Source: a virus (taxonomy: Duplodnaviria; Heunggongvirae; Uroviricota; Caudoviricetes). From it: DNA of 64,000 nt. The DNA is taken from the IMG/VR virus record IMGVR_UViG_3300017722_002988, positions 67,760-131,759 of that record, one strand, 5' to 3'. Each line of letters begins with the position of its first letter. Position 1 is the first letter of the stretch. The translations under genes were made by a program, and so were the position numbers. The notes under the pieces are model-generated. The model made no database searches and was not told the origin of the DNA. It worked only from the letters and a program-made list of their open reading frames with translations. Shown here one piece after another: positions 1 to 64,000 of this stretch.

Positions 1-3
1 ACG

Positions 4-234
4 TTGGATGAAGAATACAATATGCCAAATGACTTTGTGGCGTACATGGCCCATTACAGCACGAAGTGGTTTGATGGGCAAATCGCCCCATACAATCTTG
101 AAACTGTGGTCCGCTTTAACGAAGCCATGGTGAAGACTGCTGCCATTGCAGTTGCCGCCGCCGAACTATCGGAAAAGATCATCAACGGCGAAATCGACCG
201 GCCCGACATTCTACAAGCTGCAACGGAAGCGTAA
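4..234 (+). CDS. C-terminal fragment of an unidentified protein (the ORF runs in from upstream of the window)
   Basis: Open frame to the window edge; ends 1 nt before the dCMP deaminase start; no recognisable motif. Confidence 0.35.
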   Translation: MDEEYNMPNDFVAYMAHYSTKWFDGQIAPYNLETVVRFNEAMVKTAAIAVAAAELSEKIINGEIDRPDILQAATEA

Positions 235-725
235 TGAAAAACTCTTGGAAGACCAAGTATCTCGATCTTGCTCAACACTTCTCTACGTGGTCCAAGGATC
301 CGAGTTCTAAAATCGGCGCCGTCACGGTTGCCGATGACGGCCGAGTTCTGACCCAGGGGTACAATGGTTTTCCAAGAGGCATTGCTGACACGCCTGAGCG
401 TCTGAACGATAGGCCTACCAAATATGGTCTAGTGGTTCATGCTGAAATGAACTGCATTTACAACGCGGCTGACATGGGCATTAGTCTGAGAGATTCGTCT
501 CTATTCGTGTATGGGCTTCCTGTATGCGATCATTGCTCGTTGGGCATCATTCAGGCCGGCATCAAGAAGGTCTACATGAGACCTAACTATGAAAAACTCA
601 CGCCTACGTGGTTGGCTTCCTTCCATAACACAGCCAATAACTTTGCAGAGGCTGGGGTTCATTGGGAAATCGAAGTCCCTCGCCTTGAGGGTGTTGAGTA
701 CCTGGAGCTTCATAGGTTCACATGA
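234..725 (+). CDS. cd: dCMP deaminase (zinc-dependent cytidine/deoxycytidylate deaminase)
   Basis: HAEMNC...PCDHC zinc-binding deaminase motif; 163 aa is typical of T4 Cd. Confidence 0.85.
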   Translation: MKNSWKTKYLDLAQHFSTWSKDPSSKIGAVTVADDGRVLTQGYNGFPRGIADTPERLNDRPTKYGLVVHAEMNCIYNAADMGISLRDSSLFVYGLPVCDHCSLGIIQAGIKKVYMRPNYEKLTPTWLASFHNTANNFAEAGVHWEIEVPRLEGVEYLELHRFT

Positions 726-1915
726 CAATCACACTGACTCCGTATTACGATGAGTTTCTCCGTTACCACGAACTGGCAAAGAAACAGCAGGATCTCTGCA
801 ATCTAGGATCTGAGTCGTATCTTGGCTCTGTAGGCGATCCGCTCATGGAGCACGTTGAGTTGTATGATGTGGTCGAACGGAAGTATGCCGGCTTTAGCCA
901 GATCGTTCATGATGTTTGGTACGGTTGGCGAAAAGATCACCCATACTGGGACAAGATGGCAGTCGGCAATGTTTCGCGGCAACGGGAGATGATTGCCAAG
1001 GACTGGACCGGGAAGCACATCGGTCTACCTGAGTTTCTTTATATGCTGATCCTTCACCGGGTCACGGGTTCTGGCATTAATTACGCCGCCAAACCATCTG
1101 GTTACCATAACTCGATTTTGATGCATCTTCATCAATGCCATAACGGTGATAATGTAATCACTATGAATAAGATGGTTGATTTCATCAAGCATTACCCATC
1201 CACGTTCATGACATCAGTCGGGTATCAGTTTCCTAAATTCCCTAAGAGCCCAAGTTCTGAATACCGTATTGGCGGAATTTATTATCTCTGTGAATTTGCA
1301 CCAAAGCTCGCTAGAGACCTGGCCACGATGCTTCAGGACATCCAAACTCCAGGGCTTGGAATCACTAAATTGACATTTAGACAGCTCGGTGAATGGATGC
1401 TCAACTGGAATCTAGAGCATGGCCTCGGGCGATATATATTCCAGTACGCGGCCGTGATCGCAGACATTGCTGATTGGCTACCGCAGTACGTAGACCATTC
1501 GAGCATGTTCTACTATGGGACTAATGCGGTTAACTGCATGGGTTTCATGGGAACGTCCACCAAACTCAAAGGCCAAGATCTCCTTGATGCAATCATGGAG
1601 CAGGCAGTTAAAGACACAGGCGGGCACCCGTATAATCTGGAAGACGTCATGTGTGACACGATCCGGTACGTAGAGAATTACTGTCGGCCCGGAGACGCTT
1701 ACGGGCACCTGGATCTTGATAAGGTCTGGAACACGTCCAAGATCATCCATCCTTACGGACGCCAAAAGGCTATGTTGGATCTAGGTCTGGTCAAGACGTT
1801 CAATGACATCAAACATCACCCCACCGGCGACTCTGTTATCGCAGCCGCCGGCATGAAACCACATGAATATATTGAGAAAGTGAAAGACCTGCATGGCACT
1901 ACGCAGTCACTCTGA
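722..1915 (+). CDS. hypothetical protein (397 aa), translationally coupled to cd
   Basis: Long ORF overlapping the cd stop by 4 nt; no motif recognised; sits in the nucleotide-metabolism cluster. Confidence 0.6.
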   Translation: MTITLTPYYDEFLRYHELAKKQQDLCNLGSESYLGSVGDPLMEHVELYDVVERKYAGFSQIVHDVWYGWRKDHPYWDKMAVGNVSRQREMIAKDWTGKHIGLPEFLYMLILHRVTGSGINYAAKPSGYHNSILMHLHQCHNGDNVITMNKMVDFIKHYPSTFMTSVGYQFPKFPKSPSSEYRIGGIYYLCEFAPKLARDLATMLQDIQTPGLGITKLTFRQLGEWMLNWNLEHGLGRYIFQYAAVIADIADWLPQYVDHSSMFYYGTNAVNCMGFMGTSTKLKGQDLLDAIMEQAVKDTGGHPYNLEDVMCDTIRYVENYCRPGDAYGHLDLDKVWNTSKIIHPYGRQKAMLDLGLVKTFNDIKHHPTGDSVIAAAGMKPHEYIEKVKDLHGTTQSL

Positions 1916-2786
1916 ACACGTCCTAGATGGGCTCAACCGAGATGTTGGTGTCATCGGTTGGGAAGCAGCCAAGGAATATTATCTGGGCCTAGCTGAAGGT
2001 TGGAAACCTTACAACCCAGATCCCATCACAAAAATCCACGAAGGTATTACTGTAGTTCGCGATGATCTCGTAGCCGGTACAAAAACTCGCGCCGCAGACC
2101 TTCTTCTGAGTAGGACACAAGCCGATCGCTTTGTATACGTTCAGCCCCGTACTGGACTTGCTGGGGTATCGCTGCTTCACGCTGCCAAGGTTCACAACCG
2201 CGACGTTACTCTCTTCATGCCATCCTCCAAGAGGATCAGTCTTCACCAGGCCTGCTGCATCGAACAGGGAGCGACTCCTATATTCGAGCGAATTGCGGCT
2301 ATGCCAAATCTCAACAAAATTGCAAAGGAATGGTCAGATGACAACAAAGCCTTCTTCATACCCCTCGGGCTTCGTCACGAACTCGCAACTGCGGCCATCG
2401 TCGCCGCCGCCTCCAGTATTCCTGAACCCGACGAAGTCTACGTTGCAATCTCAACTGGGGTTCTTACCAGATCTCTCCAAATCGCATGGCCCAATGCCAA
2501 GTTCACCGCGGTGGCGGTCGCTAGGAACCTGAAGGCTGGTGAGGCCGGTCCTTCAAAGATCATCTCAGAACCCCTCGAGTTTCAAACTAAGGAGAAGGAA
2601 GAAAACCTCCCTCCGTTCCCATGTGTAGAAACCTACGACGGGAAAGTCTGGAAATATATTCCGAAGAACACGGGCCGCAACATCTTGTTCTGGAACGTCG
2701 GGCAGAACCCAGTTCTGAAGGATGAAACCATATATGATCGTGTTAACTCGGTAAGAGAGTGGAAGAAGAAATGTCCGGTAGATTAA
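1893..2786 (+). CDS. putative PLP-dependent enzyme (fold-type II, Trp-synthase-beta / ACC-deaminase-like)
   Basis: GTKTRAADLLL resembles the PLP-lysine motif GxNKxRKLE of fold-type II enzymes; the assignment is tentative. Confidence 0.45.
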   Translation: MALRSHSEHVLDGLNRDVGVIGWEAAKEYYLGLAEGWKPYNPDPITKIHEGITVVRDDLVAGTKTRAADLLLSRTQADRFVYVQPRTGLAGVSLLHAAKVHNRDVTLFMPSSKRISLHQACCIEQGATPIFERIAAMPNLNKIAKEWSDDNKAFFIPLGLRHELATAAIVAAASSIPEPDEVYVAISTGVLTRSLQIAWPNAKFTAVAVARNLKAGEAGPSKIISEPLEFQTKEKEENLPPFPCVETYDGKVWKYIPKNTGRNILFWNVGQNPVLKDETIYDRVNSVREWKKKCPVD

Positions 2787-3331
2787 CAGTAACCTGCGGC
2801 CCGATGTTTGCCGGCAAATCTACGGCCCTCCAGAGTGACATCGAGCTGTTTGCTAGCCCATATCGGGTTTTCAAACCTGAGCTTGATACTAGAAGCCCAG
2901 GCCGAATCGTCTTGCATAACGGTAGCTATATTGACGCCATAGAGATAGATGCAACAGACGGGTCGCTGTGCGCACATCTAGATGAAGGTGTTAGAACCAT
3001 CTTTATTGACGAGATCCAGTTCTTCGGGCCCTGGATTACTCGTGAGATCATTTATTTGATCTTGGAGCAAAATATTGATGTACATGTTTATGGACTTGAT
3101 TTAGATTATAAAGGTGGGGCCTGGCCACGCATGTCGGAACTACTGCCGTTGGCAGATGAGGTCCACAAGCTGAAGGCTGTGTGTCAGATGTGTGGGAAGT
3201 TCGCTTCCAAGACTGTTCGCATCTCCCACGAAGAATACCAAAACCAGGTTATGGTCGGCGCAGCTGACCTGTATGAACCTAGGTGCAACCTCCACTTTGC
3301 AGAGCATTTTCATGAAGATATTGCTGACTAG
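2759..3331 (+). CDS. tk: thymidine kinase
   Basis: N-terminal P-loop CGPMFAGKST; C-terminal CxxC zinc ribbon; about 190 aa. Confidence 0.9.
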   Translation: MEEEMSGRLTVTCGPMFAGKSTALQSDIELFASPYRVFKPELDTRSPGRIVLHNGSYIDAIEIDATDGSLCAHLDEGVRTIFIDEIQFFGPWITREIIYLILEQNIDVHVYGLDLDYKGGAWPRMSELLPLADEVHKLKAVCQMCGKFASKTVRISHEEYQNQVMVGAADLYEPRCNLHFAEHFHEDIAD

Positions 3332-4388
3332 TCCGGTAACGCCTATCTCGGAATCCGAGTACTCGCACCGGTCTGCTCAAGCTGAGATTTATGCTCAGAT
3401 GATCTATGATACCTTCGACTGCCCTATCGGCAATTTAGAAGTGGTCATTAACTATCGGAACAAGATCAAGGACTATTCAGATTTTGATCTCGTCTACGTC
3501 TATCACGGCAATGACTGGGGTGGAGCGCTGAACCTATTCGGAGGTATCAGCGGTTTGTCAGATCCAGAGGGTTTGGTCGCTTTGCATAAACTCGACACCA
3601 AGAATGTGGTGTCTATTGCAATCCCAATGCCTGATTATGCTGGCCTTCTGAGAAAGAGGCTGAAGCCTGGTGAGAAGTTCGACTCTATTTTGGACGAACT
3701 CCCAGAGAATACCCCGATGACCTATGCGGTCACCCCAGTATCGTTCGAGGGAACGTCCAATCTGGTCATCGGGGACTCACACGCTATTTGCATGTACCGC
3801 CCTGGTTGGGAAGTTCTGTCGATTCCATTCAAAACTCTTCACGGTGCTATGACTGGTCCTGGTAGCATCCGTCAGTTGGTGGCAGATAAGTTTGCACACT
3901 CCGGCCATTTCGAAAACCTTGAATTCTATTTTGGCAACATCGACATTCGTCATCACTTGATGCGGCAGACGTCGCCGGAGGCTGCCACTATTCTTTTGGC
4001 CAAGCGCTACTTTGAAGAGGTTGAAGGCCGCTTCCCTAATGCACTGTCCAAAGCCATCTACGAACCGCTTCCGATTGAAGACGAATCTCGGAAGCTCCCC
4101 AAAACTGGCTATTACAAGGGTCTTCCTTTTTACGGAACGTGGGAAGAGCGCAACAATATACGAGAACTGTTCGCTGCCACCCTAGAGAAACTATGTGTGG
4201 GCAGCTCGGTCAAGTTCATTCGATGGACCGACTATCTCAAAAATGCGCAAGGCCAACTTGATTTCAAACACATGGAGAAACCTAGGTCTGTCCATTTGGC
4301 TCGTGCTTCGTATCCGCATTGGCAAGGCATGAACAAAATTCCTGAAGCCGTAACTCCAACCTCATCGCTCGAAGGCTTTTTCACTTGA
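3312..4388 (+). CDS. hypothetical protein with a GDS(H) hydrolase-like motif
   Basis: First internal ATG (MKILLTSP) after the tk overlap; VIGDSHAICMY resembles a GDSL/SGNH motif, but its position in the protein is atypical. Confidence 0.5.
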   Translation: MKILLTSPVTPISESEYSHRSAQAEIYAQMIYDTFDCPIGNLEVVINYRNKIKDYSDFDLVYVYHGNDWGGALNLFGGISGLSDPEGLVALHKLDTKNVVSIAIPMPDYAGLLRKRLKPGEKFDSILDELPENTPMTYAVTPVSFEGTSNLVIGDSHAICMYRPGWEVLSIPFKTLHGAMTGPGSIRQLVADKFAHSGHFENLEFYFGNIDIRHHLMRQTSPEAATILLAKRYFEEVEGRFPNALSKAIYEPLPIEDESRKLPKTGYYKGLPFYGTWEERNNIRELFAATLEKLCVGSSVKFIRWTDYLKNAQGQLDFKHMEKPRSVHLARASYPHWQGMNKIPEAVTPTSSLEGFFT

Positions 4389-4918
4389 TTGACTTTCTCA
4401 CCCAAATCAAACAAGACCTGCATCTCTCTGGTCAAATCGACGCACTAGTCGCTGAGCCAGAAAGCTCATGGGTCTGGCAGGTTCCTGCAGGCGGACTTGT
4501 TATGGGAGCTAAGGCTTTTGAGGTGACTATGGAAGTCAGAGACGGCGTCAATTCCGACGGTACCATTCATACCGCAGACGGCCTCACATTTCAAATCTAC
4601 AAACAACCCCGATCAAAGGAACCATCAATGACAGATACCCCATCAAAAGTCGAATATCGTTTTGATGAAGACAAACTTCTGGCTGAGATCGGGGAATATA
4701 TCGCTGGCACATACTCGAAACATTACGCAACCAACGGCGGCATTCAGGCAATGGATGCCATTACAGCTACGGGTGCAGGTGTAGGATTCTGCGTTGGCAA
4801 TATTCTGAAGTACGCTTGGCGGCTCGGTAAGAAAGACGGATTTAACAAACTTGACATCATGAAGGTGATTCACTATTCGATCATCCTGATGTTCATTATG
4901 AAGAAGGAAACCAAATAA
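4385..4918 (+). CDS. hypothetical protein
   Basis: ORF coupled to its upstream and downstream neighbours. Confidence 0.5.
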   Translation: MIDFLTQIKQDLHLSGQIDALVAEPESSWVWQVPAGGLVMGAKAFEVTMEVRDGVNSDGTIHTADGLTFQIYKQPRSKEPSMTDTPSKVEYRFDEDKLLAEIGEYIAGTYSKHYATNGGIQAMDAITATGAGVGFCVGNILKYAWRLGKKDGFNKLDIMKVIHYSIILMFIMKKETK

Positions 4919-5520
4919 TGAGAGCATATATACTATTAGACCGTTCGGGCAGCATGGCTGGACTCTGGAATGAAGCCATCGGCTCCATCAACGCTTACGT
5001 CAAGGGCCTTCCGGCGAAGGCCAAGGTTACAGCTGACCTGTTTGATACTGGCACGTACGGTCAATCAGATACATATGTCCGCGTCCGCGACACCACGGTC
5101 AACAACTGGCAGGACATCAGCACTACCGAATATTCGCCCCGCGGTGGCACTCCGCTGAATGACGCTGCTGGCCGTCTTCTGACCGAGGTTCTGGCAGCCA
5201 AGGACAAGAAGGCCGTCGTGATCATCATGACTGATGGCTACGAGAACGCCTCCAAGGAATTCACTCTGGCCCAGGTCAAGGAACTCATCAAGAAAGTCGA
5301 AGCCCGTGGTTTCGAGGTCATCTTCCTGGGTGCCAACTTCGATAACGCAGAACAACAAGCTGTCGGCTATGGCGTCGCTATGGACAAGACCATGAACATC
5401 TCCAAGGGCAATCTCGAGAGCACCATGCGTAGCATGTCTCAGATGACGATGGCCTATATGTCGGGATCCTCCGCTTCAATCACACTGGACGCTGGCACCA
5501 AAGCCGCAGCCGTTAAATAA
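4918..5520 (+). CDS. von Willebrand factor A (vWA) domain protein
   Basis: MIDAS motif DRSGSM near the N-terminus and a conserved VVIIMTDG segment. Confidence 0.7.
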   Translation: MRAYILLDRSGSMAGLWNEAIGSINAYVKGLPAKAKVTADLFDTGTYGQSDTYVRVRDTTVNNWQDISTTEYSPRGGTPLNDAAGRLLTEVLAAKDKKAVVIIMTDGYENASKEFTLAQVKELIKKVEARGFEVIFLGANFDNAEQQAVGYGVAMDKTMNISKGNLESTMRSMSQMTMAYMSGSSASITLDAGTKAAAVK

Positions 5521-5528
5521 GGAATAAC

Positions 5529-6392
5529 ATGTCATTTGAACTAACCGTCCAACGCGAAGACCTGAAGAAGCAAAAACTCTTCATCGCCACTCCAATGTAT
5601 GGTGGCATGTGTGCCGGCATGTATTGCAGATCCATCGCCGACCTGAGCGCCCTCTGCACTGCGTACGGCATTTCCCTCCAGATCTACTACCTCTTCAATG
5701 AGAGCCTGATCACCAGGGGCCGGAACTACTGCGTCGATGAATTCCTACGTTCTGGCGCCGACCATTTGATGTTCATTGACGCTGACATCGGCTTCGATCC
5801 GAAAGACGTCATCGCCCTCATGGCCATGCAGATGTCTGATCCTGCGAAGTACAACATTGTCTGCGGTCCTTATCCTAAGAAGTCCATCTCTTGGGAGAAG
5901 ATCAAGCTGGCCGTGGATAAGGGCTTTGCCGATGAAAACCCTAACGACCTCGACAAGTTCGTTGGTGATTACGTCTTCAACCCAAAGGGCGGAACGCAGT
6001 CTATCTCCCTTGGCGAACCAGCTGAAGTTATGGAAGCCGGCACCGGCTTCATGATGATTCACAAGGACGTGTTCCCTAAATATCGGGAAGCATATCCTGA
6101 GCTGAGCTACAAGCCGGACCACGTTCGCTCTGAGCATTTCGACGGCACCAGAGAAATCCACGCCTACTTCGACTGCATCATCGATCCTGATACCAGACGG
6201 TACCTCTCTGAGGACTACATGTTCTGCTATAACGTCAACAAGATGGGTGGTCACATCTGGCTCTGCCCATGGATGAGACTGCAACATGTCGGGACCATGA
6301 TCTTCGGCGGCTCTCTTGCTGATCTTGCGTCAATCGGTGCATCCGCCACAGCGGATCCGAAGGCGATCACGAAAAACAAGAGAAATCAATAA
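5529..6392 (+). CDS. putative glycosyltransferase (GT-A fold, DxD)
   Basis: IATPMYGG...NESLITRGRN...HLMFIDADIGF resembles a GT2-like DxD region; the assignment is tentative. Confidence 0.4.
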   Translation: MSFELTVQREDLKKQKLFIATPMYGGMCAGMYCRSIADLSALCTAYGISLQIYYLFNESLITRGRNYCVDEFLRSGADHLMFIDADIGFDPKDVIALMAMQMSDPAKYNIVCGPYPKKSISWEKIKLAVDKGFADENPNDLDKFVGDYVFNPKGGTQSISLGEPAEVMEAGTGFMMIHKDVFPKYREAYPELSYKPDHVRSEHFDGTREIHAYFDCIIDPDTRRYLSEDYMFCYNVNKMGGHIWLCPWMRLQHVGTMIFGGSLADLASIGASATADPKAITKNKRNQ

Positions 6393-6462
6393 GCTGTGTA
6401 CTTAAATGGGCTCAAGTGCTAAAATGGCACTTGAGCCCCGACCATTTGGAGAATATTTCGTA

Positions 6463-7122
6463 ATGAATCTAGACCCCCGCACGCTGCAGATCCTTAAGTC
6501 GTTCTCAGCCATCAACCCATCCATCCATTTCAATGACGGGAAGACTCTAAAGACCATCTCGCCTACGAAGACCGTGATGGCAAAGGCTACTCTTGATGAC
6601 GGGTTCGACCGGCCATTTGCCATCTACGACCTGTCCAGGTTCCTCGGCGTTCTCAGTCTGTTCGATAACCCCGAACTGACCATCACAGACACCGCCGTTG
6701 AGATCCGCGGCCGCAATGGCGACAGCATCAACTACGTCGTTGCCGACCCTTCAAACATCGTGACTCCTCCTGAGAAGGAAATCAAACTCCCTTCAGTTGA
6801 TGCTACCTTCTCGCTGAAGCAAGATGACTTCAACCGCGTGATCAAGGCGCTTTCTGTCCTCGGTCTCCCTGAGATTGCAGTGGTCGGCGACGGTGAAAAA
6901 GTCTTCCTGCAAGCTGCTGACTCCAAGAACCCGACCGGTGACGTATATAAGACTCCAGTCGGTGAAACTGACAAGACTTTTCGAGCCATCTTCAAGTCTG
7001 AGAACCTGAAGATCTTGTCGGGTGACTATGAGGTCTCCATCAGCAAAGCCGGCCTGAGCCACTTTGCTGGAGCTGGCATCGAATATTGGATCGCCATGGA
7101 AGGCACGTCCAAGTTCAACTAA
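6463..7122 (+). CDS. 45: DNA polymerase sliding clamp gp45
   Basis: Recalled similarity to T4 gp45 (LKSFSAINPSI, AIYDLSRFLGVLSL); start chosen at MNLDPRTLQIL with an upstream GGAG. Confidence 0.85.
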   Translation: MNLDPRTLQILKSFSAINPSIHFNDGKTLKTISPTKTVMAKATLDDGFDRPFAIYDLSRFLGVLSLFDNPELTITDTAVEIRGRNGDSINYVVADPSNIVTPPEKEIKLPSVDATFSLKQDDFNRVIKALSVLGLPEIAVVGDGEKVFLQAADSKNPTGDVYKTPVGETDKTFRAIFKSENLKILSGDYEVSISKAGLSHFAGAGIEYWIAMEGTSKFN

Positions 7123-7152
7123 GACTACCTTTTATCATGGAGCTATTTCATA

Positions 7153-8094
7153 ATGCGTGAGCAATTCCTCTACGTGGAAAAATACCGCCCTCACACGGTG
7201 GCGGATACCATTCTTCCAGAGAGTCTCAAAGCGACCTTCCAGTCCTACGTCGACAAGGGCAACATTCCAAACATGACCCTGGTCGGTGGACCAGGCATTG
7301 GTAAAACCACCATTGCCAAGGCAATGTGCGACGAGTTGGGTATCGACTATATCGTCATCAACGGTTCGCTCGATCTGAACAAAGATGCTCTGCGAAACGA
7401 GGTGCAGCAGTTCGCATCTTCAGTCTCCTTCACGGGCGGCCGCAAGATGGTCATCGTCGACGAAGCCGATGGTTTGCGCGGCGACGTTCAGGGAGCACTT
7501 CGTGCTTTCACTGAAGAGTTCTCGGCCAACTGCGGTTTCATCCTGACTGCCAACTTCGGCAATAAGATCATGGAAGCTCTCCGCAGCCGCTGTCCTCCGG
7601 TGAACCTGACTATCCGCAAGGATGACAAGCCACAGATGGCCATGCAGTTCATGAAGCGTTGCCTGTCCATCCTTGACAAAGAGGGTGTCACCTATTCCAA
7701 AGAGGCGCTCGCTGCTATCATCCAGAAATACTTCCCCGATTTCCGTCGGACTCTGGGAGTTCTGCAGGAATACGCTTCGGCCACTGGCACTATTGATTCT
7801 GGTGCCCTCGTCGATTTGGCAGATGAATCCATCGATGCTATCAAGAAGCTGATCAAGGAGAAGAACTTCTCTGGCATGCGGAAGTGGGTCGGCGAACATT
7901 CGGACATGGACACAACTGTCTTCTTCCGGGCCCTCTATGACAAGATCACTCCAGATCTAGAACCCAACTCGGCTCCACAACTGGTCTTGATCTTGGCTGA
8001 CTATCAGTATAAGGCGGCCTTCGTCGCCGACCAGGAGATCAACACGGCCGCGGCTCTGACTGAGATCATGGCCTCCGTCATCTTCAAGGGGTAA
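7153..8094 (+). CDS. 44: clamp loader large subunit gp44 (AAA+)
   Basis: Walker A LVGGPGIGKTT, Walker B VIVDEAD, SRC motif; 313 aa. Confidence 0.9.
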   Translation: MREQFLYVEKYRPHTVADTILPESLKATFQSYVDKGNIPNMTLVGGPGIGKTTIAKAMCDELGIDYIVINGSLDLNKDALRNEVQQFASSVSFTGGRKMVIVDEADGLRGDVQGALRAFTEEFSANCGFILTANFGNKIMEALRSRCPPVNLTIRKDDKPQMAMQFMKRCLSILDKEGVTYSKEALAAIIQKYFPDFRRTLGVLQEYASATGTIDSGALVDLADESIDAIKKLIKEKNFSGMRKWVGEHSDMDTTVFFRALYDKITPDLEPNSAPQLVLILADYQYKAAFVADQEINTAAALTEIMASVIFKG

Positions 8095-8096
8095 AT

Positions 8097-8492
8097 ATGG
8101 CCGGCAACCCCTTCGAATACATTAACAACCTCACGTCCGGCCGGCAGAACATGATTCGCGAGAGCGATGATCCGTTTGTCGCCGAAAAGGAATACCCAGC
8201 GTTCATGGCGAACCGGGGCCTCTCCTACTTCATCGACACGATCATGTATGCTAATGACATGAACAGGCACGCTTCGCTTGATAACATCATGCAGTACGAA
8301 TACCTCTACTATTCTGTTCCTAAGAAGAAGAGGTTTACAAAATGGTCCAAGCCTGACAAGTCTGAAGAGGTCGCATTGGTCTCGGAATACTATGGCTATT
8401 CAAAGAAGCGAGCAGAAGAAGCTCTGCGGCTGTTGACTCCAGATCAACTTGCCACTATCAGAAAGGTCTTGGACAAGGGCGGAAAGTCTTAA
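8097..8492 (+). CDS. 62: clamp loader small subunit gp62 (assigned by position)
   Basis: Immediately follows gene 44 with a 2-nt gap, as in T4; 131 aa. Confidence 0.55.
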   Translation: MAGNPFEYINNLTSGRQNMIRESDDPFVAEKEYPAFMANRGLSYFIDTIMYANDMNRHASLDNIMQYEYLYYSVPKKKRFTKWSKPDKSEEVALVSEYYGYSKKRAEEALRLLTPDQLATIRKVLDKGGKS

Positions 8493-8538
8493 TGCATAAA
8501 TATCAACAACGTCATGGAGTAATGATGAGTTAGGAAGT

Positions 8539-8955
8539 GTGCAAACCATGGTTGATCAAGATATATTCCGCGGTCTAGGTGTTGAAATCCAGATTGCCAA
8601 GGAAGATGACTTCCTTAAAATCAAAGAGACTTTGACTCGTATAGGCATCGCCTCTAAAAAAGACCAAAAACTGTTTCAGTCATGCCATATTCTCCACAAG
8701 CGTGGACGGTATGCCATCATGCATTTTAAGGAACTCTTCATCTTAGATGCAAAGAAGACTGATTTCACCGATGACGACCTTGGTCGTAGAAATACCATCG
8801 CTAGCCTGCTTGAGGAATGGGGCCTCATCAAGATAGCCAATCCTAAAATGTGTGAATCTCCCCGTGCCGACCTTCGTAACATTAAAATCCTCCCATTTTC
8901 TCAGAAGCGAGATTGGGAGTTGTGCTCTAAATATACCATAGGAAACAAGCAATGA
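8539..8955 (+). CDS. regA: translational repressor RegA
   Basis: Recalled T4 RegA similarity: FLKIKETLTRIGIA, QSCHILHKRG, C-terminal KYTIGN. Confidence 0.85.
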   Translation: MQTMVDQDIFRGLGVEIQIAKEDDFLKIKETLTRIGIASKKDQKLFQSCHILHKRGRYAIMHFKELFILDAKKTDFTDDDLGRRNTIASLLEEWGLIKIANPKMCESPRADLRNIKILPFSQKRDWELCSKYTIGNKQ

Positions 8956-9152
8956 TTAAACTAGAAATGACCACCATTCAGGCATCCGCATTCCTGCAGA
9001 TTCTTGATAGCGCTGTTCGTGCCAACGGCCTGAACGCTGCTGAGACTCTTGTCATCGTCCAGCCGGTTCTGGCTCAGCTGATCAACGATTACCGTCTTGC
9101 AGTAGAGACGGAACAGCTGGCCGCTCAAGCCCCGGCCGCTCCGGCTAAGTAA
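8952..9152 (+). CDS. hypothetical small protein (66 aa)
   Basis: ORF coupled to regA. Confidence 0.4.
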   Translation: MIKLEMTTIQASAFLQILDSAVRANGLNAAETLVIVQPVLAQLINDYRLAVETEQLAAQAPAAPAK

Positions 9153-9176
9153 GGCCTACCGCACTTTTTAGTGTAC

Positions 9177-9231
9177 AAAATATCCTAAGTGGTTTATGGT
9201 GGTTTATACCCGTCTAACACTTAGGATATTT
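9177..9231. repeat. perfect 15-nt inverted repeat (AAAATATCCTAAGTG / CACTTAGGATATTTT) flanking a GGTTTAT direct repeat
   Basis: Read directly in the intergenic region between the regA cluster and the 370-aa ORF, just after a GTGTACA box. Confidence 0.8.
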
Positions 9232-9235
9232 TCGT

Positions 9236-10348
9236 ATGAGCAAAGCTAGCCTTGACGGTCTGAACCTTACCGTTTTCGATGAGATTTACGTTCAGACTAA
9301 GGATCGAGTGCCTTTCAACACCAAGGCTCCGCCTTTGGCATTCGCGACTCAGACTGGTGTTGGTTTCGACAAGCGTAAGGAAACCGTTGACACTTGGTCC
9401 GGTCCGACGTACCGCTATGTCGATAAGCTAGACGAAAATGGTAAGCGCGTGATGCGCAAGGATTATCCGAGCGTCGCCGAACAAGTCCGCGTCGATGCCC
9501 CGATGACGCCCGGGATCTATCTGAAAAACCTGCCACAATCTGGCTTCACCTTCGAGAAGTCAGTCAGCCGTTGGTCAACCTCCAATAAGTGGTTCACCAT
9601 CAACGATCCACGTGGATTCCAGCTACAAATCGCAGCTGATAACCTCGGCGACATCCTTATCAATGCCGGCGTGCTTAATGGCGATCTTCAGGGAGAATAT
9701 GTCTGGGCTCGAAATAAGGCCAGCATCTTTTTGTGCCGCACGAGCCACCCGGCATACAGAGATTTTGTCTCACCTAAAATCACTCGGACCAACTTGATCC
9801 CTGGTGACGTCATCCTGATGGGTCAGGAGACAACCGAGTATGAATTTCTCGGGACTTATTACACGACCCGGCTCGGTACCGAATACCGCTATGTGCATAA
9901 TCAAACAGGGCAAATTATGCCAGACAACTGGCGCAACCCTTCTCATTGGAACTATAGAGCCACATCTGTTCATACGCAGCAGGGAGTCACTTTCAGCACC
10001 CAAGATTCCAAGCTGGTTTTCGTCTTCAAGGGTGAAGGCGGCCAACTGAAGGTCATGCGACAGAAGCCAACCAAGGTCAAAATGGTTCGTGAAGGTAATC
10101 CATCGGTTCTGCTGAAAACTGGGCAACCATACACTATTTGGTCGAATCTGCCAGCCTCAAGTGTCGCCCTGTTCTGGGATTCTGTGGAAGACATGGAGGA
10201 GCATGGTCCTGCGTTTATCGAGTCACACGTAGATACTATGAGTGCTGCCGAGAAATTCGGTGGGTATTCCTATAACAGGGAATCACGGATCTTTGGAGGT
10301 GATTATGCCTACGACAAGGCAAATAACAAGGTAGTCGATGCTCGTTAA
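9236..10348 (+). CDS. hypothetical protein (370 aa)
   Basis: Long ORF immediately downstream of the palindrome. Confidence 0.6.
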   Translation: MSKASLDGLNLTVFDEIYVQTKDRVPFNTKAPPLAFATQTGVGFDKRKETVDTWSGPTYRYVDKLDENGKRVMRKDYPSVAEQVRVDAPMTPGIYLKNLPQSGFTFEKSVSRWSTSNKWFTINDPRGFQLQIAADNLGDILINAGVLNGDLQGEYVWARNKASIFLCRTSHPAYRDFVSPKITRTNLIPGDVILMGQETTEYEFLGTYYTTRLGTEYRYVHNQTGQIMPDNWRNPSHWNYRATSVHTQQGVTFSTQDSKLVFVFKGEGGQLKVMRQKPTKVKMVREGNPSVLLKTGQPYTIWSNLPASSVALFWDSVEDMEEHGPAFIESHVDTMSAAEKFGGYSYNRESRIFGGDYAYDKANNKVVDAR

Positions 10349-10514
10349 TGATTCTGCACTTCCCGGCAACGTAAAGAGGGCCCTGATCGATGATCATGGG
10401 CCCTCGAGTACGATTGAAGAGATTGTGGCGAAGCCTGATGCTGAGCTTGTCAGGTCGGCTAATGTAGGCCGTAAAACGATTCGTCTGCTGCGGGAATACG
10501 CTGCGACTATTTGA
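10338..10514 (+). CDS. small helix-hairpin-helix protein (RNAP alpha-CTD-like), not listed in the ORF track
   Basis: 58-codon ORF overlapping the upstream stop; ELVRSANVGRKTIRLLREYA resembles an alpha-CTD HhH. Confidence 0.35.
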   Translation: MLVNDSALPGNVKRALIDDHGPSSTIEEIVAKPDAELVRSANVGRKTIRLLREYAATI

Positions 10515-11097
10515 TGGGGTTTCCCGCCTTACCTAGCATCACTTTCGTGTGCCAGTGGTCGCCAATTTTACGCTGATAGAAGTGATTCTTAAACTCAGGG
10601 TGCCTGGTAACTTCAGGATCATCATCTGGAGCGTGTCGGATCGGATCCTCATCGCCAAGGTGTTTCTTGACTTCGTCATGATCCATAGCGTGATGGTGAA
10701 GATCAGGTGTATGACGTTTCATGAAACTCAAGGACGGCCCAGATACTTCCTTGTAAGAAGTCCCATGTTCAATCTCTGATTTCATGATATGCTTCAGGCC
10801 ATGCTTGCCTTCATCGGAACCATCGGTCCCTACAGCAACGCTCTTACGACCGCCTTTGTCTTTATACATGACTGCCGCATGGACTTTGCCATCCTTTTTG
10901 TGGAGCTTCCACATAGGAATGTTCTTGACCATGTCGTCTGCGTCTTTGAATCCAGACCCGTGGATTCCGCCTATTTTTTCATAGGATTTTTGCATGAGGC
11001 CAAAGACCTCGTGTTTGTGGGCTTCTTTTTCAGCCTCGTGGTGTGGCAAGAGGTTAACGAAACGCTCTGCTAAGACAAATTCACCGAACGTTTTCAT
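10507..11097 (-). CDS. His-rich protein with an N-terminal capsid-targeting-like sequence (MKTFGEFVLAE)
   Basis: N-terminus matches the MKTFxxF(I/V)xE paralog family; shares an HKKDGKVH motif with the 61841 paralog. Confidence 0.6.
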   Translation of the reverse strand: MKTFGEFVLAERFVNLLPHHEAEKEAHKHEVFGLMQKSYEKIGGIHGSGFKDADDMVKNIPMWKLHKKDGKVHAAVMYKDKGGRKSVAVGTDGSDEGKHGLKHIMKSEIEHGTSYKEVSGPSLSFMKRHTPDLHHHAMDHDEVKKHLGDEDPIRHAPDDDPEVTRHPEFKNHFYQRKIGDHWHTKVMLGKAGNPIK

Positions 11098-11105
11098 GTA
11101 GTCCC

Positions 11106-11642
11106 CTAGTGCATCAAGTGCTTCTTCATGATATTTATCACAGGACCCATGTTAACAATCCGGTGGCCTTCACCTTTTAGCCACGTGACGTTTTTGAACT
11201 TCTTAGCAGCATAGTCAGGCTTGACAACGTCATCCTGGTCGCTCAGAAACACGTGGTGGTTCTTCGAAGGTTCGCCCTTGGCAAGATTAAACTCTGCGTA
11301 ATCTTGCAGGACTTTGGCCTCGAGGCCGAACTTGGTGAGGTTCTTAACCGGCTCAAGCGACGGGTTCAGAAGAACCATCCGCGAGCCTTGTTGCTTGGCA
11401 AAGTGATATGCCCACAAGCCGCCGGCGCTGTTGCCGACCAGGATCACGTCTTCAGGGTGATACGTATCGAAGATGGTGTTGATGGCTTTTTCAAGCTTGG
11501 CAGCGATCTTCGTCGGGCCTTCTTGGTGAACGATCGGATACGATAGCACTAGGTGTTCAGGGAAGGCTTGTTGGATGGCGACCTTGCTGTCTGCCTCCGG
11601 GCTCCCGTTAAATCCATGAAAGTATACGATACACTTAGACAC
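11106..11642 (-). CDS. alpha/beta hydrolase, YqiA-type esterase
   Basis: YFHGFNGSP and a GNSAGG nucleophile elbow; a minus-strand short-form promoter lies upstream. Confidence 0.7.
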   Translation of the reverse strand: MSKCIVYFHGFNGSPEADSKVAIQQAFPEHLVLSYPIVHQEGPTKIAAKLEKAINTIFDTYHPEDVILVGNSAGGLWAYHFAKQQGSRMVLLNPSLEPVKNLTKFGLEAKVLQDYAEFNLAKGEPSKNHHVFLSDQDDVVKPDYAAKKFKNVTWLKGEGHRIVNMGPVINIMKKHLMH

Positions 11643-11750
11643 GCTTAGCTCCTCTTACATTATCAATGTACACTTATAGGAAATGAAGTACACTGCCTTC
11701 TTAGCAATATTTATGTGTACATCATTTTCCTCGTGTCGTACATTGATAAA

Positions 11751-12395
11751 ATGAATCAGGACCGTTACAAGTACCCGAGCACGCCACACCTACCGTTGTC
11801 CAAAGGACGACAGTGGGATGACACCGCTCTTGACGGCTACGCAAACTTCATCGGCCACGAGGTCGTGATCACGGAGAAAATGGACGGTGAGAATGCTTCC
11901 CTTTACCATGACTACTATCACGCCAGATCCCTTGATTCTCGCCACCATCCTTCTCGTGATTGGATTAAGTCTTTTTGGGGTCGCGTTCGGTTTGACATTC
12001 CCGCCGGCTGGCGGTTCTGCGGTGAAAACCTCTACGCTGCTCACAGTGTCAAGTATGATTCTCTGCCTAGCTACTTTATGCTATTTAGCGTTTGGGGTCA
12101 TAACAATTATTCTCTGAGCTGGGATGAAGTCGAGTTCTGGGCAGATCTTCTGGGCATAGATACTGTGCCTGTCCTTTATCGTGGTCAATTTGACAAGACC
12201 ATCGTCGAGAAGATTGCTCGAGAACAGGATCCTGAGAAATCTGAGGGCTTCGTGATCCGGAATGCAGAGTCATTCCATTTTGATGACTTTGCCAAAAACA
12301 TGGGTAAGTACGTTCGAGTCAATCACGTACAAACCGACCAACATTGGATGTTCGCTGAGATCGTCCCAAACCAACTGAGAGACAGCAATGAGTGA
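11751..12395 (+). CDS. KxDG nucleotidyltransferase-superfamily ligase-like protein (putative RNA ligase)
   Basis: ITEKMDGENASL is a KxDG motif-I; start chosen at MNQDRYKY after the promoter box. Confidence 0.5.
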   Translation: MNQDRYKYPSTPHLPLSKGRQWDDTALDGYANFIGHEVVITEKMDGENASLYHDYYHARSLDSRHHPSRDWIKSFWGRVRFDIPAGWRFCGENLYAAHSVKYDSLPSYFMLFSVWGHNNYSLSWDEVEFWADLLGIDTVPVLYRGQFDKTIVEKIAREQDPEKSEGFVIRNAESFHFDDFAKNMGKYVRVNHVQTDQHWMFAEIVPNQLRDSNE

Positions 12396-12993
12396 GATCT
12401 TTTACACCTCTGACCTTCATTGGGGTCATGAGGCAACCTGCACCAAGTTTACCAGAAACGATGGGACTCCTCTTCGTCCATTCTCCTGTGCGCAAGAGAT
12501 GGACGAAGAGATGATCCGCCGTTGGAACGCAACTGTATCACCGAACGACAAAGTGTACGTGTTGGGCGATGTGGCTATGAGGAGCCAGCACCTGAAGACT
12601 ATGGGCCGGGTCAACGGCAAGAAGACTCTCATCCGGGGAAACCATGACATCTTCGACATCAGGGATTACCTGAAATACTTTTCCGAGGTCCATGCTATTC
12701 GGTATCCGGAAACCCGTGAGTTCGTCATGACGCATATTCCTCTGCACCCAGATTCGGTTCGTGAGAGGTATAAGTACAATATCCACGGGCATCTGCACGC
12801 CAACCGGGTGACTATCGAAGCCGAACGCACTATCAGAAAATATGCCGACGGATCCTTTGACAGTGAGATTGTTAGGGTCACTGACCCGATGTATTTGAAC
12901 GTGTGTGTTGAACACACCGACTACACTCCAATCTCACATGACGAGGTCCTCCGCCGGATTCGCCAACAGCAAGAGGATTTTAACAATGCCTGA
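12388..12993 (+). CDS. calcineurin-like metallophosphoesterase
   Basis: DLHWGH, GDV and GNHD motifs; coupled to the ligase-like gene. Confidence 0.8.
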   Translation: MSEIFYTSDLHWGHEATCTKFTRNDGTPLRPFSCAQEMDEEMIRRWNATVSPNDKVYVLGDVAMRSQHLKTMGRVNGKKTLIRGNHDIFDIRDYLKYFSEVHAIRYPETREFVMTHIPLHPDSVRERYKYNIHGHLHANRVTIEAERTIRKYADGSFDSEIVRVTDPMYLNVCVEHTDYTPISHDEVLRRIRQQQEDFNNA

Positions 12994-13297
12994 ACCAACC
13001 GTTATGATCATAGTGGCAAGTCTTGTTGTATTGGCCTGCTTGACGTTTCTGACATGGGTCCTGCTTATCAGGCCGGGTCATCTCACAAAGCTTCATGACC
13101 AAGTAGTCGATGAAACTACTTCGGCCGTGCTTGAAGCGTGTCTGTCTTATGGACAGAGCCAACTCTCGTCTAGCGAGTATGAGAGATTCAAGACCCTGCT
13201 GACTGCCGAAATCAGTGAAGGCGCAGGCGGCATTAGCCTGGCGGTTCTCGTTGAACGCTGCATTGCAGAAGCTAGAGAGGAATCCAATGAAGCGTGA
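12987..13297 (+). CDS. small membrane protein
   Basis: Hydrophobic N-terminal helix VMIIVASLVVLACLTFLTWVLLI. Confidence 0.45.
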
Positions 13298-13484
13298 ATG
13301 GACTCCCATCACTGAAGATCAAAAAGATGGACGCATCTATCTCTTAGGAATCCCAGATAAGAAGATCGGCCCTTGGATGGGTTATTTCTGGAAGAACGGC
13401 AACTGCTGGCTCCAATGCGATCTTCCAGCCCACGGCAAGATGCCCACCCATTACTATGACTTGACGGGATTGCTTTTCGAATGA
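13287..13484 (+). CDS. hypothetical small protein
   Basis: Start at the internal ATG (MKREWTPITEDQ) preceded by GAGG. Confidence 0.4.
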   Translation: MKREWTPITEDQKDGRIYLLGIPDKKIGPWMGYFWKNGNCWLQCDLPAHGKMPTHYYDLTGLLFE

Positions 13485-13729
13485 ACGCTCTTGAGTTTGA
13501 CCGCGACGTTTTCATGGAACAGGGGTTCCAGTTCACTAAAAGCGGTAACAGCTGGATGGTCTCTGTTTTAGAGTCGTGGACCTCTGAAGGGGAAACGTGG
13601 CGCTTCATCGGCCACACCATGGGCCGAGAGGATCGTTGGGCCTCAATCAATTTCCGTAGAACGACGATCGGGCACAAGAGCCGCCTTGAGGCTGCTCAGC
13701 AACTCGAGAGATTATTTTACGGTAAGTGA
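13481..13729 (+). CDS. hypothetical protein
   Basis: ORF coupled to its upstream neighbour. Confidence 0.45.
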   Translation: MNALEFDRDVFMEQGFQFTKSGNSWMVSVLESWTSEGETWRFIGHTMGREDRWASINFRRTTIGHKSRLEAAQQLERLFYGK

Positions 13730-13734
13730 ATTTA

Positions 13735-13777
13735 GTTGTGTACCTATTTTCCAGTTATCGTATTATGAGAATGTAAC
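13735..13777 (+). promoter_or_regulatory. phage promoter motif (TTGTGTAC, N17, TATTATGAGAATGTAA)
   Basis: Matches the recurrent consensus; lies upstream of ORF 13790. Confidence 0.6.
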
Positions 13778-13789
13778 TTGGAGCTACCT

Positions 13790-14059
13790 ATGATGATCAA
13801 CGTTCTGGATGGCCGGGACATTCGTTCGGTTTCTCGTGTGGAACTGCAGCGGATTTCTGAGCAGCTGATGAAGATCACGCGGACGCTGAACCAGGAAATC
13901 GGAATGCGCAACGCCTCGGACAGCTTCGTCTACGGCTGGAGAAACACGGACGGTAGCGGAACGTACACGACGTTCGATACGTTCCTGGAAGCTTGGGCCG
14001 AAGCTGAAAAGCAGCTTGGTTCGGGCGGAGGTTATCGAGTGCAGAACGTGCATCTGTAA
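13790..14059 (+). CDS. hypothetical protein
   Basis: ATG downstream of the promoter with a GGAG RBS. Confidence 0.5.
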   Translation: MMINVLDGRDIRSVSRVELQRISEQLMKITRTLNQEIGMRNASDSFVYGWRNTDGSGTYTTFDTFLEAWAEAEKQLGSGGGYRVQNVHL

Positions 14060-14064
14060 GAGAT

Positions 14065-14335
14065 TCAACCGGCGAGGCCGGGGTCATTGCAAAGGACCGG
14101 GTGCGAATCCCGGGGGCAATGGGTGCAACTCCCTAAGCCCGCACGTTAGCCGGTAGTGATTGGATAATGTCTGGACCCGAGGTTGCAGCCTTGGCCCTCC
14201 ACACATGCGAAAAGAGTAGTGAGACTAGCTTAAGCTGGATAGAGCGGGGACCCTGCGGTCCTAGGTACACGGGTTCGAGTCCCGATTCACTTTCGTCCCC
14301 CGAGGCACTGCAATGACTTGCGGGGCCTCTTTTCG
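14065..14335 (+). ncRNA. candidate structured non-coding RNA with two T-arm-like hairpins (CCGGGTGCGAATCCCGG; CGGGTTCGAGTCCCG)
   Basis: About 270 nt with no ORF, lying between a CDS and the next promoter; tRNA-like T-arm motifs; ends at a GC stem plus CTCTTTT. Confidence 0.35.
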
Positions 14336-14351
14336 TATGCGCCACTTTTTA

Positions 14352-14389
14352 TTGTACATATTTGTCAGACGGTGTAGGATAAGAATATG
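14352..14389 (+). promoter_or_regulatory. phage promoter motif (variant with TAGGATAAGAATATGAG -10)
   Basis: TTGTACA box plus the variant extended -10 shared with the 27725 copy. Confidence 0.5.
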
Positions 14390-14620
14390 AGAAATGTTGA
14401 CACACAAATTCACGCCGTCTTTGAGTCCGCTCTGGATGATATGTACGTCTTCCCTGACAACTCGACCCTGCGTCGCGAGTCTGGCAAGACTCCAAATGGC
14501 AATGACATGGATGGCCAATGGGTCTACCGTGACGCTAATGGGAATTTCCTTGACTACGGCTCGTACCGCCACGACCTGGCGGATCGCTTTAATCTCGTCC
14601 TCTATCCCAGAATCGTCTGA
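14387..14620 (+). CDS. hypothetical protein
   Basis: ORF downstream of the promoter. Confidence 0.5.
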   Translation: MRNVDTQIHAVFESALDDMYVFPDNSTLRRESGKTPNGNDMDGQWVYRDANGNFLDYGSYRHDLADRFNLVLYPRIV

Positions 14621-14725
14621 CATGAGAGTCATTAAAACCAAAATCGACCTGAGCATTCCGCTTGGGATCTTCTTCCGCTTTCCAGAGACCGGCTTCGTTC
14701 TCTGGACTCTGCTGGGGCGCGTGCT

Positions 14726-15850
14726 GTGAAATACCAATTTCCTGTCATCAACACGATCAATGACGTCCTTCCGCACCTCGATGGTCGGAAGGAGTTTGTC
14801 GTTGCCAACCGTGGTGACCACATCATCATCAACTACGCCGTGGCCTTCGCCGACACCTTCTGTCCGGTGACAACTCTCGGCGACGCGATCCGTCGTGAAT
14901 GCCGTGGCTTGATCTTTGATGCCAAGACCGGCAAGATCATCCGCCGTCCGTACCACAAGTTCTTCAATGTGGGCGAAAAGGAAGAGACCGACCCCAAGAT
15001 CATCGATGAACTGATCGACGCCATCTCGCTCGAGAAGCTCGATGGTTCGATGATCGCTCCTTATCCGGCCGCCGACGGTACGCTCCGTTGGGGCACCAAG
15101 ATGGGTGACACCGACGTGGCCAAGATGGTTCTTCCGTTCCTAACCGCGAACTCGAACTATGTTCAGTTCGCTCAGGTCGCTGTAGAATGTGGCCTTACTC
15201 CGATCTTCGAATTTTGCTCGCGTCAGCAGCGGATCGTCGTGGATTATGAGACCGAGCGCCTCGTTCTGACTGCGGTCCGCCATATGGAATCAGGTGCTTA
15301 TGTTGGCTATGACGGCCTGTGCGCTCTGGCCGATTCGTGGAGCATCGATGTCGTTGGGACCCTGGAGTTCGACAAAAACGCTGTCGGCGTCGAGGGTGTG
15401 GTCATCCGCCTGTCGGACGGCCACATGGCTAAGATGAAGGCCGAGTCATACATGCGTATCCACAAGGCCAAGGACAAGATCACGGTTGAGAAGAATGCCG
15501 TGGACGCCATCCTGAACAACGAGATCGATGACCTTCTGCCTGAACTTGGTCAGGAAGACCGTGACCGTGTTGTGGCTCTTGATGTTGCTCTTCATCGGTT
15601 TTTGGACAGCCGCTCGAAGATGTTGGCTTTAGAGGTGGCTGAAGACGTGGAGCTCTTCAAGGATAAGAAGACTTACGCTCTTGAGGCTCAACGCCCACAA
15701 TATATCAAGGCGGCTGTTTTCAAGATGTGGGATGAGCCGGAAGGTGCTTACGAGTACCTTATGGCCCAACTCACCAAGAGCCTGGGTAAGGAAGTCAACT
15801 ACGCTGACTTCAAGCGCATGTGGGGCTTCGACTATGACTATTCTCAGTAA
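14726..15850 (+). CDS. rnlA: RNA ligase 1 (T4 gp63 / Rnl1 family)
   Basis: 374 aa, matching T4 Rnl1 length; motif-I-like EKLDGSMIAPY, EGVVIR and the C-terminal HMAKMKAESYMRIHKAKD resemble Rnl1. Confidence 0.75.
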   Translation: MKYQFPVINTINDVLPHLDGRKEFVVANRGDHIIINYAVAFADTFCPVTTLGDAIRRECRGLIFDAKTGKIIRRPYHKFFNVGEKEETDPKIIDELIDAISLEKLDGSMIAPYPAADGTLRWGTKMGDTDVAKMVLPFLTANSNYVQFAQVAVECGLTPIFEFCSRQQRIVVDYETERLVLTAVRHMESGAYVGYDGLCALADSWSIDVVGTLEFDKNAVGVEGVVIRLSDGHMAKMKAESYMRIHKAKDKITVEKNAVDAILNNEIDDLLPELGQEDRDRVVALDVALHRFLDSRSKMLALEVAEDVELFKDKKTYALEAQRPQYIKAAVFKMWDEPEGAYEYLMAQLTKSLGKEVNYADFKRMWGFDYDYSQ

Positions 15851-16031
15851 GATCCTAGACCGGTTTCAAGGCCCGAAAATATACATGGTCGTGGATGATG
15901 AGGGTGACGCTATGGCCCTCCATCCCGGCCGTGTGTTGAAAACCGACACTGTTATCTCTGGACCATTTCGTTATGCAAAGGCTCGGAAAATAGCCAGAGC
16001 CATCAACAAGGAAAACACCAATGCAGATTGA
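15834..16031 (+). CDS. hypothetical small protein
   Basis: Internal ATG (MTILSKILD) overlapping the rnlA stop. Confidence 0.4.
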   Translation: MTILSKILDRFQGPKIYMVVDDEGDAMALHPGRVLKTDTVISGPFRYAKARKIARAINKENTNAD

Positions 16032-16530
16032 ATCTCAGTTTCTGGCCGCCGGAATGATGTCGGCCTTCTTTGATTCTGGTGTTTATGAAAACGCACCAGC
16101 ACCTGTCAAAGCGAACATGCGGACCCTGGTTATGAAGGGATACGAGATCGCCTGCTCTATGCAGACAGCCGCTGATGTTGAACAAGAGCGCGAAAGGGAG
16201 CTGGCCGCGATTGAGAAGGAAGTGGAGTTCATCCTGAGCATTTGTGATCAGCTCAAGCGTAACCCCATTAACTCTGATTCGATCAACCTTCTTATCGCCA
16301 GCTTGCCCTGCGAGTGCGACCATCGCGATCTGATGCTGAACTACACTGGTGATTCTGCAGCTGTCACTGATTTTCTGCTGCGCCTCTTAGGGCGCCAATA
16401 TCAGGGTCACGTTTATGACACCTTCCGCTCACTGCGGGCTAACCCTTGCATTAGCGGACCAGACTCCGTACTGCTTCTTCTGGTCGGCTTATCGCAGCAC
16501 GGCTTCAATCTGAAACAGCAGTTTACGTAA
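16021..16530 (+). CDS. hypothetical protein
   Basis: Coupled ORF. Confidence 0.5.
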   Translation: MQIESQFLAAGMMSAFFDSGVYENAPAPVKANMRTLVMKGYEIACSMQTAADVEQERERELAAIEKEVEFILSICDQLKRNPINSDSINLLIASLPCECDHRDLMLNYTGDSAAVTDFLLRLLGRQYQGHVYDTFRSLRANPCISGPDSVLLLLVGLSQHGFNLKQQFT

Positions 16531-16574
16531 ACGCAGTCGAACTCATAAATATCCCTATAACAGGGGCACTAGCT

Positions 16575-16961
16575 ATGGGTACTACAGTACGAACTAAATG
16601 TAAGCATCGCACTTTGAAGCTATTGGCGAAAATGGCTGTAGGTACCGCATGGTTGTTAAGTCCCAGCGCAATCATGTTTGCTGTTGGGATTCTAGTGGGT
16701 CCATATATGCACTGGACCACGGATATGATTTATCTAGCTGCCACGAATGCGTTCATACTATGGGCTTCTATACTAATAACGTTTCTGGGCTGCATGCGTC
16801 ACATGCGCCACGAAATTAGATCTGATATCGAAGACTATCACGATCAGTTTGTGGCACTGCGCTATTGGACTGCGGAACCTGGCTCTCCAAAAACGGATTT
16901 GGATACACTGAAATCTCTTAAACAAAAACTACTAGCAAGCGCAAGCAATGCAAGCTCCTAG
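16575..16961 (+). CDS. integral membrane protein
   Basis: Several hydrophobic segments. Confidence 0.5.
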   Translation: MGTTVRTKCKHRTLKLLAKMAVGTAWLLSPSAIMFAVGILVGPYMHWTTDMIYLAATNAFILWASILITFLGCMRHMRHEIRSDIEDYHDQFVALRYWTAEPGSPKTDLDTLKSLKQKLLASASNASS

Positions 16962-17397
16962 ACTTGACGGGTTTGTCCCTATTTTCATCGCAGGAACTAT
17001 AGTCCTTGGCGCCGCTTGGTTTTTAGCACCTGCTGCCATTGTGTTCGCTGCCTGCTTTATTGTTTTGGGATTGTCTATGTCTCTCTCAAAACTGTTAGCC
17101 ATATGGGCTTGCGGCGTTTGGATTCTAGGCCATGGTATATTCTGGCTCTATATCAGGTTCCATGATTGGGTCGTTCTAAAAATCTATGAACGCAAGCATG
17201 AAGATTTCATGCGCATCAGGGATATATTTTACTATCCCACCGCGTGTTGCGCGGAATCTTATGAAGCTCTAAAAGAGCGTGAAAGGAATTGGCAAGATGG
17301 CAAAGGGCCGGGTTGTAACGTGCCGTACTCCGCACTGCGGTGCGAAAGTGAACTACGAGACGAGGTGGGTTCGTGGCTGGAGTTCGCCGGGGACTAG
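16948..17397 (+). CDS. integral membrane protein
   Basis: Several hydrophobic segments. Confidence 0.5.
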   Translation: MQAPRLDGFVPIFIAGTIVLGAAWFLAPAAIVFAACFIVLGLSMSLSKLLAIWACGVWILGHGIFWLYIRFHDWVVLKIYERKHEDFMRIRDIFYYPTACCAESYEALKERERNWQDGKGPGCNVPYSALRCESELRDEVGSWLEFAGD

Positions 17398-17521
17398 TGG
17401 CGAGTTCAACGTAACGAGTAACGTAAAAGAGCATCATTGCCCAATATGCAACAAGCCGCTCTTAACGCCTGAAGAAGATGCCGCAACTCCGATCAGACAG
17501 TACTATTCTAGTACCATGTGA
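17279..17521 (+). CDS. small zinc-ribbon protein
   Basis: CRTPHC...HHCPIC cysteine/histidine pairs; the start may instead be the internal MAKGRVV. Confidence 0.45.
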   Translation: MKGIGKMAKGRVVTCRTPHCGAKVNYETRWVRGWSSPGTSGEFNVTSNVKEHHCPICNKPLLTPEEDAATPIRQYYSSTM

Positions 17522-17547
17522 AAAGGGACCCCGTAGGGTCCCTTTCT
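17522..17547. terminator. bidirectional rho-independent terminator (AAAAGGGACCC-CGTA-GGGTCCCTTT)
   Basis: Perfect GC stem flanked by A/T runs, between convergent genes. Confidence 0.8.
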
Positions 17548-17553
17548 TCGTTC

Positions 17554-18063
17554 TTAGGCTTCGTTGGTCGAGACCTTGCCGGCGGCCGACCTTCTGATCA
17601 CCTTTGCAGGTGGTAGAGGCGCTTCTAGCGGCCAGCGCATGCCGCCCTCAGTCAGGCGACTCTTAGCAATCATAGTCTCGGAAACCGAGTTACCCTGATT
17701 GCCGCCTAGTACCCAATAATGGGTCGCCGTCTCGCCGGCATAAAAGCCAACATGTCCACCACCATCGCGAGTAAAGACCAGAACCGCACCAGCACGTGGC
17801 TCAGTTAGCTGCCGACCCCAGGTCGCCCATGCCTTAGCACGGACAGCGATAGGAGCAGTCTTAAGACCGGCAGTATCGATACAGTGGGCTACGAACGTGC
17901 CACACCAAGGAGTCTCGTCATCCTTGACAGCAATACCGAGCTTGTTGCCGAGGCGCTTTGCCCAAGCCATAATTGTAGGGTTATGCTTCGAGCCTGGGTA
18001 TTCCTTCAGGCCAATCCACTTACGGGCTTCGGTGTACCAAGCCGGATCAATAGTCTTTGTCAT
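17554..18063 (-). CDS. cell-wall hydrolase, CHAP / NlpC-P60-like (TIGR02594-like)
   Basis: Candidate catalytic Cys (WCGTFVAHC) and His (GGHVGFY); GGAG RBS on the minus strand. Confidence 0.6.
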   Translation of the reverse strand: MTKTIDPAWYTEARKWIGLKEYPGSKHNPTIMAWAKRLGNKLGIAVKDDETPWCGTFVAHCIDTAGLKTAPIAVRAKAWATWGRQLTEPRAGAVLVFTRDGGGHVGFYAGETATHYWVLGGNQGNSVSETMIAKSRLTEGGMRWPLEAPLPPAKVIRRSAAGKVSTNEA

Positions 18064-18101
18064 TATGTTTCTCCATTTTATATGACGTCCGAAGTTATTT
18101 A

Positions 18102-18143
18102 TGTGTACGTATTTTCTAGTTATCGTATTATGAATGAATGAGA
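18102..18143 (+). promoter_or_regulatory. phage promoter motif
   Basis: TGTGTAC box, then TATTATGAATGAATGAG. Confidence 0.5.
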
Positions 18144-18383
18144 GGCAGGAAGTTTGCCTCGTTTTGGAATGAAGCCATGTTTAAGATGAAACCGAAGCGT
18201 TGGCACCTGACGCTCATGCTGAAATACGGTCATGTGATCGAGGCCACCGTGGATACTTTTGAGTTTATCCGGGCTCCTGAAGGCCACATCACTAAGTGGT
18301 CGGTTACCGGAGTCAAAACCGGGTCTTTCGGCGTCAACCCTATGGACATCGTCGGTTATGAGGCCCGGCCTATCTACTTTTAA
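18138..18383 (+). CDS. hypothetical protein
   Basis: ORF after the promoter. Confidence 0.4.
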   Translation: MRGRKFASFWNEAMFKMKPKRWHLTLMLKYGHVIEATVDTFEFIRAPEGHITKWSVTGVKTGSFGVNPMDIVGYEARPIYF

Positions 18384-18391
18384 GGAGCGCT

Positions 18392-18661
18392 ATGCGATAC
18401 GCAGCTATTGAGACCACCACGACCCAGACTTGGGTTCCTGGTGATGAACGGAGCCGTACTAACCCAGGGCATGGTTACCCTGAGGGGTATGAAACGCACA
18501 CCACGATCACCATGCACGAGTTCGACACGATCGAACAGCTGACCGCATGGCTGACCCGTCAACAGCAGAGCACGTACAGCCGAGACCGCAAGTATCGGCT
18601 CATTCAGTTCGATGAGCTGCAGGCTCAAACGACCATCTCGGTTGCTGTGGTGCCGGCGTGA
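18392..18661 (+). CDS. hypothetical protein
   Basis: ORF. Confidence 0.45.
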   Translation: MRYAAIETTTTQTWVPGDERSRTNPGHGYPEGYETHTTITMHEFDTIEQLTAWLTRQQQSTYSRDRKYRLIQFDELQAQTTISVAVVPA

Positions 18662-18927
18662 CTCGGCTTCAGCCCGGTGATCGTCATTACGCCGTTCACA
18701 TGAACCATTGTAATGAGGGTGAGTGTTTCCGAATCTGTAAATACGGAGAATCGGACATTTGCCCGGCTTTGGAAGGAATCCTGCCGGACCCGGACCCAGA
18801 ATATGTGGTCAAGACTCTGACCCATATGGCTGAGCAGATGGAACGGCAGAACCCAGAATACATCAACAACATCTATCGTCAGGCAATCATCCTGATCGAT
18901 TATCATGGACACTATCATGAGTATTGA
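18658..18927 (+). CDS. hypothetical Cys/His-rich small protein
   Basis: ORF containing HCNEGEC...HGHYHEY. Confidence 0.45.
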   Translation: MTRLQPGDRHYAVHMNHCNEGECFRICKYGESDICPALEGILPDPDPEYVVKTLTHMAEQMERQNPEYINNIYRQAIILIDYHGHYHEY

Positions 18928-19080
18928 ACTTGAAGACCTCATTTCCGCTTTAGAACAAGGCGGCAAATCCGACGGTCGAGGCATCCGCCTCACGTCGTAT
19001 GACTCTCGCTTCACCGCTAAGGAAGCCAGACTTGAAATCATTGAACATTTGGCCCGTCTGAAAGATCTTCTCGATTAAGG

Positions 19081-19120
19081 GTGTACATAATATTCTAGTA
19101 TCGTATTATGTAATTGTAAG
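19081..19120 (+). promoter_or_regulatory. phage promoter motif
   Basis: GTGTACATAA, then TATTATGTAATTGTAAG. Confidence 0.55.
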
Positions 19121-19132
19121 GAGAGACTCTGA

Positions 19133-19585
19133 ATGACCCGCGGTGAGATGCTTGGAAAGATGCTGGTTCTGGCCACGACTGGTCACGCTGGCCAGTTCGA
19201 CAAGGGCGGCAAGCCCTACATCCTCCACCCTCTGGCGGTCATGAACATCCTCAACACGGATGACGAAGAGCTCCAGTGCATCGCCCTCGGCCACGACCTG
19301 ATCGAGGACACGGCTGCCACCTACCAAGATCTCCGCGATGCCGGAATGACCGAACGGGTCATCGACGGAATCCGCAGAATGACCAAGCAGCCCGGTCAAA
19401 CGCTGGACGAATACAAGGCGGTCATCTTCGAAAGCACTGACGCCATGCTGGTCAAGCAGGCCGACCTGACCCACAACTCGGACATTCGCCGACTGAAGGG
19501 GGTCTCCGAGAAGGACATTCAGCGGATGGCAAAGTACCACCGCTTCTACCTGGAAATCAGACAGAGACTGGAAGAGAAGAAGTGA
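19133..19585 (+). CDS. HD-domain phosphohydrolase, small alarmone (ppGpp) hydrolase-like
   Basis: HPLAVMNIL...ALGHDLIEDT matches the SpoT/Mesh1 HD motif. Confidence 0.7.
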   Translation: MTRGEMLGKMLVLATTGHAGQFDKGGKPYILHPLAVMNILNTDDEELQCIALGHDLIEDTAATYQDLRDAGMTERVIDGIRRMTKQPGQTLDEYKAVIFESTDAMLVKQADLTHNSDIRRLKGVSEKDIQRMAKYHRFYLEIRQRLEEKK

Positions 19586-19908
19586 AACCGTATAGCCTCG
19601 AATCTAAGGTTCAACATCAGACCAATGTCTTCGTCAGCGACCTGCTTGGCGGCGCCTATTCTGTGTCGAGCGGCATCACCAATCTGGTGATTGAAGGCCT
19701 CTCATTCGGCTATTACAATCCGGACGGCGCCACCAACCACATCCTCGGTGTAACTTTCCAAAGCCAAGAGGAAATTGAAGAGTATGCCCGTGAGCGTTTC
19801 TTCGAGGTCCTGACTGGTAAGATGGCGATCGGCAAGTTTTGTGAAGAGATTTTCACTTGCGCTGCAGTGTTCCGCCGTGAGACTCGTAAGAAGGAAGACG
19901 CTAAGTGA
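19582..19908 (+). CDS. hypothetical protein
   Basis: Coupled ORF. Confidence 0.45.
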   Translation: MKPYSLESKVQHQTNVFVSDLLGGAYSVSSGITNLVIEGLSFGYYNPDGATNHILGVTFQSQEEIEEYARERFFEVLTGKMAIGKFCEEIFTCAAVFRRETRKKEDAK

Positions 19909-20159
19909 GACCCTATTTCTTCAATCGCCGCATCCTAGTTCCGTTCTATCGGCTGCGCTATAGGCTGTTTGGCCCCAGGCCGCAGAAAGCGTACATGTGC
20001 CAAGTGGACTACGACCATCACCTTGATGGTGACAGCTATGGTTGCAAGGTTTTTGGCGATATCGAAGACCTTCGGAAGCATAAGCCATGTGTGTCCGCCT
20101 GCGGAATCGTCGAGGTCAAAATTGTTCGGACTAAGATCGTCCAGCCATCAAAGCACTGA
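19905..20159 (+). CDS. hypothetical protein
   Basis: Coupled ORF. Confidence 0.4.
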   Translation: MRPYFFNRRILVPFYRLRYRLFGPRPQKAYMCQVDYDHHLDGDSYGCKVFGDIEDLRKHKPCVSACGIVEVKIVRTKIVQPSKH

Positions 20160-20217
20160 TATATAAACATGTGCATCGGGATAGACCCACGCACCTCATA
20201 GCCCTAAGGAGTTTAGG

Positions 20218-21237
20218 ATGAAAGAATATAAGACTGCGGTCGTGATCATGCGAGCACAACCGCCACACATCGCCCACGTTGAGCTAATCCGTGAGGCATA
20301 TGACATCGCCGATCACGTCATTTTGATTTTTGGCAGTTCGTATCTCCCCCGATCCTACAAGAACCCATTTACTTTCGATGAGCGTAAGAGCATGATGCTC
20401 GACGCCCTCTATGATGCTGGTATGCCAGCCTTTAGCGGTTTCGAGTATCACGGTTCGCCGGACTTCAATGACAACAACGCTTGGGCAGCCAACATTCAAG
20501 AGTTGGTCGGCGACAGCGGCAAGACGGTTCTCGTCGGACACATGAAGGACAACTCGAGCTTCTATCTCGACATGTTCCCCCAATGGGATCGCTTTGACCC
20601 CGGCCTGGTTCATCCCCTGAATGCGACGGACGTGCGAGATCTCTATTTCCGCAAGGACTGCAATCTCCGTTATTTCTCAGACGTTCTGCCAACCTCTGTC
20701 ATTTCGTTCCTGCGTGCTTTCAAAGCAACCGAGGAATATCAGCAGGTCATCCGCGAGCGCGAACATATCGAAATGTATCGTCGCCAGTATGAACATCTCC
20801 CATACGCTCCAGTCTTCGTGACGGTTGACAACGTCATTTTCCAATGCGGTCACATCCTGATGGTCAAGCGTCGCTCGGAACCGGGCAAAGGGCTCTGGGC
20901 TCTACCCGGTGGATTCCTGAACGCGGCGACCGATCATTCTCTTGAGGATGCTGCCATCCGAGAACTGAAGGAAGAGACCAAGATCAAGATCCCTGTTCCT
21001 GTTCTCAAGGGTTCCATCAAGGGCAGCAAAGTCTTTGATGCGATCAACCGCTCGGCACGTGGACGGACCATCACTCACGCCTTCCACTACGTTCTTCCTG
21101 ACGGCGAACTGCCTAAGGTTCGTGGTGCTGACGACGCTGAGAAGGCCGTGTGGATTCCGATCTCGCAAGTCAATCGTGAAGAGTGCTTTGAAGACCACTA
21201 CCTCATCATCCAACACTTCGTGGGAGCCACAAAATGA
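20218..21237 (+). CDS. natV: bifunctional NMN adenylyltransferase / Nudix hydrolase (NadM/NatV-like)
   Basis: N-terminal nucleotidyltransferase PPHIAH; C-terminal Nudix box GGFLNAATDHSLEDAAIRELKEETKI. Confidence 0.8.
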   Translation: MKEYKTAVVIMRAQPPHIAHVELIREAYDIADHVILIFGSSYLPRSYKNPFTFDERKSMMLDALYDAGMPAFSGFEYHGSPDFNDNNAWAANIQELVGDSGKTVLVGHMKDNSSFYLDMFPQWDRFDPGLVHPLNATDVRDLYFRKDCNLRYFSDVLPTSVISFLRAFKATEEYQQVIREREHIEMYRRQYEHLPYAPVFVTVDNVIFQCGHILMVKRRSEPGKGLWALPGGFLNAATDHSLEDAAIRELKEETKIKIPVPVLKGSIKGSKVFDAINRSARGRTITHAFHYVLPDGELPKVRGADDAEKAVWIPISQVNREECFEDHYLIIQHFVGATK

Positions 21238-21506
21238 GAGTCTTTGTCTGGGTAGGCTATGGTAACAGTAGCGTCTATTACGCTGAGACACAAGAAGATC
21301 TTCGCAAGATCTACAACGAGGTTCGTAACGCTCTTCGGGACTTTTATACTCCTGAAGAATTCATCGAGACCTTTGGTCCTGAGCCTGATCTTCTCAGCCA
21401 CATTCGTGAGAGAGACGTTTGCGACATGATCGAACGCTTCGGCGGCTTCGGTCAGCACGACTCATTCGAATGGGGTACCGAATTCACCAAACTGCTGGGT
21501 CGATAG
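21234..21506 (+). CDS. hypothetical protein
   Basis: Coupled ORF. Confidence 0.45.
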   Translation: MRVFVWVGYGNSSVYYAETQEDLRKIYNEVRNALRDFYTPEEFIETFGPEPDLLSHIRERDVCDMIERFGGFGQHDSFEWGTEFTKLLGR

Positions 21507-21539
21507 ACGACCTCGCTTAAACCGCAAAGGAGCTTTGCA

Positions 21540-22907
21540 ATGCTAAACGAAAACAACATCATCTTCAACTCGGATTCCTACAAGTACAGTATGTACCTCC
21601 AGTATCCGCCAGAAACGAAAACCGTCTATTCTTACATCGAGAGCCGCGGAGGCAAGTGGGATTCGACTGTTTACTTCGGCCTCCAGGCTTTCATCAAGAA
21701 GTATCTGTTGACTCCGGTCACTATGGAAGACATTGATGAAGCCGAAGCAGTTATTCTGGCACACGGTGAACCATTCAATCGTGCCGGCTGGGAATACATT
21801 GTCAACGCTCACGGAGGCCGCTTGCCGATCGTGATCCGTTCGGCTCCTGAGGGTTCTATCATCCCCGGCAAGAACGTCCTGCTGGTTATCGAGAACACCG
21901 ACCCGGAATGCTTCTGGCTGACGACCTTCCTCGAGACGGCTCTGCTTCGTGCCATTTGGTATCCGACTACGGTCGCTACAAACTCTTATGAGTCCAAGAA
22001 GGAGATCTTGTCCTACCTCGAGAAGACCGGTGATCCTGAATCGATCGGCTTCAAGCTGCACGACTTTGGTGCACGTGGTGTGTCTTCCAAGGAATCTGCC
22101 GGCCTCGGCGGCATGGCTCACCTTGTGAACTTCAACGGCACCGACACTGTGATGGGTCTTGTCTACGCTCGCAACTTCTACGGTGCCGATATGGCCGGCT
22201 TCTCCATCCCTGCTGCCGAGCACAGCACCGTCACGTCGTGGGGCAAGGAGAACGAAGTTCTGCCTTATCGGAACATGCTGAAGCAGTTTGCTCGTGAGGG
22301 AACGGTTGTGGCGGTTGTTTCGGACAGCTATGACATCTTCAATGCTTGCGAGCTTTGGGGAACCGAACTGAAGCAAGAGGTGATTGACTCGGGTGCAACT
22401 GTCGTCATCCGTCCGGACTCCGGCAATCCTCCTGAGGTTGTTCTGTCGTGCGTTCAGATCTTGGACAAGAACTTTGGACACACGCTCAACGCGAAGGGCT
22501 ACAAAGTCCTGAACAACGTGCGTGTCATCCAGGGTGACGGCATCGACAAGCAGATGATCCGTGCCATCCTCTACACTCTGACTCTGGCCGGCTACTCGGC
22601 TGATAACGTTGCCTTCGGTCAAGGTGGAGCCCTCTTGCAGATGGTCAACCGTGACGACCTGGCTTTCGCCATGAAGTGCTCGGCCATTCAAATCGGTGAC
22701 CGTTGGGTTGAGGTTTTCAAAGACCCGATCACTGACCAGGGTAAGAAATCTAAGAGAGGTCGTGTTACCCTCTATCAAGAGAAGGATGGGACCTTCCACT
22801 CCGGCGTCGAGGATTGGCAAACGCCGGCCCTTGATGAGGTCTACCGAGACGGGGTTCTCGTCAAGGAAACCACCTGGGATGAGGTCACTGCTCGGGCAAG
22901 AAAATAA
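21540..22907 (+). CDS. nadV: nicotinamide phosphoribosyltransferase (NAMPT/NadV)
   Basis: 455 aa; NAMPT-family similarity (YSIPAAEHST, GDGID); paired with natV as in KVP40-type phages. Confidence 0.85.
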   Translation: MLNENNIIFNSDSYKYSMYLQYPPETKTVYSYIESRGGKWDSTVYFGLQAFIKKYLLTPVTMEDIDEAEAVILAHGEPFNRAGWEYIVNAHGGRLPIVIRSAPEGSIIPGKNVLLVIENTDPECFWLTTFLETALLRAIWYPTTVATNSYESKKEILSYLEKTGDPESIGFKLHDFGARGVSSKESAGLGGMAHLVNFNGTDTVMGLVYARNFYGADMAGFSIPAAEHSTVTSWGKENEVLPYRNMLKQFAREGTVVAVVSDSYDIFNACELWGTELKQEVIDSGATVVIRPDSGNPPEVVLSCVQILDKNFGHTLNAKGYKVLNNVRVIQGDGIDKQMIRAILYTLTLAGYSADNVAFGQGGALLQMVNRDDLAFAMKCSAIQIGDRWVEVFKDPITDQGKKSKRGRVTLYQEKDGTFHSGVEDWQTPALDEVYRDGVLVKETTWDEVTARARK

Positions 22908-22915
22908 GACGGAAA

Positions 22916-22936
22916 GGAGCCTTCGGGCTCCTTTTT
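22916..22936 (+). terminator. rho-independent terminator (GGAGCC-TTCG-GGCTCC-TTTTT)
   Basis: Perfect stem, a TTCG tetraloop and a T-run after nadV. Confidence 0.8.
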
Positions 22937-22937
22937 C

Positions 22938-22979
22938 GTTGTACACAATTAGCAGACTGCTTATTATAGGAATGTAAGC
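22938..22979 (+). promoter_or_regulatory. phage promoter motif (TTGTACA, then CTGCTTATTATAGGAATGTAAG)
   Basis: Consensus match. Confidence 0.6.
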
Positions 22980-22991
22980 AAGGAAACGAAC

Positions 22992-23279
22992 ATGCTCCCC
23001 ATTTCAGATGAAGCTCGTGCGGTCGCTGCCACTGGCGGTTATAGCGAAGATCGCTATCGCAGCTGGCCTGCTGTCGCGCAAGCCCTCCTCGACCGCGGTT
23101 ATACCGCACAGGAAGCCGAAGCCATCATGCGGTCTAAGTGGACTCGCTGGGCTGCTGACGTGTCTGATGCTCCGTACGGCCAAGCGACGGCCGACATGCT
23201 GATCCGGTTCATTGAGAGCTCGCCGCGTCATTACGGCCCGGGTGCTGTCGCTGCGCTGGTTCAGGAAACCTTCGGATGA
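22992..23279 (+). CDS. hypothetical protein
   Basis: ORF after the promoter. Confidence 0.5.
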   Translation: MLPISDEARAVAATGGYSEDRYRSWPAVAQALLDRGYTAQEAEAIMRSKWTRWAADVSDAPYGQATADMLIRFIESSPRHYGPGAVAALVQETFG

Positions 23280-23524
23280 TCCAGATTCGTTCGAGCCAGT
23301 TCGACTCGTTTGTCGATGATGGCGTGAAGGTTCTGACTGCTGAGATCTCCGAGCTTGAGCTTGCGGGATTCCCGGCCCAGTTCCAACTCATCACTTCGGC
23401 TGGTCTGAAAGTGATGTTCGAAATTGTCGACACCACTCGGAATGAAGGTGACATTGTTATGGTCACCTATAAGCCGATGAGCCCTGCGTTCGGCTCCGCT
23501 CAGGTGGTCATTTTCAATGATTGA
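23276..23524 (+). CDS. hypothetical protein
   Basis: Coupled ORF. Confidence 0.45.
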   Translation: MIQIRSSQFDSFVDDGVKVLTAEISELELAGFPAQFQLITSAGLKVMFEIVDTTRNEGDIVMVTYKPMSPAFGSAQVVIFND

Positions 23525-23578
23525 AAAATAAAGGTGTACAAATAAGTCGAATCAAGTTAGAATGGCATAATCGACCTG

Positions 23579-23586
23579 TATAAATA
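23579..23586 (+). promoter_or_regulatory. T4-type late promoter -10 box (TATAAATA)
   Basis: Exact TATAAATA about 25 nt upstream of a small ORF ATG. Confidence 0.4.
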
Positions 23587-23610
23587 AGATACCTGAGAGT
23601 GAGGCGTACG

Positions 23611-23769
23611 ATGGAAGACTTTGACATCATTAAGCAACTGGACGCCAATCTCAAGAAGTTTGTTGGTGATACCAACGTGGATGCAGTTTTTGCTGACCCG
23701 AAGCGATACCGTCGCCTCGCGGATCAGTTCTGGAATACCAAAGTGGTCAAGCCGTCTAAGGCTGCCTGA
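23611..23769 (+). CDS. hypothetical small protein (52 aa, not listed in the ORF track)
   Basis: ATG with a GAGG RBS downstream of the TATAAATA box. Confidence 0.3.
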   Translation: MEDFDIIKQLDANLKKFVGDTNVDAVFADPKRYRRLADQFWNTKVVKPSKAA

Positions 23770-23776
23770 CCCTTTT

Positions 23777-23847
23777 AGGGGTGTGTTGTACGGGAGCATG
23801 CGGGCCTCCAAAACCTTGCGGCGGGGGTTCGAATCCCTCCACCCCTG
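23777..23847 (+). tRNA. tRNA-Trp(CCA)-like with a degenerate anticodon stem
   Basis: Acceptor AGGGGTG/CACCCCT; CTCCAAA loop; GGGGGTTCGAATCCCTC T-arm; encoded CCA; resembles E. coli tRNA-Trp. Confidence 0.5.
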
Positions 23848-23909
23848 CCATTGTGTAGCCACCTTCGGGTGATAAAAGAAATGGGCGTGCTACCGTCCTA
23901 TTTTATTTT

Positions 23910-23981
23910 GGGCCTATAGTGATAACGGTAGCACTGTAGCTTTGCAAGCTTCAAGTCGGGGTTCGATTCCCCGTGGGTCCA
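23910..23981 (+). tRNA. tRNA-Ala(TGC)
   Basis: G3:U70 pair, TTTGCAA anticodon loop, canonical T-arm, CCA. Confidence 0.7.
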
Positions 23982-23992
23982 CCAAACACACC

Positions 23993-24065
23993 GCTCCTAT
24001 GGTGATACTGATGTGCATGAGCCCTTGGTACGGGTTAGGTAGAGGTTTGACTCCTCTTGGGAGCA
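23993..24065 (+). tRNA. tRNA-Thr(GGT)
   Basis: Acceptor GCTCCTA/TGGGAGC; anticodon stem AGCCC/GGGTT; TTGGTAC loop. Confidence 0.65.
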
Positions 24066-24075
24066 CCATTTTTGT

Positions 24076-24143
24076 GCCGAGGTGAACAGGGTTCACGCTG
24101 GGTTGTGTCCCCGGCGGGCACGGTTCGATACCGTGTCTCGGTT
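24076..24143 (+). tRNA. tRNA-like, anticodon GTG?, atypical D-arm
   Basis: Acceptor with G:U pairs; CTGGG-TTGTGTC-CCCGG arm; CACGGTTCGATACCGTG T-arm. Confidence 0.4.
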
Positions 24144-24152
24144 CCATTTCTT

Positions 24153-24226
24153 CCCGCCTTAGTGATAGCTGGTTAGCACGCTGGATTGTGGATCCGGTAG
24201 GCTGGGTTCGAATCCCAGGGGTGGGA
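24153..24226 (+). tRNA. tRNA-His(GTG)
   Basis: Anticodon arm CTGGA-TTGTGGA-TCCGG; T-arm CTGGGTTCGAATCCCAG. Confidence 0.55.
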
Positions 24227-24259
24227 CCATCTCATATATACTATGTAACATCAAATAAT

Positions 24260-24333
24260 CCGAGTGTAGGCCAGCCTGGTAGGTCGCTCCGTTTGGGTCG
24301 GAGAAGTCGTGAGTTCGAATCCCACCTCTCGGA
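24260..24333 (+). tRNA. tRNA-Pro(TGG)
   Basis: C1:G72 pair; arm CTCCG-TTTGGGT-CGGAG; D-arm GGCCAGCCTGGTAGGTC. Confidence 0.65.
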
Positions 24334-24379
24334 CCATTTTTAGTGTGTAGTGCTTGAAGTTTGAAGCATAAATATCTGC

Positions 24380-24838
24380 ATGACTATAGCAGATATGATC
24401 ACGAAGAAGCCTTGTATGTATTGCTCCAGAGAAATATCTTTGGGTAACATAGCAAAACATGAAAGGTCTTGTATAAAAAATCCTGGCAATGCCAAGATCT
24501 GTCCTTCGTGCTCTAAGCCATTCTTCTCTTCAGGCACTACATGCTCTTATGCCTGTTCAAATAAACATTTCCGGTCTGGATCGAATCATCCTAACTGGAA
24601 GCCAGATGGTTATAAGAACATGTGCTGGGAACATCATGGCAAGAAGTGTCTTGTTTGTGGTGAAGAAAAGATTGTTACGGTCCATCATGTAAATGAGGAT
24701 CACGATGATAATAGGCCTGAGAATGTAGTTCCGCTTTGTCCGACGCACCATCACTATGTGCACAGCCGATACAAGAACGAAGTTCAACCTATTATCGAAG
24801 AATATTTACATACGTTTCAACTGAGTCGACGAGGCTAG
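24380..24838 (+). CDS. HNH homing endonuclease
   Basis: N-terminal CxxC...H...C zinc finger; HHVNEDHDDNRPENVVPLCPTHHHYVH HNH motif. Confidence 0.7.
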   Translation: MTIADMITKKPCMYCSREISLGNIAKHERSCIKNPGNAKICPSCSKPFFSSGTTCSYACSNKHFRSGSNHPNWKPDGYKNMCWEHHGKKCLVCGEEKIVTVHHVNEDHDDNRPENVVPLCPTHHHYVHSRYKNEVQPIIEEYLHTFQLSRRG

Positions 24839-24892
24839 GACATCTCTCACGTTTGGAGCGTGGGAAGCCGGGTGCGATCCCCGGGACTCAGA
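24821..24892 (+). tRNA. tRNA (anticodon TGG?), overlapping the 3' end of the HNH ORF
   Basis: Acceptor CTGAGTC/GACTCAG; arm TCACG-TTTGGAG-CGTGG; T-arm CCGGG-TGCGATC-CCCGG (non-canonical loop); CCA. Confidence 0.5.
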
Positions 24893-24916
24893 CCATTTTC
24901 ATCTTAGGAGACACAT

Positions 24917-25171
24917 ATGCCTGAAGCAAATAAAGTAGTAGCCGCCACCGTCACAAAAGCAATCGAATCTGTCAAGCCAGCTGCAACTCCAGCCACTAAG
25001 ACGGTAAAGGTCGCCGACATTGTTGGCCCTATGGATGACGCAGAAGTGGTTGATGGTATCAACGCCCTTCTAGCTGAGTGGTCCGAGCAGAATCAGGGAG
25101 TTGCCAAGGTTGATCTTCAACTTGGAGCCTTCCGTACGATTCTGCAGACAGCACGAATCCCGGCCGAGTAA
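24917..25171 (+). CDS. hypothetical protein
   Basis: Strong RBS TAGGAGACACAT ahead of the ATG. Confidence 0.55.
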   Translation: MPEANKVVAATVTKAIESVKPAATPATKTVKVADIVGPMDDAEVVDGINALLAEWSEQNQGVAKVDLQLGAFRTILQTARIPAE

Positions 25172-25319
25172 GACAGAGAAAACCCAAGCGTCTGGAGCCA
25201 TGGGCGAGGCCAGTAAATAGCCTGTGTGTATCTCAAAGGGGCAGCTTCGTGGTCTCGAGCTGTTGTGGAGGTTCGCTCTCCGTATTTTATAAATACAGGA
25301 TAACACTAGAGGATCCTGC

Positions 25320-25700
25320 ATGAAAACGTTCAGACAACACATCGTAGAAGCCGTCGTTACCAGAAGTCTTCATGACATTTTGACTAAGGATCACGGATTC
25401 AAGCACGAAGAAGTTCACGGCGAAGGGTGGAGAAGCCCTCACTCTAGAGGTGTTGATCAATATCATACCTCAGAAATGCTTGAACCTGAGGATACACATA
25501 AGATTCTCACTAAAGCTGGTTACACGCATCTAACAAGATCCAAGGCCGATTCTAGAGTTTCTCTCGACAAGCATGTTCATTACGAAAAAGAACAGCTAGG
25601 TAGCAGACATTCTGTAACTGTGCATCATGAAACTGGGTTTGGCGATGCTCCTAAAGAAGTTAGCCACATTACGGCCCAGTGGCATACCACAAGAGATTAA
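25320..25700 (+). CDS. His-rich protein with a capsid-targeting-like N-terminus (MKTFRQHIVEA)
   Basis: Member of the MKTFxQ(H/F)(I/V)xE paralog family. Confidence 0.6.
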   Translation: MKTFRQHIVEAVVTRSLHDILTKDHGFKHEEVHGEGWRSPHSRGVDQYHTSEMLEPEDTHKILTKAGYTHLTRSKADSRVSLDKHVHYEKEQLGSRHSVTVHHETGFGDAPKEVSHITAQWHTTRD

Positions 25701-25707
25701 GAACAAC

Positions 25708-25779
25708 GCCTCCGTAGTGATAATGGTAGCACGGGTGTTTCGTAATCATCCAGTCGGGGTTCGATCCCTCGCGGGGGCA
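25708..25779 (+). tRNA. tRNA-Thr(CGT)
   Basis: Acceptor GCCTCCG/CGGGGGC; arm GGTGT-TTCGTAA-TCATC (T:T closing pair); canonical T-arm. Confidence 0.55.
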
Positions 25780-25796
25780 CCAACCAGGAATACCGA

Positions 25797-26459
25797 ATGA
25801 AGTCTTTTAGAGAACACATCGTCGAAGCCAAGGGCGTCACTCACTCAGCCCTCAGCAAACAGGTTGAGAAGCTATACGACGCCCATAAGGCTGGCAGTAA
25901 TGACCATGAAGTTGTTCATGTGAAGAAGAATGCCCACACGGGAGCATCTAGTTATAGCAGTGGTTCTGTCAAAGCCAATACACTAGCTTACCGACATAGA
26001 GCTGGTGTGAAGTACGTCGGTCACCCGATGAAGGACGATGTCCAGAAGCTGATTAAGAAGCACGGCGGGACCTCTACAGGATCTTCGGCTAACGGCAACG
26101 AGGGTGGCTATATTGACACCTCGGACGGCTATCGCCACCATTTCACTCGTCAGCTTGGGTCGAACTACAATACGTTCGACCATGAGGTTCACAAGAAGCA
26201 AATCTCTGAAGAGATGACTGACGACGAGATCGATGCGCATAACGATAGCTTCAATGAGAAGGTTGCTTCTGCTCACGATAAGTACATCACCAAGCATTTT
26301 GGTAAAAATGCCGATGTGAACTGGGGTTCAGGTCATGATGAAGACGGTGAACACGGAATGTTTACCTCTAAAGTCTTCCATCCAGATCATGGCCGAGTTT
26401 ATGTAACGACACATTATAACACCAAGACGCACAAAGTGCTCAAGCACGAAGAAGAATAA
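25797..26459 (+). CDS. His-rich protein with a capsid-targeting-like N-terminus (MKSFREHIVEA)
   Basis: Paralog of 25320, 60831 and 61841. Confidence 0.6.
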   Translation: MKSFREHIVEAKGVTHSALSKQVEKLYDAHKAGSNDHEVVHVKKNAHTGASSYSSGSVKANTLAYRHRAGVKYVGHPMKDDVQKLIKKHGGTSTGSSANGNEGGYIDTSDGYRHHFTRQLGSNYNTFDHEVHKKQISEEMTDDEIDAHNDSFNEKVASAHDKYITKHFGKNADVNWGSGHDEDGEHGMFTSKVFHPDHGRVYVTTHYNTKTHKVLKHEEE

Positions 26460-26466
26460 GATTTAA

Positions 26467-26538
26467 GCCTCTGTAGTGGTAATGGTAGCACGGGTGTTTT
26501 GTACTCACCCAGTCGGGGTTCGATTCCTCGGGGAGGCA
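26467..26538 (+). tRNA. tRNA-Thr(TGT)
   Basis: Near-duplicate of the Thr(CGT) gene; arm GGTGT-TTTGTAC-TCACC. Confidence 0.6.
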
Positions 26539-26667
26539 CCATACGGCTTCGGCCGCTCGGTTCTTCGGAACCACACCCTTAGCAGGACTTAAGAAACCGC
26601 TAAGGGTCAATATTTGGAACCGTGGCAGAGTGGACTATCGCACTGTCTTGATTTGCATAAATAACTA

Positions 26668-27297
26668 ATGCAAACACTCTGTCAATTCTGCGATAAAAGC
26701 TCTAGTAACCCTGGGGCATTAGCAAAACATCAAAAACACTGTAAAAACAATCCCGGCTACGTTAAGGCTTTTAGGAGTCCTAGAGCTGGGGCAAAAAAGG
26801 GTAGTACTCCTTGGAATAAAGGGAAATCTGGAGTTTACTCTTCTACAACCCTTGACAAAATGCGATCTTCTGGAGGACACCTTCATACCGAAGAGACCAA
26901 AAACAAGTTAAGTGTCATCGCTAAAAATAGCGGCCTCGGCGGATATACAAAAAATGGAGGTCGAGGCAAAAAAGGATATTTCAAAGGTATATGGTGTGAT
27001 AGCTCGTGGGAACTGGCCTATGTCATTTTCAATCTTGATCATGGGCATAAGATAGAGAAAAACTCTAAAGGCTTTCCTTACGAGCATGAAGGAAAAACAA
27101 AGAATTATATACCGGATTTTGTTTTAGAAGATGGCACATACGTAGAAATCAAAGGTTATTCTACTGAACAATGGCTACACAAGCAACACCACTTCAGTTA
27201 TCCATTGGTTACGCTATATAAAAGCGATATGAATACATACCTTTCTTATGTTATCGAAAAATACGGAAAGAATTTCATAGATCTTTACGAGAAATAA
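26668..27297 (+). CDS. putative homing endonuclease (Zn finger, NUMOD3-like, PD-(D/E)xK-like)
   Basis: CQFCDK...HQKHC finger shared with the HNH ORF; HTEETKNKLS NUMOD3-like repeat; IPDFVLEDGTYVEIKG. Confidence 0.5.
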   Translation: MQTLCQFCDKSSSNPGALAKHQKHCKNNPGYVKAFRSPRAGAKKGSTPWNKGKSGVYSSTTLDKMRSSGGHLHTEETKNKLSVIAKNSGLGGYTKNGGRGKKGYFKGIWCDSSWELAYVIFNLDHGHKIEKNSKGFPYEHEGKTKNYIPDFVLEDGTYVEIKGYSTEQWLHKQHHFSYPLVTLYKSDMNTYLSYVIEKYGKNFIDLYEK

Positions 27298-27298
27298 T

Positions 27299-27386
27299 GG
27301 ATGCGGTTCCCTGATGGTGAGGGGCGTCGCCTGGAAAGCGCACGGTAGGCAGCAATGTCTACGGAGTTCGATTCTTCTCGCATCCG
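27299..27386 (+). tRNA. tRNA-Ser(GGA), type II
   Basis: 88 nt; CTGGAAA anticodon loop; long variable arm; acceptor GGATGCG/CGCATCC. Confidence 0.55.
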
Positions 27387-27414
27387 CCATTATTTAATGT
27401 GCATCGAATAATAG

Positions 27415-27455
27415 TTGTGTACTTAATATCCCAGCCGATTAGAATGGGAAGATAA
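27415..27455 (+). promoter_or_regulatory. phage promoter motif upstream of the tRNA block
   Basis: TTGTGTAC, then TTAGAATGGGAAGATAAATA. Confidence 0.4.
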
Positions 27456-27468
27456 ATACAGACTTAAT

Positions 27469-27545
27469 GCTCGCGTATCTCCTCTGGCTACGAACCAGTT
27501 GAAAGAGTAACTGGATACATGGAGGTTCGACTCCTCTCGTGAGCG
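27469..27545 (+). tRNA. tRNA-like with an atypical 8-10-nt anticodon loop
   Basis: Perfect acceptor GCTCGCG/CGTGAGC; T-arm GGAGGTTCGACTCCTCT; CCAGTT-GAAAGAGT-AACTGG arm. Confidence 0.4.
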
Positions 27546-27559
27546 CCAATTCAAACAAT

Positions 27560-27631
27560 ACCAGTGAGTCCGAAAAGTGAGGGCCAGAGCTGATAACTCT
27601 GTGGTAGGTGGAGCGTTACCACCCGCTGGTA
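27560..27631 (+). tRNA. tRNA-like (anticodon GAT) with the non-canonical T-loop AGCGTTA
   Basis: Arm CAGAG-CTGATAA-CTCTG; T-arm GGTGG-AGCGTTA-CCACC; CCA. Confidence 0.4.
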
Positions 27632-27642
27632 CCAAATTCTGA

Positions 27643-27714
27643 CGGCCTGTCTTCCAATGGTCAGGAAACCCGGCCGATAACCGGGCAATGGTGGTTCAAG
27701 TCCACTCAGGCCTA
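27643..27714 (+). tRNA. tRNA-Ile(GAT)
   Basis: D-arm TTCC/GGAA; arm CCCGG-CCGATAA-CCGGG; T-arm GGTGGTTCAAGTCCACT. Confidence 0.6.
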
Positions 27715-27724
27715 CCAACTTTCT

Positions 27725-27765
27725 TGTGTACATATTATTCCTACGGTGTAGGATGAGAATATGAG
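27725..27765 (+). promoter_or_regulatory. phage promoter motif (variant)
   Basis: TTGTGTACA, then GGTGTAGGATGAGAATATGAG. Confidence 0.5.
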
Positions 27766-27912
27766 TAATGAAGATTATCTTGATGGTTACGATGCTGGCT
27801 GGGAGTTCCATATGGGATCCGGCCAGAGGGAAGAGCCTTCGGACGCCGTATGGCGGGATGATCAACGCCTTGCCAACTGGCAGCGCGGCTTCAATGACGC
27901 AGGAGACGACTC

Positions 27913-28125
27913 GTGATTATCACTCGCACTTCCATGATTAGTGGTAAGACCCACTCTCTGGACCTCGATGTGTCTGAAGCCCAACTGAACCGGTATCACT
28001 CCGGCTCTGGTTACCTTCAGGACATCTTCTCGAACCTGTCGGCAGATGAACGGGAGTTCATCAAGACGGGCATCACGGCTGCTGAATGGAACGATGTGTT
28101 CAACCGCGCCGAAGAAGATGCATAA
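27913..28125 (+). CDS. hypothetical protein
   Basis: ORF. Confidence 0.45.
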   Translation: MIITRTSMISGKTHSLDLDVSEAQLNRYHSGSGYLQDIFSNLSADEREFIKTGITAAEWNDVFNRAEEDA

Positions 28126-28141
28126 ATAAAAAAACCTAATG

Positions 28142-28213
28142 CCTAGGTAGCTCAGGGGTAGAGCAAGGGACTGAAAATCCCTGTGTCGGTGGTTCGAGAC
28201 CGCCTCTAGGCGC
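28142..28213 (+). tRNA. tRNA-Phe(GAA)
   Basis: GCCTAGG/TCTAGGC acceptor; AGGGA-CTGAAAA-TCCCT arm; canonical D- and T-arms. Confidence 0.8.
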
Positions 28214-28224
28214 CATACATTATG

Positions 28225-28297
28225 CCGCTCTGGTGAAGCTGGGGCTCACATCGGCTTGAAACCCCGAAGATAGAGGTTCGATCCCTCTGGGCGGCAC
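28225..28297 (+). tRNA. tRNA (anticodon uncertain, loop TTGAAAC)
   Basis: Acceptor GCCGCTC/GGGCGGC; T-arm AGAGGTTCGATCCCTCT; CCA. Confidence 0.5.
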
Positions 28298-28313
28298 CAT
28301 AACATTTACTGCT

Positions 28314-28386
28314 GGGGAGTAGGGCAACGGTAGTTCGGTCTGATTCTGAGTCAGAAAGGTGTGGGTTCGAATCCTACCTCCCCATC
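28314..28386 (+). tRNA. tRNA-Gln(CTG)
   Basis: U1:A72 pair; arm TCTGA-TTCTGAG-TCAGA. Confidence 0.7.
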
Positions 28387-28405
28387 CAACATTAAAGGCT
28401 ATATC

Positions 28406-28660
28406 ATGGACGAACCTGAAGTCTTCGAAATTACTGACGAACAGATTGAGCAGATTGATCTTTATCAAATGCTCCAGTTTCATCAGACTGGAGAAGGTGT
28501 TCAGATCTCTGTCGTTCAAGTCCCGGTGCCACGGGTTCTCATTGAGAACTTCCAGAAGCAGTTCGGGGAAGAGATGGCTAAAGTCAATTTGAAGCTGGTC
28601 ACCTATAAGGGGCAGGTCTTCTTAGCTCCGGTTAAGACGACCTCTCTGATCGGCATCTAA
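28406..28660 (+). CDS. hypothetical acidic protein
   Basis: ATG (MDEPEVFEIT) just past the tRNA. Confidence 0.45.
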   Translation: MDEPEVFEITDEQIEQIDLYQMLQFHQTGEGVQISVVQVPVPRVLIENFQKQFGEEMAKVNLKLVTYKGQVFLAPVKTTSLIGI

Positions 28661-28669
28661 CCATATTAC

Positions 28670-28742
28670 CCCGGCGGACCCAGCTGGTGACGGGAGCCGC
28701 TTGTCAGGCGGATGCAGGGGAGTTCGATCCTCCTCGTCGGGG
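28670..28742 (+). tRNA. tRNA-Asp(GTC)
   Basis: TTGTCAG anticodon loop; T-arm GGGAGTTCGATCCTCCT; CCA. Confidence 0.6.
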
Positions 28743-28936
28743 CCATAAGTTTGGAGTTACTCAGGAAGGGTGTCGCGACCTCTGAGAATAGTCTTAGACA
28801 ATGTTGGGTGCAACACCAACCTCCGAAGCCAATCATAGAGCTGCACCATGGTGGTGGCTAGCGTCTCATAAGCGCTAAGGTCGGGATCGTTACCCGATGG
28901 CTCTTCTCTAAAAAGTTCTGAGAAAATGCATTTTAG

Positions 28937-28976
28937 CTGTGTACATAATAACCAGCCAGTGTATATTGGGAGAATG
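28937..28976 (+). promoter_or_regulatory. phage promoter motif
   Basis: GTGTACATAATAA, then TATATTGGGAGAATGAG. Confidence 0.5.
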
Positions 28977-29047
28977 AGTTGAGCATCTAATGTTCCTCCT
29001 CTTCCACGGCAGCCCATCGGGTTGACGGCTTAGGATGAGACTGCCCT

Positions 29048-29077
29048 GGCAGACGGCTTGATAATAGTCTGCCACCA
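29048..29077 (+). ncRNA. acceptor-like mini-helix with encoded ACCA (GGCAGAC, 12-nt loop, GTCTGCC-ACCA)
   Basis: Perfect 7-bp stem followed by ACCA, then the AAGTTTAC spacer. Confidence 0.4.
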
Positions 29078-29085
29078 AAGTTTAC

Positions 29086-29160
29086 GGAGATGTCGTCTAA
29101 GACCGAGGACACCAGCGTAGAGCTGGAAATGGGGGTATCGAAATCCACCCTTCTCCACCA
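29086..29160 (+). ncRNA. degenerate tRNA-Glu-like unit with encoded CCA
   Basis: Acceptor GGAGATG/CTTCTCC; Glu-type D-arm TCGTCTAAGACCGAGGACACC; 5-nt-loop hairpin in place of the anticodon arm; GGTATCGAAATCC in place of the T-arm. Confidence 0.45.
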
Positions 29161-29168
29161 AAGTTTAC

Positions 29169-29242
29169 GGGCGGGTCGTCTAACATTTAGGACACCGGCA
29201 TTTGAGCCGGCAATGGTAGTGAAAATCTGCCCCCGCCCACCA
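29169..29242 (+). ncRNA. degenerate tRNA-Glu-like unit with encoded CCA
   Basis: Perfect acceptor GGGCGGG/CCCGCCC; D-arm TCGTCTAACATTTAGGACACC; preceded by the same AAGTTTAC spacer. Confidence 0.45.
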
Positions 29243-29450
29243 AATCAGCGATAGAGCCGGTTCGAGTCCGGCCCTGGGGTCAGCCCCGGGACTCTACTGG
29301 AGAGATGTGGCTGCTAGGAGCTAACCTAGAGGGAGTAACTGAGACAACCCTCGAACTGTTGGACTGCTGGAAAATCCGATAACCGCCTTCTCAGGCTGTG
29401 CAGGACCAGAGAGTTAGCTTCGAAACTATTTGTTAGTTCTGATAAAATAG

Positions 29451-29490
29451 TTGTGTACATTAAATCAGAACTGCTTAGAATGAGAATATA
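29451..29490 (+). promoter_or_regulatory. phage promoter motif driving a non-coding region
   Basis: TTGTGTACAT, then CTGCTTAGAATGAGAATATAAG; no ORF follows. Confidence 0.5.
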
Positions 29491-30190
29491 AGATTGAGGC
29501 AGGGTGATGAACCCGTTAAGTCCTCCCAAGTTCGTGCTGCCGGGTTCGAAACCGCCAGTAAGAAGAAAGCGTCCTCCTGTAGGAACCCTCGAGGGAGATC
29601 GGGGTTGCGACTGTCGCAGGGAGGATGGGGTAAAAGTCCTCACGAGATCCCACCATTTCGCTCGAATGAGCAAACAAGATTGAATGAACGTGTGTGCGCA
29701 ACGGGCCACATGTAACCCTCGGTTGGGGTTCATTCATAAGATTGCCGTGTGCGGCAAAAGTCTGGGTAACCAGATGACAGGGAACGCCTCCCATAGGCCT
29801 CCCGACCTCTCCGGAGGGTAAAGCACACCGAACGGGCTACGAGAGGAGACTCTCGGCTTCATGTACCAATCATGGAGATACGTCCTAAGGATGGGAACTG
29901 AAAAGCCGGCCCCTAGCCGATGGTGGGGGGTTCTAACGGCAGGTCCGCAAGACCTAGGTTCACGCAAACCATTCTAAGACCGATGGCAAACGTTCAGAGG
30001 GTACCGCAAGTCCGAGGCCGCAACCAAGGGCAGGTATCATATCGATAGGAGACGGGCATACGGGCCGAAGGGTTCTGAGGAGACGTCATCTAGAAGATTT
30101 TTCGAGTAACTCGCAAGGTGAAAGGAATGAGTCGTGTTGCATTCTGTAGGGTAAAAGCCTTATGGAACAACTGGTCAAGCACGACTTGGT
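29491..30190 (+). ncRNA. large structured non-coding RNA candidate (about 700 nt) rich in C-GCAA-G hairpins
   Basis: No + strand ORF; recurrent CGCAAG GNRA-type hairpins (AGGTCCGCAAGACCT, CTCGCAAGGTG and others); promoter upstream. Confidence 0.4.
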
Positions 30191-30195
30191 GGGTT

Positions 30196-30267
30196 CCAAA
30201 CATAGCTCATTGGTAGAGCAATCGCATTGAACGCGATAGGCTGTGGGTTCGATCCCCACTGTTTATT
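30196..30267 (+). tRNA. tRNA with anticodon TGA (type I body); acceptor pairs only partially
   Basis: Canonical D-arm AGCTCATTGGTAGAGCA, arm ATCGC-ATTGAAC-GCGAT and T-arm GTGGGTTCGATCCCCAC. Confidence 0.5.
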
Positions 30268-30609
30268 TAAAAAAGCAAAGACTTGACCGAGAGTAAGTGT
30301 AAGAAGCCAAATGCCACAGCCGTAAGGTAATGTGGTCACTTGAAGCTCGCAAGGCGGACGGTGTTGATGTACGGAAGTTCGTAAGGGGTTAGCGCCCTTG
30401 AGTGGCTCGCAAGGTCAGCGGATGGAAAGATGTCGAGTAGCTTGCTCTGCATGTTGGATGGTCACCAACTCAAAAACGACTGGCTTTGATCGGATACCCT
30501 ATCATGTATATAGGTGTGGAGATCTAGGGAATATGCCGGGTCGCACTGGCAGAATAATCCTAGGAGACTGATCATTTAAGCGAGTAACTCTCATCGCTTT
30601 ACAAACGAT

Positions 30610-31167
30610 TTAGGCACCCTCGGGTGTCTTTTTTCGTATTTGGGGGCTAATTCCTCTAAGCTTCATAGTAGCTGAAATTTTAGCTTTACGTTCTTCAGAA
30701 AATGGTTTGCCAATCATCAGTTTTCTTGCTGCTGAGATCTTAGCCTTTGCCTCTTCACTCATTGGTTTGGTGTTGCGGCGTGGTTTGCCAGTTTTAGATT
30801 TAGAAATCTTGGCCTTTGTTTCTTCAGAATGTCTATACACTTTGAGTTGCTCCACAACATTTTGTTTCACCGATTCATAAAATTTGGAACCACGCAGAGT
30901 CATCATTTTGATTGCCCTAGTTTGGCTACCTCCATATGTTTTCCATAACAAAAGATGTGCCACATAGTGTTCGCGTGGTGTTAGATCAATTCGATTCCAT
31001 GGATGGTCATAAAAACTTCCGTATTCTGGAAAGAGATCCTTTGCTCTTGGGCAAATATGGTGCTTTTCAATTGGACCGCTCTTAGGGGTTCTTGTTTCTA
31101 TGAATTTCACATAGCGGGCGAGTTGTCGCCCGTCGTGTGGTTTAGTTCTAAGAATTTCAGCTATCAT
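30610..31167 (-). CDS. HNH-type homing endonuclease with NUMOD3 repeats
   Basis: HHICPRAKD...N...H core; triple SEE(T/A)KAKIS NUMOD3-like repeats. Confidence 0.6.
   Translation of the reverse strand: MIAEILRTKPHDGRQLARYVKFIETRTPKSGPIEKHHICPRAKDLFPEYGSFYDHPWNRIDLTPREHYVAHLLLWKTYGGSQTRAIKMMTLRGSKFYESVKQNVVEQLKVYRHSEETKAKISKSKTGKPRRNTKPMSEEAKAKISAARKLMIGKPFSEERKAKISATMKLRGISPQIRKKTPEGA
30613..30636. terminator. rho-independent terminator (GGCACCC-TCG-GGTGTC-TTTTTT)
   Basis: GC stem plus T-run at the end of the non-coding transcript, abutting the 3' end of the minus-strand endonuclease gene. Confidence 0.65.
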
Positions 31168-31303
31168 GGGAATCTCCTGAGATATTTATGTTCTTCTCAT
31201 CCCTAGGCGCCTTTTTTGTATGTACCTATTTAATGCTATGGCTTAAAGTGAGCCTACGGACGATCATGTCCGAATCACCAACTTCATTATGAGGATCCAT
31301 TTA

Positions 31304-32758
31304 ATGGACATTGCAACCATTCTCTTGCTCGCCGGTATCGCCCTTGGCGTTTTCGTCGCGCTTTGCCTGACGGTGTGGGTTATCACCAAACGACGGGTCG
31401 TTCCGACCAATATGACGCACATCGTGCAGCGAAAGAAGACCACCACTCTCTACGGACAAGGTCAAGTCGCCGGCAACGTTTACTACCACTGGCCAAAATG
31501 GATGCCGATCATCGGTATCGACGTTTCTGTCTTCCAAGGCTCAATCTTCGACGTGACGCTGAAAGACTATGAGGCATATGACGCAGGTCGACTGCCTTTC
31601 GTGGTTGACGTAAAGGCCTTCTTCCGAGTCGACGATGCTGATGTCGCTGCTAAGCGAGTCTCGACCTTCGAGGAGCTGAAAACCCAGCTGACCGCCGTCC
31701 TGCAAGGTTCGGTTCGTCGCATTCTGGCCACTAACGACCTCGAGACCATCATGCAAGACCGTTCCAAGCTGGGCGGCGAGTTCACTACCGAAGTGGATGA
31801 GCAGCTCAAGGAGTGGGGCGTGAAAACCGTCAAGTCTATCGAGTTCATGGATATCCGTGACTCCGGAGGCTCGAACGTCATCGACAACATCATGGCTAAA
31901 GAGAAGTCGCGTATCGACCGTGAATCTCGTGTGGCAGTTGCCGAGAACAACCGTGCTGCTGAGGAAAAGGAAATCGAGGCACGCCGTCAAGTCGAGCTTC
32001 AACGCCAAGACGCCGAACAACAAGTCGGCATTCGTACGGCTATGAAGGAACAAGTCGTGGGTCAAGCCGAGGAGCAATCCAAGCAAGAGATCTTGCTGCA
32101 GGCCAAGGTCACGACCGAACGCGACATGGACGTTAAGAAGGTGCAAGAGGTCCGTGCGGCCGACATCGCCAAGGACGTCGCCGTGGTTCGAGCCAATCAG
32201 GAAAAAGAGGTCCAGATCGTGGCCGCTAACGCTGCCAAGGAGCAGACCATCATCTCGGCTAACGCCACGAAGACGGAAACTGAGACCGTGGCTGCGGGTA
32301 ACCTGACGGCTGCCAAACTGTCCGCCGAAGGCACTCTCGCCACCGGTACGGCCGAAGCTGAGTCGCGCAAGCTGATGGAACTGGCACCCGTCCAAGCTCA
32401 GATCACGCTGGCTCAGGAGATCGGTGACAACGAAGGTTATCAGACCTACCTGCAAACCATCCGCCAGATCGAGGCCTCTCAGGCTGTCGGTATCGAACTG
32501 GCCGGCGCGATGGCCAAGGCCGACCTGAAGGTCATCGCCAACGCTGGAGACCCCCAATCGGGAGTCGCCAAGCTTGGTGACCTGTTCACCACGAGCGGAG
32601 GCACCGGGTTGACCGGAATGTTGACCGCTTTGTCTCAGACTCCTGAAGGCGCCGCTCTTGTGGAACGCGTTACCGGCAAGAAGGGCCCGACCCTGAATGC
32701 TGATGACATTGCTGAGGCAGTCATCGAAAAGGCAAGCGCCAAACGTCCTACCAAATAG
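31304..32758 (+). CDS. SPFH/band-7 (flotillin-like) membrane protein
   Basis: N-terminal transmembrane helix; SPFH core (VDVKAFFRV...LETIMQDR); long Ala/Glu/Gln-rich coiled coil; start chosen at the second ATG, which has an AGGA RBS. Confidence 0.7.
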   Translation: MDIATILLLAGIALGVFVALCLTVWVITKRRVVPTNMTHIVQRKKTTTLYGQGQVAGNVYYHWPKWMPIIGIDVSVFQGSIFDVTLKDYEAYDAGRLPFVVDVKAFFRVDDADVAAKRVSTFEELKTQLTAVLQGSVRRILATNDLETIMQDRSKLGGEFTTEVDEQLKEWGVKTVKSIEFMDIRDSGGSNVIDNIMAKEKSRIDRESRVAVAENNRAAEEKEIEARRQVELQRQDAEQQVGIRTAMKEQVVGQAEEQSKQEILLQAKVTTERDMDVKKVQEVRAADIAKDVAVVRANQEKEVQIVAANAAKEQTIISANATKTETETVAAGNLTAAKLSAEGTLATGTAEAESRKLMELAPVQAQITLAQEIGDNEGYQTYLQTIRQIEASQAVGIELAGAMAKADLKVIANAGDPQSGVAKLGDLFTTSGGTGLTGMLTALSQTPEGAALVERVTGKKGPTLNADDIAEAVIEKASAKRPTK

Positions 32759-32780
32759 GTAACGGACATCTCGACGAAAA

Positions 32781-32803
32781 AGGGCCCTTCGGGGCCCTTT
32801 TTC
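32781..32803 (+). terminator. rho-independent terminator (GGGCCC-TTCG-GGGCCC-TTTTT)
   Basis: Perfect stem plus T-run. Confidence 0.8.
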
Positions 32804-32804
32804 A

Positions 32805-32845
32805 ATTGTACTTAATATCAGGACTTTGTATTATGAGAATGTAAG
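32805..32845 (+). promoter_or_regulatory. phage promoter motif
   Basis: TTGTACTTAAT, then TGTATTATGAGAATGTAAG. Confidence 0.6.
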
Positions 32846-32858
32846 AAGGAACACCGCT

Positions 32859-33038
32859 ATGACCTCGATTGAAGCTGCTACTGATCTGCGGGCCATCCTT
32901 GATGTCTTGACAGCCCATCTTTTGACAAGCCCAGAGATTGGCCCTGGCGAGATGGTCATCATGTCCGTCACCGAGGAACTGGAGGAGATCATGCTTGGTC
33001 TTCTGCCTACTCAAGAAGAGTCATACGATGAAACATAA
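32859..33038 (+). CDS. hypothetical small protein
   Basis: ATG after the promoter (MTSIEAATDL). Confidence 0.4.
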   Translation: MTSIEAATDLRAILDVLTAHLLTSPEIGPGEMVIMSVTEELEEIMLGLLPTQEESYDET

Positions 33039-33133
33039 CGTCGCCGCTAAGGCGCTGGCTTCACCCCAGTTCCGCCAGCAAATCGTCAAGCCTAAGAAGG
33101 GCAAGGGTTCTTTCAAACGGACCCGCACTTTTT

Positions 33134-33175
33134 AGTGTACATAAATGCCCAATGGCTTACTATGAGATAGTAAGC
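33134..33175 (+). promoter_or_regulatory. phage promoter motif
   Basis: TAGTGTACATAAAT, then TACTATGAGATAGTAAG. Confidence 0.5.
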
Positions 33176-33188
33176 TGAGGACGAGACT

Positions 33189-33419
33189 ATGTGGATCAAG
33201 ACCGTTAACAAAGCGATCGCCGCCGAGGGTATCAACCTCGAGCTGGTTGCCGGTGACGGCTATTTCTACTTCGTCGGTCCTGGGTCTGAGAACCTGAGCA
33301 CTGCTTCGGTTATGGTCTATCGGCTGAACGAGCTTAGCCTTGATCAATGGATGACCGAAGCCCGCGAAGTGGCTCGGCTGATTACCAACTATGAGGATGA
33401 ACGTGATGGAAAATATTGA
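33189..33419 (+). CDS. hypothetical protein
   Basis: ORF after the promoter. Confidence 0.45.
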   Translation: MWIKTVNKAIAAEGINLELVAGDGYFYFVGPGSENLSTASVMVYRLNELSLDQWMTEAREVARLITNYEDERDGKY

Positions 33420-33672
33420 AGAAACCTACGACTTCGTTCGCGTTCGCGTTCGCGAGCCGTTTCAGATCACCGCCTACAAAGCGCTGGCCGGCGAAGGTCA
33501 AGCCCTCAAGGAGGCCCTGACCGCAGCTCTCTCGCTCTCCGATGGAGAGTACGAGATCGAGCTGTTTAACAGCGCCGAGGTCGATGATGTCATCACGGCT
33601 TCCAATGATCTTCACAAGCGCCTGAAGGCAGAAACTGCCAACGGCGACGACATTCCGCCCATCGTGGCTTAA
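33406..33672 (+). CDS. hypothetical protein
   Basis: Coupled ORF starting at MENIEE. Confidence 0.4.
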   Translation: MENIEETYDFVRVRVREPFQITAYKALAGEGQALKEALTAALSLSDGEYEIELFNSAEVDDVITASNDLHKRLKAETANGDDIPPIVA

Positions 33673-33682
33673 GGAAACACTA

Positions 33683-33919
33683 ATGCACCTCTATGAATGC
33701 AAGATTGGAACTCTGGTAACTCAAAAAGAGTATCCAAAGTTTGTCGGCTATATTTCTGGCATGGAATGGAATGGTTTGGAAACCATTCCAGTGGTCACTT
33801 GGCCTATTCCTGAGCCGCACCGAATGGTTGATCTTAAATCTAAATATATGTGCGTGCCGTGGATTCAGCTCGATTTGCGAACTCAGGCAATTCACCAAGA
33901 TAATCTGGAACCCTACTAA
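33683..33919 (+). CDS. hypothetical protein
   Basis: ORF. Confidence 0.45.
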   Translation: MHLYECKIGTLVTQKEYPKFVGYISGMEWNGLETIPVVTWPIPEPHRMVDLKSKYMCVPWIQLDLRTQAIHQDNLEPY

Positions 33920-34801
33920 ATGCTACTCCACACTCTAGAAAAGGACAAGTTGATCTCGCCGCCTCGTTGGCTGCCAGACAACACCGCCTATCTGACCGCC
34001 ATGGGCTCTGTTGCTTATGGCGTCAGCGGCGACATGTCCGACGTGGACATCTACGGATTCGCTATGCCTCCTAAGGATATGGTGTTCCCACATCTGGCCG
34101 GCCATATCCCTGGTTTCGGTCCTGCACCTCCGAAGTTCGAGTGCTGGGAGCAACACCACGTTCAGGATAAGAGCGGTAAGAAGGAATACGATTTCCAAGT
34201 CTTCTCCATAGTTCGGTTCTTCCACCTTCTGGTCGAGAACAACCCGAACATGACTGACTCGCTCTTCACTCCGGATCGTTGCGTTCTGCATCAGACTCGA
34301 GTGGCTCAGCTGGTCCGTGAGAACCGGAAGCTGTTCCTGCATAAGGGTGCCTACCACAAGTTCCGTGGGTACGCCTATCAGCAACTCAAGAAGGTTCAGG
34401 CAAAGACGCCTTCCAATCCGAAGCGTCAAGCTCTGGTCGATGCCTATGGCTACGACACCAAGTTCGCCTACCACATCGTTCGCCTAGCGCTCGAGTGCGA
34501 GGAGATCTTGACTCAGGGTAATCTGACTCTGGACGCGAACGTGGCGGTTCTGAAGGCTGTCCGTGAAGGACAGTGGACTTTGGAGCGGCTTGAGCAGTGG
34601 TTCGAAGGTAAGGAACTGCAACTCGAGCAGGCCAAGATGGACTCTAAGCTTCCAGAAGGTCCGAACTATGACGTGATCAAAGTGCTGCTCTTGCAGTGCC
34701 TGGAACAACACTACGGCGATCTGTCCAAGGCCGTTGCCAAGGATAACGGTGGCCAAAATGTCATCAACGAGGTCCAGGCTGTTCTGGATAGATATAGGTA
34801 G
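33920..34801 (+). CDS. Pol-beta-superfamily nucleotidyltransferase
   Basis: GSVAYGVSGDMSDVDIYG is a GS...D(x)D nucleotidyltransferase motif. Confidence 0.6.
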   Translation: MLLHTLEKDKLISPPRWLPDNTAYLTAMGSVAYGVSGDMSDVDIYGFAMPPKDMVFPHLAGHIPGFGPAPPKFECWEQHHVQDKSGKKEYDFQVFSIVRFFHLLVENNPNMTDSLFTPDRCVLHQTRVAQLVRENRKLFLHKGAYHKFRGYAYQQLKKVQAKTPSNPKRQALVDAYGYDTKFAYHIVRLALECEEILTQGNLTLDANVAVLKAVREGQWTLERLEQWFEGKELQLEQAKMDSKLPEGPNYDVIKVLLLQCLEQHYGDLSKAVAKDNGGQNVINEVQAVLDRYR

Positions 34802-34806
34802 GGGCA

Positions 34807-34992
34807 ATGTTTACTGCAATCGTTTGGACTGTTCTGGGCATCTGCGGAGCCCTTGTTCTCTTCGGCCTCATATTCCCGTTTGTGCTCGTCAATCGGTGCG
34901 ATCACATCTGGGAAGTGATTTCTAGCGACGACCGCTCGTTCACCAAAGAGTGCCGTCGTTGCCACAAAACCAAAATGGAGAAACGCGCTTGA
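34807..34992 (+). CDS. small membrane protein with a C-terminal Cys/His cluster
   Basis: TM helix plus CDH...CRRCH. Confidence 0.4.
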   Translation: MFTAIVWTVLGICGALVLFGLIFPFVLVNRCDHIWEVISSDDRSFTKECRRCHKTKMEKRA

Positions 34993-35288
34993 GTATCAAT
35001 ATTGACCTGCTGCTGCGGGAAACCGTCAGCCCGATCCACTCAGATGTGTATAGTATGCAGGTGAAGCTCAATGAGAGTTTCGCCGCCGACTATCATATCG
35101 CCTACGCCTATGGCAATGAGAACTCGCCTGAAGAGGTTCACAAGAAGGTGGCTGCCGTCGGCGCCGAACAATTGGATATGCCGGTGGAAGATTACCTCCG
35201 GCTGTGGACCGAGGCTGTAGAGTGCATCCTTCAATTCCATGAAGTGCCTGCACAGTTTCAGGACGAACGGTATCTGATCAATGACTGA
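34950..35288 (+). CDS. hypothetical protein
   Basis: ORF. Confidence 0.45.
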   Translation: MPSLPQNQNGETRLSINIDLLLRETVSPIHSDVYSMQVKLNESFAADYHIAYAYGNENSPEEVHKKVAAVGAEQLDMPVEDYLRLWTEAVECILQFHEVPAQFQDERYLIND

Positions 35289-35453
35289 ACGTGAGATGTT
35301 CGAACGGTCATTCCAACGGCCCTGCAACTTTATGGATCTAGGTCCATCGGAGCAGTGGGAGATCGATAAGAGTCTCGGCATTCTCGATTGGGAAGGAACG
35401 GGTCTTAACGAAGAGGACCTTAAGAGGTTCAACGCTCACTACCGCAAATAAGC

Positions 35454-35492
35454 TGTGTACATAATATCCCGGTGCTGTATATTGGGATTATG
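35454..35492 (+). promoter_or_regulatory. phage promoter motif
   Basis: GTGTACATAATA, then TGTATATTGGGATTATGAG. Confidence 0.5.
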
Positions 35493-35702
35493 AGCAATCA
35501 ATCCTGCACCCACTTCGTCGGCTTCAAAGGCGAAGAGTTTCATCGGGCGATCGCCGTGTTCGGCAAGCCTGATTTCATCCATCGTCAGAATGACGGCCGT
35601 TGCCGTTCGATGATCATGGATGAGGACGTGGCTGTTTATGCAAACGGGGCCGAAGTGCCCCACTCGAGCGTTTTTTCGTTCGATGATAGCTCTGTGATGT
35701 AA
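35490..35702 (+). CDS. hypothetical protein
   Basis: ATG within the extended -10 region (MSNQSCTHF). Confidence 0.4.
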   Translation: MSNQSCTHFVGFKGEEFHRAIAVFGKPDFIHRQNDGRCRSMIMDEDVAVYANGAEVPHSSVFSFDDSSVM

Positions 35703-35729
35703 TTAATCTCGGAGCCTAGTCGCGCCGAG

Positions 35730-35737
35730 TATAAATA
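35730..35737 (+). promoter_or_regulatory. T4-type late promoter box (TATAAATA) 14 nt upstream of a tRNA cluster
   Basis: Exact TATAAATA immediately 5' of tRNA-Asn. Confidence 0.4.
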
Positions 35738-35751
35738 AACCACAAGTTCAT

Positions 35752-35825
35752 TCCTAACGGTCCCTCTCGGTGAGGGAACGACACTGTTAATGTCGACGCG
35801 TCAGGTTCGATCCCTGAGTTAGGAG
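35752..35825 (+). tRNA. tRNA-Asn(GTT)
   Basis: Perfect acceptor TCCTAAC/GTTAGGA; arm CGACA-CTGTTAA-TGTCG; T-arm TCAGGTTCGATCCCTGA. Confidence 0.7.
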
Positions 35826-35834
35826 CCAATTCAT

Positions 35835-35906
35835 TCTTCAGTAGCTCAATGGTAGAGCTTCCGATTGTTAATCGGACGGTTGTTGGTTCGAGTCCAGCCT
35901 GGAGAG
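35835..35906 (+). tRNA. tRNA-Asn(GTT), second copy
   Basis: D-arm GCTCAATGGTAGAGC; arm TCCGA-TTGTTAA-TCGGA. Confidence 0.65.
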
Positions 35907-35910
35907 CCAC

Positions 35911-35981
35911 GCGGGTATGATGTAGTGGTAGCCTGTGACCTTGCCAAGGTCAACGTCCGGATTCGATTTCCGGTACCCGCT
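35911..35981 (+). tRNA. tRNA-Gly(GCC)
   Basis: Perfect acceptor GCGGGTA/TACCCGC; arm TGACC-TTGCCAA-GGTCA; T-arm CCGGATTCGATTTCCGG. Confidence 0.7.
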
Positions 35982-35990
35982 CCAATAGAC

Positions 35991-36057
35991 TAACCTCGTC
36001 TTTACAGGGGTCGTAGACGTCAGCGTTAGGCGTGACCGGGGGAGAGTCTCCACCAAA
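35991..36057 (+). ncRNA. degenerate tRNA-like unit ending in CCACCA, followed by an AAATTTC spacer
   Basis: GTCGTAGACGTCAGCG... GGAGAGTCTCC-ACCA; same architecture as the 29086-29242 units. Confidence 0.35.
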
Positions 36058-36062
36058 TTTCT

Positions 36063-36135
36063 GCGGGTATGGTGTTTAACGGTAGCACAGCAGCCTTCCA
36101 AGCTAAAAGTCCCGATTCGAATTCGGGTATCCGCT
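36063..36135 (+). tRNA. tRNA-Gly(TCC)
   Basis: Same acceptor as the Gly(GCC) gene; CTTCCAA loop; T-arm CCCGATTCGAATTCGGG. Confidence 0.6.
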
Positions 36136-36154
36136 CCAAAAATCTAAGAATCCT

Positions 36155-36240
36155 GGGTGGGTTCAATAAGGCTCGGAAGTCCGGGCAACCGGCTGTAAAC
36201 CGGTTCCGTAAGGCATGGGGAGCGTTACCTCACCCACCTA
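36155..36240 (+). tRNA. tRNA-Tyr(GTA)-like, type II, with the AGCGTTA T-loop and a 6-bp D-stem
   Basis: Acceptor GGGTGGG/CCCACCT; arm ACCGG-CTGTAAA-CCGGT; T-arm TGGGG-AGCGTTA-CCTCA; CCA. Confidence 0.45.
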
Positions 36241-36248
36241 CCATTTAT

Positions 36249-36337
36249 GCGGCTGTCGTCTAAGACAGGACACCCTGATGAACCTCCCCGAGGTCATTCC
36301 GGCGCGGGGAGATCAGGTATCAAATCCTGCGGCTGCA
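36249..36337 (+). ncRNA. degenerate tRNA-Glu-like unit with encoded CCA
   Basis: Acceptor GCGGCTG/CGGCTGC with G:U pairs; Glu-type D-arm TCGTCTAAGACAGGACACC; hairpins in place of the anticodon arm; T-arm-like CAGGTATCAAATCCTG. Confidence 0.4.
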
Positions 36338-36352
36338 CCATTTTGAGATGAT

Positions 36353-36527
36353 CATGTCTGATAAGAAGATTGAAAAGAAGCGTCGTAAACTGCAAGAGCA
36401 GATCGATCTACTTGAAAATCAAGTTCGCAGTTCCCTCGGTAAGAAGGACAGCAGAACTGATGAGATCAATGTTCCAGATCTGATGAGAAAAATTGCGGAT
36501 TATCGAGCACAGATAACCCGTCTATAA
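36353..36527 (+). CDS. small coiled-coil protein (58 aa, not listed in the ORF track)
   Basis: ATG-initiated ORF between tRNA-like units (MSDKKIEKKRRKLQEQIDLLENQ...). Confidence 0.3.
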
Positions 36528-36532
36528 GTTAC

Positions 36533-36606
36533 GCCTCTGTACTCCAACTGGCAGAGAGAGCAGGTCGAGAGCCTGTCCAGTGTCGGTTCGAATCCGACTA
36601 GGGGCA
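36533..36606 (+). tRNA. type-I tRNA with Leu anticodon GAG (A73)
   Basis: Acceptor GCCTCTG/TAGGGGC; arm GCAGG-TCGAGAG-CCTGT; T-arm GTCGGTTCGAATCCGAC; short variable loop. Confidence 0.5.
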
Positions 36607-36616
36607 CCAAAGTTTG

Positions 36617-36687
36617 TGCAGGTAGGATGCGGTATCCCACTCGGGCTCATAACCCTTGCTACGTCGGTTCGACTCCGACACCTGCTT
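36617..36687 (+). tRNA. initiator-like tRNA-fMet(CAT)
   Basis: Unpaired 1:72; three G:C pairs closing the anticodon stem (GGG/CCC); CTCATAA loop. Confidence 0.5.
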
Positions 36688-36695
36688 CATATAAT

Positions 36696-36769
36696 GCCTT
36701 TGTACCCCAACTGGTAGAGGGAGCGGTCTTAGAAACCGTACAGTGTCAGTTCGAATCTGACCAGAGGCA
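36696..36769 (+). tRNA. type-I tRNA with Leu anticodon TAG (A73)
   Basis: Paralog of 36533; arm GCGGT-CTTAGAA-ACCGT. Confidence 0.5.
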
Positions 36770-36787
36770 CCAATCAAGGAGACCAGC

Positions 36788-36937
36788 TTGAACCATAAGC
36801 GTGGAAAGCCTAAGAACGCCAGGAGCGGTTGCCTGATGTGCAAACCCTGGAAAGTCAATGGCTGCTGCATGGATAAGCACTCCGATGCTATAAGGAAAGA
36901 GTCTGCTAAGGATCAGATTCGTTTCATCTGCGAATAA
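36788..36937 (+). CDS. Cys-rich small protein (TTG start, 49 aa, not listed in the ORF track)
   Basis: AAGGAG sits 7 nt upstream of the TTG; CLMC...GCC...FIC. Confidence 0.25.
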   Translation: MNHKRGKPKNARSGCLMCKPWKVNGCCMDKHSDAIRKESAKDQIRFICE

Positions 36938-36938
36938 C

Positions 36939-37013
36939 GCCCCTGTAGTCCAACTGGCAGGAGACAGCGGTTTCAAAAGCCGCACAGTGTCGGTTCGAAT
37001 CCGACTGGGGGCA
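36939..37013 (+). tRNA. type-I tRNA with Leu anticodon CAA (A73)
   Basis: Cleanest member of the family: GCGGT-TTCAAAA-GCCGC arm, 5-nt variable loop, canonical T-arm. Confidence 0.55.
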
Positions 37014-37021
37014 CCAATAAC

Positions 37022-37096
37022 GCCTGAGTACTCCAACGGAAGAGAGCCCGGTCTTAAAAACCGTGGAACGTGTGGGTTCGAATCTCACCTTAGGCA
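37022..37096 (+). tRNA. type-I tRNA with Leu anticodon TAA (A73)
   Basis: Paralog; CTTAAAA loop. Confidence 0.5.
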
Positions 37097-37106
37097 CCAT
37101 TCTACA

Positions 37107-37185
37107 GCCCGCCTCCATGGGCAAATTGGCAAAGTCGCTGTGTTCAGATCGCAGAGTTTTCCCGGTTCGACTCCGGGTGGGGGCA
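37107..37185 (+). tRNA. tRNA-like with Leu anticodon CAG (A73) and an extended D-region
   Basis: Arm CTGTG-TTCAGAT-CGCAG; T-arm CCCGGTTCGACTCCGGG. Confidence 0.4.
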
Positions 37186-37240
37186 CATCGGCGTCAAATG
37201 CATAAATAGAGTAGAATCTATTTGCACGCGAGGCCCGCTA

Positions 37241-37864
37241 ATGTTGTACACCATCTATCGCGTGACTCATCTAGAATCCGGGAAGTGCTACATTGGAAAA
37301 CATCAGACTAGGGACCCTAATGATGGATACATGGGTTCCGGTCAACTTATAAGACGTGCCGTCAAGAAGCATGGATTGAGCGCCTTCAAGAAAGAGGTTC
37401 TTCATGTCTTCGAAACGGAGTCCGAGATGAACGCTAAGGAGGCCGAAATGGTCACCGAGGAGTTTTGTGCTAGAGACGACACGTATAACGTGTGCCCAGG
37501 AGGGCAAGGTGGTTGGGGCTATGTGAATCGTACAATTTTAAGTCCAGCTGAGAGATATAAGAGAAGCTCAAAAGGCGGTAAAGCTGCTTTTGAAAAGTTT
37601 CCTGATTCTTTCAAGAAAGCGTGTATCGCCGGCGGAAAGTCCACCGGAGCTAAGAACGGAAGCAAAAATCAAGCATCAACACTTACTGAATCTGCGAGAC
37701 TAAAGCGAAAAGCGACCATGAAAGCCAATAGGCATATGTGTGGAGCTAAGAATAGTCAGTTTGGAACTTGCTGGATTACAGACGGGGTCTCTTCTAAAAA
37801 GATCCAAAAATCAGAAATTGAAAACCATCCTGGCTGGGAAAGAGGCCGGGTTATTAGAGGATGA
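37241..37864 (+). CDS. GIY-YIG homing endonuclease (Seg-like)
   Basis: IYRVTHLESGKCYIGKH...YMGSG GIY-YIG motif. Confidence 0.8.
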   Translation: MLYTIYRVTHLESGKCYIGKHQTRDPNDGYMGSGQLIRRAVKKHGLSAFKKEVLHVFETESEMNAKEAEMVTEEFCARDDTYNVCPGGQGGWGYVNRTILSPAERYKRSSKGGKAAFEKFPDSFKKACIAGGKSTGAKNGSKNQASTLTESARLKRKATMKANRHMCGAKNSQFGTCWITDGVSSKKIQKSEIENHPGWERGRVIRG

Positions 37865-38055
37865 ATAACATGAGCGATAAGAACACCTTCGTAGTTCGTT
37901 TTGAAGATATGCCAGAACGACAGATTGAAGCCGATGGCTTTCAAATCTATGACCGTGGAGATCTTGTGTTCTTCAATCAAGGTGAGAATCAATATGACCA
38001 AGACTGCTCGGCAGCTTTTGCCGGCGGCAAATGGATCTCAGTCAACAAGGTTTAA
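37861..38055 (+). CDS. hypothetical protein
   Basis: Coupled ORF. Confidence 0.45.
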   Translation: MNNMSDKNTFVVRFEDMPERQIEADGFQIYDRGDLVFFNQGENQYDQDCSAAFAGGKWISVNKV

Positions 38056-38060
38056 TAAAT

Positions 38061-38129
38061 ACCCTCGGTAGCGGATCTACCACCGGGCCTCCGAAGCTTG
38101 GATGGGTGGTTCGATTCCACTCGAGGGCG
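38061..38129 (+). tRNA. tRNA-Arg(CCG)
   Basis: Arm CGGGC-CTCCGAA-GCTTG; T-arm GGTGGTTCGATTCCACT; CCA. Confidence 0.5.
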
Positions 38130-38216
38130 CCAACTAATAAATAGGACTATGATGACTTTCAACCAACGACAGCAAAGCCAAAGTTAAGCCACTGGGACAC
38201 ACCTCCCAGTGAATGC

Positions 38217-38287
38217 TGGGGACTGGTGTAATGGTAGCATAACACGCTTTGAACGTGTTGGTTCAGGTTCGAGCCCTGGGTCCCCAT
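38217..38287 (+). tRNA. tRNA-Gln(TTG)
   Basis: U1:A72 pair; perfect acceptor TGGGGAC/GTCCCCA; arm ACACG-CTTTGAA-CGTGT. Confidence 0.75.
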
Positions 38288-38294
38288 CCAATTT

Positions 38295-38366
38295 GTCTTC
38301 GTAGTTTAACGGATAGAACGAGAGTTTCCTAAACTTTTGGCGGGGGTTCGATTCCCTCCGAAGACG
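38295..38366 (+). tRNA. tRNA-Arg(CCT)
   Basis: Perfect acceptor GTCTTCG/CGAAGAC; TTCCTAA loop; T-arm GGGGGTTCGATTCCCTC. Confidence 0.65.
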
Positions 38367-38387
38367 CCATAATGAGAAAAGTGATAC

Positions 38388-38996
38388 ATGCTTGAAACCA
38401 TTTGCGAAGTCCTCTCTGAGGCGTATAAGAGAAACTGGATCACGGCAAGAGACGGCAATGCCTCCTTGCGATTCGCAAATGACCACAAGATCTACGTAAC
38501 TCCATCTGCAGTCAGGAAGCAAACCATGCAGCCTGGTATGTTCAAGATCATTGACGCCAGGTCAGGTGCAGAGCTTGAAGGCTGTCCTATCCAAGTCGGC
38601 CTGCGTCCGACCGGAGAGCTACCTCTCCACTATGGCCTTCAGAAGGTCATCGACGAAGACGTTAGAGTCGTCCTCCATCTTCATCCCACTTACACAATCG
38701 CCGCCATGTTGGCTGGCATCGACCTGAGCAAGCTAGTGAATGAGTTCCCAGAGCTTGGTCGCTATACGTCCGTGGCACCTACGGTGCCTGACGTTCCTCC
38801 GATCAGCCAAGAGCTGGCCGATGCGTGTATGGAAAACCTTGTGCTCGATGGTAAAGGTTCCATCCGCTATAACATAGTTGGCATTGATCGGCATGGTGTT
38901 GTAGCCATTGCCAACACCCCGTGGAGAGCCATGGAACATATCGAACGTCTCGAACATATCTGCAAGATCGCTCTTGCATCTAGAACCACTTTTTAG
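38388..38996 (+). CDS. class II aldolase / adducin-family protein
   Basis: NW...GNASLR...YVTPSA and HLHP (zinc ligands), typical of the fuculose-phosphate aldolase family. Confidence 0.6.
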   Translation: MLETICEVLSEAYKRNWITARDGNASLRFANDHKIYVTPSAVRKQTMQPGMFKIIDARSGAELEGCPIQVGLRPTGELPLHYGLQKVIDEDVRVVLHLHPTYTIAAMLAGIDLSKLVNEFPELGRYTSVAPTVPDVPPISQELADACMENLVLDGKGSIRYNIVGIDRHGVVAIANTPWRAMEHIERLEHICKIALASRTTF

Positions 38997-39005
38997 GAGA
39001 TACCC

Positions 39006-39305
39006 ATGCAAGCAACCCTAGATCGCCTCATCGTTGAAAAGGAATCCAAGCCTGAGAAGATTGGTTCGATCATCTTGACCGACACTGCTCGTCAGCCGTT
39101 TGCCACTGGTGTGGTTTTCCGGGCTGGGCCTGGAACCCCGTCAGCCAATGGTGACACCATCTACAACAACATCGTAGAAGGTGATAGGATCTTGTTTGCT
39201 GCCAACGTCGGCACGGAGATCACCCTGAATGGCACCACCTATCTCTTGATGCGAGAGATCGACGTCATCGCTGTCCTCGAAAAGGATGACCGCATCGGCT
39301 CATAA
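39006..39305 (+). CDS. groES: co-chaperonin GroES homolog
   Basis: DRLIVEKES...IGSIILTDTA... aligns with the GroES mobile-loop region; 99 aa. Confidence 0.8.
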   Translation: MQATLDRLIVEKESKPEKIGSIILTDTARQPFATGVVFRAGPGTPSANGDTIYNNIVEGDRILFAANVGTEITLNGTTYLLMREIDVIAVLEKDDRIGS

Positions 39306-39306
39306 A

Positions 39307-39349
39307 GTTGTGTACTTACTTTCTTAACTGGTTATGATAAGAAAGTAAG
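39307..39349 (+). promoter_or_regulatory. phage promoter motif
   Basis: TTGTGTACTTAC, then TGGTTATGATAAGAAAGTAAG. Confidence 0.55.
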
Positions 39350-39359
39350 GAGACACACA

Positions 39360-39614
39360 ATGTCTGTTGATCTGACCAAAACCCCGACTGCTGAACTCAT
39401 TCTGGCCCGACTGCTGCTTGTTCCGTCGAACAAGTGCCTCATTCAGGATGACATGGAGAACGATCTTTCCCTCGGCGAGGACGAGATCATTCCGTTCATC
39501 ACTGATGTTTTCCAGGCTCTGTCTGAGGCCGACCTGATTGATCGTCAGGTTTATGATGGTGACCTGCGGGTCCGCGGTCAAGGCCCTGCCAAATACGGCC
39601 GCTACACGAGCTAA
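39360..39614 (+). CDS. hypothetical protein
   Basis: ORF after the promoter. Confidence 0.45.
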   Translation: MSVDLTKTPTAELILARLLLVPSNKCLIQDDMENDLSLGEDEIIPFITDVFQALSEADLIDRQVYDGDLRVRGQGPAKYGRYTS

Positions 39615-39621
39615 ACTTTTC

Positions 39622-39662
39622 GTTGTACATAAATCCACAACTGCTTATGATAAGAAAGTAAG
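39622..39662 (+). promoter_or_regulatory. phage promoter motif
   Basis: TTGTACATAAAT, then CTGCTTATGATAAGAAAGTAAG. Confidence 0.55.
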
Positions 39663-39676
39663 CTAGGAAAACGGAA

Positions 39677-40102
39677 ATGATTGACAAGAAGCAACTCTCG
39701 AAGATGATGCTGGAAATGGCTGCTGTCGGCGCCAAGTACGGCTACAAGGTCACCCCGAACGGCGGAAGCCTTGGAACCGGTCTGACCGACGCGAAGATCA
39801 AGTTCAATGTCCTGACCATGGTCACCTCGGGTGAAGGTAAAGCCGCTGTCGCTGTGAGCGGCCGGGCCACGCAAGAAGCCAAGTTCGCCGGCATCGACAT
39901 TACCAAGTCCTTCAAGGACAGCAAGGGTAAGACGCACCGCGTCATCGATTACCGCCCTCGGGCTTACAAGTCCCCTTGGGTGACTGAAGCTTCGGACGGC
40001 AAGACCTACATCTGGCCGACGACTGCGCTGAAGAGCGCTATGTCGCCTCTGATGGCGGCCGCCAAAACCAGTGGTGTGGACGGGCTGTCCCACCTCCTCT
40101 AG
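39677..40102 (+). CDS. hypothetical protein
   Basis: ORF after the promoter. Confidence 0.5.
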   Translation: MIDKKQLSKMMLEMAAVGAKYGYKVTPNGGSLGTGLTDAKIKFNVLTMVTSGEGKAAVAVSGRATQEAKFAGIDITKSFKDSKGKTHRVIDYRPRAYKSPWVTEASDGKTYIWPTTALKSAMSPLMAAAKTSGVDGLSHLL

Positions 40103-40115
40103 GAAGGGATAACCT

Positions 40116-40562
40116 ATGAACCTTACTTTCAACGAAGCACACACTTGCTCCGATTCGTACTCGAGCAATGAGCAGTACGGCGACTGGTGGGCTCACTACG
40201 ACTTCGCCGCTCCGAGCTATGCATGGTCTCTAAACGAGTCCAGCTACCGGTCGTATCCGTACGCCGGGCCTGACATCGAACCGGGAACTCCGCTCTTCGT
40301 TGTTTATGCTGTTTGGTCCTCAGGAGACAGCTTTGGTTCCGATACTCGGGGTAACTATGAGTTCATGTCTGTTACGACTGATATGAACCGTGCTTTGCGG
40401 AACATGGAGGCCCTTCGTAAGGAGGGTAAGGCTGTGCTCGAGAACGACAACGGAACCACCATGGAAATGGGTTGGAAGCCGTGGGCCGGTTATTTCGAAT
40501 CGCTCGATGAGCTGTCTATCGCCACTGTGATGTTCATGGGTCCGAAGTCGGCCTACGAATAG
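40116..40562 (+). CDS. hypothetical protein
   Basis: ORF with a GGAAGGG RBS. Confidence 0.5.
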   Translation: MNLTFNEAHTCSDSYSSNEQYGDWWAHYDFAAPSYAWSLNESSYRSYPYAGPDIEPGTPLFVVYAVWSSGDSFGSDTRGNYEFMSVTTDMNRALRNMEALRKEGKAVLENDNGTTMEMGWKPWAGYFESLDELSIATVMFMGPKSAYE

Positions 40563-40584
40563 GACTCATATATAATTCAGATAC

Positions 40585-40656
40585 GTTCCATTGGCAGAGT
40601 GGCTGATGCGGGGGCCTGCAAAGCCTCATACGGGGGTTCGATTCCCTCATGGAACT
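40585..40656 (+). tRNA. tRNA-Cys(GCA)
   Basis: Perfect acceptor GTTCCAT/ATGGAAC; CTGCAAA loop; T-arm GGGGGTTCGATTCCCTC. Confidence 0.7.
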
Positions 40657-40677
40657 CCATTATAAGAGAGAAGCACC

Positions 40678-40848
40678 ATGTCCTCATGCAGAATTAGAGA
40701 TATTCCCGAAGGCTGGGGTGGTAACGGCTGTTCTGAAGGATTCGGTGGCCTGCGCATCGGTGATGGCGGCTCAGAGTTCGTCGAAGGCGACAACGGCCTC
40801 GGCGGCATTGAAGGCTGGCCAGATCTCAGCGCTACAGAATCAATTTAA
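40678..40848 (+). CDS. Gly-rich small protein (56 aa, not listed in the ORF track)
   Basis: Its stop overlaps the next ATG (TAATG); preferred over the listed 40649 ORF, which starts inside the tRNA. Confidence 0.3.
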   Translation: MSSCRIRDIPEGWGGNGCSEGFGGLRIGDGGSEFVEGDNGLGGIEGWPDLSATESI

Positions 40849-41153
40849 TGAAACCCTTCAAAGACTTCATTACTGAATCTGCCGACATTCATAAAGCCGT
40901 CGGCGATAGAGACACCTATGATGTGACCCATGCGCCGGATTGTGATCGCAAGCACATCACTCTTGGCCATGGCCATGGCATTAAAGTTGTCGTCCATAGT
41001 GACGAGACCGATGATAAGACAGCCTCGGAACACCGTGAGATTGTCAAGAAGAACTTGGCAGCTGCAGGACATCGAGTAGCTCATGTCGGCATTTTGCATT
41101 CTTCCCCGGAAGAGAGATCTTTCCATCTTACCGTGTTCGGTAAGGACAAATAG
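40848..41153 (+). CDS. His-rich protein with a capsid-targeting-like N-terminus (MKPFKDFITES)
   Basis: CTS-like N-terminus; HGHGIKVVVH. Confidence 0.5.
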   Translation: MKPFKDFITESADIHKAVGDRDTYDVTHAPDCDRKHITLGHGHGIKVVVHSDETDDKTASEHREIVKKNLAAAGHRVAHVGILHSSPEERSFHLTVFGKDK

Positions 41154-41159
41154 GCTTAT

Positions 41160-41232
41160 GCCCCTCTAGCTCAAAAGTCAGAGCGCTGCATTGACATTGC
41201 AGAGGCACCCGGAGCGTTACCGGGGAGGGGCA
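41160..41232 (+). tRNA. tRNA-Val(GAC) with the non-canonical T-loop AGCGTTA
   Basis: Perfect acceptor GCCCCTC/GAGGGGC; arm CTGCA-TTGACAT-TGCAG; T-arm CCCGG-AGCGTTA-CCGGG. Confidence 0.6.
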
Positions 41233-41239
41233 CCATTTC

Positions 41240-41629
41240 ATGGAGTTTGTTATGACTACACCTCTAATCGCATCTAACATCGCTAGAATCTGTCATGAGG
41301 TCAACAAGGCCTTCTGTCATTCGATCGGCGATGACTCCCAGCCAAGTTGGGATGCCGCTCCTGAGTGGCAAAAAGAATCTGCAATCTCAGGTGTTCTCGG
41401 TATCATCTCAGGCGAGATTCAAACTCCTTCAGACTCCCACAAATCGTGGATGAAGCAGAAGGAAGCTGACGGTTGGATCTATGGAGATCTTAAGAATCCT
41501 GATGCCAAGCCACCTACCCATCCTTGCATGGTACCCTACGACAAGCTGCCCGTGACCCAGCAAACCAAGGACTATCTGTTCTTCGCCGTGGTCCGCAGCT
41601 ATTTGGACGGAGTTAATTCGGGAGAATAA
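41240..41629 (+). CDS. RyR-domain-like protein
   Basis: KSWMKQKEADGWIYGDLKNPDAKPPTHPCMVPYDKLP resembles the RyR (PF02026) signature. Confidence 0.5.
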   Translation: MEFVMTTPLIASNIARICHEVNKAFCHSIGDDSQPSWDAAPEWQKESAISGVLGIISGEIQTPSDSHKSWMKQKEADGWIYGDLKNPDAKPPTHPCMVPYDKLPVTQQTKDYLFFAVVRSYLDGVNSGE

Positions 41630-41810
41630 GCCGATGCAGTTTGAAGACAAGGTCATCAATGCTCTTAAAAGTCATATGACAACAGGGCTTTTTAGACGGT
41701 GTCTACAGGAGTATTTGTTCGCGACTGGTCATCTCGCCTTGGAGCCACGAACCGGCTTGCTTCTTTATCGTGGGCATGTTGCGTGGTGGTTCTAAAATCG
41801 CACAAAGTGA

Positions 41811-41850
41811 TGTACACATATTTCAGACAGTGTATATTGGTAATGAGAGT
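41811..41850 (+). promoter_or_regulatory. phage promoter motif driving a single tRNA
   Basis: TGTACACATATTT, then TGTATATTGGTAATGAGAG directly 5' of the tRNA. Confidence 0.5.
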
Positions 41851-41853
41851 TAC

Positions 41854-41925
41854 GCACCTATGGCCTAATGGTTAAGGCAGGGGTCTCTAAAACCTTGAAT
41901 CCGGGTTCGAGCCCCGGTAGGTGCA
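41854..41925 (+). tRNA. tRNA with anticodon CTA (amber-reading, suppressor-type)
   Basis: Perfect acceptor GCACCTA/TAGGTGC; D-arm GCCTAATGGTTAAGGC; arm GGGGT-CTCTAAA-ACCTT; T-arm CCGGGTTCGAGCCCCGG; CCA. Confidence 0.6.
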
Positions 41926-42181
41926 CCAAGTTTCAGTTTTCCCCTCAAGAGGGGAGATGGAGACCACAAAGGAGAGTGCTATCATGGACTAATCTGACTC
42001 TGTAGAGATAGAATGATTTTTGATAGATAAAGTTTAATTGGTAAGAACACCGTCCTCGAGACGAAAAGGAAAAAGATATGCATTCGTAGAATCGCTGTCA
42101 ACATGACCCTCCGTGATGTAAAGATCACATTACACTAAGACCACTTATGGTAACACCATCTTTACATTACGGAGACGTCAA

Positions 42182-42559
42182 ATGCAAAATCAAATCATCA
42201 CGACCTGGAAAGCCCTTGCTCGTGCTAAACAGGCCACCGCTGCGGATACGCTTAGCTATATCCTTATTCGAGCTGATGGCCCTACCGAGGCCCTGTACCA
42301 TATTCGTCGGGCCTTTTCTCCTGTCCGGAACAAGACTAAGTTGGCCAACGGCCGTTCTGCTTACGATTGCCTCTGGACGAACGAGAACTATCAACTTGGG
42401 TACTTGCTCAATCCGTTTATGATGAGCCCTCTTCGGAGGACCATGTTGACGAACCAAATCCGCTTGCGATTCCAAAAGTTTGGGATTGAACCCACCGAAG
42501 AACAGATTCAACAGTTCGAGGCCAACTACCTCTACTGCTGCAAAAGTCTGGGAGCTTGA
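42182..42559 (+). CDS. hypothetical protein
   Basis: ORF with a GGAG RBS after an AT-rich region. Confidence 0.5.
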   Translation: MQNQIITTWKALARAKQATAADTLSYILIRADGPTEALYHIRRAFSPVRNKTKLANGRSAYDCLWTNENYQLGYLLNPFMMSPLRRTMLTNQIRLRFQKFGIEPTEEQIQQFEANYLYCCKSLGA

Positions 42560-42945
42560 TTATGACAGACACCAAATACTACTACTGCTTCCTGCGGAAG
42601 GATCTGTATCCCTTCGGTCCGGAAAACCCGGCCTACCTGATCATCCAAGCGTCTCACGCTTGTTTCGAGATGGCGCGTCGACTGCCTGCTCCGGCTCCCG
42701 GTGAACAGCCCGCTTCGATGGTTCTGTTCGAGGTTGCCAATGAAGAGGAGCTGTTCCAGACGTACCGCTACCTGAAGTTCAACGGCCTGATTGAGAACGA
42801 GGACTTCCATGTCTTCTTCGAACCCGACCATGGCACTGGCTTTACCGCCATCTGCACTCGGCCCTTCGAAGGACGACAGAAGATGTTCAATGATTTTCAG
42901 CTGTTCGGCTCTCCGGAGTGCATTCAAGAAGATCTGCAAGGCTAA
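42556..42945 (+). CDS. hypothetical protein
   Basis: Coupled ORF. Confidence 0.5.
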   Translation: MIMTDTKYYYCFLRKDLYPFGPENPAYLIIQASHACFEMARRLPAPAPGEQPASMVLFEVANEEELFQTYRYLKFNGLIENEDFHVFFEPDHGTGFTAICTRPFEGRQKMFNDFQLFGSPECIQEDLQG

Positions 42946-43202
42946 TGAAGAAGCGTCAATACCAATCCCCCTTCGAGGTTGTGGTGCGGCGGCCAGGCAA
43001 CGATGACATCGCCCTGGCCGCCGCGTGGCGGTTCAACTCTGATGAAACCATCCGGCGTGAAATCGCCAAAGAGCTGGCGGACATTAGTCTTCTGCAGGAT
43101 TGGAGGCCTATCAACCACAATCTTCTAAACGCTAAGAAGGTTCGCGTCCATAAGATGCGGCGAGTGCAGGCCATCAGATCGGCCGAAATCATTTCAAAAT
43201 AG
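42918..43202 (+). CDS. hypothetical protein
   Basis: ORF. Confidence 0.4.
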   Translation: MHSRRSARLMKKRQYQSPFEVVVRRPGNDDIALAAAWRFNSDETIRREIAKELADISLLQDWRPINHNLLNAKKVRVHKMRRVQAIRSAEIISK

Positions 43203-43245
43203 TTGTGTACTTAAATCCCAGACTGCTTATGATGGGAAAGTAAGA
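43203..43245 (+). promoter_or_regulatory. phage promoter motif
   Basis: TTGTGTACTTAAAT, then CTGCTTATGATGGGAAAGTAAG. Confidence 0.55.
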
Positions 43246-43264
43246 GTTAAGGAGATATATAATC

Positions 43265-43396
43265 ATGTTCCTGCAGTTCACGCAAGACGGCCGTTGGTAC
43301 CTTCGCAATGAGGTTGGCCAGATTGTCTCGAAGCTGTTCCTCTGCTATGAGGATCTGATCGACCATCTGGAAGGTCGAGTTCTGCAAGAAGTGTAA
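43265..43396 (+). CDS. hypothetical small protein (43 aa, not listed in the ORF track)
   Basis: AAGGAG RBS followed by ATG after the promoter. Confidence 0.35.
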   Translation: MFLQFTQDGRWYLRNEVGQIVSKLFLCYEDLIDHLEGRVLQEV

Positions 43397-43399
43397 GTC

Positions 43400-44215
43400 T
43401 GCACTCTGTTCTGGAGTGTGCAACATAATAGCCGAGTGGCGAGGCACCCCGCAACGGGGACGTTGGTTCAGTTCAGGATCGCTACCTGACAGCAGAAGGG
43501 TCGCACCCAAACGCTGATGAATAGCTAGGTTCGAATCCTAGATCCAGAACTGAATGCAGATAGAGCCTCGGCTCTGGTAGGTGCAATGTTGATTGAACCG
43601 GTGCGCAAGCAGCGGCCCTAGACTGGGGAGTCTGGGAGGGTGTCCTCAAGCAGAGGGAGTGCCTGGTCAAATCCCCCTTTGCGCCTTCCTGAACCGAAGT
43701 ATCAGAATTGGTAAGAGTAGTGAGTAAGGCCGGATAAAGCCCGGTGAGGAACACCAGAAACCCATTAGGGAGACGGCCTCAAGCTCTTGCCAACTAAACA
43801 GGTGAAGTCGCGAGGGACGCGGGATCGGAATGCTAGCCGCCCGAGCTTCGAGGCTTCACCTACCTAACGTAGAGAGCAAGCAAAGCTGAAGGTCGGAGAA
43901 AGTCCGATGTGGAGAGTCCATCTCGACGGAGATGGCGGACACCACGAAGCTCTCTACCATTCTATGTGACTGAGACGAAGCTATTTCCCCCTGTGCTATA
44001 CGCCGGCAATGCGAATGGGGGCGGTTCGAAACCTTATCCGGCGTTGCTGTCCTCAGTCACTACATTTTTGGGCGCCTAGTGTGAACTGGCCTAACACGCC
44101 GATAGGATCGTGCCGATCGTAAGCGCTTACGATCCAAGCAAACGAGGACTGTACACCCTCGGCGATACCGTTGGAAATCCTGGTTCGATTCCGGGGGTGT
44201 CCACCATTTTTTTAT
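43400..44215 (+). ncRNA. structured non-coding region (about 800 nt) ending in a tRNA-like T-arm, acceptor and CCA plus a T-run
   Basis: No ORF; contains CTAGGTTCGAATCCTAG and CCTGGTTCGATTCCGGGGGTGTCCACCA followed by TTTTTTT; a type-II-like D-arm AGCCGAGTGGCGAGGCA; a CCCCGCAACGGGG hairpin. Confidence 0.35.
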
Positions 44216-44306
44216 ACCCCTCCCTATAGGCGGTCTGACTCGTACGGCGTTCCGGAAGACGTTGAGTCGGTGGCAGTGCAAGTCTGGCCAAGGGGTGTCA
44301 ATTTTA

Positions 44307-44347
44307 TTGTACATAATTGTGCAACTGCTTATTATGGGAATGTAAGA
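44307..44347 (+). promoter_or_regulatory. phage promoter motif
   Basis: TTGTACATAATTGTG, then CAACTGCTTATTATGGGAATGTAAG. Confidence 0.6.
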
Positions 44348-44358
44348 AGGAATTCGAC

Positions 44359-44634
44359 ATGACCCAATATGCAGCTCCTCATAGTGCTATGGAAGCTCGT
44401 TTCAACCAAGCTTCGCTTTTCGATGAGGTCGATGACTCGGTTGAACTGTACTTTAAGGGCAAGGAAGTTGCCCACGTTCAGATCATGCGCGGCGCCGATT
44501 ACGGCGGCCGGACGCAGTATGCCGCTAGCATCTGGCTGACTGAAACCACTATGTGGATGGGCGTTCATCGCCTGACCTATAAAGAAGCGGCGAGCGATGC
44601 ACTGATTAAGTTGATCGGTCTCGGTCGTTACTAA
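44359..44634 (+). CDS. hypothetical protein
   Basis: ATG after the promoter (MTQYAAPHS). Confidence 0.5.
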   Translation: MTQYAAPHSAMEARFNQASLFDEVDDSVELYFKGKEVAHVQIMRGADYGGRTQYAASIWLTETTMWMGVHRLTYKEAASDALIKLIGLGRY

Positions 44635-44650
44635 TAAATAACCTTATCAT

Positions 44651-44721
44651 GCCCCTGGCGATGGAGTCGCGCGGATCCTTTACACGGAACCGGTCATTCA
44701 GTTCAATCCTGAATAGGGGTA
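44651..44721 (+). tRNA. tRNA-Val(TAC)
   Basis: TTTACAC loop; T-arm TTCAGTTCAATCCTGAA; CCA. Confidence 0.55.
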
Positions 44722-44729
44722 CCAATCAT

Positions 44730-44813
44730 GGAAGGTACCGGCAAGGTGTCAAACTGGACTTGAAATCCAGGGGCACGTGATGAGCGTGCGGGTTTCGATT
44801 ACTCTACCTTCCT
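44730..44813 (+). tRNA. tRNA-Ser(TGA), type II
   Basis: Perfect acceptor GGAAGGT/ACCTTCC; arm CTGGA-CTTGAAA-TCCAG; variable-arm hairpin GCACG...CGTGC. Confidence 0.55.
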
Positions 44814-44822
44814 CCACATTTT

Positions 44823-44895
44823 GGACCCATCGTCTAACAGCCTAGGATGACTGCCCCTCAAGCAGTAGATGCCGGTGCGACTCCGGTTGGGTCTT
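44823..44895 (+). tRNA. tRNA-Glu(CTC)
   Basis: Glu-type D-arm GTCTAACAGCCTAGGATG; arm ACTGC-CCCTCAA-GCAGT; T-arm GCCGG-TGCGACT-CCGGT. Confidence 0.55.
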
Positions 44896-44904
44896 CCATA
44901 TTAT

Positions 44905-44977
44905 GCTCCCGTCGACTAGCGGTCTAGGTCGCCGCCCTTTCAAGGCGTAAACGCCGGTTCGAATCCGGTCGGGAGTA
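44905..44977 (+). tRNA. tRNA-Glu(TTC)
   Basis: Arm CCGCC-CTTTCAA-GGCGT as in E. coli tRNA-Glu; T-arm GCCGGTTCGAATCCGGT. Confidence 0.65.
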
Positions 44978-44993
44978 CCAATCAGGAGTGATT

Positions 44994-45263
44994 ATGAAGC
45001 GCCTAACTGCAGATGCGTATGCGGAGCTAATCCTCCGAGGGGATGATCTTAAGCTTTCCCAAGACACAATCAAGGAACTGAGGGCGTGCGATAAAGCCGA
45101 CCTTATTCGATACCATTCTTCCCTAGGAAGGGCGATTCGAAACTCTCTTGGCCTCTGGCAAATCCCCTGGAAGCCGAGAATTAAAGATGGGGTTGATGTT
45201 TCTAAGGACCATCCGGACGCATTGTCCATGGCAATCTTGGAGGCAATACACAAGAAGTTGTAG
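44994..45263 (+). CDS. hypothetical protein
   Basis: AGGAG RBS followed by ATG. Confidence 0.5.
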   Translation: MKRLTADAYAELILRGDDLKLSQDTIKELRACDKADLIRYHSSLGRAIRNSLGLWQIPWKPRIKDGVDVSKDHPDALSMAILEAIHKKL

Positions 45264-45269
45264 AAATAT

Positions 45270-45353
45270 GGAGGGACGGTGCGCTGGGCGCTAACGGGCT
45301 TGCTAAGCCTGCCCAAGGTGAAAGTCTTGAGGGTTCGATTCCCTGCCCCTCCT
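45270..45353 (+). tRNA. tRNA-Ser(GCT), type II
   Basis: 84 nt; arm CGGGC-TTGCTAA-GCCTG; long variable arm. Confidence 0.55.
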
Positions 45354-45379
45354 CCAAACAATATGAAGAGGAATTAATC

Positions 45380-45826
45380 ATGGCCGACACGATGGACAAA
45401 GCAAGAGACGCAATCGCTGCAAGCTCGCCACAATCCGCAGTCTACATCGGCTGTGACTCAATCCGTTTCAAGAAGGGTGGACGTTGGTTCGCCAAGTATT
45501 CGGTCGTTGTGATCCTGCACATGGATCAAAGACACGGCTGCAAGCTCTTCCATAGGACTGAGATCCAACCAGACTATGGCAACCTGAGAATGCGTCTGAT
45601 GACCGAAGTTGGGTACGCCGTTGAGACCGCTCTGGAACTGGTCGATGTGATCGGCGACAGGGTCTTCCAGGTTCACTTGGACATCAACCCCGATGAGAAG
45701 CACAAGTCCTACGTGGCTTTGAAAGAAGCCCAGGGCTATGTTCGTGGTGTGATGGGCTTCGATCCTCACGTGAAGCCTGACGGCTTCGCAGCAACTCACG
45801 CGGCCGACCATGTCGTTAGACATTAG
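45380..45826 (+). CDS. hypothetical protein
   Basis: ORF. Confidence 0.5.
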   Translation: MADTMDKARDAIAASSPQSAVYIGCDSIRFKKGGRWFAKYSVVVILHMDQRHGCKLFHRTEIQPDYGNLRMRLMTEVGYAVETALELVDVIGDRVFQVHLDINPDEKHKSYVALKEAQGYVRGVMGFDPHVKPDGFAATHAADHVVRH

Positions 45827-46052
45827 GCTGACTGACGAGGAAGAAAAGTTCCTCCATATCATGGCACGTAAGATCTACCCGACCGCTTGGGGTGCTGGTT
45901 CTTTTTATACAGAGAACCATCAAGCTACAGCGGTCGGGCATGTTCGTGCTGCTTTCTTGGATGCCTGCAAAGGATCCAATGTGAAAATCACTCGAAAGAG
46001 AAAGACTAAACCATGTCGCCCATCTACGAAACCATCAAAAGAGACAGCCTAA
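45810..46052 (+). CDS. hypothetical protein
   Basis: Coupled ORF. Confidence 0.4.
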   Translation: MSLDIRLTDEEEKFLHIMARKIYPTAWGAGSFYTENHQATAVGHVRAAFLDACKGSNVKITRKRKTKPCRPSTKPSKETA

Positions 46053-46453
46053 CCGCCCGCAAAGCCGGCGACAAGGCTACAGCATCCCTTCTTGTTACTC
46101 TAGCGTCTGAGATTCAGGCAGCAGGTAGATCTGTTGAAGAGCGTGAGAACCCGTCGAACGATGTGGCTATCGCTACGATTAAGAAGTTCATTAAGAACGC
46201 TTACATCACTGTGGAAGCTAATAAAAACAGCAGAGACAGGGAGACGGCTGCAATGCGAGAAGTTGAGATTTTGGAATCGTATCTGCCTAAGCAGCTAACC
46301 GAAACCGAAATCAAGGTGATCATCGCTGGGCTCAAGGCTAAGCCTGGCGAAGCCAACATCATGGAACCCACCATGGGTAACATTATGGGGTATTTCAAGA
46401 CGATGTATCCTGGGCGATACGACGGAGCTTTGGTAGCCAAGCACGCCAGATAA
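46013..46453 (+). CDS. GatB/YqeY-domain protein
   Basis: EILESYLPKQLTETE...MGNIMGYF...GRYDGALVAKHAR matches the YqeY pattern. Confidence 0.65.
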   Translation: MSPIYETIKRDSLTARKAGDKATASLLVTLASEIQAAGRSVEERENPSNDVAIATIKKFIKNAYITVEANKNSRDRETAAMREVEILESYLPKQLTETEIKVIIAGLKAKPGEANIMEPTMGNIMGYFKTMYPGRYDGALVAKHAR

Positions 46454-46493
46454 AGGTGTCATCATTTTCTAATCAGTGTACTATTTGATTATG

Positions 46494-46811
46494 AAACAGA
46501 TGTGGGAAATCCTGGTCCCTACCCAGCTTAACTGTGGGAAGCCGATCAGAACAAGACAGCACAGAGAATGGGACAGTCGGGTTCGTAAGATCACCGGCGG
46601 TCTTACTGTTCTGTCACCAGCTAAAGGCCAGTGGGTTGCGCCAGACGGGGTTCTCTTCACAGAGAGGATGATTCCTGTCCGGATTATCGCCACGAGGGAA
46701 GAGATCGATAAGATCATCGATATCACCATGGTCTTCTACGACCAGCTGGCCATTCTGTGTTATAAGGTGTCCGACGAGGTCATTTTGAAGCACAGGGTAA
46801 CGACTCTTTAA
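46494..46811 (+). CDS. hypothetical protein
   Basis: ATG after a short-form promoter box. Confidence 0.45.
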   Translation, partial: KQMWEILVPTQLNCGKPIRTRQHREWDSRVRKITGGLTVLSPAKGQWVAPDGVLFTERMIPVRIIATREEIDKIIDITMVFYDQLAILCYKVSDEVILKHRVTTL

Positions 46812-47094
46812 CCGCTTGTGGTGTACTATGGGATAGTAAGCCATGGAGACCATTATGTTCGACTTCCTCATCTGCCTTCCTATGATCTTCGTCGGTTTCG
46901 TCCTGCTGGGCGTGGCTGCTAAGATTTGGGGTCCTTATATTCTGGACAAGTTTGTATGAGCGAGGATTATCGTAGAGGGCAATGGGCCGCTCTAGATCGT
47001 GTCTTGCAGCTCCTTAACACTATCGAGGAGCGGCATATTGATCGCTCTAAATTGTATGCTATGATTCTTGATCTGCGGCCTCGTTGATCTTTCT

Positions 47095-47135
47095 AGTGTA
47101 CATTTAATTCAGACAGTGTACATTGGATAAATAAG
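47095..47135 (+). promoter_or_regulatory. phage promoter motif upstream of a tRNA block
   Basis: TAGTGTACATTTAAT, then AGTGTACATTGGATAAATAAG. Confidence 0.5.
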
Positions 47136-47142
47136 AGACTGA

Positions 47143-47216
47143 TCGCCCTTAGCTTAATTGGCCAGAGCCAGCTGCTCATAACAGCTCAGATGTCGGTTCG
47201 AGTCCGACAGGGCGTA
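47143..47216 (+). tRNA. tRNA-Met/Ile2(CAT), elongator type
   Basis: D-arm GCTTAATTGGCCAGAGC; arm AGCTG-CTCATAA-CAGCT; T-arm GTCGGTTCGAGTCCGAC. Confidence 0.65.
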
Positions 47217-47297
47217 CCATTTAAGAAGTGCAGGGTGATGATCCCATAAGTCATTTCGTGAGTCCTGGGCAAGGACGTTAAAAGGCCCAACAGATTT

Positions 47298-47373
47298 GCG
47301 TCCGTATCGGAACCGCCTTCTAAGCGGTAGTACCGTAAGTGGAACGATGGGGGTTCGAGTCCCTCCGGGCGCG
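47298..47373 (+). tRNA. tRNA-like (anticodon TCT) lacking a D-arm, with a long variable region
   Basis: Acceptor GCGTCCG/CGGGCGC; arm ACCGC-CTTCTAA-GCGGT; T-arm GGGGGTTCGAGTCCCTC; only about 5 nt between the acceptor and anticodon stems. Confidence 0.4.
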
Positions 47374-47383
47374 CCATATTTCT

Positions 47384-47468
47384 GGACGAGTTGGACAATT
47401 GGTTGGTCCGCGGGACTCTTAATCCCGTTCGCGAAAGCGGCTTGTGGGTTCGAACCCCACCTCGTTCA
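47384..47468 (+). tRNA. type-II-shaped tRNA with Lys anticodon CTT
   Basis: Acceptor GGACGAG/CTCGTTC; D-arm GGACAATTGGTTGGTCC; perfect arm CGGGA-CTCTTAA-TCCCG; 16-nt variable arm with a GAAA tetraloop. Confidence 0.5.
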
Positions 47469-47472
47469 CCAT

Positions 47473-47542
47473 CCAGCCGTAGTGTAGGTTTGCACGGCAC
47501 CCATTTGGGGGTGTTAGACTAGGTTCAACTCCTAGCGGCCGG
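47473..47542 (+). tRNA. tRNA-like with a 6-nt anticodon loop
   Basis: Acceptor CCAGCCG/CGGCCGG; CACCC-ATTTGG-GGGTG; T-arm CTAGGTTCAACTCCTAG; CCA. Confidence 0.35.
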
Positions 47543-47741
47543 ACCAAGACCCGTCCTAAGGATTCTGTGGGACGTTAAATCACTAGGAATCGGGCTTTCT
47601 CTCCTTTGCCTTAAGAAAGGAGACTGGAATCAGCCTAGAAGAGCTGGTCGAAGTCCCGTAATGTGGCACCGCCTCCGTCCGGGCGACCCTCGCAAAGGGT
47701 TAAGAGATCGGCATGGTAACCGAAATCAGGCTTCCAATTTA

Positions 47742-47825
47742 GGACGCGTCACCTCAGCAGCGAGAGGCCGGGCCTTTTAAGCCCACGGAGAAATCCCATC
47801 GGGGGTGCGAGTCCCTCCGCGTTCA
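47742..47825 (+). tRNA. type-II-shaped tRNA with Lys anticodon TTT
   Basis: Acceptor GGACGCG/CGCGTTC; CTTTTAA loop; variable arm GGAGAAATCC (GAAA tetraloop); T-arm GGGGG-TGCGAGT-CCCTC. Confidence 0.45.
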
Positions 47826-47969
47826 CCAAATTTGATGCGGACCACCTCGGACGTGGTTGCCAAGTCTGGCCAGACGGTAGAAGCCCTCGGCCGAGGGCGG
47901 ACACTTATAAAGTGATTTGGGTAGGTGGTTCGAATCCGCCCACTTTGATGGCAACGCATCAACTCATTC

Positions 47970-48042
47970 GGGTTCATAGCTCAATGGCGTAGAGCAGCGG
48001 GTTTTTACCCCGTAGATCTCGGTTCAAATCCGAGTGGACCCT
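47970..48042 (+). tRNA. tRNA-Lys(TTT), canonical type I
   Basis: Acceptor GGGTTCA/TGGACCC; D-arm GCTCAATGGCGTAGAGC; arm GCGGG-TTTTTAC-CCCGT. Confidence 0.75.
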
Positions 48043-48082
48043 CCAGATAAATAAGACAGAACCCTCAAAGCAGAGAAGCAAA

Positions 48083-48295
48083 ATGAAACTGAGAAACACC
48101 CTTATCGCAGTAGTCGCTGGTCTTGCGCTTGCTGCTGGCCATGCTTCCGCAGCAAGCACCGTAGTGATCGATCGCGTAGGTGTTACCGCAGAAGACTCAG
48201 GAATGTCCTCAGTGACGCTTGTGGGCCTCGCCGGTGGCATTCTTACCACCGTATTGGTCAACAGCTCTCGTGCTGACGAAGCGGAATCTGCATAA
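48083..48295 (+). CDS. small secreted protein (signal peptide)
   Basis: MKLRNTLIAVVAGLALAAGHASA followed by a mature Thr/Val/Ser-rich region. Confidence 0.5.
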   Translation: MKLRNTLIAVVAGLALAAGHASAASTVVIDRVGVTAEDSGMSSVTLVGLAGGILTTVLVNSSRADEAESA

Positions 48296-48419
48296 TCACG
48301 CTGCAACTAGTGTAATGGAAGCACACGTGCCTGAAGACTTGGCGGTTCAATCCCGTCTTAAATGGTGGTCCAGGTCGTACACGTAGAGCCGTTCGATCCG
48401 GCAGGCGGCACCAAATAAA

Positions 48420-48446
48420 GGCCCTAGGATTCCCTAGGGCCTTTTT
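48420..48446 (+). terminator. rho-independent terminator (AAAGGCCCTAGG-ATTC-CCTAGGGCCTTTTT)
   Basis: Perfect 10-bp stem plus T-run closing the tRNA region. Confidence 0.85.
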
Positions 48447-48458
48447 CGTGAGTAGAAT

Positions 48459-48740
48459 ATGAAACACGTCGGCCACTGTAAGAAGGAAGCCTATGACGTC
48501 TATATCGGCAGACCGTCGGTATGGGGCAACCCATTCGTGGTTGGAGTCGATGGTACGCGCTCTGAGGTGATTCGAAAGCATGCTGAGTGGATTGTCACCC
48601 AACCAGATCTCATGGCTCGCATCCATGAGCTAAGAGGTAAGAGGCTTGGGTGTTGGTGTTCTCCTAAAACGTGTCATGGTGACATTCTCGCAAAGCTGGC
48701 GAATGATTCCAGCCTGACCGCTTTTTTCGATGTACAATAA
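48459..48740 (+). CDS. DUF4326-like protein
   Basis: YDVYIGRPSVWGNPF...LRGKRLGCWCSPKTCHGD pattern. Confidence 0.5.
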   Translation: MKHVGHCKKEAYDVYIGRPSVWGNPFVVGVDGTRSEVIRKHAEWIVTQPDLMARIHELRGKRLGCWCSPKTCHGDILAKLANDSSLTAFFDVQ

Positions 48741-48770
48741 TAGCAGATAGCTTATTATAGGAATGTAAGT
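48730..48770 (+). promoter_or_regulatory. phage promoter motif
   Basis: TGTACAATAATAG, then CAGATAGCTTATTATAGGAATGTAAG. Confidence 0.55.
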
Positions 48771-48787
48771 CAGAACCCAAATAGGAT

Positions 48788-49015
48788 TTGAAAATGGCTA
48801 TTCGTCAAAAACAACCTCGCCAGGGCAAGATCGAGATCGACATCTCTGGTCCGGCTGGCAACGCCTTCGCCCTCATGGGCTATGCTCGCCAGTACGCCAA
48901 GCAACTCAGCATGGATCCGAAGCCGATCATCGAAGAGATGATGTCTGGTGACTACGAGAACCTGCTGGAGGTCTTCGACAAGAACTTCGGCGACTACATC
49001 GATCTTGTGCGCTGA
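48788..49015 (+). CDS. hypothetical protein
   Basis: ORF after the promoter. Confidence 0.45.
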   Translation: MKMAIRQKQPRQGKIEIDISGPAGNAFALMGYARQYAKQLSMDPKPIIEEMMSGDYENLLEVFDKNFGDYIDLVR

Positions 49016-49380
49016 TGGGAGTCGACACGCGCCCTTGGATGGGCCTCGGCTATATGCTCCGTAAGGAAACCGCCGAAGATTTCAAGATCATGGACTACGA
49101 AAAGATCTATGATGAACTGATGGATCGTCAGCACGAAATCGAGGAAGAAACCAGTATTGCCTGGATTTCTTCAGATTGTTATTGCGGGGACTGGGTCTTC
49201 TTTGGCGTATCTCGATACGGCTCAGAAGACACTATAGAACAGATTCCTTACGGCGAGCGAGGGTATCTGTTCTCAAACGGTGACGATATCGACATCGATA
49301 TCAAGCAAGTTCTGGGAGCCGATCACCCCTTCCTCAAACACGCCACATTCGGTTTCTATTTCGGAACAGATTACACATGA
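49015..49380 (+). CDS. hypothetical protein
   Basis: Coupled ORF. Confidence 0.5.
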   Translation: MGVDTRPWMGLGYMLRKETAEDFKIMDYEKIYDELMDRQHEIEEETSIAWISSDCYCGDWVFFGVSRYGSEDTIEQIPYGERGYLFSNGDDIDIDIKQVLGADHPFLKHATFGFYFGTDYT

Positions 49381-49673
49381 GCTATATGAAGCCCGACGGC
49401 GATGGCCGTCAATATATCTACATGGACACCAGCGGCAAGGTCATTCAAAGCCTGCCGAATGAGCCAGGTTACCCGAAAGTAATCTATGGTCAGAATCCGC
49501 AGAGTATCAATGAGGCAATGGCCCTGATGTCTGCGATGAGAGACTTTCTGGAGTCCAATGGTGTCAAGGTGACTCTTGGCCGTAACTGGAAATTTAAGAA
49601 GGATCTCCGGTTCAACGGCCGCACGTGGTTCGACATCAACAATTTGCTACACACCCTCAGATACGGAAAGTAG
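49377..49673 (+). CDS. hypothetical protein
   Basis: Coupled ORF. Confidence 0.5.
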   Translation: MSYMKPDGDGRQYIYMDTSGKVIQSLPNEPGYPKVIYGQNPQSINEAMALMSAMRDFLESNGVKVTLGRNWKFKKDLRFNGRTWFDINNLLHTLRYGK

Positions 49674-49679
49674 AATCAC

Positions 49680-50003
49680 ATGCGTGAAGTCACATATCAA
49701 CTGAGCTGCCCTGAATACCCAGGGCTCGCTAAGGTAATCGAAGAGAGTGGTGAAATCGGACAGGTCTTTGGAAAGATCATGTCGAACGGTGGGCATCGTT
49801 TCGACCCTTGGGTTGGCAATGACCTTGGCGCCAAGCTAGACGAGGAAGCCGCCGACCTGTTGGCTGCTCTTTCGTTTATGGTCACATACTGCCCGCATAT
49901 TGATGAAAACATTGTGGGCGACAGGGTGGCCCGAAAATTCAAGTTGTTCGAAGAATGGGCAGCTGGACGAACTGATACCCGATACGATGATATTGTGCTA
50001 TAG
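49680..50003 (+). CDS. MazG-like nucleotide pyrophosphohydrolase
   Basis: EESGEIGQVFGKI...EEAADLLAAL resembles the MazG EExxE and metal-binding helices. Confidence 0.6.
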   Translation: MREVTYQLSCPEYPGLAKVIEESGEIGQVFGKIMSNGGHRFDPWVGNDLGAKLDEEAADLLAALSFMVTYCPHIDENIVGDRVARKFKLFEEWAAGRTDTRYDDIVL

Positions 50004-50188
50004 TGCTTGCTAGACTCTACGACATAACTACTTGGAAAGAAGGTGTTGAACACGGCATCTTCTGCGATCCTGACGGTTATGGCGAGGGTCTAGACGCGCT
50101 TTTTAACAAGATTGATCCCTACGTTAAACCATCAGACATTGATGTCTTGAGCAAAAACATTCGCCACATTCGGTGGTATGGAGAATAA
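50003..50188 (+). CDS. hypothetical protein
   Basis: Coupled ORF. Confidence 0.4.
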   Translation: MLARLYDITTWKEGVEHGIFCDPDGYGEGLDALFNKIDPYVKPSDIDVLSKNIRHIRWYGE

Positions 50189-50379
50189 ACATGTCAGACC
50201 AAGTTTTTGTCATCCTGCGGGTTGACTACAGTCCTTCGGCAAAGCAAGAAATTGCCGTTGGGTATGTTCATTACGAGTTCGATGCCAAGAGGGTTATCGA
50301 TAAGCTCAAAATTGAAAATGGCGCTGAATATACCTTCCGTCCCATTCCGTGTTTGACGACTATTCCTGGGCACTGCTGA
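50173..50379 (+). CDS. hypothetical protein
   Basis: ORF. Confidence 0.4.
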   Translation: MVWRINMSDQVFVILRVDYSPSAKQEIAVGYVHYEFDAKRVIDKLKIENGAEYTFRPIPCLTTIPGHC

Positions 50380-50384
50380 TTGGC

Positions 50385-50422
50385 GGTGTACTTAATTACC
50401 AATCGTTATAGTATGAGAATAT
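50385..50422 (+). promoter_or_regulatory. phage promoter motif
   Basis: GTGTACTTAATTACC, then TATAGTATGAGAATATGAC. Confidence 0.5.
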
Positions 50423-51479
50423 GACAATGATCAAATTTCCTTCCATCGAGCAGCTGCGGACGGTCGTAAAGAACGTCCAGCACCAGTCTCGATTTGCCGG
50501 TGTCGATGACACCGGGGAGCCCATCTTTGACAGCACTCGGCCCATCCCGACCCTTCGGTTTGTTGGCACGGTGAAGCTACATGGCACAAACGCCGGTATC
50601 GTTCTGGATCGTACCGGAACTGACTTCATCTACCAGTCCCGTGAGCGTGTTCTGACTCTTGAAGCTGACAACGCTGGTTTCATGGCCCATATGCAGGCTA
50701 ATCAGGACAGCGTCGATACGCTGTTCGCAACTGTCATGCTGCAGATTGAAGATCTCGACTCAGTCAAGTTCATCTGCATCTACGGCGAATGGTGTGGCGG
50801 AAACATTCAAAAAGGGGTCGGCATCTCCGGTCTTCCCAAGATGTTTGTGGTGTTCGGTATCAAGGTCATCTACGAGACTGACGATGACGGCTCCGAAGGT
50901 GTGTGGATTCCGGTTCAAAACATCCAATACGAAGACAAGGATGCTGGCATCTACAATGTCCATCAGTTCGGTTCTTGGACGATCGACATCGACTTCAACC
51001 ATCCCCAACTGTCTCAGCCCAAGCTCATCGAGCTGACCGAGATGGTTGAGGCTGAGTGCCCTGCCGGCAAGTTCTTCGGAAACACTGGTATCGGCGAGGG
51101 CATCGTCTGGCACTGTGAAGAGCCTGGCTTTACCTCTAGCCGCCTGTGGTTCAAGGTGAAGGGCGAGAAGCACTCTGTCTCCAAGGTCAAGACGCTGGCT
51201 CCGGTCGATGTTGAGGCCTACAAGAAGCAGCAGGACTTCATCGACTCTGTCGTGACCGAAGCTCGGCTGGAACAAGGCATTCAGAATCTCATCAACGAAC
51301 AGCAGAAGCCGTTCGAGATGGCGTCCATGGGTGACTTCATTCGTTGGGTCTTCAATGACATCGTCAAGGAAGAGACTGACACAATCGAGGCCAACGGCTT
51401 TGACTCTAAGAAGCTCGGTGGTCCTATTGCCAATAAGGCACGGCCCTGGTTCATTCAGCGGCTGAACAGCGAAGGTTAA
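50421..51479 (+). CDS. rnlB: RNA ligase 2 (T4 Rnl2 family)
   Basis: Motif I KLHGTN (T4 Rnl2 has KIHGTN); IYGEWCGGNIQKGVGI resembles VFGEFAGPGIQKNVDY; FVVFGI resembles FYVFDI; 352 aa. Confidence 0.75.
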   Translation: MTMIKFPSIEQLRTVVKNVQHQSRFAGVDDTGEPIFDSTRPIPTLRFVGTVKLHGTNAGIVLDRTGTDFIYQSRERVLTLEADNAGFMAHMQANQDSVDTLFATVMLQIEDLDSVKFICIYGEWCGGNIQKGVGISGLPKMFVVFGIKVIYETDDDGSEGVWIPVQNIQYEDKDAGIYNVHQFGSWTIDIDFNHPQLSQPKLIELTEMVEAECPAGKFFGNTGIGEGIVWHCEEPGFTSSRLWFKVKGEKHSVSKVKTLAPVDVEAYKKQQDFIDSVVTEARLEQGIQNLINEQQKPFEMASMGDFIRWVFNDIVKEETDTIEANGFDSKKLGGPIANKARPWFIQRLNSEG

Positions 51480-51482
51480 GCT

Positions 51483-51950
51483 ATGAAAATCGACTTGTTT
51501 TCTCTAATAGTGCCCACCATTGCAATTGTGGCAGTGGGCACTTCTACGATTATGACGCATAAGGATCGTTATCCCGATCCAGTCGGCGCTGTGGCAGTTG
51601 AACAGTATCCTGGGTCGACCATCGACTATTCGCCGGACCGTGAGCACGGCGCTTCTGGGCCCGACGACTACAGTCTGATGTGGTCGTGCAGCCGTACCAA
51701 TTCCAACGGCTCAGGGACTGTTCCTTGCATTATCGTCCGCGAGGTGAATAACATTGTCTTCAACTTTACGGATGATGCTGACATCACCTTCTGGCACGGT
51801 CCAGTGGAAGGCAACTCCGCGGAAGTTTCCGGAGTTCAAGCCGAGGGTTCTTACAGAGAGCAGGCCTTTGGGTTCTGCGAGTTCATTGGTGACGGCGCCC
51901 GCTGCCGCGCATCCAACGGCCCCGAGATGGTTGAGTACGAAGCCCAATGA
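51483..51950 (+). CDS. membrane-anchored hypothetical protein
   Basis: N-terminal TM helix LFSLIVPTIAIVAVG. Confidence 0.5.
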   Translation: MKIDLFSLIVPTIAIVAVGTSTIMTHKDRYPDPVGAVAVEQYPGSTIDYSPDREHGASGPDDYSLMWSCSRTNSNGSGTVPCIIVREVNNIVFNFTDDADITFWHGPVEGNSAEVSGVQAEGSYREQAFGFCEFIGDGARCRASNGPEMVEYEAQ

Positions 51951-52156
51951 TGGTTGATAAGAACGGCCGGTGGGTTATCAACGGCCGTGGTAGGTGTGTT
52001 GGGTTTCAAAGTCACATACCCAAGGACCTGGGAGGGTTCATCAACTATTACATCTTCAATCTAAAATATAAGACCATCTGGGAACGAGGTGGGGAACGAA
52101 CCACTCGCCTCGCCACCCGTGATGACATTATTAGAGACGTTCACGAGTACCCATGA
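51947..52156 (+). CDS. hypothetical protein
   Basis: Coupled ORF. Confidence 0.4.
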   Translation: MMVDKNGRWVINGRGRCVGFQSHIPKDLGGFINYYIFNLKYKTIWERGGERTTRLATRDDIIRDVHEYP

Positions 52157-52623
52157 AAACCATCGAATGCACTTATAGATCTGACGCTTCCGGCAGGAAG
52201 CTGTCGAACCTGTATCCATATCAATTCGATCTGGACGGGTTTCGTTGTGCCTCAATGGAGGGATTTCTGCAGTCTCTTAAATGCAACACTGTCGAAGGAT
52301 CTGCTTCGCTTAGAGCCATGTCTGGTGTTGAGGCTTGGAAAGAAGGTCAGGCGTTTACTCGCAAGTGGCAAGAGTCGCAGACGCTTTATTGGCAGGGCAA
52401 GCCGTACAACCGCCAATCAGCTGGTTACTTCAATCTAATCAAGAGAGCCTACGATGCGCTGGCTTGGAATCAACAGTTCGCCAACGCTCTGATGCTTACA
52501 ACTGATAACGAGCTTGCGCATTCTATTGGAAACAACGACAGTACTTTGACTGTACTAACACAAGCTGAGTTTCTCTTTAATCTTTACAGGATCCGGTCGA
52601 TCCTGCTCAGTATCAACGCCTAA
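52153..52623 (+). CDS. NADAR (YbiA-like) domain protein
   Basis: LSNLYPYQFDLDGFRCASMEGFLQSLKC resembles the NADAR signature (SNFYP...F...DG...S.EH..QA.KF). Confidence 0.5.
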   Translation: MKTIECTYRSDASGRKLSNLYPYQFDLDGFRCASMEGFLQSLKCNTVEGSASLRAMSGVEAWKEGQAFTRKWQESQTLYWQGKPYNRQSAGYFNLIKRAYDALAWNQQFANALMLTTDNELAHSIGNNDSTLTVLTQAEFLFNLYRIRSILLSINA

Positions 52624-52646
52624 TCATTACGAATCGCTAAAGGTTT

Positions 52647-52669
52647 AGGGCCATAACTGGGCCCTTTTC
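52647..52669 (+). terminator. rho-independent terminator (GGGCC-ATAACT-GGGCCC-TTTT)
   Basis: GC stem plus T-run after the NADAR gene. Confidence 0.7.
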
Positions 52670-52671
52670 CT

Positions 52672-52712
52672 ATGTACACTATTGATTCGCCAGTGTAATA
52701 TGGGAGAATAGG
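52672..52712 (+). promoter_or_regulatory. phage promoter motif upstream of the DNA polymerase gene
   Basis: TATGTACACTATTG, then GTGTAATATGGGAGAATAGGAATG. Confidence 0.5.
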
Positions 52713-52724
52713 AATGGAGACCTA

Positions 52725-55280
52725 ATGACAGAACCCTATTTTTACACAGCAGTAGATCAGGCCAAGAATGGTGACCTTCTCGTTAGAGGTTATCAGAATG
52801 GCAAGCGCTTCATGCGCAAAGTTCAATACCGGCCACATCTCTTCGTTCCCACCAAAGGCGAGTCTAAGTACCGCACTCTTGATGGGAAGCCAGTCAAGCG
52901 GATGGACTTTGAGTCCATCAAGGAAGCCAAGACTTTCATCTATGACTATAAGGAAGTTCAGAACTTCGAGATATTCGGCCAAGACAAGTTTGCCTACTCG
53001 TACATCAATGATGAGTTTTACGGCGAGATCAACTTTGACCCTCAGCTAATCTCCGTGGTCGGTCTCGACATTGAGACCAAGACCGTGTCCGATGATGGCA
53101 AGAAGGGTTTCCCAGACATCGCCAAGGCTTCTCACCCGATCACGGCTATCACCATGAAGAAGTTCGGTGGCCCGACCTATATGTTCGGTCTGAAGGATTA
53201 TCGGCCGAAGGATAAGACTGTCACGTATTTCAAATGTGTGGACGAAGCATCCCTGCTGGCTGCCTTCATTGAACTGTGGGATGGTGAGGAGATGACTCCT
53301 GACATTCTCACCGGCTGGAACATCGAGTTCTTCGACATTCCCTATCTGGTCAACCGGATCACTAAGATCTTGGGTCCGACCATGGCCAAAATGCTGAGCC
53401 CGTGGCGTATCCTTGAAGAATATGAGGTTCTGGCTCGTGGCCGTACGCAAATGGCATTCCGCCCTGTCGGTGTGTCTTGTATGGACTACCTTCCCCTCTA
53501 CAAGAAGTTCAGCTTTAAGAACCAGGAGTCCTTTACCCTCGAGTACATCTCACAGGTGGAACTCAAGGAAGGCAAGACTGATACGTCAAACTATAAAGGT
53601 CTGGATGACCTGTACGAAAGAAACCCGACTCTCTACTATGACTACAACCTTCGAGATGTCCTTCTCATCGAACGACTGGAAGCCAAGCTCGGATTCATTG
53701 CGATGGTCGAGGCCTTCGCCTATGATGCCAAGGTGAACTACAACGACACTTTGGCAACCGTGAAGCCGTGGGACGTCATCATCTCGAACTTCCTTCTCGG
53801 CCGTAACATCGTGGTCCCGCAGTTCCGTCCGAAGCACCAAGAGAAGACGATCGTCGGCGGCTATGTCAAAGAACCCGTGCTTGGTATGTCCAAATGGGTC
53901 GTGTCTTTCGACTTGAATTCCCTGTATCCGTCTCTCATCATGGCTTACAACATCGGCCCTGACACCTTCATCGAGCAACTCGAAGAGGAAGATGATCTAG
54001 AGATGACCAATGCTAAGGTCGTCGAGATCATGAACGGTAAGCTGAACCAAAAGTATCAAGACGCACTTAGAGAAGACAACGTCTGCATCACAGCCAACAT
54101 GGCTCTGTATTCCAAGAAGAAGATCGGCTTTATGGCCGAACTCATGCAGCAGAAGTACGATCAGCGTAAGATCTATCAGGCTAAGCTCAAGGAAGCCAAG
54201 AAGGAATATGCCAAGACGAAGGATCCGGCTCAGGCTATTCTCATCAGTCGGTATCATGCGCTTCAGTTGTCCAAGAAGATCCAGATCAACGCCTTCTATG
54301 GTTCGATCGCCAACAAATATTGCCGTTGGTTCTCCCTGATCAACGCTGAGGCCATTACCACGACCGGCCAGCTGACCATCCAGTGGGTTCAGAAGGACAT
54401 CAACAAGTACCTGAACAAGGTGCTCGAGACTGAGGGTCTCGACTTCGTCATTGCTTCTGATACTGACTCCGCTTACATCACACTTGACAAGTTCGTTGAG
54501 AAGTTCTGTCAGAGTATGGATGACGGAGCTATCACTGACATGTTGGATAAGGTCTGCAAGACCAAGCTCCAAGACGTGATCAACAAGTCGTTCGAGCAAC
54601 AAGGCATCTATACTAACGCCTTTGACGCCACCAAGCTAGTCATGAAGCGTGAGTCCATTGCCTCCAAAGGTATCTGGGTTGCCAAGAAGCGCTACATCCT
54701 TTACGTCTGGGATAATGAGGGCATCCGTTATGAAGAGCCTGAGATCAAGATCACTGGTCTCGAGGTTGTGAAGTCCTCAACCCCGGGCGTATGCAAGAAG
54801 GCTATGAAGGAATGCTTTAAGCTGATCTTGACCAGGCCAGAGGATGAGCTCCACAGTTACATCGATGACTTCTATTCTCGGTTCATGGAACTACCATTCG
54901 AAGAAGTTGCTTCGCCACGTGGTATCTCTGACATGGACAAGTGGGTAGATCCTGCCACTATCTTCAAGAGTGGAACGCCGATGCATGTGAAGGGTGCCAT
55001 CATGTGGAACCATGCAATCTCTAAGAAAGGTCTTGATGATCGGCTGCCGACTCTTTATAACGGCGACAAGATCAAATATTCCTATCTGAAGAAACCCAAT
55101 CCCCTTAACGTAAACGTAATTTCTACCCCTGGTAATCTGCCATCAGAGCTGGGTCTGGACTCATACATAGATCGGGATATACAATTCCAAAAGACATTCA
55201 TCGATCCAATGAAATTGGTCACAGATGTCATCGGATGGACGCCCCAAAAAACGTATACACTCGATTCATTTTTTAGCTAG
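52725..55280 (+). CDS. 43: DNA polymerase gp43 (family B)
   Basis: Exonuclease motif DIETK; SLYPSLI; motif B KIQINAFYGS; motif C IASDTDSAYI; 851 aa. Confidence 0.95.
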   Translation: MTEPYFYTAVDQAKNGDLLVRGYQNGKRFMRKVQYRPHLFVPTKGESKYRTLDGKPVKRMDFESIKEAKTFIYDYKEVQNFEIFGQDKFAYSYINDEFYGEINFDPQLISVVGLDIETKTVSDDGKKGFPDIAKASHPITAITMKKFGGPTYMFGLKDYRPKDKTVTYFKCVDEASLLAAFIELWDGEEMTPDILTGWNIEFFDIPYLVNRITKILGPTMAKMLSPWRILEEYEVLARGRTQMAFRPVGVSCMDYLPLYKKFSFKNQESFTLEYISQVELKEGKTDTSNYKGLDDLYERNPTLYYDYNLRDVLLIERLEAKLGFIAMVEAFAYDAKVNYNDTLATVKPWDVIISNFLLGRNIVVPQFRPKHQEKTIVGGYVKEPVLGMSKWVVSFDLNSLYPSLIMAYNIGPDTFIEQLEEEDDLEMTNAKVVEIMNGKLNQKYQDALREDNVCITANMALYSKKKIGFMAELMQQKYDQRKIYQAKLKEAKKEYAKTKDPAQAILISRYHALQLSKKIQINAFYGSIANKYCRWFSLINAEAITTTGQLTIQWVQKDINKYLNKVLETEGLDFVIASDTDSAYITLDKFVEKFCQSMDDGAITDMLDKVCKTKLQDVINKSFEQQGIYTNAFDATKLVMKRESIASKGIWVAKKRYILYVWDNEGIRYEEPEIKITGLEVVKSSTPGVCKKAMKECFKLILTRPEDELHSYIDDFYSRFMELPFEEVASPRGISDMDKWVDPATIFKSGTPMHVKGAIMWNHAISKKGLDDRLPTLYNGDKIKYSYLKKPNPLNVNVISTPGNLPSELGLDSYIDRDIQFQKTFIDPMKLVTDVIGWTPQKTYTLDSFFS

Positions 55281-55292
55281 GAACATACAATC

Positions 55293-56399
55293 ATGACTGA
55301 CTTCTTCCGTGGACTCGCTGAGTCCGTGAAGGACGCCGACACGTCCATCGTTGCCGACGGCCTTGGTGCCGCTGAGTTTGAGGGCTATGTCGACACCGGC
55401 TGCTACATGCTCAACGCAGTCCTTTCAGGCTCACTTTATGGTGGTCTGGCCTCCAACAAAATCACAGGACTTGCCGGTGAAAACTCCACCGGCAAAACGT
55501 TCATCGCCCTCGGTATGGTGAAGAACTTCCTCGAAGCCGATCCCCAAGCCGGGGTCATCTACTACGATACCGAAGCCGCTATCACTCGCGAGATGATGGA
55601 AGAGCGTGGCATCGATACTCGCCGGGTCATCCTGGCTGAACCTGATACAGTTCAAAAGTTCCGTCACCACGCAATCAAGCTGGTTGACAAGTATATTGAA
55701 ACCCCGAAAGCCAAGCGTCCTAAGATGCTGATGGTCCTTGACTCTCTCGGCATGCTCTCTACGACTAAGGAAGTTGAGGACTCCGCCGAGGGCAAAGAGA
55801 CCAAAGACATGACGCGGCCTGCCATCATCAAGGCTGCTTTCCGTATTCTCACCCTCAAACTAGCCCGTGCTGGCATCCCAATGGTTGTAACGAACCACGT
55901 GTATGCGGCAATGGGTTCCATGTATCCCACCAATGAAGTTGCCGGTGGTTCCGGTCTGAAATACTCGGCATCCTCTATCGCAGTTCTTGGCAAGGCCAAA
56001 GACAAAGACGGTACTGAGGTTGTCGGTAACTTCATCAGGGTCAAGATGCTGAAGAGCCGTCTCTCGAAGGAAAACTCCGAGGTTCGTCTGCGTCTCAGCT
56101 ACAAGACCGGTCTCGACCGTTTCTATGGTCTGCTGGACTTGGCAGAAGAGTTCAAGATCTTCAAGAAGGTTTCAACCCGCTTTGAACTGCCGGATGGCCG
56201 CAAGGTATTTGGCAAGGAGATCAACGACAACCCTGAAAAGTACTACACCCCAGAGATCATGGCGAGGCTGGAAGAAGCAGCACGTCGCAAGTTCTCGTAC
56301 GGCGATACTGACGATGGTGAGGCGGATCCTCACTTTAACCTTGATGATGGAGATGATGATGTTCGAGACGTTCAACCGGACGGAGGAGTCGTGGGGTAA
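55293..56399 (+). CDS. uvsX: UvsX recombinase (RecA-like)
   Basis: Walker A GLAGENSTGKTF; RecA fold; acidic C-terminal tail. Confidence 0.9.
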   Translation: MTDFFRGLAESVKDADTSIVADGLGAAEFEGYVDTGCYMLNAVLSGSLYGGLASNKITGLAGENSTGKTFIALGMVKNFLEADPQAGVIYYDTEAAITREMMEERGIDTRRVILAEPDTVQKFRHHAIKLVDKYIETPKAKRPKMLMVLDSLGMLSTTKEVEDSAEGKETKDMTRPAIIKAAFRILTLKLARAGIPMVVTNHVYAAMGSMYPTNEVAGGSGLKYSASSIAVLGKAKDKDGTEVVGNFIRVKMLKSRLSKENSEVRLRLSYKTGLDRFYGLLDLAEEFKIFKKVSTRFELPDGRKVFGKEINDNPEKYYTPEIMARLEEAARRKFSYGDTDDGEADPHFNLDDGDDDVRDVQPDGGVVG

Positions 56400-56706
56400 G
56401 GTTGCCCATGTTAAGCCCGAGGATCTAGGTCGTATCCTAGCCTCGGGCGACAGCCTGAAGAAACTAGCAATCGGGAAAGGTCACAAACCTTTCAAAGTCA
56501 CGCTGACCGAGACTCTTGAGATTAAAAGAAAGAGTGAACCAGCAATTGTCTACGCTACATCACAGGACAGAGTGACTGCTGCTGCACAGGACGTCACTTT
56601 CGACATGATTCCAAGCCAAGTGTATGAGGATGTTCAGGCGCTCCTTAAGCAATACGGTTTGGAAGTTCGTCCTAGGACTGTCTATTCCATTCAAAGGACC
56701 ACATGA
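56353..56706 (+). CDS. hypothetical protein at the position of T4 gene 40
   Basis: ORF overlapping the uvsX stop; its real start lies among the clustered ATGs after GGAG and is uncertain. Confidence 0.4.
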   Translation: MMMFETFNRTEESWGKVAHVKPEDLGRILASGDSLKKLAIGKGHKPFKVTLTETLEIKRKSEPAIVYATSQDRVTAAAQDVTFDMIPSQVYEDVQALLKQYGLEVRPRTVYSIQRTT

Positions 56707-58100
56707 AACTAGAACACGTCATATTCAGCAACCTGGTTTCAAACGAGGATTACCTGCGTAAGGTGTTTCCGTTCATCCAGAGGGATTACTTTTCAGACAC
56801 ATCTGACAAAGTAATCTTCGAGCTGATCCACGATTACATTACAAAATACAATAGGGCTCCGTCAAAGGAAGCTCTTAAAGTCGACCTGCAACTCAAAGAC
56901 AGCATCTCAGGAGATGTTTACTCGAACGTTGAAAAGACGATCGATGAACTGGCTCCTGATGCTATGACTAACATGAACTGGTTGGTGGATAACACCGAGA
57001 AGTTCTGTCAAGACAAGGCACTCTACAATGCTGTCCTAGAGTCTATCAAGATCATGGATGACAATCAGACACAGATTCCTAGGTCTGCTATTCCTAAGAT
57101 CCTGCAAGACGCACTGGGTATTTCGTTCGACTCTCAGATCGGCCACGACTTCATTGAGGATGCCGACGAACGCTTCGAGTTCTATCATCGTCATGACTCT
57201 AGATTGCCGTTCGACATTGAACTGCTGAACAAGATCACAGGCGGTGGTCTGCCTCCGAAGTCTCTGTCAGTCCTTCTGGCCGGCACGGGAGTCGGTAAGT
57301 CTCTAGCCATGTGTCATATGGCCTCTGCCAACCTGATGCTCGGCAAAAACGTCCTCTACATCACGATGGAGATGTCTGAGGAGAAGATTGCCGAACGTAT
57401 CGATGCCAACCTGATGAACACTCCTATTCAGGAGATGCTCCTCATGGACAAAGAGACGTTCGACCGTAAGATCGCACGCATCAAGTCCAAAACCGTCGGC
57501 AAGCTTGTTGTCAAGGAGTATCCTACGGCTTCGGCAGGGTCTGCAAACTTCAGACACCTGCTGAATGAACTGAAGATGAAGCGGAACTTTGTTCCTGACG
57601 TCATCTACATCGACTACCTGAACATCTGCACCAGCTCGCGTATTAAAGCCGGTGCCAATGTCAACTCCTACACGATGATCAAGGCGATCGCTGAAGAGCT
57701 TCGTGGTTTGGCTGTTGAGTTCAACGTTCCGATCATCACTGCCACCCAGATCAATCGTACTGGCTTTGCCAGTTCAGATCCTGAACTGACCGATACCTCT
57801 GAGTCATTTGGTCTGCCGGCCACGGCCGACTTCATGATTGCTATGTCTCAATCCGAGCAACTCGCTGAACTTGGTCAGATCATGTTCAAGCAGCTGAAGA
57901 ACCGCTACAACGACATCAACTATTATAAGAGGTTCGTGGTTGGTGTTGACAAATCTAAGATGAGACTGTTTGATATTGACCAAGATGAAGCCAACACGGA
58001 AGATAAACCGCTGATGGATAAGACTGAGTTCGGTCAACAAGACTTTGATCGGAAGAAACCTAAGAGTAAGTTCGCTAACAAGTTTGGAGATTTCAAATAA
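56703..58100 (+). CDS. 41: replicative DNA helicase gp41 (DnaB-like)
   Basis: Walker A AGTGVGKS; DnaB-family RecA-like core; 465 aa. Confidence 0.9.
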   Translation: MKLEHVIFSNLVSNEDYLRKVFPFIQRDYFSDTSDKVIFELIHDYITKYNRAPSKEALKVDLQLKDSISGDVYSNVEKTIDELAPDAMTNMNWLVDNTEKFCQDKALYNAVLESIKIMDDNQTQIPRSAIPKILQDALGISFDSQIGHDFIEDADERFEFYHRHDSRLPFDIELLNKITGGGLPPKSLSVLLAGTGVGKSLAMCHMASANLMLGKNVLYITMEMSEEKIAERIDANLMNTPIQEMLLMDKETFDRKIARIKSKTVGKLVVKEYPTASAGSANFRHLLNELKMKRNFVPDVIYIDYLNICTSSRIKAGANVNSYTMIKAIAEELRGLAVEFNVPIITATQINRTGFASSDPELTDTSESFGLPATADFMIAMSQSEQLAELGQIMFKQLKNRYNDINYYKRFVVGVDKSKMRLFDIDQDEANTEDKPLMDKTEFGQQDFDRKKPKSKFANKFGDFK

Positions 58101-58306
58101 TGGCTCGTAACCCTATCAACTATTCTGTGACTCATGAGAATGATGGAGTCTTTGATGTCTTCGAGAACAACACCAAGCAAGTCATCAGTTCACATAACCA
58201 TCATGATACAGCGCATGCGATGAAAAAGTTCCTTAATCTCGGAGGCGCTTTTGATGGAAACACCCCTGAGTTCTTCTTGCATACTGGCCCAGTGTTGGTT
58301 AAATAA
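58100..58306 (+). CDS. hypothetical protein
   Basis: Coupled ORF. Confidence 0.45.
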   Translation: MARNPINYSVTHENDGVFDVFENNTKQVISSHNHHDTAHAMKKFLNLGGAFDGNTPEFFLHTGPVLVK

Positions 58307-58455
58307 CGAAACTTTAATCTGAAAAATCCGTGCTCCAATGCATAAATAAGTGCACACATGATACGTGTCCAGCCTTCGGGCTAGAGGCAAGAGTTTTGAA
58401 CTAAGGAAGTGGCGAGACAAATGGTGGAGGTTCCACTCGCTCACGTATCGAGAAA

Positions 58456-58480
58456 ATAGCGGCTTCGGCCGCTATTTTCG
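58456..58480 (+). terminator. rho-independent terminator (ATAGCGGC-TTCG-GCCGCTAT-TTTCG)
   Basis: Perfect stem with a TTCG loop and a T-run. Confidence 0.8.
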
Positions 58481-58481
58481 T

Positions 58482-58520
58482 ATGTACTTAATATCGTGGT
58501 ATCGTATTATAGGAATATAA
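58482..58520 (+). promoter_or_regulatory. phage promoter motif
   Basis: TATGTACTTAATATCG, then TATCGTATTATAGGAATATAAC. Confidence 0.55.
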
Positions 58521-58534
58521 CCTGGAGAGAGATT

Positions 58535-58732
58535 ATGTTCCTCGAAATTGGTCGGACCACGCATCTGGTTCACACTGTGAAAGAAGCTGTCGAAATCTTC
58601 GAAGCTGAACGTGACGCCTCTTACGAAGGCGCTTCGACTTGGCCTGATGGCATTCTTTGCCAAGGCAAGACGCCTTTCGCCCGCATCAGCTACAACGGCC
58701 GGGTTTGGAATCTGGATGGGAGCGAATTTTGA
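58535..58732 (+). CDS. hypothetical protein
   Basis: ATG after the promoter with a GGAGAGAG RBS (MFLEIGRTTH). Confidence 0.45.
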   Translation: MFLEIGRTTHLVHTVKEAVEIFEAERDASYEGASTWPDGILCQGKTPFARISYNGRVWNLDGSEF

Positions 58733-58947
58733 ATGAATTAACCTTTCTACTTTCAGTGTATGGCGCGGTGATTTACGCCTTAGTCGGATTGGGAACGTTC
58801 GCCAGTGTGACATCAAGCTGGACGAACCCGTGGCCTGGCGATAAAGCTTTTGCACTCGCTGCTCTTTGGCCAGTATGGTTAGTTCTCTTCCTCAGTAAGA
58901 GTCTGATCATGGGAACTAAAAAGCTGGCTAAGGAGCTTGTCAGTTGA
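58657..58947 (+). CDS. small two-TM membrane protein (start uncertain; probably an internal TTG near 58723)
   Basis: Hydrophobic LTFLLSVYGAVIYALVGLGTFA and ALAALWPVWLVLFL. Confidence 0.35.
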   Translation: MPRQDAFRPHQLQRPGLESGWERILNELTFLLSVYGAVIYALVGLGTFASVTSSWTNPWPGDKAFALAALWPVWLVLFLSKSLIMGTKKLAKELVS

Positions 58948-59198
58948 TCTACGCTCCATTTGTATTTCTCGGCATTCTGTGTTATGTCGTTGTGGCTGGG
59001 TTCGTTTGGACTGTAGAGCGGGATTCTGCATACAGCCCGGACCTTGCTGAACGTCAGGCCATATTGGGTAGAGCCATTTGGTGGCTCCCCTGCCTGATCT
59101 ATTGGGGGGTCACGAGCATTTTCAAACTCGTGATCTTTGTGATTCGTAGCTTCTACAATGCTACGTATCAGATGCTTCTCTCGGAGTTCGGAAAATGA
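58944..59198 (+). CDS. small membrane protein
   Basis: Two hydrophobic helices. Confidence 0.45.
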   Translation: MIYAPFVFLGILCYVVVAGFVWTVERDSAYSPDLAERQAILGRAIWWLPCLIYWGVTSIFKLVIFVIRSFYNATYQMLLSEFGK

Positions 59199-59452
59199 AA
59201 TGGACTCCAATCGAGACGCCGCTTGAAGACGGCCGAGACCCAAAAAACGCCGGGGTCCTTCTCCTGAGGGGGACCCTCGATCATTCTACCCTTACCGGGC
59301 CGGGGGAAGAAATGTTCCCTCGCCAAACTGTCAGAACCGTAGGATACTGGGATTCTCTAGATGAGGCCTGGGCCCTGACTACCACTCCGTGGTACGGACC
59401 TTTCTTTAACCCAACCCACTATGCTGTCTTTCCAGATAGCCTTGATTTGTAG
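59195..59452 (+). CDS. hypothetical protein
   Basis: Coupled ORF. Confidence 0.45.
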   Translation: MKWTPIETPLEDGRDPKNAGVLLLRGTLDHSTLTGPGEEMFPRQTVRTVGYWDSLDEAWALTTTPWYGPFFNPTHYAVFPDSLDL

Positions 59453-59460
59453 GAGCACAC

Positions 59461-59670
59461 ATGAGCCAACTCATTCTTAACGACGGCCAGAACACCCAAG
59501 TCGTCACCACTGACCTGTTTCTGGACGCTTTCCGCCAGGCAAACATGTCTGACCCGTCCGGCATTGCCGAGACTCTGGTCAACATCTTCCGTAAGCACGC
59601 TAGCCCTGAAGAGGTCCAGCAACTGGAAGAGATTGCTGCCCAGTCCACTGCGCAATATCTCGAAGGCTAA
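59461..59670 (+). CDS. hypothetical protein
   Basis: ORF. Confidence 0.45.
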   Translation: MSQLILNDGQNTQVVTTDLFLDAFRQANMSDPSGIAETLVNIFRKHASPEEVQQLEEIAAQSTAQYLEG

Positions 59671-59694
59671 TAGACCTTCCAAAACACACTCGTG

Positions 59695-59730
59695 AAGCCC
59701 GCTGGATCGTTCTGGCGGGCTTTGCTTTTT
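59695..59730 (+). terminator. rho-independent terminator (AAGCCCGC, loop, GCGGGCTT-TGCTTTTT)
   Basis: 8-bp stem plus T-run. Confidence 0.75.
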
Positions 59731-59769
59731 ATGGACGATAAATACCACATGAACTGAGGCAAGGAATCT

Positions 59770-60834
59770 ATGGACTACAAAGTTGTAGGCGCAGCATTGA
59801 CAGAAGCAGTTAAGGCCTACAACTTTCAAGTGGGCCCGAAAGCGATTGGCGGTAAGCCTGGCAAGAACATTAAAAACATGAGGGAGTACCGTCTCCAGCT
59901 CATTAACAAACATGACGACACCTCAGACAAACTGAAGGCGGACCTCAAGGGTATTCTGGAGAAGACATTTGGCGGGGCCATCAGTCACCTCAAATTCAAC
60001 CCGGTGTCTCCTAACAGCTCCAAATACTCTAGCTATTCGTTTGAGCTAACTAACCAAATGTATGATGTGGTTATTGCACGGGGAGCCAACAAAGGTGAAA
60101 ACTTTGAAGTTGTTACTACCAATAACCTAGCCGCTGCATTTCATACAAGGGGTGGAACAACGGAGTTCCACAAATTGATTGAGCAACTCAATAATGCTCA
60201 CGATGGATTCGAGCAGGTAGAGATCTCTAAGGTTGAACAGCGCAAGGGAAGCACCCGCAAAACTGGGGTCCCTCTAGAGCGCCTAGGTGAAGTCATCGGC
60301 GATATTATTCTCACTGATGAGAATAACCACAAGTGGTTCGTTAGCCTGAAAGACGTCAACGGTATTACCTTCTCCGCTTTCCCCGGCGGCGGCACTCTAT
60401 TTGATAAGCAGGGCAATCTTCAGCCTAGATCAGACGGCGCCAAGTTTCTACAGGCCTTCGGCGTAGATCTGGCCAAGGTCCAAGATGGATTTGACGAACG
60501 CCGTGGTAGCATCGAGAATGCTAATAACCGTGAAAACATTCCTACAGGTGGAAGGCCTGATCTAGCCAAGATCAAAGCCCTCTTTGAACAGGCCTGGGGC
60601 ATGAACTATTTCTACGTACGAAAGAAGTCATTTGGATGGGAAGTGTTTTGGCTAGATAGGGCGATGCTCACAAAGCTTGCATCGAATATCAGGATCGAAG
60701 AGATCCGGTACCCTAGCAAAAAGTCAAAATCGATAATGATTCTGTGTACAAACCAATACAAGAAGTATAAGGTGGAAATGCGAAACTCTGCGGGTAGGGA
60801 ATACCCGAACGATATTAAGTTTAGTGTCCGATGA
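59770..60834 (+). CDS. hypothetical protein (354 aa)
   Basis: Long ORF with an AGGAATC RBS; no recognised motif. Confidence 0.55.
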   Translation: MDYKVVGAALTEAVKAYNFQVGPKAIGGKPGKNIKNMREYRLQLINKHDDTSDKLKADLKGILEKTFGGAISHLKFNPVSPNSSKYSSYSFELTNQMYDVVIARGANKGENFEVVTTNNLAAAFHTRGGTTEFHKLIEQLNNAHDGFEQVEISKVEQRKGSTRKTGVPLERLGEVIGDIILTDENNHKWFVSLKDVNGITFSAFPGGGTLFDKQGNLQPRSDGAKFLQAFGVDLAKVQDGFDERRGSIENANNRENIPTGGRPDLAKIKALFEQAWGMNYFYVRKKSFGWEVFWLDRAMLTKLASNIRIEEIRYPSKKSKSIMILCTNQYKKYKVEMRNSAGREYPNDIKFSVR

Positions 60835-61841
60835 AAACATTTGCCCAATTTGTAACCGAGAGCCTGGGTCGCATGACGACCTATGACGAAATTGTGCACG
60901 CCATTGCTGCCTATAAGAAAGCCGGAGAGATTCCGAATCCTGTATATCAGGATCTCGGCAGCCAAGCTCGCCGTGTTTTTGGAAAAGAAGCAGGAGCCGG
61001 ACGGGACTTGATCCTTAAAGTCATGCATGCTGGTGACGGTGCACAAAACCGAGATGATGACATCTCTGACTTGTATTATGCATGGCCGAGCGATTCATTC
61101 CAAGGCCTTATCAAGTTCGAGAAGATTCTCCTCAAAGTCGAGAAGATGAACAAGCCGAATATGGCCCCTGTCATTAAAGCCGGCAAGGACGTTCTAGCTA
61201 ACTGGAAACCAGTAGCAGATGACCTGAAAGTCTTGAAGGACAAGATCGTCAAGATGACCACCAAGCGTGCTGAAGCCAAAGAGGTCGCAGCCAAAGAGAT
61301 GGGTGCAAAGTTTGCTGATTCATCCTCGTTGATCAAGGTTCTTGAGAGCCATCTCGGCGAATACAAAGCTGCTGCTCATCAGCGGGCAGTTGAGTTCATC
61401 AAGTCCAAGCTTGACTTCCTCATGAAGCATGATTGGGATCTCAATAAAGCTGTGCCTCGCCACACGGGTCATTACGGAACTGCTTACAAGATGACCGAAA
61501 GCCAGCGGTCTCTTTATCGGTCTATTACGAGGAGCAAGTCGGCCAGCCTCCGTGTTGGAGAGCCTGATATTCGTGAGCCGGACCAACACCTAATCGACCG
61601 CTATGTTCTAGCCAGTGTCGCAGGTGCTGAAGCTAGTTATCGTGAATTCATGCACAAGATGATTACGAAGATCGGTAAGCCGGTTGTTAACGCCAAAATG
61701 ATTGGCAACATCTGGACTAATGCTATCCTGACAGTTACGACCAATGACGGTGAAGAGCAAGTCTGGAACACGAAGATGATCCTGAACTTCTCGAAATATC
61801 AAACCATGTTCAACCAGTTCCCATCCCGCAGGAAGAAATAA
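60831..61841 (+). CDS. protein with a capsid-targeting-like N-terminus (MKTFAQFVTES)
   Basis: Paralog family; start overlaps the upstream stop (ATGA). Confidence 0.6.
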   Translation: MKTFAQFVTESLGRMTTYDEIVHAIAAYKKAGEIPNPVYQDLGSQARRVFGKEAGAGRDLILKVMHAGDGAQNRDDDISDLYYAWPSDSFQGLIKFEKILLKVEKMNKPNMAPVIKAGKDVLANWKPVADDLKVLKDKIVKMTTKRAEAKEVAAKEMGAKFADSSSLIKVLESHLGEYKAAAHQRAVEFIKSKLDFLMKHDWDLNKAVPRHTGHYGTAYKMTESQRSLYRSITRSKSASLRVGEPDIREPDQHLIDRYVLASVAGAEASYREFMHKMITKIGKPVVNAKMIGNIWTNAILTVTTNDGEEQVWNTKMILNFSKYQTMFNQFPSRRKK

Positions 61842-62776
61842 TGAAGACGTTCGCACAGTTTGTAGCCGAGGCGTCCATTCGTCAAGGTCTGCCCCACATC
61901 ACGACCATGAACCATGAGCAGTTCAAAAACCTTCTCCATAAAGACGGCAAGGTTCACATTCACGATGTGACTGAAAAGACCGATGGTATGACCCACGTGA
62001 TGGGCCACGACGAACATGGGTTCTACACTCAATCGTCTGGATCAGGCAACGAGAAAATGCGTAGCCCTGAGGATTTCCACACGCGCGCCAAGCGCCGTGC
62101 TGAGGAAACTGGGAAGCCTTACAACCCTACTGCTGCCAACGCCTTTGGCCACGTCCACAAGATGATGCAGTCTAACAAGGCCGTAACCGATCACCTGGCA
62201 GCCGCGCATGCTAAGCACGGTGAGACCAGGATCCGCGGTGAGGTTTTCTACAAGCCGCTAGGCACTCCATCTGAGACCCACAAGCACGAGATCAAGTTCG
62301 TAGGAACCTCGTACGATCCGTCCCACATGGCTGAGCATGGCAAGTACGTCATTCACACAAAGCTGCCTGACAACCACCACGTGGACGCTGAGGCATTCAA
62401 GAGGCACTCTACGGCTCACATCAACTTCGATGATGACAAGACTCACATCACGACCGGACACGTCGACGCCTCGGATGAACACAAAGAGTTCCACAAACTC
62501 GATCATGACTTGATCAACTCGCGGACTGTTCCGAAGAACAAGGAAGCCAAGATGGCTGAGCTGGCCAAGATGGCTCACATCCAGAAGCGGGTTGCTGATA
62601 AGGTTGATGATCACGTCAAAAAGTTAGGTGTTACGCCTAAATGGGGTTCTGGCAGTGAAGGACTTGTGATACATCCATCTAAGCATAACCCAAATGCTCC
62701 GAGGTTCAAGGTAACCTCTGACGCATTCCGGGCCTATCGGGCCGACCCTAAGACTAAGGACAAGTGGAAGAAATGA
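61841..62776 (+). CDS. His-rich protein with a capsid-targeting-like N-terminus (MKTFAQFVAEA)
   Basis: Paralog family; shares HKDGKVH with the 10507 protein. Confidence 0.6.
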   Translation: MKTFAQFVAEASIRQGLPHITTMNHEQFKNLLHKDGKVHIHDVTEKTDGMTHVMGHDEHGFYTQSSGSGNEKMRSPEDFHTRAKRRAEETGKPYNPTAANAFGHVHKMMQSNKAVTDHLAAAHAKHGETRIRGEVFYKPLGTPSETHKHEIKFVGTSYDPSHMAEHGKYVIHTKLPDNHHVDAEAFKRHSTAHINFDDDKTHITTGHVDASDEHKEFHKLDHDLINSRTVPKNKEAKMAELAKMAHIQKRVADKVDDHVKKLGVTPKWGSGSEGLVIHPSKHNPNAPRFKVTSDAFRAYRADPKTKDKWKK

Positions 62777-64000
62777 AAACCTTTATCTCCTACATCGCTG
62801 AAGGCGGTAACATCAAAGTAGGTGAGCACGAAGCTGCTCCCTTCACAATGACCGCTCAGAACCGCGACTCACGGGTCAAAGACATCCACGACTCTATGCA
62901 TGAGCTAAACAAGTCGTTCCACGCTGAGCATGGTCATGACCTGTTCCATGGCGGCAAAGCCCACTATGGTGGTTCCTCCATGCAGCTGATGGACAAGAAC
63001 ATTCCAGCGGCTGAGTTCGCAAAGCACAAGCCACAGGTTGGTGATGTTGACGTTCATGTTCCTCATGAGCACGGGGACAAGCTACATGCCCATCTGAAAA
63101 CTGGAGCACGCTTCGGCAAGTACACCGTTGCAGGAACCAAGAAACACGGCATCGACGTTTCGGCTGTGATGCAGCATGACAATGGCGAACTGCATCAAAT
63201 CGACTTCATCAAAGGCAAGCACGGGCGTGCTGAGCAATCCTTCTTGCATTCGTCTCACTGGGACGACGTCAAGCGTGGTGTGAAGGGTTCTCACCACAAG
63301 CTGCTCCTTAACGTGGCAGCAGGCGACACGCACAAGTTCTCCATCTCCGGCGGACTGAAGTCCAGAACCGATGAAGACGACAAGGGGCACCAACACCCTG
63401 AGAAGATCTCTAAAGCCCTGTTTGGTAAGGATGCTGACCACTCGAAGATCCATTCGTTCCATGGGTTGGCTGAGCTGGTTCGTGATCACATTCCTGCATC
63501 TAAGCATCAGGACATCTACAACCGGTTCAAGTCGTCCACCGATCGTGCTGGCCGTGATACCGATCACACCAAGGCAATCGCCCATCTGAAGAAGACTCTG
63601 AATGCCAAGGATGAAGTGAAAGAATCTCTCGATGAAGAAAAGATCCGCTGCGAATCCTGCAAAGGCCGTGGAATGAGAATCAAGTTCACGAAGTCAGGGC
63701 CTCTAAAGGTTCCTTGCGGTATCTGTCTATCTACTGGGAGTCTTGAACATAGGACCAAGGCACTAGCTGAAGAAACTGAGCACCACGCTTCAGTCATTCC
63801 TTTGGTTGGTTTCTCCCCCATCTCCCATATGGGTCACGCCCATGATCTCGGTGGAGCCATGAAGAAACTACCTGGCAAAAAGCACATCGGTATCTCTCAG
63901 AAGGACGACGTGTTTTCGCCTGAGGAACGCTCCCACATCATGAAGAAACAGTGGGCCCAAGAAGGCGTCAATCACCACTTCACGAAGTCCGGTGGTGACA
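62773..64000 (+). CDS. His-rich protein with a capsid-targeting-like N-terminus (MKTFISYIAEG), 3'-truncated by the window edge
   Basis: 409 codons read by hand with no stop; C-terminal CxxC...CGIC; absent from the ORF track because there is no in-window stop. Confidence 0.55.
   Translation, partial: MKTFISYIAEGGNIKVGEHEAAPFTMTAQNRDSRVKDIHDSMHELNKSFHAEHGHDLFHGGKAHYGGSSMQLMDKNIPAAEFAKHKPQVGDVDVHVPHEHGDKLHAHLKTGARFGKYTVAGTKKHGIDVSAVMQHDNGELHQIDFIKGKHGRAEQSFLHSSHWDDVKRGVKGSHHKLLLNVAAGDTHKFSISGGLKSRTDEDDKGHQHPEKISKALFGKDADHSKIHSFHGLAELVRDHIPASKHQDIYNRFKSSTDRAGRDTDHTKAIAHLKKTLNAKDEVKESLDEEKIRCESCKGRGMRIKFTKSGPLKVPCGICLSTGSLEHRTKALAEETEHHASVIPLVGFSPISHMGHAHDLGGAMKKLPGKKHIGISQKDDVFSPEERSHIMKKQWAQEGVNHHFTKSGGD

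Follow-up and report, generated by a model that had tools for sequence, protein, structure and literature searches.

At positions 36533-37186 of the window (the whole stretch of 64,000 nucleotides that was analysed) five tRNA genes with leucine anticodons lie in an island of at least 38 tRNA genes in a T4-like phage, and all five have the short variable loop of type I tRNAs. Textbooks give tRNA-Leu a long variable arm except in animal mitochondria. A 2023 review likewise places the long arm in tRNA-Leu everywhere but in animal mitochondria (PMC9976931). The locus raises the question of whether these genes encode leucine tRNAs without the arm, or tRNAs whose amino acid identity differs from their anticodon. 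Our analysis points strongly to the former: the five genes are very probably genuine type I Leu isoacceptor tRNAs, predicted to be charged by the leucyl-tRNA synthetase (LeuRS) of the host. The finding is real but largely ordinary.

Both ARAGORN and the Rfam tRNA model RF00005 (gathering score 29 bits) found the five genes, with end-to-end Rfam matches of 39.9-56.5 bits (Table 1). The initial annotation had considered that a covariance model might shift the anticodons; Rfam leaves all five (GAG, UAG, CAA, UAA and CAG) in place, at the same positions as in ARAGORN. The anticodon loops, too, read as it had given them, the variable loops are short (5, 5, 5, 7 and 6 nt) and the discriminator is A73 in five of five genes. 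One start had to be corrected, as the fifth gene begins at 37111 instead of 37107. The D- and T-arm strings described as common to all five are exact in some of the genes only. T arms read GTCGG/CCGAC in two genes and GTCAG/CTGAC, GTGGG/CTCAC and CCCGG/CCGGG in the others, with differences that are compensatory. U33 is near-universal in tRNAs, and it is replaced in the GAG gene.

Table 1. Features of the Leu cluster and its surroundings (positions in the window).
Feature	Positions	Strand	Evidence	Remarks
tRNA-Leu(GAG), type I	36533..36609	+	ARAGORN; Rfam RF00005, 39.9 bits; segment alignment	Variable loop CCAGU; anticodon loop UCGAGAG, C33 replacing U33; A73; CCA encoded
tRNA-Leu(UAG), type I	36696..36772	+	ARAGORN; Rfam, 56.5 bits; segment alignment	Variable loop ACAGU; anticodon loop CUUAGAA; A73; CCA encoded
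tRNA-Leu(CAA), type I	36939..37016	+	ARAGORN; Rfam, 50.5 bits; segment alignment	Variable loop ACAGU; D loop one nucleotide longer; anticodon loop UUCAAAA; A73; CCA encoded
tRNA-Leu(UAA), type I	37022..37099	+	ARAGORN; Rfam, 41.2 bits; segment alignment	Variable loop GGAACGU (7 nt); D loop one nucleotide shorter; anticodon loop CUUAAAA; A73; CCA encoded
tRNA-Leu(CAG), type I, second lineage	37111..37186	+	ARAGORN; Rfam, 45.4 bits	U8-G9; D region GGC-AAAUUGGCAAA-GUC; variable loop AGUUUU; anticodon loop UUCAGAU; A73 at 37185; only A73-C74 encoded, CCA incomplete
Weak tRNA-like gene, CAU anticodon	36617..36688	+	ARAGORN	Between first two Leu genes
Small ORF, 57 aa	36354..36527	+	Sequence	Directly upstream of cluster
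Small Cys-rich ORF, 49 aa	36788..36937	+	Sequence	Between second and third Leu genes
GIY-YIG (SegE-like) homing endonuclease	37241..37864	+	Pfam PF19835, E = 5.8e-07	Just downstream
RlaP	33920-34801			RNA repair function in island
RNA ligase	50421-51479			RNA repair function in island

The probability that five random anticodons would all be among the six Leu anticodons is (6/64)^5, or approximately 7e-6. Moreover, an anticodon-masked HMM built from the five genes yields 150 matches at 30 bits or more, of which 149 carry Leu anticodons. Given this probability and the Leu anticodons of body-matching tRNAs elsewhere, chance is not a plausible cause of the all-Leu set.

The features reported as used by E. 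coli LeuRS are A73, A14, A15-U48 and, in a D loop of Leu type, G18G19 with A20a. In the segment alignment all five window genes have A73, U8, A14, A15 with U48, G18G19 and A20a. Their D arms are of Leu type, with a 3-bp stem and positions 13 and 22 unpaired, as in class II tRNA-Leu; this architecture and a variable region ending in GU are common to type I and class II Leu in the alignment. The D-loop motif AA-N1-3-GG-N-AG together with U48 is present in 146 of 190 type I and 19 of 25 class II Leu genes, against 18 of 848 non-Leu tRNAs (0/50 Ser, 1/34 Tyr and 17/764 other class I). What the genes lack is the long variable arm of class II (a stem-loop of at least 10 nt): their variable loops measure 5-7 nt, whereas arms of 13-15 nt are seen in class II Leu at the comparison loci. 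Also absent from the five are G3-U70 (Ala) and G73 which, with the long arm, marks Ser. All five carry A37, the CUN readers included. E. coli tRNAs that read CUN carry G37.

A similar picture is obtained with an HMM built solely from class II tRNA-Leu, from which the arm was cut out. Type I Leu genes score a median of 28.8 bits against medians of at most 12.5 bits for the other isotypes (counting those represented by 40 or more tested tRNAs). The window genes reach 25.4 (GAG), 30.1 (UAG), 31.1 (CAA), 22.7 (UAA) and 10.4 bits (CAG), which places four of them in the top 0.4-4% relative to non-Leu tRNAs; the fifth scores weakly. Judged by sequence, the type I bodies resemble class II tRNA-Leu, the fifth one weakly.

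The initial annotation had proposed, as one of two options, that identity and anticodon are decoupled, meaning that a non-leucine amino acid would be attached to the tRNAs, which would then serve recoding or deliberate mistranslation of Leu codons. Such a reading would fit the type I geometry, which is atypical for bacterial tRNA-Leu, the failure of E. coli LeuRS on one type I tRNA-Leu (see below) and the occurrence of irregular tRNAs in the same window (one of suppressor type with CUA, and others that have Lys anticodons in a class II shape). The bodies contradict it, however: they combine Leu features with a Leu-like score that is independent of the anticodon (the fifth again weakly), and they have neither the G3-U70 of Ala nor the long arm or G73 of Ser. 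Other synthetases read the anticodon, which here is that of Leu. In addition, anticodons vary across the family, but 149 of 150 are still Leu anticodons, and such changes make sense for leucine alone.

The coding sequences agree with this. In a crude test on this one window, 82 crude ORFs end in TAA (31), TGA (27) and TAG (24), TAG serving as a stop at a normal rate, and all six Leu codons are used at a Leu fraction of 8.4%. Read with the standard code, gp43 has an intact frame. At alignment columns where two homologues agree, 23 of 30 Leu codons of the window gp43 fall on Leu and the other seven mostly on hydrophobic residues (I, M, F, V; one P). Leu codons fall on Leu at 72%, against an overall conservation of 70%. 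The genetic code looks standard, and recoding of stop or Leu codons was rejected on the codon usage and the gp43 alignment. Taken together with the Leu-type bodies, this makes non-Leu charging extremely improbable.

The five genes had been described as sibling paralogues. With anticodons masked, this holds for the first four, which are 66-81% identical to one another, but their identity to the fifth is 45-59%, and the latter belongs to a different lineage. It is 84% identical over its full length to gene 81 of Mycobacterium phage Myrna, annotated as tRNA-Leu, and 77% identical to a tRNA-Leu(CAA) at another locus (L281). A tRNA-Gln(CTG) of Snenia-type mycobacteriophages also matched the fifth gene in blastn and was rejected as a family member for its Gln-type acceptor stem and G73. 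The closest relatives of tRNA-Leu(CAA) are genes of other phages with UAG anticodons (86-88% identity). With identities of up to 88% between this CAA gene and genes that carry UAG, anticodons switch within the Leu family. On these comparisons, the first four genes are part of one widespread type I tRNA-Leu family of phages and actinobacteria, and the fifth is part of a second such lineage.

The spread of the family is considerable. A 21-nt string comprising the variable loop and T arm, found exactly in two window genes, is shared by at least 119 IMG/VR contigs. The tRNAs with this string number 117; every one measures 73-78 nt and its anticodon is that of Leu (taa, tag, caa, cag, gag or aag). 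Using tRNA-Leu(UAG) as query, blastn gave matches in 131 records of GenBank phages. Of these, 40 were listed, and at the match they either are annotated as tRNA-Leu or have no annotation. At least two further viral contigs (L106 and L135) have complete sets with five anticodons. The family is also found in bacterial genomes, mostly Actinomycetota, as a solitary gene at 97 of 120 loci. Hence the suggestion of a complete Leu isoacceptor set in type I geometry stands, but not that of a local remodelling. The main viral sample was picked by the family's own motif; the unbiased measure comes from a control sample of phage tRNA loci chosen by a non-Leu motif. Here the ratio of class II to type I genes is 36:13 for Leu (type I being 13 of 49), 33:1 for Ser and 12:3 for Tyr, so phage tRNA-Ser and tRNA-Tyr mostly keep the arm. 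SerRS and TyrRS use the variable arm.

Close relatives of the phage itself were also sought. Megablast of 36300-37500 against GenBank phages gave no match, and a 39-mer taken from the window has no exact occurrence in IMG/VR. Relatives traced through the neighbouring RlaP gene are at best 58% identical; among these, one locus (L014) alone has type I Leu, and class II Leu is found in L012.

A further possibility is that the genes are decaying or have no role in translation, being pseudogenes, processing signals or targets of homing endonucleases. The fifth gene does lack a full CCA and the GAG gene has C33, the Rfam scores are modest, and homing endonucleases are abundant in the island. Nevertheless, all stems of the window genes are intact, their cloverleaf folds are canonical, the nucleotides of tertiary interactions are conserved and CCA is encoded in four of five. 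The same constraint is visible in 111 unique family members: 15 of 17 pairs of the acceptor, anticodon and T stems are paired in 97-100%, the end pairs of the anticodon stem in 87% and 90%, with up to six pair types per pair. A73 and U8 are found in 111 of 111, and G3-U70 in none. The type I tRNA-Leu family is under structural selection. Compensatory changes in the window and among these relatives, together with five non-redundant anticodons that exactly cover the Leu codons used by the phage, argue against decay, which we consider very unlikely.

How could leucine tRNAs do without the arm? Data from E. coli indicate that LeuRS recognises its tRNAs without reading the anticodon or the long arm (reviewed in PMC9976931). 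As bacterial LeuRS ignores both, the host enzyme would be expected, by analogy, to charge the five tRNAs with leucine. A type I tRNALeu(CAA) of Streptomyces coelicolor is indeed leucylated by the single LeuRS of that species (Fan 2019, NAR, PMC6614811). E. coli LeuRS, on the other hand, did not leucylate the same tRNA in vitro (PMC6614811), and for this reason acceptance by a non-actinobacterial LeuRS cannot be assumed. Fan et al. found that charging of type I tRNA requires the leucine-specific domain of LeuRS. With an anticodon-blind LeuRS, gene duplicates could freely exchange one Leu anticodon for another, and tandem arrays with all five anticodons would be accounted for. All six Leu codons occur in the phage, and between them the five tRNAs would be able to read every one; the set would free the phage's leucine decoding from the tRNA supply of the host. 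We infer that the type I family was derived from class II tRNA-Leu through loss of the variable stem-loop, a loss that may most simply be viewed as tolerated streamlining.

Some points go against genuine Leu isoacceptors: the low class II score of the fifth gene and its incomplete CCA, C33 in the GAG gene, and A37 in all five.

The loss of the arm might also be adaptive. In that case type I Leu tRNAs would be unseen by a factor for which the long arm of class II tRNA-Leu is the recognition element, either a defence nuclease or toxin of the host or a phage-directed attack on host tRNA-Leu, and the set would sustain translation. This would add a function to the Leu isoacceptors and is compatible with them. 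The set is complete and ARAGORN calls no class II Leu in the window, the situation being similar in L106 and L135. The island also encodes RNA repair functions (RNA ligase and RlaP). In E. coli, a tRNA-Leu is cut upon infection by T4. Toxins can use variable arms as handles, as MenT3 does with the arm of tRNA-Ser (PMC11541572), and a cyanophage can be blocked when the tRNA-Leu(UAA) of its host is depleted (PMC11726456). However, neither this analysis nor the literature search identified a nuclease or toxin specific for the tRNA-Leu arm. Many Actinomycetota carry the same family as ordinary, solitary genes on the chromosome and have no need of evasion, and 15 viral loci hold type I and class II Leu genes together. 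Furthermore, arm loss is confined to the one class II isotype whose synthetase ignores the arm, as neutral loss predicts. An adaptive loss is thus unlikely. That the complete set would be a counter-measure, allowing translation to continue while host tRNA-Leu is destroyed, modified or withheld, is rather improbable as well.

Felix O1-like phages of enterobacteria deserve mention here, since they carry type I tRNA-Leu despite the failure of E. coli LeuRS on a type I tRNA-Leu. Their genes may either have features that restore charging or fulfil a role other than that of Leu adaptor.

Returning to the reading as Leu isoacceptors, the closest known counterparts are the S. coelicolor tRNALeu(CAA) and the solitary genes of Actinomycetota. 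As in the window, these have a short variable loop, a Leu anticodon and a canonical elbow, and bacterial type I genes have the exact 21-nt string and the D-arm layout in common with the window genes. The S. coelicolor tRNA was placed in this sequence family by way of other Streptomyces genomes (L151 and others), and its membership is therefore probable. The Actinomycetota genes are single, chromosomal, mostly CAA or UAA and accompanied by class II Leu tRNAs, whereas the phage has five type I anticodons in tandem and no class II Leu in the window. A tRNA-Leu(TAG) in a Mycobacterium tRNA gene cluster has likewise been reported to have a short variable loop compared to the normal chromosomal isoacceptor (Behra et al. 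2019, PMC6582537); this is a single gene in a bacterial array, mentioned only in passing.

Among phages, wV8 (Felix O1-like), Myrna, Peebs (a Streptomyces phage), LP65 (a Lactobacillus phage) and others have genes of the same two lineages that are annotated as tRNA-Leu. wV8 has three of 77-79 nt (tag, caa, taa) and Peebs two; the stretch of Myrna also contains an 83-nt tRNA-Leu. Overall, 1-3 type I Leu genes were present in the stretches examined, against five in the window. In the related phage Sf14, isotype-specific models of tRNAscan-SE 2 are reported to rank Leu first for the three Leu tRNAs (PMC12482277). A literature search found no description of the type I geometry of phage tRNA-Leu.

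Animal mitochondrial tRNA-Leu, for example human mt-tRNALeu(UUR), is also type I and is recognised mainly through A73 and A14 (PMC9976931). It is described as structurally floppy with mismatched stems (PMC9976931), whereas the phage genes have fully paired stems and a canonical G18G19/UUCGAAU elbow. There is no evidence for common descent of phage type I and mitochondrial tRNA-Leu. Identity-switched or mistranslating tRNAs are known as well, such as Streptomyces tRNAProX and the nematode class II tRNAs with Gly or Ile anticodons that are charged with Leu. Their geometry is unexpected for the anticodon, as it is here, but body and anticodon disagree in those tRNAs and are both Leu in the window.

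The window set belongs to a known but little-described kind of tRNA, with no pointer to a new genetic code or a new mechanism. Its relevance lies elsewhere: arm-less tRNA-Leu is common in phage tRNA islands and Actinomycetota, in at least two lineages, and can make up the entire Leu set of a phage. For annotation this means that a short tRNA-Leu called in a phage is no artefact. The genes are also a natural experiment in tRNA identity, in which Leu can dispense with the arm and Ser and Tyr cannot, and for engineering they are candidate compact Leu scaffolds. The biochemical question raised is which LeuRS enzymes accept type I tRNA-Leu.

Finally, some observations concern the surroundings of the cluster. 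The tRNA-like gene with a CAU anticodon has a 6-bp acceptor stem and a small D arm, and its best Rfam match is tRNA-Sec (tRNA clan) with 20 bits; it is a neighbour outside the Leu set. Neither the 57-aa nor the 49-aa Cys-rich ORF has a PHROG match, and a promoter and terminator scan of 35400-38500 gave counts not above those of shuffled sequence. The class-II-shaped Lys tRNAs had no convincing relatives in nhmmer searches of 3.5 Mb of fetched loci or blastn searches of GenBank phages. Homing endonuclease genes, one of which lies just downstream of the cluster, are typical of phage tRNA islands. The DNA polymerase of the window shares only approximately 44% identity with its counterparts in Sinorhizobium phage phiM12 and in cyanomyoviruses.

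The presence of five type I (short variable loop) tRNA-Leu genes in the window is confirmed. As the initial annotation had proposed, ARAGORN finds the anticodons GAG, UAG, CAA, UAA and CAG on tRNA genes within 36533-37186, and the Rfam tRNA covariance model places them at the same positions, with full-length matches of 39.9 to 56.5 bits (gathering score 29). The variable loops are indeed short (5, 5, 5, 7 and 6 nt in the five genes) and all five genes carry a discriminator A. CCA is encoded in four of them; the fifth (CAG) has only A73-C74. Some details had to be adjusted: the fifth gene starts at 37111, somewhat later than first given, and the arm motifs quoted as common to all five are exact in some genes but not in all. 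The first four are siblings as described (66-81% mutual identity), but the fifth is only 45-59% identical to them.

The source of the window is a T4-like phage. Besides the DNA polymerase (see the table) it encodes a DnaB-like helicase, a RecA/UvsX-like protein, an RNA ligase, an RlaP-type nucleotidyltransferase, NAD-salvage genes and several homing endonucleases; the latter (HNH, GIY-YIG and NUMOD) are scattered through the tRNA island region. ARAGORN reports 38 tRNA genes between approximately 23.7 and 48 kb, all on the + strand.

Positions (in the window) of the tRNA genes and other features discussed
Position	Feature	Details
20218-22907, 33920-34801, 46013-46453, 50421-51479	Island flanks	NMNAT-Nudix and NAMPT (NAD salvage), RlaP-type RNA-repair nucleotidyltransferase, YqeY-like protein, RNA ligase
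30196-30267	'tRNA-Ser(UGA)'	72 nt; ARAGORN
36533-36609	tRNA-Leu(GAG), +	
36617-36688	Weak tRNA-like gene, CAU anticodon	
36696-36772	tRNA-Leu(UAG), +	
36939-37016	tRNA-Leu(CAA), +	
37022-37099	tRNA-Leu(UAA), +	
37111-37186	tRNA-Leu(CAG), +	Fifth gene
41854-41928	tRNA with CUA anticodon	ARAGORN label Pyl
47298-47376	tRNA-like gene, anticodon loop CUUCUAA (UCU, Arg)	G73, CCA encoded; Rfam 37.3 bits; missed by ARAGORN
47384-47471	Class-II-shaped tRNA, Lys anticodon CUU	Rfam 50.9 bits
47473-47546	tRNA with apparent 8-nt anticodon loop (CAUUUGGG)	A73, CCA; ARAGORN '???'; Rfam 37.7 bits
47742-47828	Class-II-shaped tRNA, Lys anticodon UUU	Rfam 35.7 bits; missed by ARAGORN
47874-47947	'tRNA-Tyr(AUA)'	74 nt; ARAGORN
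47970-48045	tRNA-Lys(UUU)	Normal class I
52725-55280	Family B DNA polymerase	~44% identity to gp43 of Sinorhizobium phage phiM12 and cyanomyoviruses

As a probe for the family we used the 21-nt string CAGTGTCGGTTCGAATCCGAC, which in two of the window Leu genes spans the last part of the variable loop together with the T arm. At least 119 IMG/VR contigs carry the string; the 117 tRNAs with it among the matches listed are all 73-78 nt long, and their anticodons (taa, tag, caa, cag, gag, aag) are all Leu. When 1104 phage tRNAs were scored with an HMM built from the five window genes (anticodon masked), 149 of the 150 matches of at least 30 bits had a Leu anticodon. Of the 131 GenBank phage records matched by the window UAG gene in blastn, the 40 listed have either a tRNA-Leu annotation or none at the matching site; they include Felix O1-like coliphages, Salmonella phages, Lactobacillus phage LP65 and relatives, Streptomyces, Rhodococcus and Bacillus phages and a Synechococcus phage. 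Three tRNA-Leu genes (77-79 nt) are present in phage wV8 and two (75-76 nt) in Streptomyces phage Peebs, and two of the fetched viral loci (L106 and L135) likewise hold tandem type I sets with all five anticodons. These similarities indicate that type I Leu genes are not peculiar to the window phage; we found no description of the phage genes as a class in the literature. The fifth gene is a member of a second type I Leu lineage, marked by U8-G9, the D region GGC-AAAUUGGCAAA-GUC and the variable loop AGUUUU. Gene 81 of Mycobacterium phage Myrna (annotated tRNA-Leu) is 84% identical to it over the full length, and the CAA gene of comparison locus L281 is 77% identical.

The same 21-mer is present in at least 120 bacterial genome stretches, mainly of Actinomycetota (including Streptomyces, Nocardioides, Gordonia and Microbacterium); a minority of the matches listed concerns Acidobacteriota, Kofleriaceae and gammaproteobacterial MAGs. 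The tRNA is the only one within 8 kb in 97 of the 120 loci listed and thus resembles an ordinary chromosomal gene. Across these listed loci, 108 tRNAs with the 21-mer are type I Leu, with CAA or UAA predominating, and nine are class II (long variable arm) Leu, in which the T arm and the ...CAGU junction are unchanged. This cellular occurrence fits the literature: the type I tRNALeu(CAA) of S. coelicolor is leucylated by the single LeuRS of the organism (PMC6614811), and one Mycobacterium tRNA cluster has been noted to include a tRNA-Leu(TAG) whose variable loop is short (PMC6582537). A 2023 review assigns the long arm to all tRNA-Leu save those of animal mitochondria (PMC9976931). The window is a new, complete-set member of a known, little-described group of type I tRNA-Leu.

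Leu identity in E. coli depends on A73, A15-U48, G18G19 and A20a of the D loop, and D-loop/T-loop tertiary contacts; the anticodon and long arm are no determinants, and truncated tRNAs without the arm are still active (PMC9976931). In a segment alignment of one data set, the window Leu genes and class II tRNA-Leu have in common a 3-bp D stem with 13/22 unpaired, the D loop A14 A15 Y N G18 G19 Y A20a G, the variable region end G-U48, and A73. Consistent differences between the type I main lineage (the four sibling genes and their relatives) and class II Leu are A9 versus G9, C13 versus G/A13 and A26 versus G26. The D-loop-plus-U48 motif is seen in 146/190 type I and 19/25 class II Leu, against 0/50 Ser, 1/34 Tyr and 17/764 other class I tRNAs. 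A reverse HMM, built from class II tRNA-Leu only (arm trimmed to 5 nt, anticodon masked), gives a median of 28.8 bits for type I Leu, against medians of at most 12.5 for all other isotypes represented by 40 or more tRNAs in the test set. The first four window genes score 25.4, 30.1, 31.1 and 22.7 bits (top 0.4-4% relative to non-Leu); the fifth has a non-discriminating 10.4 bits. Of the 17 pairs in the acceptor, anticodon and T stems, 15 are formed in 97-100% of the 111 unique family members; the two end pairs of the anticodon stem follow at 87% and 90%. Individual positions show up to six pair types, every member has A73 and U8, and G3-U70 is absent from all 111. Only LeuRS, SerRS and AlaRS are known to disregard the anticodon; since the Ser arm, the Ser G73 and the Ala G3-U70 are all lacking, leucine is left by elimination. 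On these grounds too, the tRNA bodies of the window genes point to Leu identity.

The initial annotation had offered two readings: a complete type I Leu set, or identity decoupled from the anticodon, with possible recoding or mistranslation. The former is borne out by canonical, conserved tRNAs with Leu identity features and non-redundant anticodons; the latter is not. Anticodons are mixed among closest relatives (UAG genes of other phages are 86-88% identical to the window CAA gene, and the GAG gene is about equally close to the window CAA gene and to a GAG gene elsewhere), so they change often, yet they stay Leu in 149/150 family-HMM matches, which is not expected under decoupled identity. 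This pattern is what one would predict for a charging enzyme that ignores the anticodon, combined with selection against switches that put Leu at non-Leu codons. Neither the codon usage of 82 crudely called ORFs nor a polymerase alignment with phiM12 and S-PRM1 gives a sign of recoding. All six Leu codons are used in these ORFs (3.8-24.3 per thousand; Leu 8.4% of residues). In the alignment, 23 of the 32 columns with Leu in both homologues also hold a Leu codon of the window (72%; overall conservation 70%), and 23 of the 30 window Leu codons at homologue-agreeing columns fall on Leu, the other seven being mostly at hydrophobic residues (I, M, F, V; one P). The crude ORFs end in TAA (31), TGA (27) or TAG (24), the last arguing against an obvious TAG reassignment in the window despite an amber-suppressor type tRNA (CUA anticodon, A73, CCA).

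Because the main viral sample was picked by a motif of the family itself, we drew a control of 119 IMG/VR loci (585 tRNAs) picked by a D-arm motif typical of non-Leu tRNAs. Here Leu comprises 36 class II and 13 type I tRNAs (27%), the latter in 10 of the 32 loci with Leu tRNAs; the class II to type I ratio is 33:1 for Ser and 12:3 for Tyr. Arm loss is therefore found mainly in Leu, the one class II isotype with a synthetase that does not use the arm, and it is most simply read as tolerated streamlining. That it is adaptive, the tRNAs thereby escaping a factor that recognises the tRNA-Leu arm, seems improbable given that the family is present as ordinary chromosomal genes in bacteria. In the mechanism we propose, transcription of the five Leu genes would take place within the island and host enzymes would mature the products, CCA addition being needed for the fifth. 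Host LeuRS would leucylate the tRNAs via A73, elbow and D-loop features. Jointly the five would cover all six Leu codons; the phage tRNA set to which they belong is near-complete and would ease dependence on the host tRNA supply. The compatibility of LeuRS is in question: the S. coelicolor type I tRNA-Leu is not charged by E. coli LeuRS (PMC6614811), yet Felix O1-like enterobacterial phages (wV8) carry three type I tRNA-Leu genes.

Several positions vary within the family. C33 replaces the near-universal U33 in the window tRNA-Leu(GAG) (anticodon loop UCGAGAG), in the GAG member of a Kofleriaceae tRNA array (L149 1413; UCGAGAA) and in one further viral GAG gene, in total 3 of the 111 unique members. 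All five window Leu tRNAs have A37, CUN readers included; family UAG members show 16 A37 versus 7 G37, and the CUN-reading Leu tRNAs of E. coli have G37 (m1G). The first acceptor pair is a G1-U72 wobble in 72 of the 111 (loci L025-L143 and L146-L265) and G1-C72 in the window Leu genes. The weak tRNA-like gene between the first and second Leu genes has a 6-bp acceptor stem, a small D arm, no CCA and a top Rfam match of only 20 bits.

Other tRNAs of the island are irregular as well. The class-II-shaped Lys pair has a variable stem-loop with GAAA loop, related acceptor stems (GGACGAG/GGACGCG), A73 and encoded CCA, and the UUU gene shows an odd T loop (UGCGAGU); within one island, an arm is thus lost in Leu and acquired in Lys. 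Searches of 3.5 Mb of fetched loci and of GenBank phages gave no relatives of this pair. The Arg(UCU) gene, with a nearly absent D arm and a variable region of ~20 nt, is a recurring odd form, as relatives in two other viral loci (L356 5491-5564 and L284 6412-6486) keep its unusual parts (UAUCGGAAC ... GUAGNACCGUAA). The 'Ser(UGA)' and 'Tyr(AUA)' calls are doubtful genes given their short variable loops, imperfect acceptor stems and missing CCA; no tRNA-Tyr(GUA) was found within the window. The first 145 loci fetched, nearly all of them from IMG/VR, include 25 genes for a long-arm tRNA-Ile(UAU) of 88-94 nt (including L030 5475-5568, L047 1177-1270, L048 8921-9011, L032 10145-10234 and L034 12097-12184); in four of the five genes displayed, AGAUUAG (mostly CAGAUUAG) is part of the loop of the variable arm. 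The same loci hold other class-II-shaped tRNAs with Cys, Thr, Asn, Trp and Met anticodons and GAAA-type arms.

Follow-up and report, generated by a model that had tools for sequence, protein, structure and literature searches.

A tRNA gene with anticodon CUA, found in a 64-kb stretch of phage DNA (the window, i.e. the whole sequence analysed), probably encodes a functional amber suppressor heading a conserved unit of freshwater T4-like phages, in which translation of the downstream genes would depend on suppression. We put the probability of this reading at roughly 55%. Phage suppressor tRNAs have so far been explained almost wholly by recoding, and why standard-code phages should carry them is a recognized loose end. 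The phage lineage described here displayed no recoding in the genes examined, yet its CUA tRNA showed clear signs of purifying selection. The only conserved in-frame TAG that was found, which the earlier note on this sequence had missed, lies in a leader mini-ORF that follows the tRNA at a distance of about 150 nt and precedes a hairpin masking a ribosome-binding site; this conserved UAG is the candidate cis-target.

The tRNA gene and its anticodon

The gene was located by ARAGORN at 41854-41928 (plus strand; 75 nt including the encoded CCA at 41926-41928), with anticodon cta starting at position 34. The Rfam model RF00005 matched 41854-41925 over its full length (model positions 1-71) with 65.4 bits, for a gathering score of 29 (E = 2.7e-12 over 30 kb, 2e-14 locally), which was the third best score among the approximately 40 tRNAs of the window. 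Covariance alignment placed C-U-A at positions 34-36, with U33 before and A37 and A38 after; the register given in the earlier note was thereby upheld and, since ARAGORN agreed, the tRNA was classified as being of amber-suppressor type. Its stems were also as described there: a 7-bp acceptor stem (GCACCTA/TAGGTGC), a D stem GCCT/AGGC with G18G19 in the D loop, a 5-bp anticodon stem (GGGGT/ACCTT) comprising two G-U pairs, and a T stem CCGGG/CCCGG with TTCGA in the T loop. The variable loop counts 4 nt, the discriminator is A73 and the CCA end is encoded. An RF00005 cloverleaf, G18G19, TTCGA and a 7-nt anticodon loop with U33 are the features of a canonical elongator tRNA. The gene is real and conserved, and genuine UAG decoding is its natural reading, given that divergent relatives have kept the anticodon (see below). 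Calling it stand-alone was fair in that the nearest tRNA genes lie 620 nt upstream and 2.9 kb downstream, yet it is part of a 24-kb region with about 40 tRNA genes.

The label tRNA-Pyl assigned by ARAGORN merely tracks the anticodon and was rejected on structural grounds. Typically, tRNA-Pyl displays a 6-bp anticodon stem, a 3-nt variable loop, a small D loop without G18G19 and a non-canonical T-loop sequence. Here, the anticodon stem is 5 bp long (4 bp in the relatives), the variable loop counts 4-5 nt, and both the D-loop GG and TTCGA are present. Pfam or PHROG scans of about 50 window proteins revealed neither pylS nor pylBCD.

As to the residue that would be inserted, lysine is a first guess, since the closest paralogues of the tRNA(CUA) family were tRNA-Lys(CUU) genes (74-76% identity), whose anticodon is one base from CUA. 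This is a weak lean: the window version was 78% identical to a phage tRNA-Glu and displayed a Glu/Gln/His-like D arm and variable loop (the relatives' versions being Lys-like), its anticodon arm resembled that of the window's own tRNA-Trp, and the discriminator was A73 in the window and G in relative L113.

Conservation among relatives

Syntenic tRNA(cta) orthologues occurred in relatives L102-L105, L111 and L113, that is, in three lineages besides that of the window, with loop and promoter included in the recurrence. The RNaseH-like proteins encoded beside them were 98%, 72% and 71% identical to the window's, respectively. In the four tRNA versions compared, the CUCUAAA loop, acceptor positions 1-6 and the CCA end were invariant, and pairs 7-66, 12-23, 13-22, 28-42 and 49-65 were altered on both sides while still being paired. 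Since the gene has kept its place in all three of these other lineages while its stems underwent five compensatory changes, tRNA(CUA) is under selection. When the window was compared with L102, the flanks were 92-98% identical, as against only 77.5% for the tRNA body, which has therefore been exchanged, the anticodon arm and acceptor stem being kept. The anticodon stem of the relatives displayed only 4 bp plus a purine-purine mismatch.

Among all loci compared, the association of tRNA(cta), orf125 and a PTH2-like gene (see below) was restricted to these lineages. Exact or degenerate searches of IMG/VR with the window tRNA gave no match, nor did E. coli genomes, and the scan of one JGI metagenome returned only unrelated bacterial tRNA-His genes with the same D arm as the window tRNA. 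Identical pieces of the sequence are present in Logan SRR10520206_9517 and in JGI samples 3300017778 and 3300017716. IMG/VR phages retrieved through the adjacent RyR-domain protein or through the RNaseH-like protein turned out to be unrelated, with no suppressor among their 218 tRNAs.

Promoter motif and adjacent hairpin

A promoter-like motif, TGTACA-N16-TATATT, precedes the tRNA at 41811-41838 (plus strand), its -10 element ending 15 nt before the tRNA 5' end. The earlier note had seen in it the gene's own consensus promoter. A promoter-type motif is indeed present, but it agrees with the sigma-70 consensus at only 9 of 12 positions and belongs instead to a phage-wide class: TGTACA-N15-17-TAnnnT occurred 21 times in the window (20 copies on the plus strand), for 0.72 expected by chance. 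Copies lie 7-36 nt ahead of start codons, DNA polymerase among them, and 16-19 nt ahead of tRNA(cta) and of the tRNA-Met at 47143. The motif ahead of tRNA(cta) was kept in L102, L111 and L113. The next copy downstream is at 44308; the spacer between tRNA(CUA) and orf125 contained neither a second motif of the TGTACA class nor a terminator-like site, and a terminator-like match occurred inside orf125 (42342-42354).

The CCCCTC/GAGGGG hairpin reported downstream of the tRNA does exist (approximately 41942-41957, plus strand), but it is strain-specific, being deleted in L102, the closest relative, with no alignable counterpart in L111 or L113. It is devoid of a T-run and was scored as not terminator-like.

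Stop-codon usage

The 104 gene calls of the window ended in TAA (52), TGA (35) or TAG (17, or 16%). In the tRNA(cta)-bearing relatives, TAG terminated 8 of 36 (L102), 6 of 31 (L111) and 4 of 39 genes (L113), i.e. 10-22%. No coding ORF of the 64-kb window required TAG as a sense codon, and reading it as such only joined four pairs of separate neighbouring genes. In-frame TAG in conserved genes and rarity of TAG as a stop characterize recoded phages; neither was observed in the early and middle genes examined. These visible genes use the standard code, with UAG as an ordinary stop, a result that covers about 100 early and middle genes, the relatives and flanks being included by stop-codon counts only. 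The earlier note had proposed that the tRNA serves read-through or recoding of TAG-terminated genes. An intact CUA tRNA with a conserved anticodon agrees with this proposal; the TAG usage of the early and middle genes does not. The example chosen, tk (2759-3331), does end in TAG, but as an ordinary stop. Among orthologues, TAG interchanges with TAA and TGA at the same C-terminal position (the RNaseH-like gene ends in TAG in the window and in TAA in L102 and L113), and read-through tails after TAG were not shorter than after TAA and TGA (median 22 codons versus 10.5 and 11). The TAG stop of DNA polymerase was kept in the window, L100 and L101, and no back-up stops were seen after TAG-terminated window genes.

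Four TAG-terminated genes are in frame with the next gene: DNA polymerase-UvsX, aldolase-Cpn10, orf90-NAMPT and the 49377-49680 pair. Three of them were covered by the frame comparison, the orf90-NAMPT region having no covering relative, and all three were rejected as programmed read-through fusions since the shared frame was lost in more distant relatives.

The leader mini-ORF and the SD-sequestering hairpin

The leader (42066-42116, plus strand) comprises an SD-like AAGGA (in 42066-42072) followed by the mini-ORF ATG CAT TCG TAG (42078-42089), whose frame continues past TAG to CCT CCG TGA (42108-42116). The leader region of L102 was 100% identical to it. In L113, AGGAG is followed by ATG CGT TCG TAG ... 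CCT CCC TGA (4881-4913), and L111 displays ATG ATG TAG ... CCT CCC TAA (6655-6681). The succession of SD, ATG, one or two codons and TAG was thus present in 3/3 independent lineages, in each of which the frame beyond TAG was open up to a stop inside the 5' arm of the hairpin. The spacers between TAG and the anti-SD measured 18, 12 and 9 nt, differing by multiples of 3. With only three independent lineages the leader statistics are weak, and an open frame of 5-8 codons after TAG has a chance of about 0.7 per lineage.

The hairpin (42104-42180, plus strand) consists of a 17-bp stem (42109-42125/42158-42174) and an outer 4-bp helix (42104-42107/42177-42180). Its 5' arm contains the anti-SD CCUCC together with the distal stop of the leader ORF, and its 3' arm contains GGAG, the SD of orf125 (42171-42174). 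The window fold had a minimum free energy of -37.9 kcal/mol (z = -7.06), equalled by 0 of 200 shuffles; z-scores were -3.34 in L111 and -2.98 in L113. The consensus structure comprised 11 pairs, none of which was broken and two of which displayed compensatory changes in the anti-SD:SD helix. By coordinates, the layout of a hairpin that sequesters an SD under the control of a leader ORF was thus found in the window, L111 and L113. Pattern scans for more copies gave 3 matches in IMG/VR and 32 in GTDB genomes, about the number estimated from the 20 fixed bases and collection size, and none of them adjoins tRNA(cta) or a PTH2-like gene.

Other readings of the leader have to be considered. Its terminal Pro-Pro codons may reflect no more than the anti-SD sequence, and the hairpin could regulate orf125 independently of TAG. 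In the window and L113, though not in L111, another ATG, not preceded by an SD, opens a frame that runs across the hairpin arm.

Downstream genes

The first gene after the leader, orf125 (42182-42559, plus strand), is conserved in the same gene order in L102, L111 and L113 (99%, 46% and 55% identity) and gave no match in Pfam, PHROG or PDB. Its stop overlaps the start of the next gene (42556-42945, plus strand) in the sequence ATGA. The product of the latter was 98%, 71% and 74% identical in the same three relatives. As a single query it gave no match in Pfam, PDB or PHROG, and neither did a 4-sequence profile in Pfam or PDB. Homologues numbered 183 among the representatives, and a 60-sequence profile matched six structures of the peptidyl-tRNA hydrolase 2 (PTH2) family over profile positions 8-77 (24bt_A, E = 1.9e-4; 2zv3_A, E = 1.8e-3; also 1rlk, 1rzw, 1wn2 and 1q7s). 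Individually, 20 of the 60 profile members matched PF01981 (best E = 3.8e-6). The AlphaFold model (pLDDT 44.5) was unusable for fold search. We therefore designate this protein as a divergent PTH2-like protein and putative hydrolase, an assignment that holds at the family-profile level only.

Two small ORFs, both also gene calls, follow on the plus strand within 42918-43396 (94 aa, 42918-43202; 43 aa, 43265-43396) and may belong to the same transcription unit. The former is 95% identical in L102 and weakly conserved (32-33%) in L111 and L113. The ORF-free gap at 43350-44350 gave no Rfam match.

A proposed suppression switch and its alternatives

The following scheme would account for this arrangement. 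A single transcript would comprise, in this order, the tRNA(CUA), the short leader, orf125 and the PTH2-like hydrolase gene, starting about 7 nt beyond 41838 from what appears to be the phage's own consensus promoter, of the class that also precedes DNA polymerase. The tRNA would be matured by RNase P, charged by a host synthetase, and would then compete with release factor 1 at UAG, including the leader UAG, which is codon 3 or 4 of a mini-ORF with its own ribosome-binding site on the same putative transcript. When suppression does not take place, ribosomes would halt at this UAG, 18-27 nt short of the hairpin; when it does, they would proceed via CCU-CCN-stop within the 5' arm and melt the hairpin, which would allow translation of orf125 and of the translationally coupled PTH2-like gene. 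The operon would both report and respond to suppressor activity, the hydrolase being made during read-through. More tentative, and in our opinion less likely than not, is the strict version in which the unit is a self-contained sensor, orf125 and the PTH2-like gene being translated solely if tRNA(CUA) from the same transcript prevails over RF1 at the leader UAG. Against the scheme speaks that an efficient suppressor would extend TAG-terminated proteins of the same promoter class, such as DNA polymerase.

Stage-specific recoding, in which the tRNA serves structural or lysis genes with in-frame TAG located outside the window and the leader TAG is incidental or secondary, is unlikely. In its favour, known recoded phages keep their replication genes standard and recode structural and lysis genes (preprint 10.1101/2021.08.26.457843), the window and reachable flanks contain early, middle and nucleotide-metabolism genes only, and the CUA anticodon is conserved. 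Flank extensions (5 kb downstream in L118, 4.7 kb upstream in L121 and about 17 kb downstream in relative L122) added only nucleotide-metabolism and unknown genes. Yet TAG is not depleted, either in the window or in the tRNA-bearing relatives, and the G+C content is about 50%, whereas the route proposed for recoding starts at low G+C with rare TAG or TGA (10.1101/2021.08.26.457843). Furthermore, the only lysis-type gene seen, encoding a CHAP-domain protein (17554-18063), is an uninterrupted ORF in the standard code, the promoter class ahead of the tRNA is the one used by DNA polymerase and not a separate late signal, and neither a release factor nor a synthetase was found among the proteins scanned. 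Should the late genes prove to be recoded, recoding would have reached T4-like phages of the environment whose G+C is balanced and in which TAG is a frequent stop, a case not predicted by the current evolutionary model.

Somewhat less probable still is a generalised read-through, by which the tRNA would extend TAG-ending host and phage proteins as part of host takeover, or buffer amber mutations, with no target in cis. Such roles were suggested for suppressor tRNAs of standard-code phages (PMC8386662). Suppressor-type tRNAs do recur in tRNA-rich phages (Phosso, L124, L125 and L126). Laboratory strains of E. coli tolerate supE and supF, which also speaks for this explanation. However, it leaves the linkage to the leader, the hairpin and the orf125 and PTH2-like genes unexplained, protection against nonsense mutations selects only weakly for the retention of one anticodon by lineages about 30% apart in protein sequence, and the TAG-terminated genes of the phage itself showed no sign of being shielded. 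That the tRNA is not a decoder at all, but a recent neutral anticodon mutant (of Lys CUU, Glu CUC, Gln CUG or Trp CCA), a decoy for anticodon nucleases or an mRNA processing signal, seems very improbable. CUA is one base from CUU, CUC and CUG, the phage has many tRNA variants with Lys anticodons, its RNA-repair set (three RNA ligases, a phosphoesterase and RlaP) points to a conflict involving tRNA cleavage, and tRNAs that lead mRNAs can act as RNase P processing sites. Against this, CUA was fixed in four versions through five compensatory changes and one body exchange, and for that reason is neither recent nor neutral; the encoded CCA, G18G19, TTCGA, U33 and A37A38 likewise fit a translating tRNA.

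Comparison with known systems

The suppression-dependent switch that we favour combines features of several known systems. Leader-controlled expression is familiar from prfB (RF2) autoregulation and ermC/cat attenuation, where ribosome handling of a leader stop or stall codon decides downstream expression. They share with the present unit a short upstream or internal ORF with a stop or stall site, as well as a hairpin that hides a ribosome-binding site and is opened by leader translation. In contrast to RF2-shortage frameshifting or antibiotic stalling, the signal proposed here is suppression of UAG by a tRNA of the same transcript. The bar minigenes of phage lambda promote peptidyl-tRNA drop-off, which Pth must clear, and likewise consist of SD-preceded mini-ORFs of two or three codons close to the biology of peptidyl-tRNA hydrolase. 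Here, by contrast, the putative hydrolase is phage-encoded and of the PTH2 type, and the minigene UAG occurs beside a UAG suppressor, in a frame that runs into a hairpin. The E. coli suppressors supE and supF also carry anticodon CUA, in the case of supF within the loop CUCUAAA, as in tRNA(CUA) here. T4 itself is able to carry a UAG suppressor tRNA (psu1+; McClain 1970 as cited in PMC8386662). These are all laboratory-selected mutants, whereas the tRNA(CUA) described here is natural and conserved in wild lineages.

Should the switch be confirmed, it would represent a regulatory use of nonsense suppression and a role for suppressor tRNAs in non-recoded phages, with suppression tied to peptidyl-tRNA recycling via the PTH2-like phage enzyme. 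It would be, to our knowledge, the first natural riboregulator whose input is suppression by a tRNA of the same transcript. The tRNA and its amber-gated leader would also make a compact natural part of interest to synthetic biology.

Suppressor tRNAs are an established phenomenon in phages (preprint 10.1101/2021.08.26.457843; phiKp24, PMC8386662) and are regarded as the means of code change in recoded ones (10.1101/2021.08.26.457843). With the recoded crAss-like, Lak, Agate and Jade phages (10.1101/2021.08.26.457843), the present phage shares a CUA tRNA, a presumed standard-code host and standard-code replication genes. It differs from them in that TAG ends 10-22% of genes at a G+C content of about 50%, with no in-frame TAG in the protein-coding genes examined. 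Moreover, it is a freshwater T4-like environmental phage and not a gut phage, and no 'code-change module' of release factor or synthetase was seen. Closer parallels are the Klebsiella phage phiKp24 (tRNA-Sup-TTA, PMC8386662) and a standard-code relative of Agate with a TGA suppressor, both combining a suppressor tRNA with a code-11 genome. So does Sinorhizobium phage Phosso (PV764938), whose 'tRNA-Pyl(cta)' displays the same CUCUAAA loop, with 83% identity to the version of L102. The cross-lineage conservation, covariation, dedicated promoter and TAG-leader operon documented here are not described for these three in the texts consulted. Suppressor-type tRNAs were further observed in other tRNA-rich phages: besides Phosso (cta), they occurred in L124, a 343-kb IMG/VR phage with two cta genes, in L125 (cta) and in L126 (tca).

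A conserved tRNA gene that probably reads UAG

ARAGORN placed 38 tRNA genes between 23.7 and 48 kb of the window, every one of them on the + strand; the gene at 41854-41928 has anticodon cta and is hereafter called tRNA(cta). Against the Rfam tRNA model, its segment 41854-41925 reached 65.4 bits (gathering score 29), and just two tRNAs of the window scored higher. All four stems (acceptor, D, anticodon and T) were fully paired, the anticodon stem with two G-U pairs; the variable loop counted 4 nt, the discriminator was A and CCA was encoded. Since the stems pair and the Rfam covariance alignment places C-U-A at positions 34-36, flanked by U33 and A37A38, the tRNA structure and register described in the earlier note were correct. 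The ARAGORN label 'Pyl' was discarded as it reflects the anticodon only; the D loop with GG and the TTCGA T loop are canonical.

Syntenic contigs of relatives were reached via homologues of RNA ligase and of an RNaseH-like protein. Three further lineages displayed tRNA(cta) at the equivalent site, downstream of tRNA-Val(gac) and upstream of an orf125 homologue (see below): L102-L105, L111 and L113, with RNaseH-like proteins respectively 98, 72 and 71% identical to that of the window. Across the four distinct versions, the CUCUAAA loop, acceptor positions 1-6 and CCA were invariant, and pairing was kept through both-sided changes at 7-66 (A-U/U-A), 12-23, 13-22, 28-42 (G-C/C-G) and 49-65 (C-G/G-C). 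Between the window and L102, promoter and leader were 97.7% identical and neighbouring genes 92-94%, whereas the tRNA genes themselves (window 41854-41928, L102 5938-6013) shared just 77.5% identity in a mosaic pattern: D arm, variable loop and T stem were exchanged while anticodon arm and acceptor stem were retained. Paired stem changes, a swapped tRNA body and a fixed CUA thus argue for a functional tRNA with a selected anticodon. A fresh anticodon mutant is contradicted by the invariant loop, the compensatory pairs and the body exchange. On these comparisons, we consider it probable (roughly 80%) that tRNA(cta) is a functional, selected amber suppressor.

The closest paralogues of the tRNA(cta) family were the tRNA-Lys(CUU) genes of the same phages (74-76% identity), CUU being one base from CUA. 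The window gene was also 78% identical to a phage tRNA-Glu, and its D arm (GGCCTAATGGTTAAGGC) occurred identically in bacterial tRNA-His genes from metagenomes (L095-L097). The acceptor stem (G1-C72, C2-G71, A3-U70, A73) is not Gln-like in appearance. In E. coli, both LysRS and GlnRS take amber suppressors containing U35. Lysine would be a weak first guess for the amino acid carried.

The gene had been credited with its own consensus promoter. The site TGTACA-16-TATATT (41811-41838, + strand) matched only 9/12 sigma-70 consensus positions, its -35-like element being TGTACA instead of TTGACA. Yet TGTACA-N15-17-TAnnnT occurred 21 times in the window (0.72 expected), 20 of the 21 copies on the coding strand (e.g. 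at 19082, 22940, 33136, 39624, 44308, 48731 and 52673). This phage-wide promoter-like motif (consensus about TGTACAtAAtAtnCAGACtGctTAttAT) was common to relatives L100-L113. Copies stood 7-36 nt upstream of start codons, including that of the DNA polymerase, and 16-19 nt upstream of both tRNA(cta) and tRNA-Met at 47143; relatives kept it ahead of tRNA(cta) despite a diverged spacer around it. Being over-represented and kept before tRNA(cta), the promoter is therefore a consensus one in the phage-motif sense, not in the sigma-70 sense. The CCCCTC/GAGGGG hairpin reported behind the tRNA is real, but it lacks a T-run, did not register as a terminator-like site and has been lost by deletion in the closest relative; no conserved role is assigned to it from these sequences.

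TAG stops and recoding

Gene calls, based on codon usage, gave 104 genes in the window, ending in TAA (52), TGA (35) or TAG (17). The earlier note had proposed read-through or recoding of TAG-terminated genes. When TAG was treated as sense over the whole window, no new coding ORF emerged; this merely joined four neighbouring same-frame gene pairs: 52725-55280/55293-56399 (DNA polymerase and RecA/UvsX homologue), 38388-38996/39006-39305, 21234-21506/21540-22907 (orf90-NAMPT) and 49377-49673/49680-50003. Amber suppression would fuse the products of each pair, e.g. DNA polymerase to the RecA/UvsX homologue. Programmed read-through fusions were nevertheless rejected for three of the four pairs, judged to be due to chance because the shared frame was lost in more distant relatives; the comparison excludes orf90-NAMPT, which no relative spans. 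The TAG stop of the DNA polymerase was kept in the window and in relatives L100 and L101. In each relative 10-22% of genes ended in TAG, orthologues exchanged TAG for TAA or TGA with unchanged protein lengths, and the TAG read-through tails examined in the window were not shortened. No TAG recoding was thus found among the genes examined.

tRNA(cta) may still serve recoding of late genes, since published recoded phages keep replication genes in the standard code, as in the window, and concentrate recoding in late genes (10.1101/2021.08.26.457843). Extensions of the window region (L118 downstream, L121 upstream) and of a relative (L122, downstream) still encoded nucleotide-metabolism genes and reached no late genes; the sole lysis-type gene visible, with a CHAP domain, was an intact standard-code ORF. 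Recoding is, however, disfavoured by the lack of TAG depletion among stops, by a balanced G+C content (~50%) and by the presumed early/middle type of the tRNA(cta) promoter.

Three ORF-free stretches of 0.6-1 kb (43397-44316, 16531-17553 and 24337-24916) were not filled by TAG read-through either. Rfam gave no match over 43350-44350, and relatives carried extra tRNA genes at the equivalent of the first stretch.

An amber-bearing leader and a putative switch

Downstream of tRNA(cta), the next promoter motif was at 44308. No terminator-like site was found between the tRNA and orf125 (42182-42559), the first gene behind the leader; the sole match before 44308 lay inside orf125 (42342-42354). With an ATGA overlap follows a gene for a 129-aa protein (42556-42945), an order kept in all tRNA(cta) lineages and absent from the other loci compared. 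Alone, this protein had no direct match in Pfam or PDB. When 60 of the 183 homologues were combined into a profile, this profile matched six structures of PTH2 peptidyl-tRNA hydrolases (best E = 1.9e-4); PF01981 was matched by 20 of these 60.

Over about 160 nt, the spacer between tRNA and orf125 was 100% identical in the window and L102. In the window, an SD-like AAGGA precedes the mini-ORF ATG CAT TCG TAG (42078-42089), beyond which the frame remains open as far as CCT CCG TGA (42108-42116). Folding gave a hairpin with a 17-bp stem (42109-42125 paired with 42158-42174) where CCUCC of the last leader codons pairs with GGAG, the orf125 ribosome-binding site; its MFE was -37.9 kcal/mol (z = -7.06) and none of 200 shuffles folded as well. 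The leaders of L113 (AGGAG, then ATG CGT TCG TAG ATC AAA TGC CTT CCT CCC TGA) and L111 (ATG ATG TAG GTC CCA AAA CCT CCC TAA) were followed by the same GUAAAGAU/AUCUUUAC stem plus the anti-SD:SD helix, and the consensus structure comprised 11 pairs, 0 broken and 2 compensatory. In the hairpin loop (42126-42157), the window and L111 agreed (CUAAGACCACUUA..G..AACACC) to a degree beyond the needs of a simple spacer, so that the loop may be a binding site.

We tentatively propose, at somewhat below even odds, that a suppression-dependent switch controls orf125 and the PTH2-like gene, which would be co-transcribed with tRNA(cta). Ribosomes terminating at the leader UAG would halt 18-27 nt before the anti-SD, and the hairpin would stay closed. 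If UAG were decoded by tRNA(CUA), they would enter the 5' arm of the hairpin and terminate within it, freeing the orf125 ribosome-binding site, with the PTH2-like gene following by coupling; tRNA(CUA) would thereby gate the very unit that encodes it. Similar logic is encountered in prfB, whose in-frame stop codon serves as a gauge of decoding capacity, and in erm/cat leader attenuation. The leader comparison covers three independent lineages only, and a short frame could well stay open beyond TAG by chance. The two Pro codons may reflect nothing but the anti-SD sequence, and a second, SD-less ATG crosses the stem in the window and L113. Pattern scans of IMG/VR and GTDB genomes for further leader copies gave chance matches only.

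Suppressor tRNAs are a known kind of element in phages (10.1101/2021.08.26.457843; PMC8386662). The present comparisons document that a CUA tRNA is under purifying selection in an environmental lineage of T4-like phages with free use of TAG stops. Also new here are its position at the head of a conserved putative operon including a PTH2-like gene, and a conserved amber-bearing leader before a predicted hairpin covering a ribosome-binding site. Among other tRNA-rich phages, Sinorhizobium jumbo phage Phosso carried a similar CUA tRNA annotated 'tRNA-Pyl(cta)' (L123 1494-1569), a 343-kb IMG/VR phage two tandem tRNA(cta) (L124 4112-4264) and a 15.8-kb IMG/VR contig a single one (L125 1945-2020), directly followed by the mini-ORF ATG GAT CTG TAG, which abuts the beginning of the gene for a small membrane protein. 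A 72-nt tRNA(tca) (L126 3956-4027) was recorded in a tRNA-rich cyanophage-like relative with heme oxygenase and bilin reductase.

Phage identity and other RNA elements

Genes of the window include those for T4-type replication proteins (sliding clamp, clamp loader, family-B DNA polymerase, RecA/UvsX homologue and DnaB-type helicase) and for nucleotide and NAD metabolism. Its DNA polymerase shared only ~44% identity with the counterparts in Sinorhizobium phage phiM12 and T4-like cyanophages, the phage collection held no nucleotide match, 12.9 kb were 100% identical to a Logan contig (SRR10520206), and pieces occurred in JGI samples 3300017778 and 3300017716. On this gene content and these matches, the window is assigned to an uncultured, environmental, tRNA-rich T4-like phage, from a presumed freshwater habitat, judging by the JGI sample series. 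NAD salvage is represented by an NMNAT/Nudix-type cytidylyltransferase-family protein (20218-21237) and a nicotinamide phosphoribosyltransferase (21540-22907), a pairing that also occurs in other large phages.

Three RNA ligase homologues, a phosphoesterase, an RlaP-family nucleotidyltransferase and a YqeY (GatB C-terminal-like) protein form an RNA-repair/tRNA-related set (11715-12395, 12388-12993, 14726-15850, 33920-34801, 46013-46453 and 50421-51479). Relatives displayed a PP-loop ATPase (PF01171), presumably TilS-like, near tRNAs (L100 605-1201, L111 12305-12904 and L113 12759-13391). This dense gene set suggests a conflict with host tRNA-cleaving defences.

Several tRNAs had unusual shapes. 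Five in tandem at 36533-37186 displayed all the Leu anticodons gag, tag, caa, taa and cag, yet their variable loops were short, as in class I. The window calls lacked a tRNA-Tyr(GUA) and included a tRNA with a 2-nt anticodon (47473-47546) and a poorly paired 'Tyr(ata)' (47874-47947). A full-length Rfam match to GOLLD RNA (30129-30597, + strand; 173.5 bits, gathering score 150) contained a tRNA-like element (ARAGORN tRNA-Ser tga, 30196-30267) and was preceded by a 1.2-kb ORF-free stretch (28907-30128) with two phage promoter motifs (28940 and 29454). Two tRNAs of class II shape (long variable arm) carried the Lys anticodons CUU and UUU (47384-47471 and 47742-47825), and such tRNAs were kept in L100, L102, L111 and L113.
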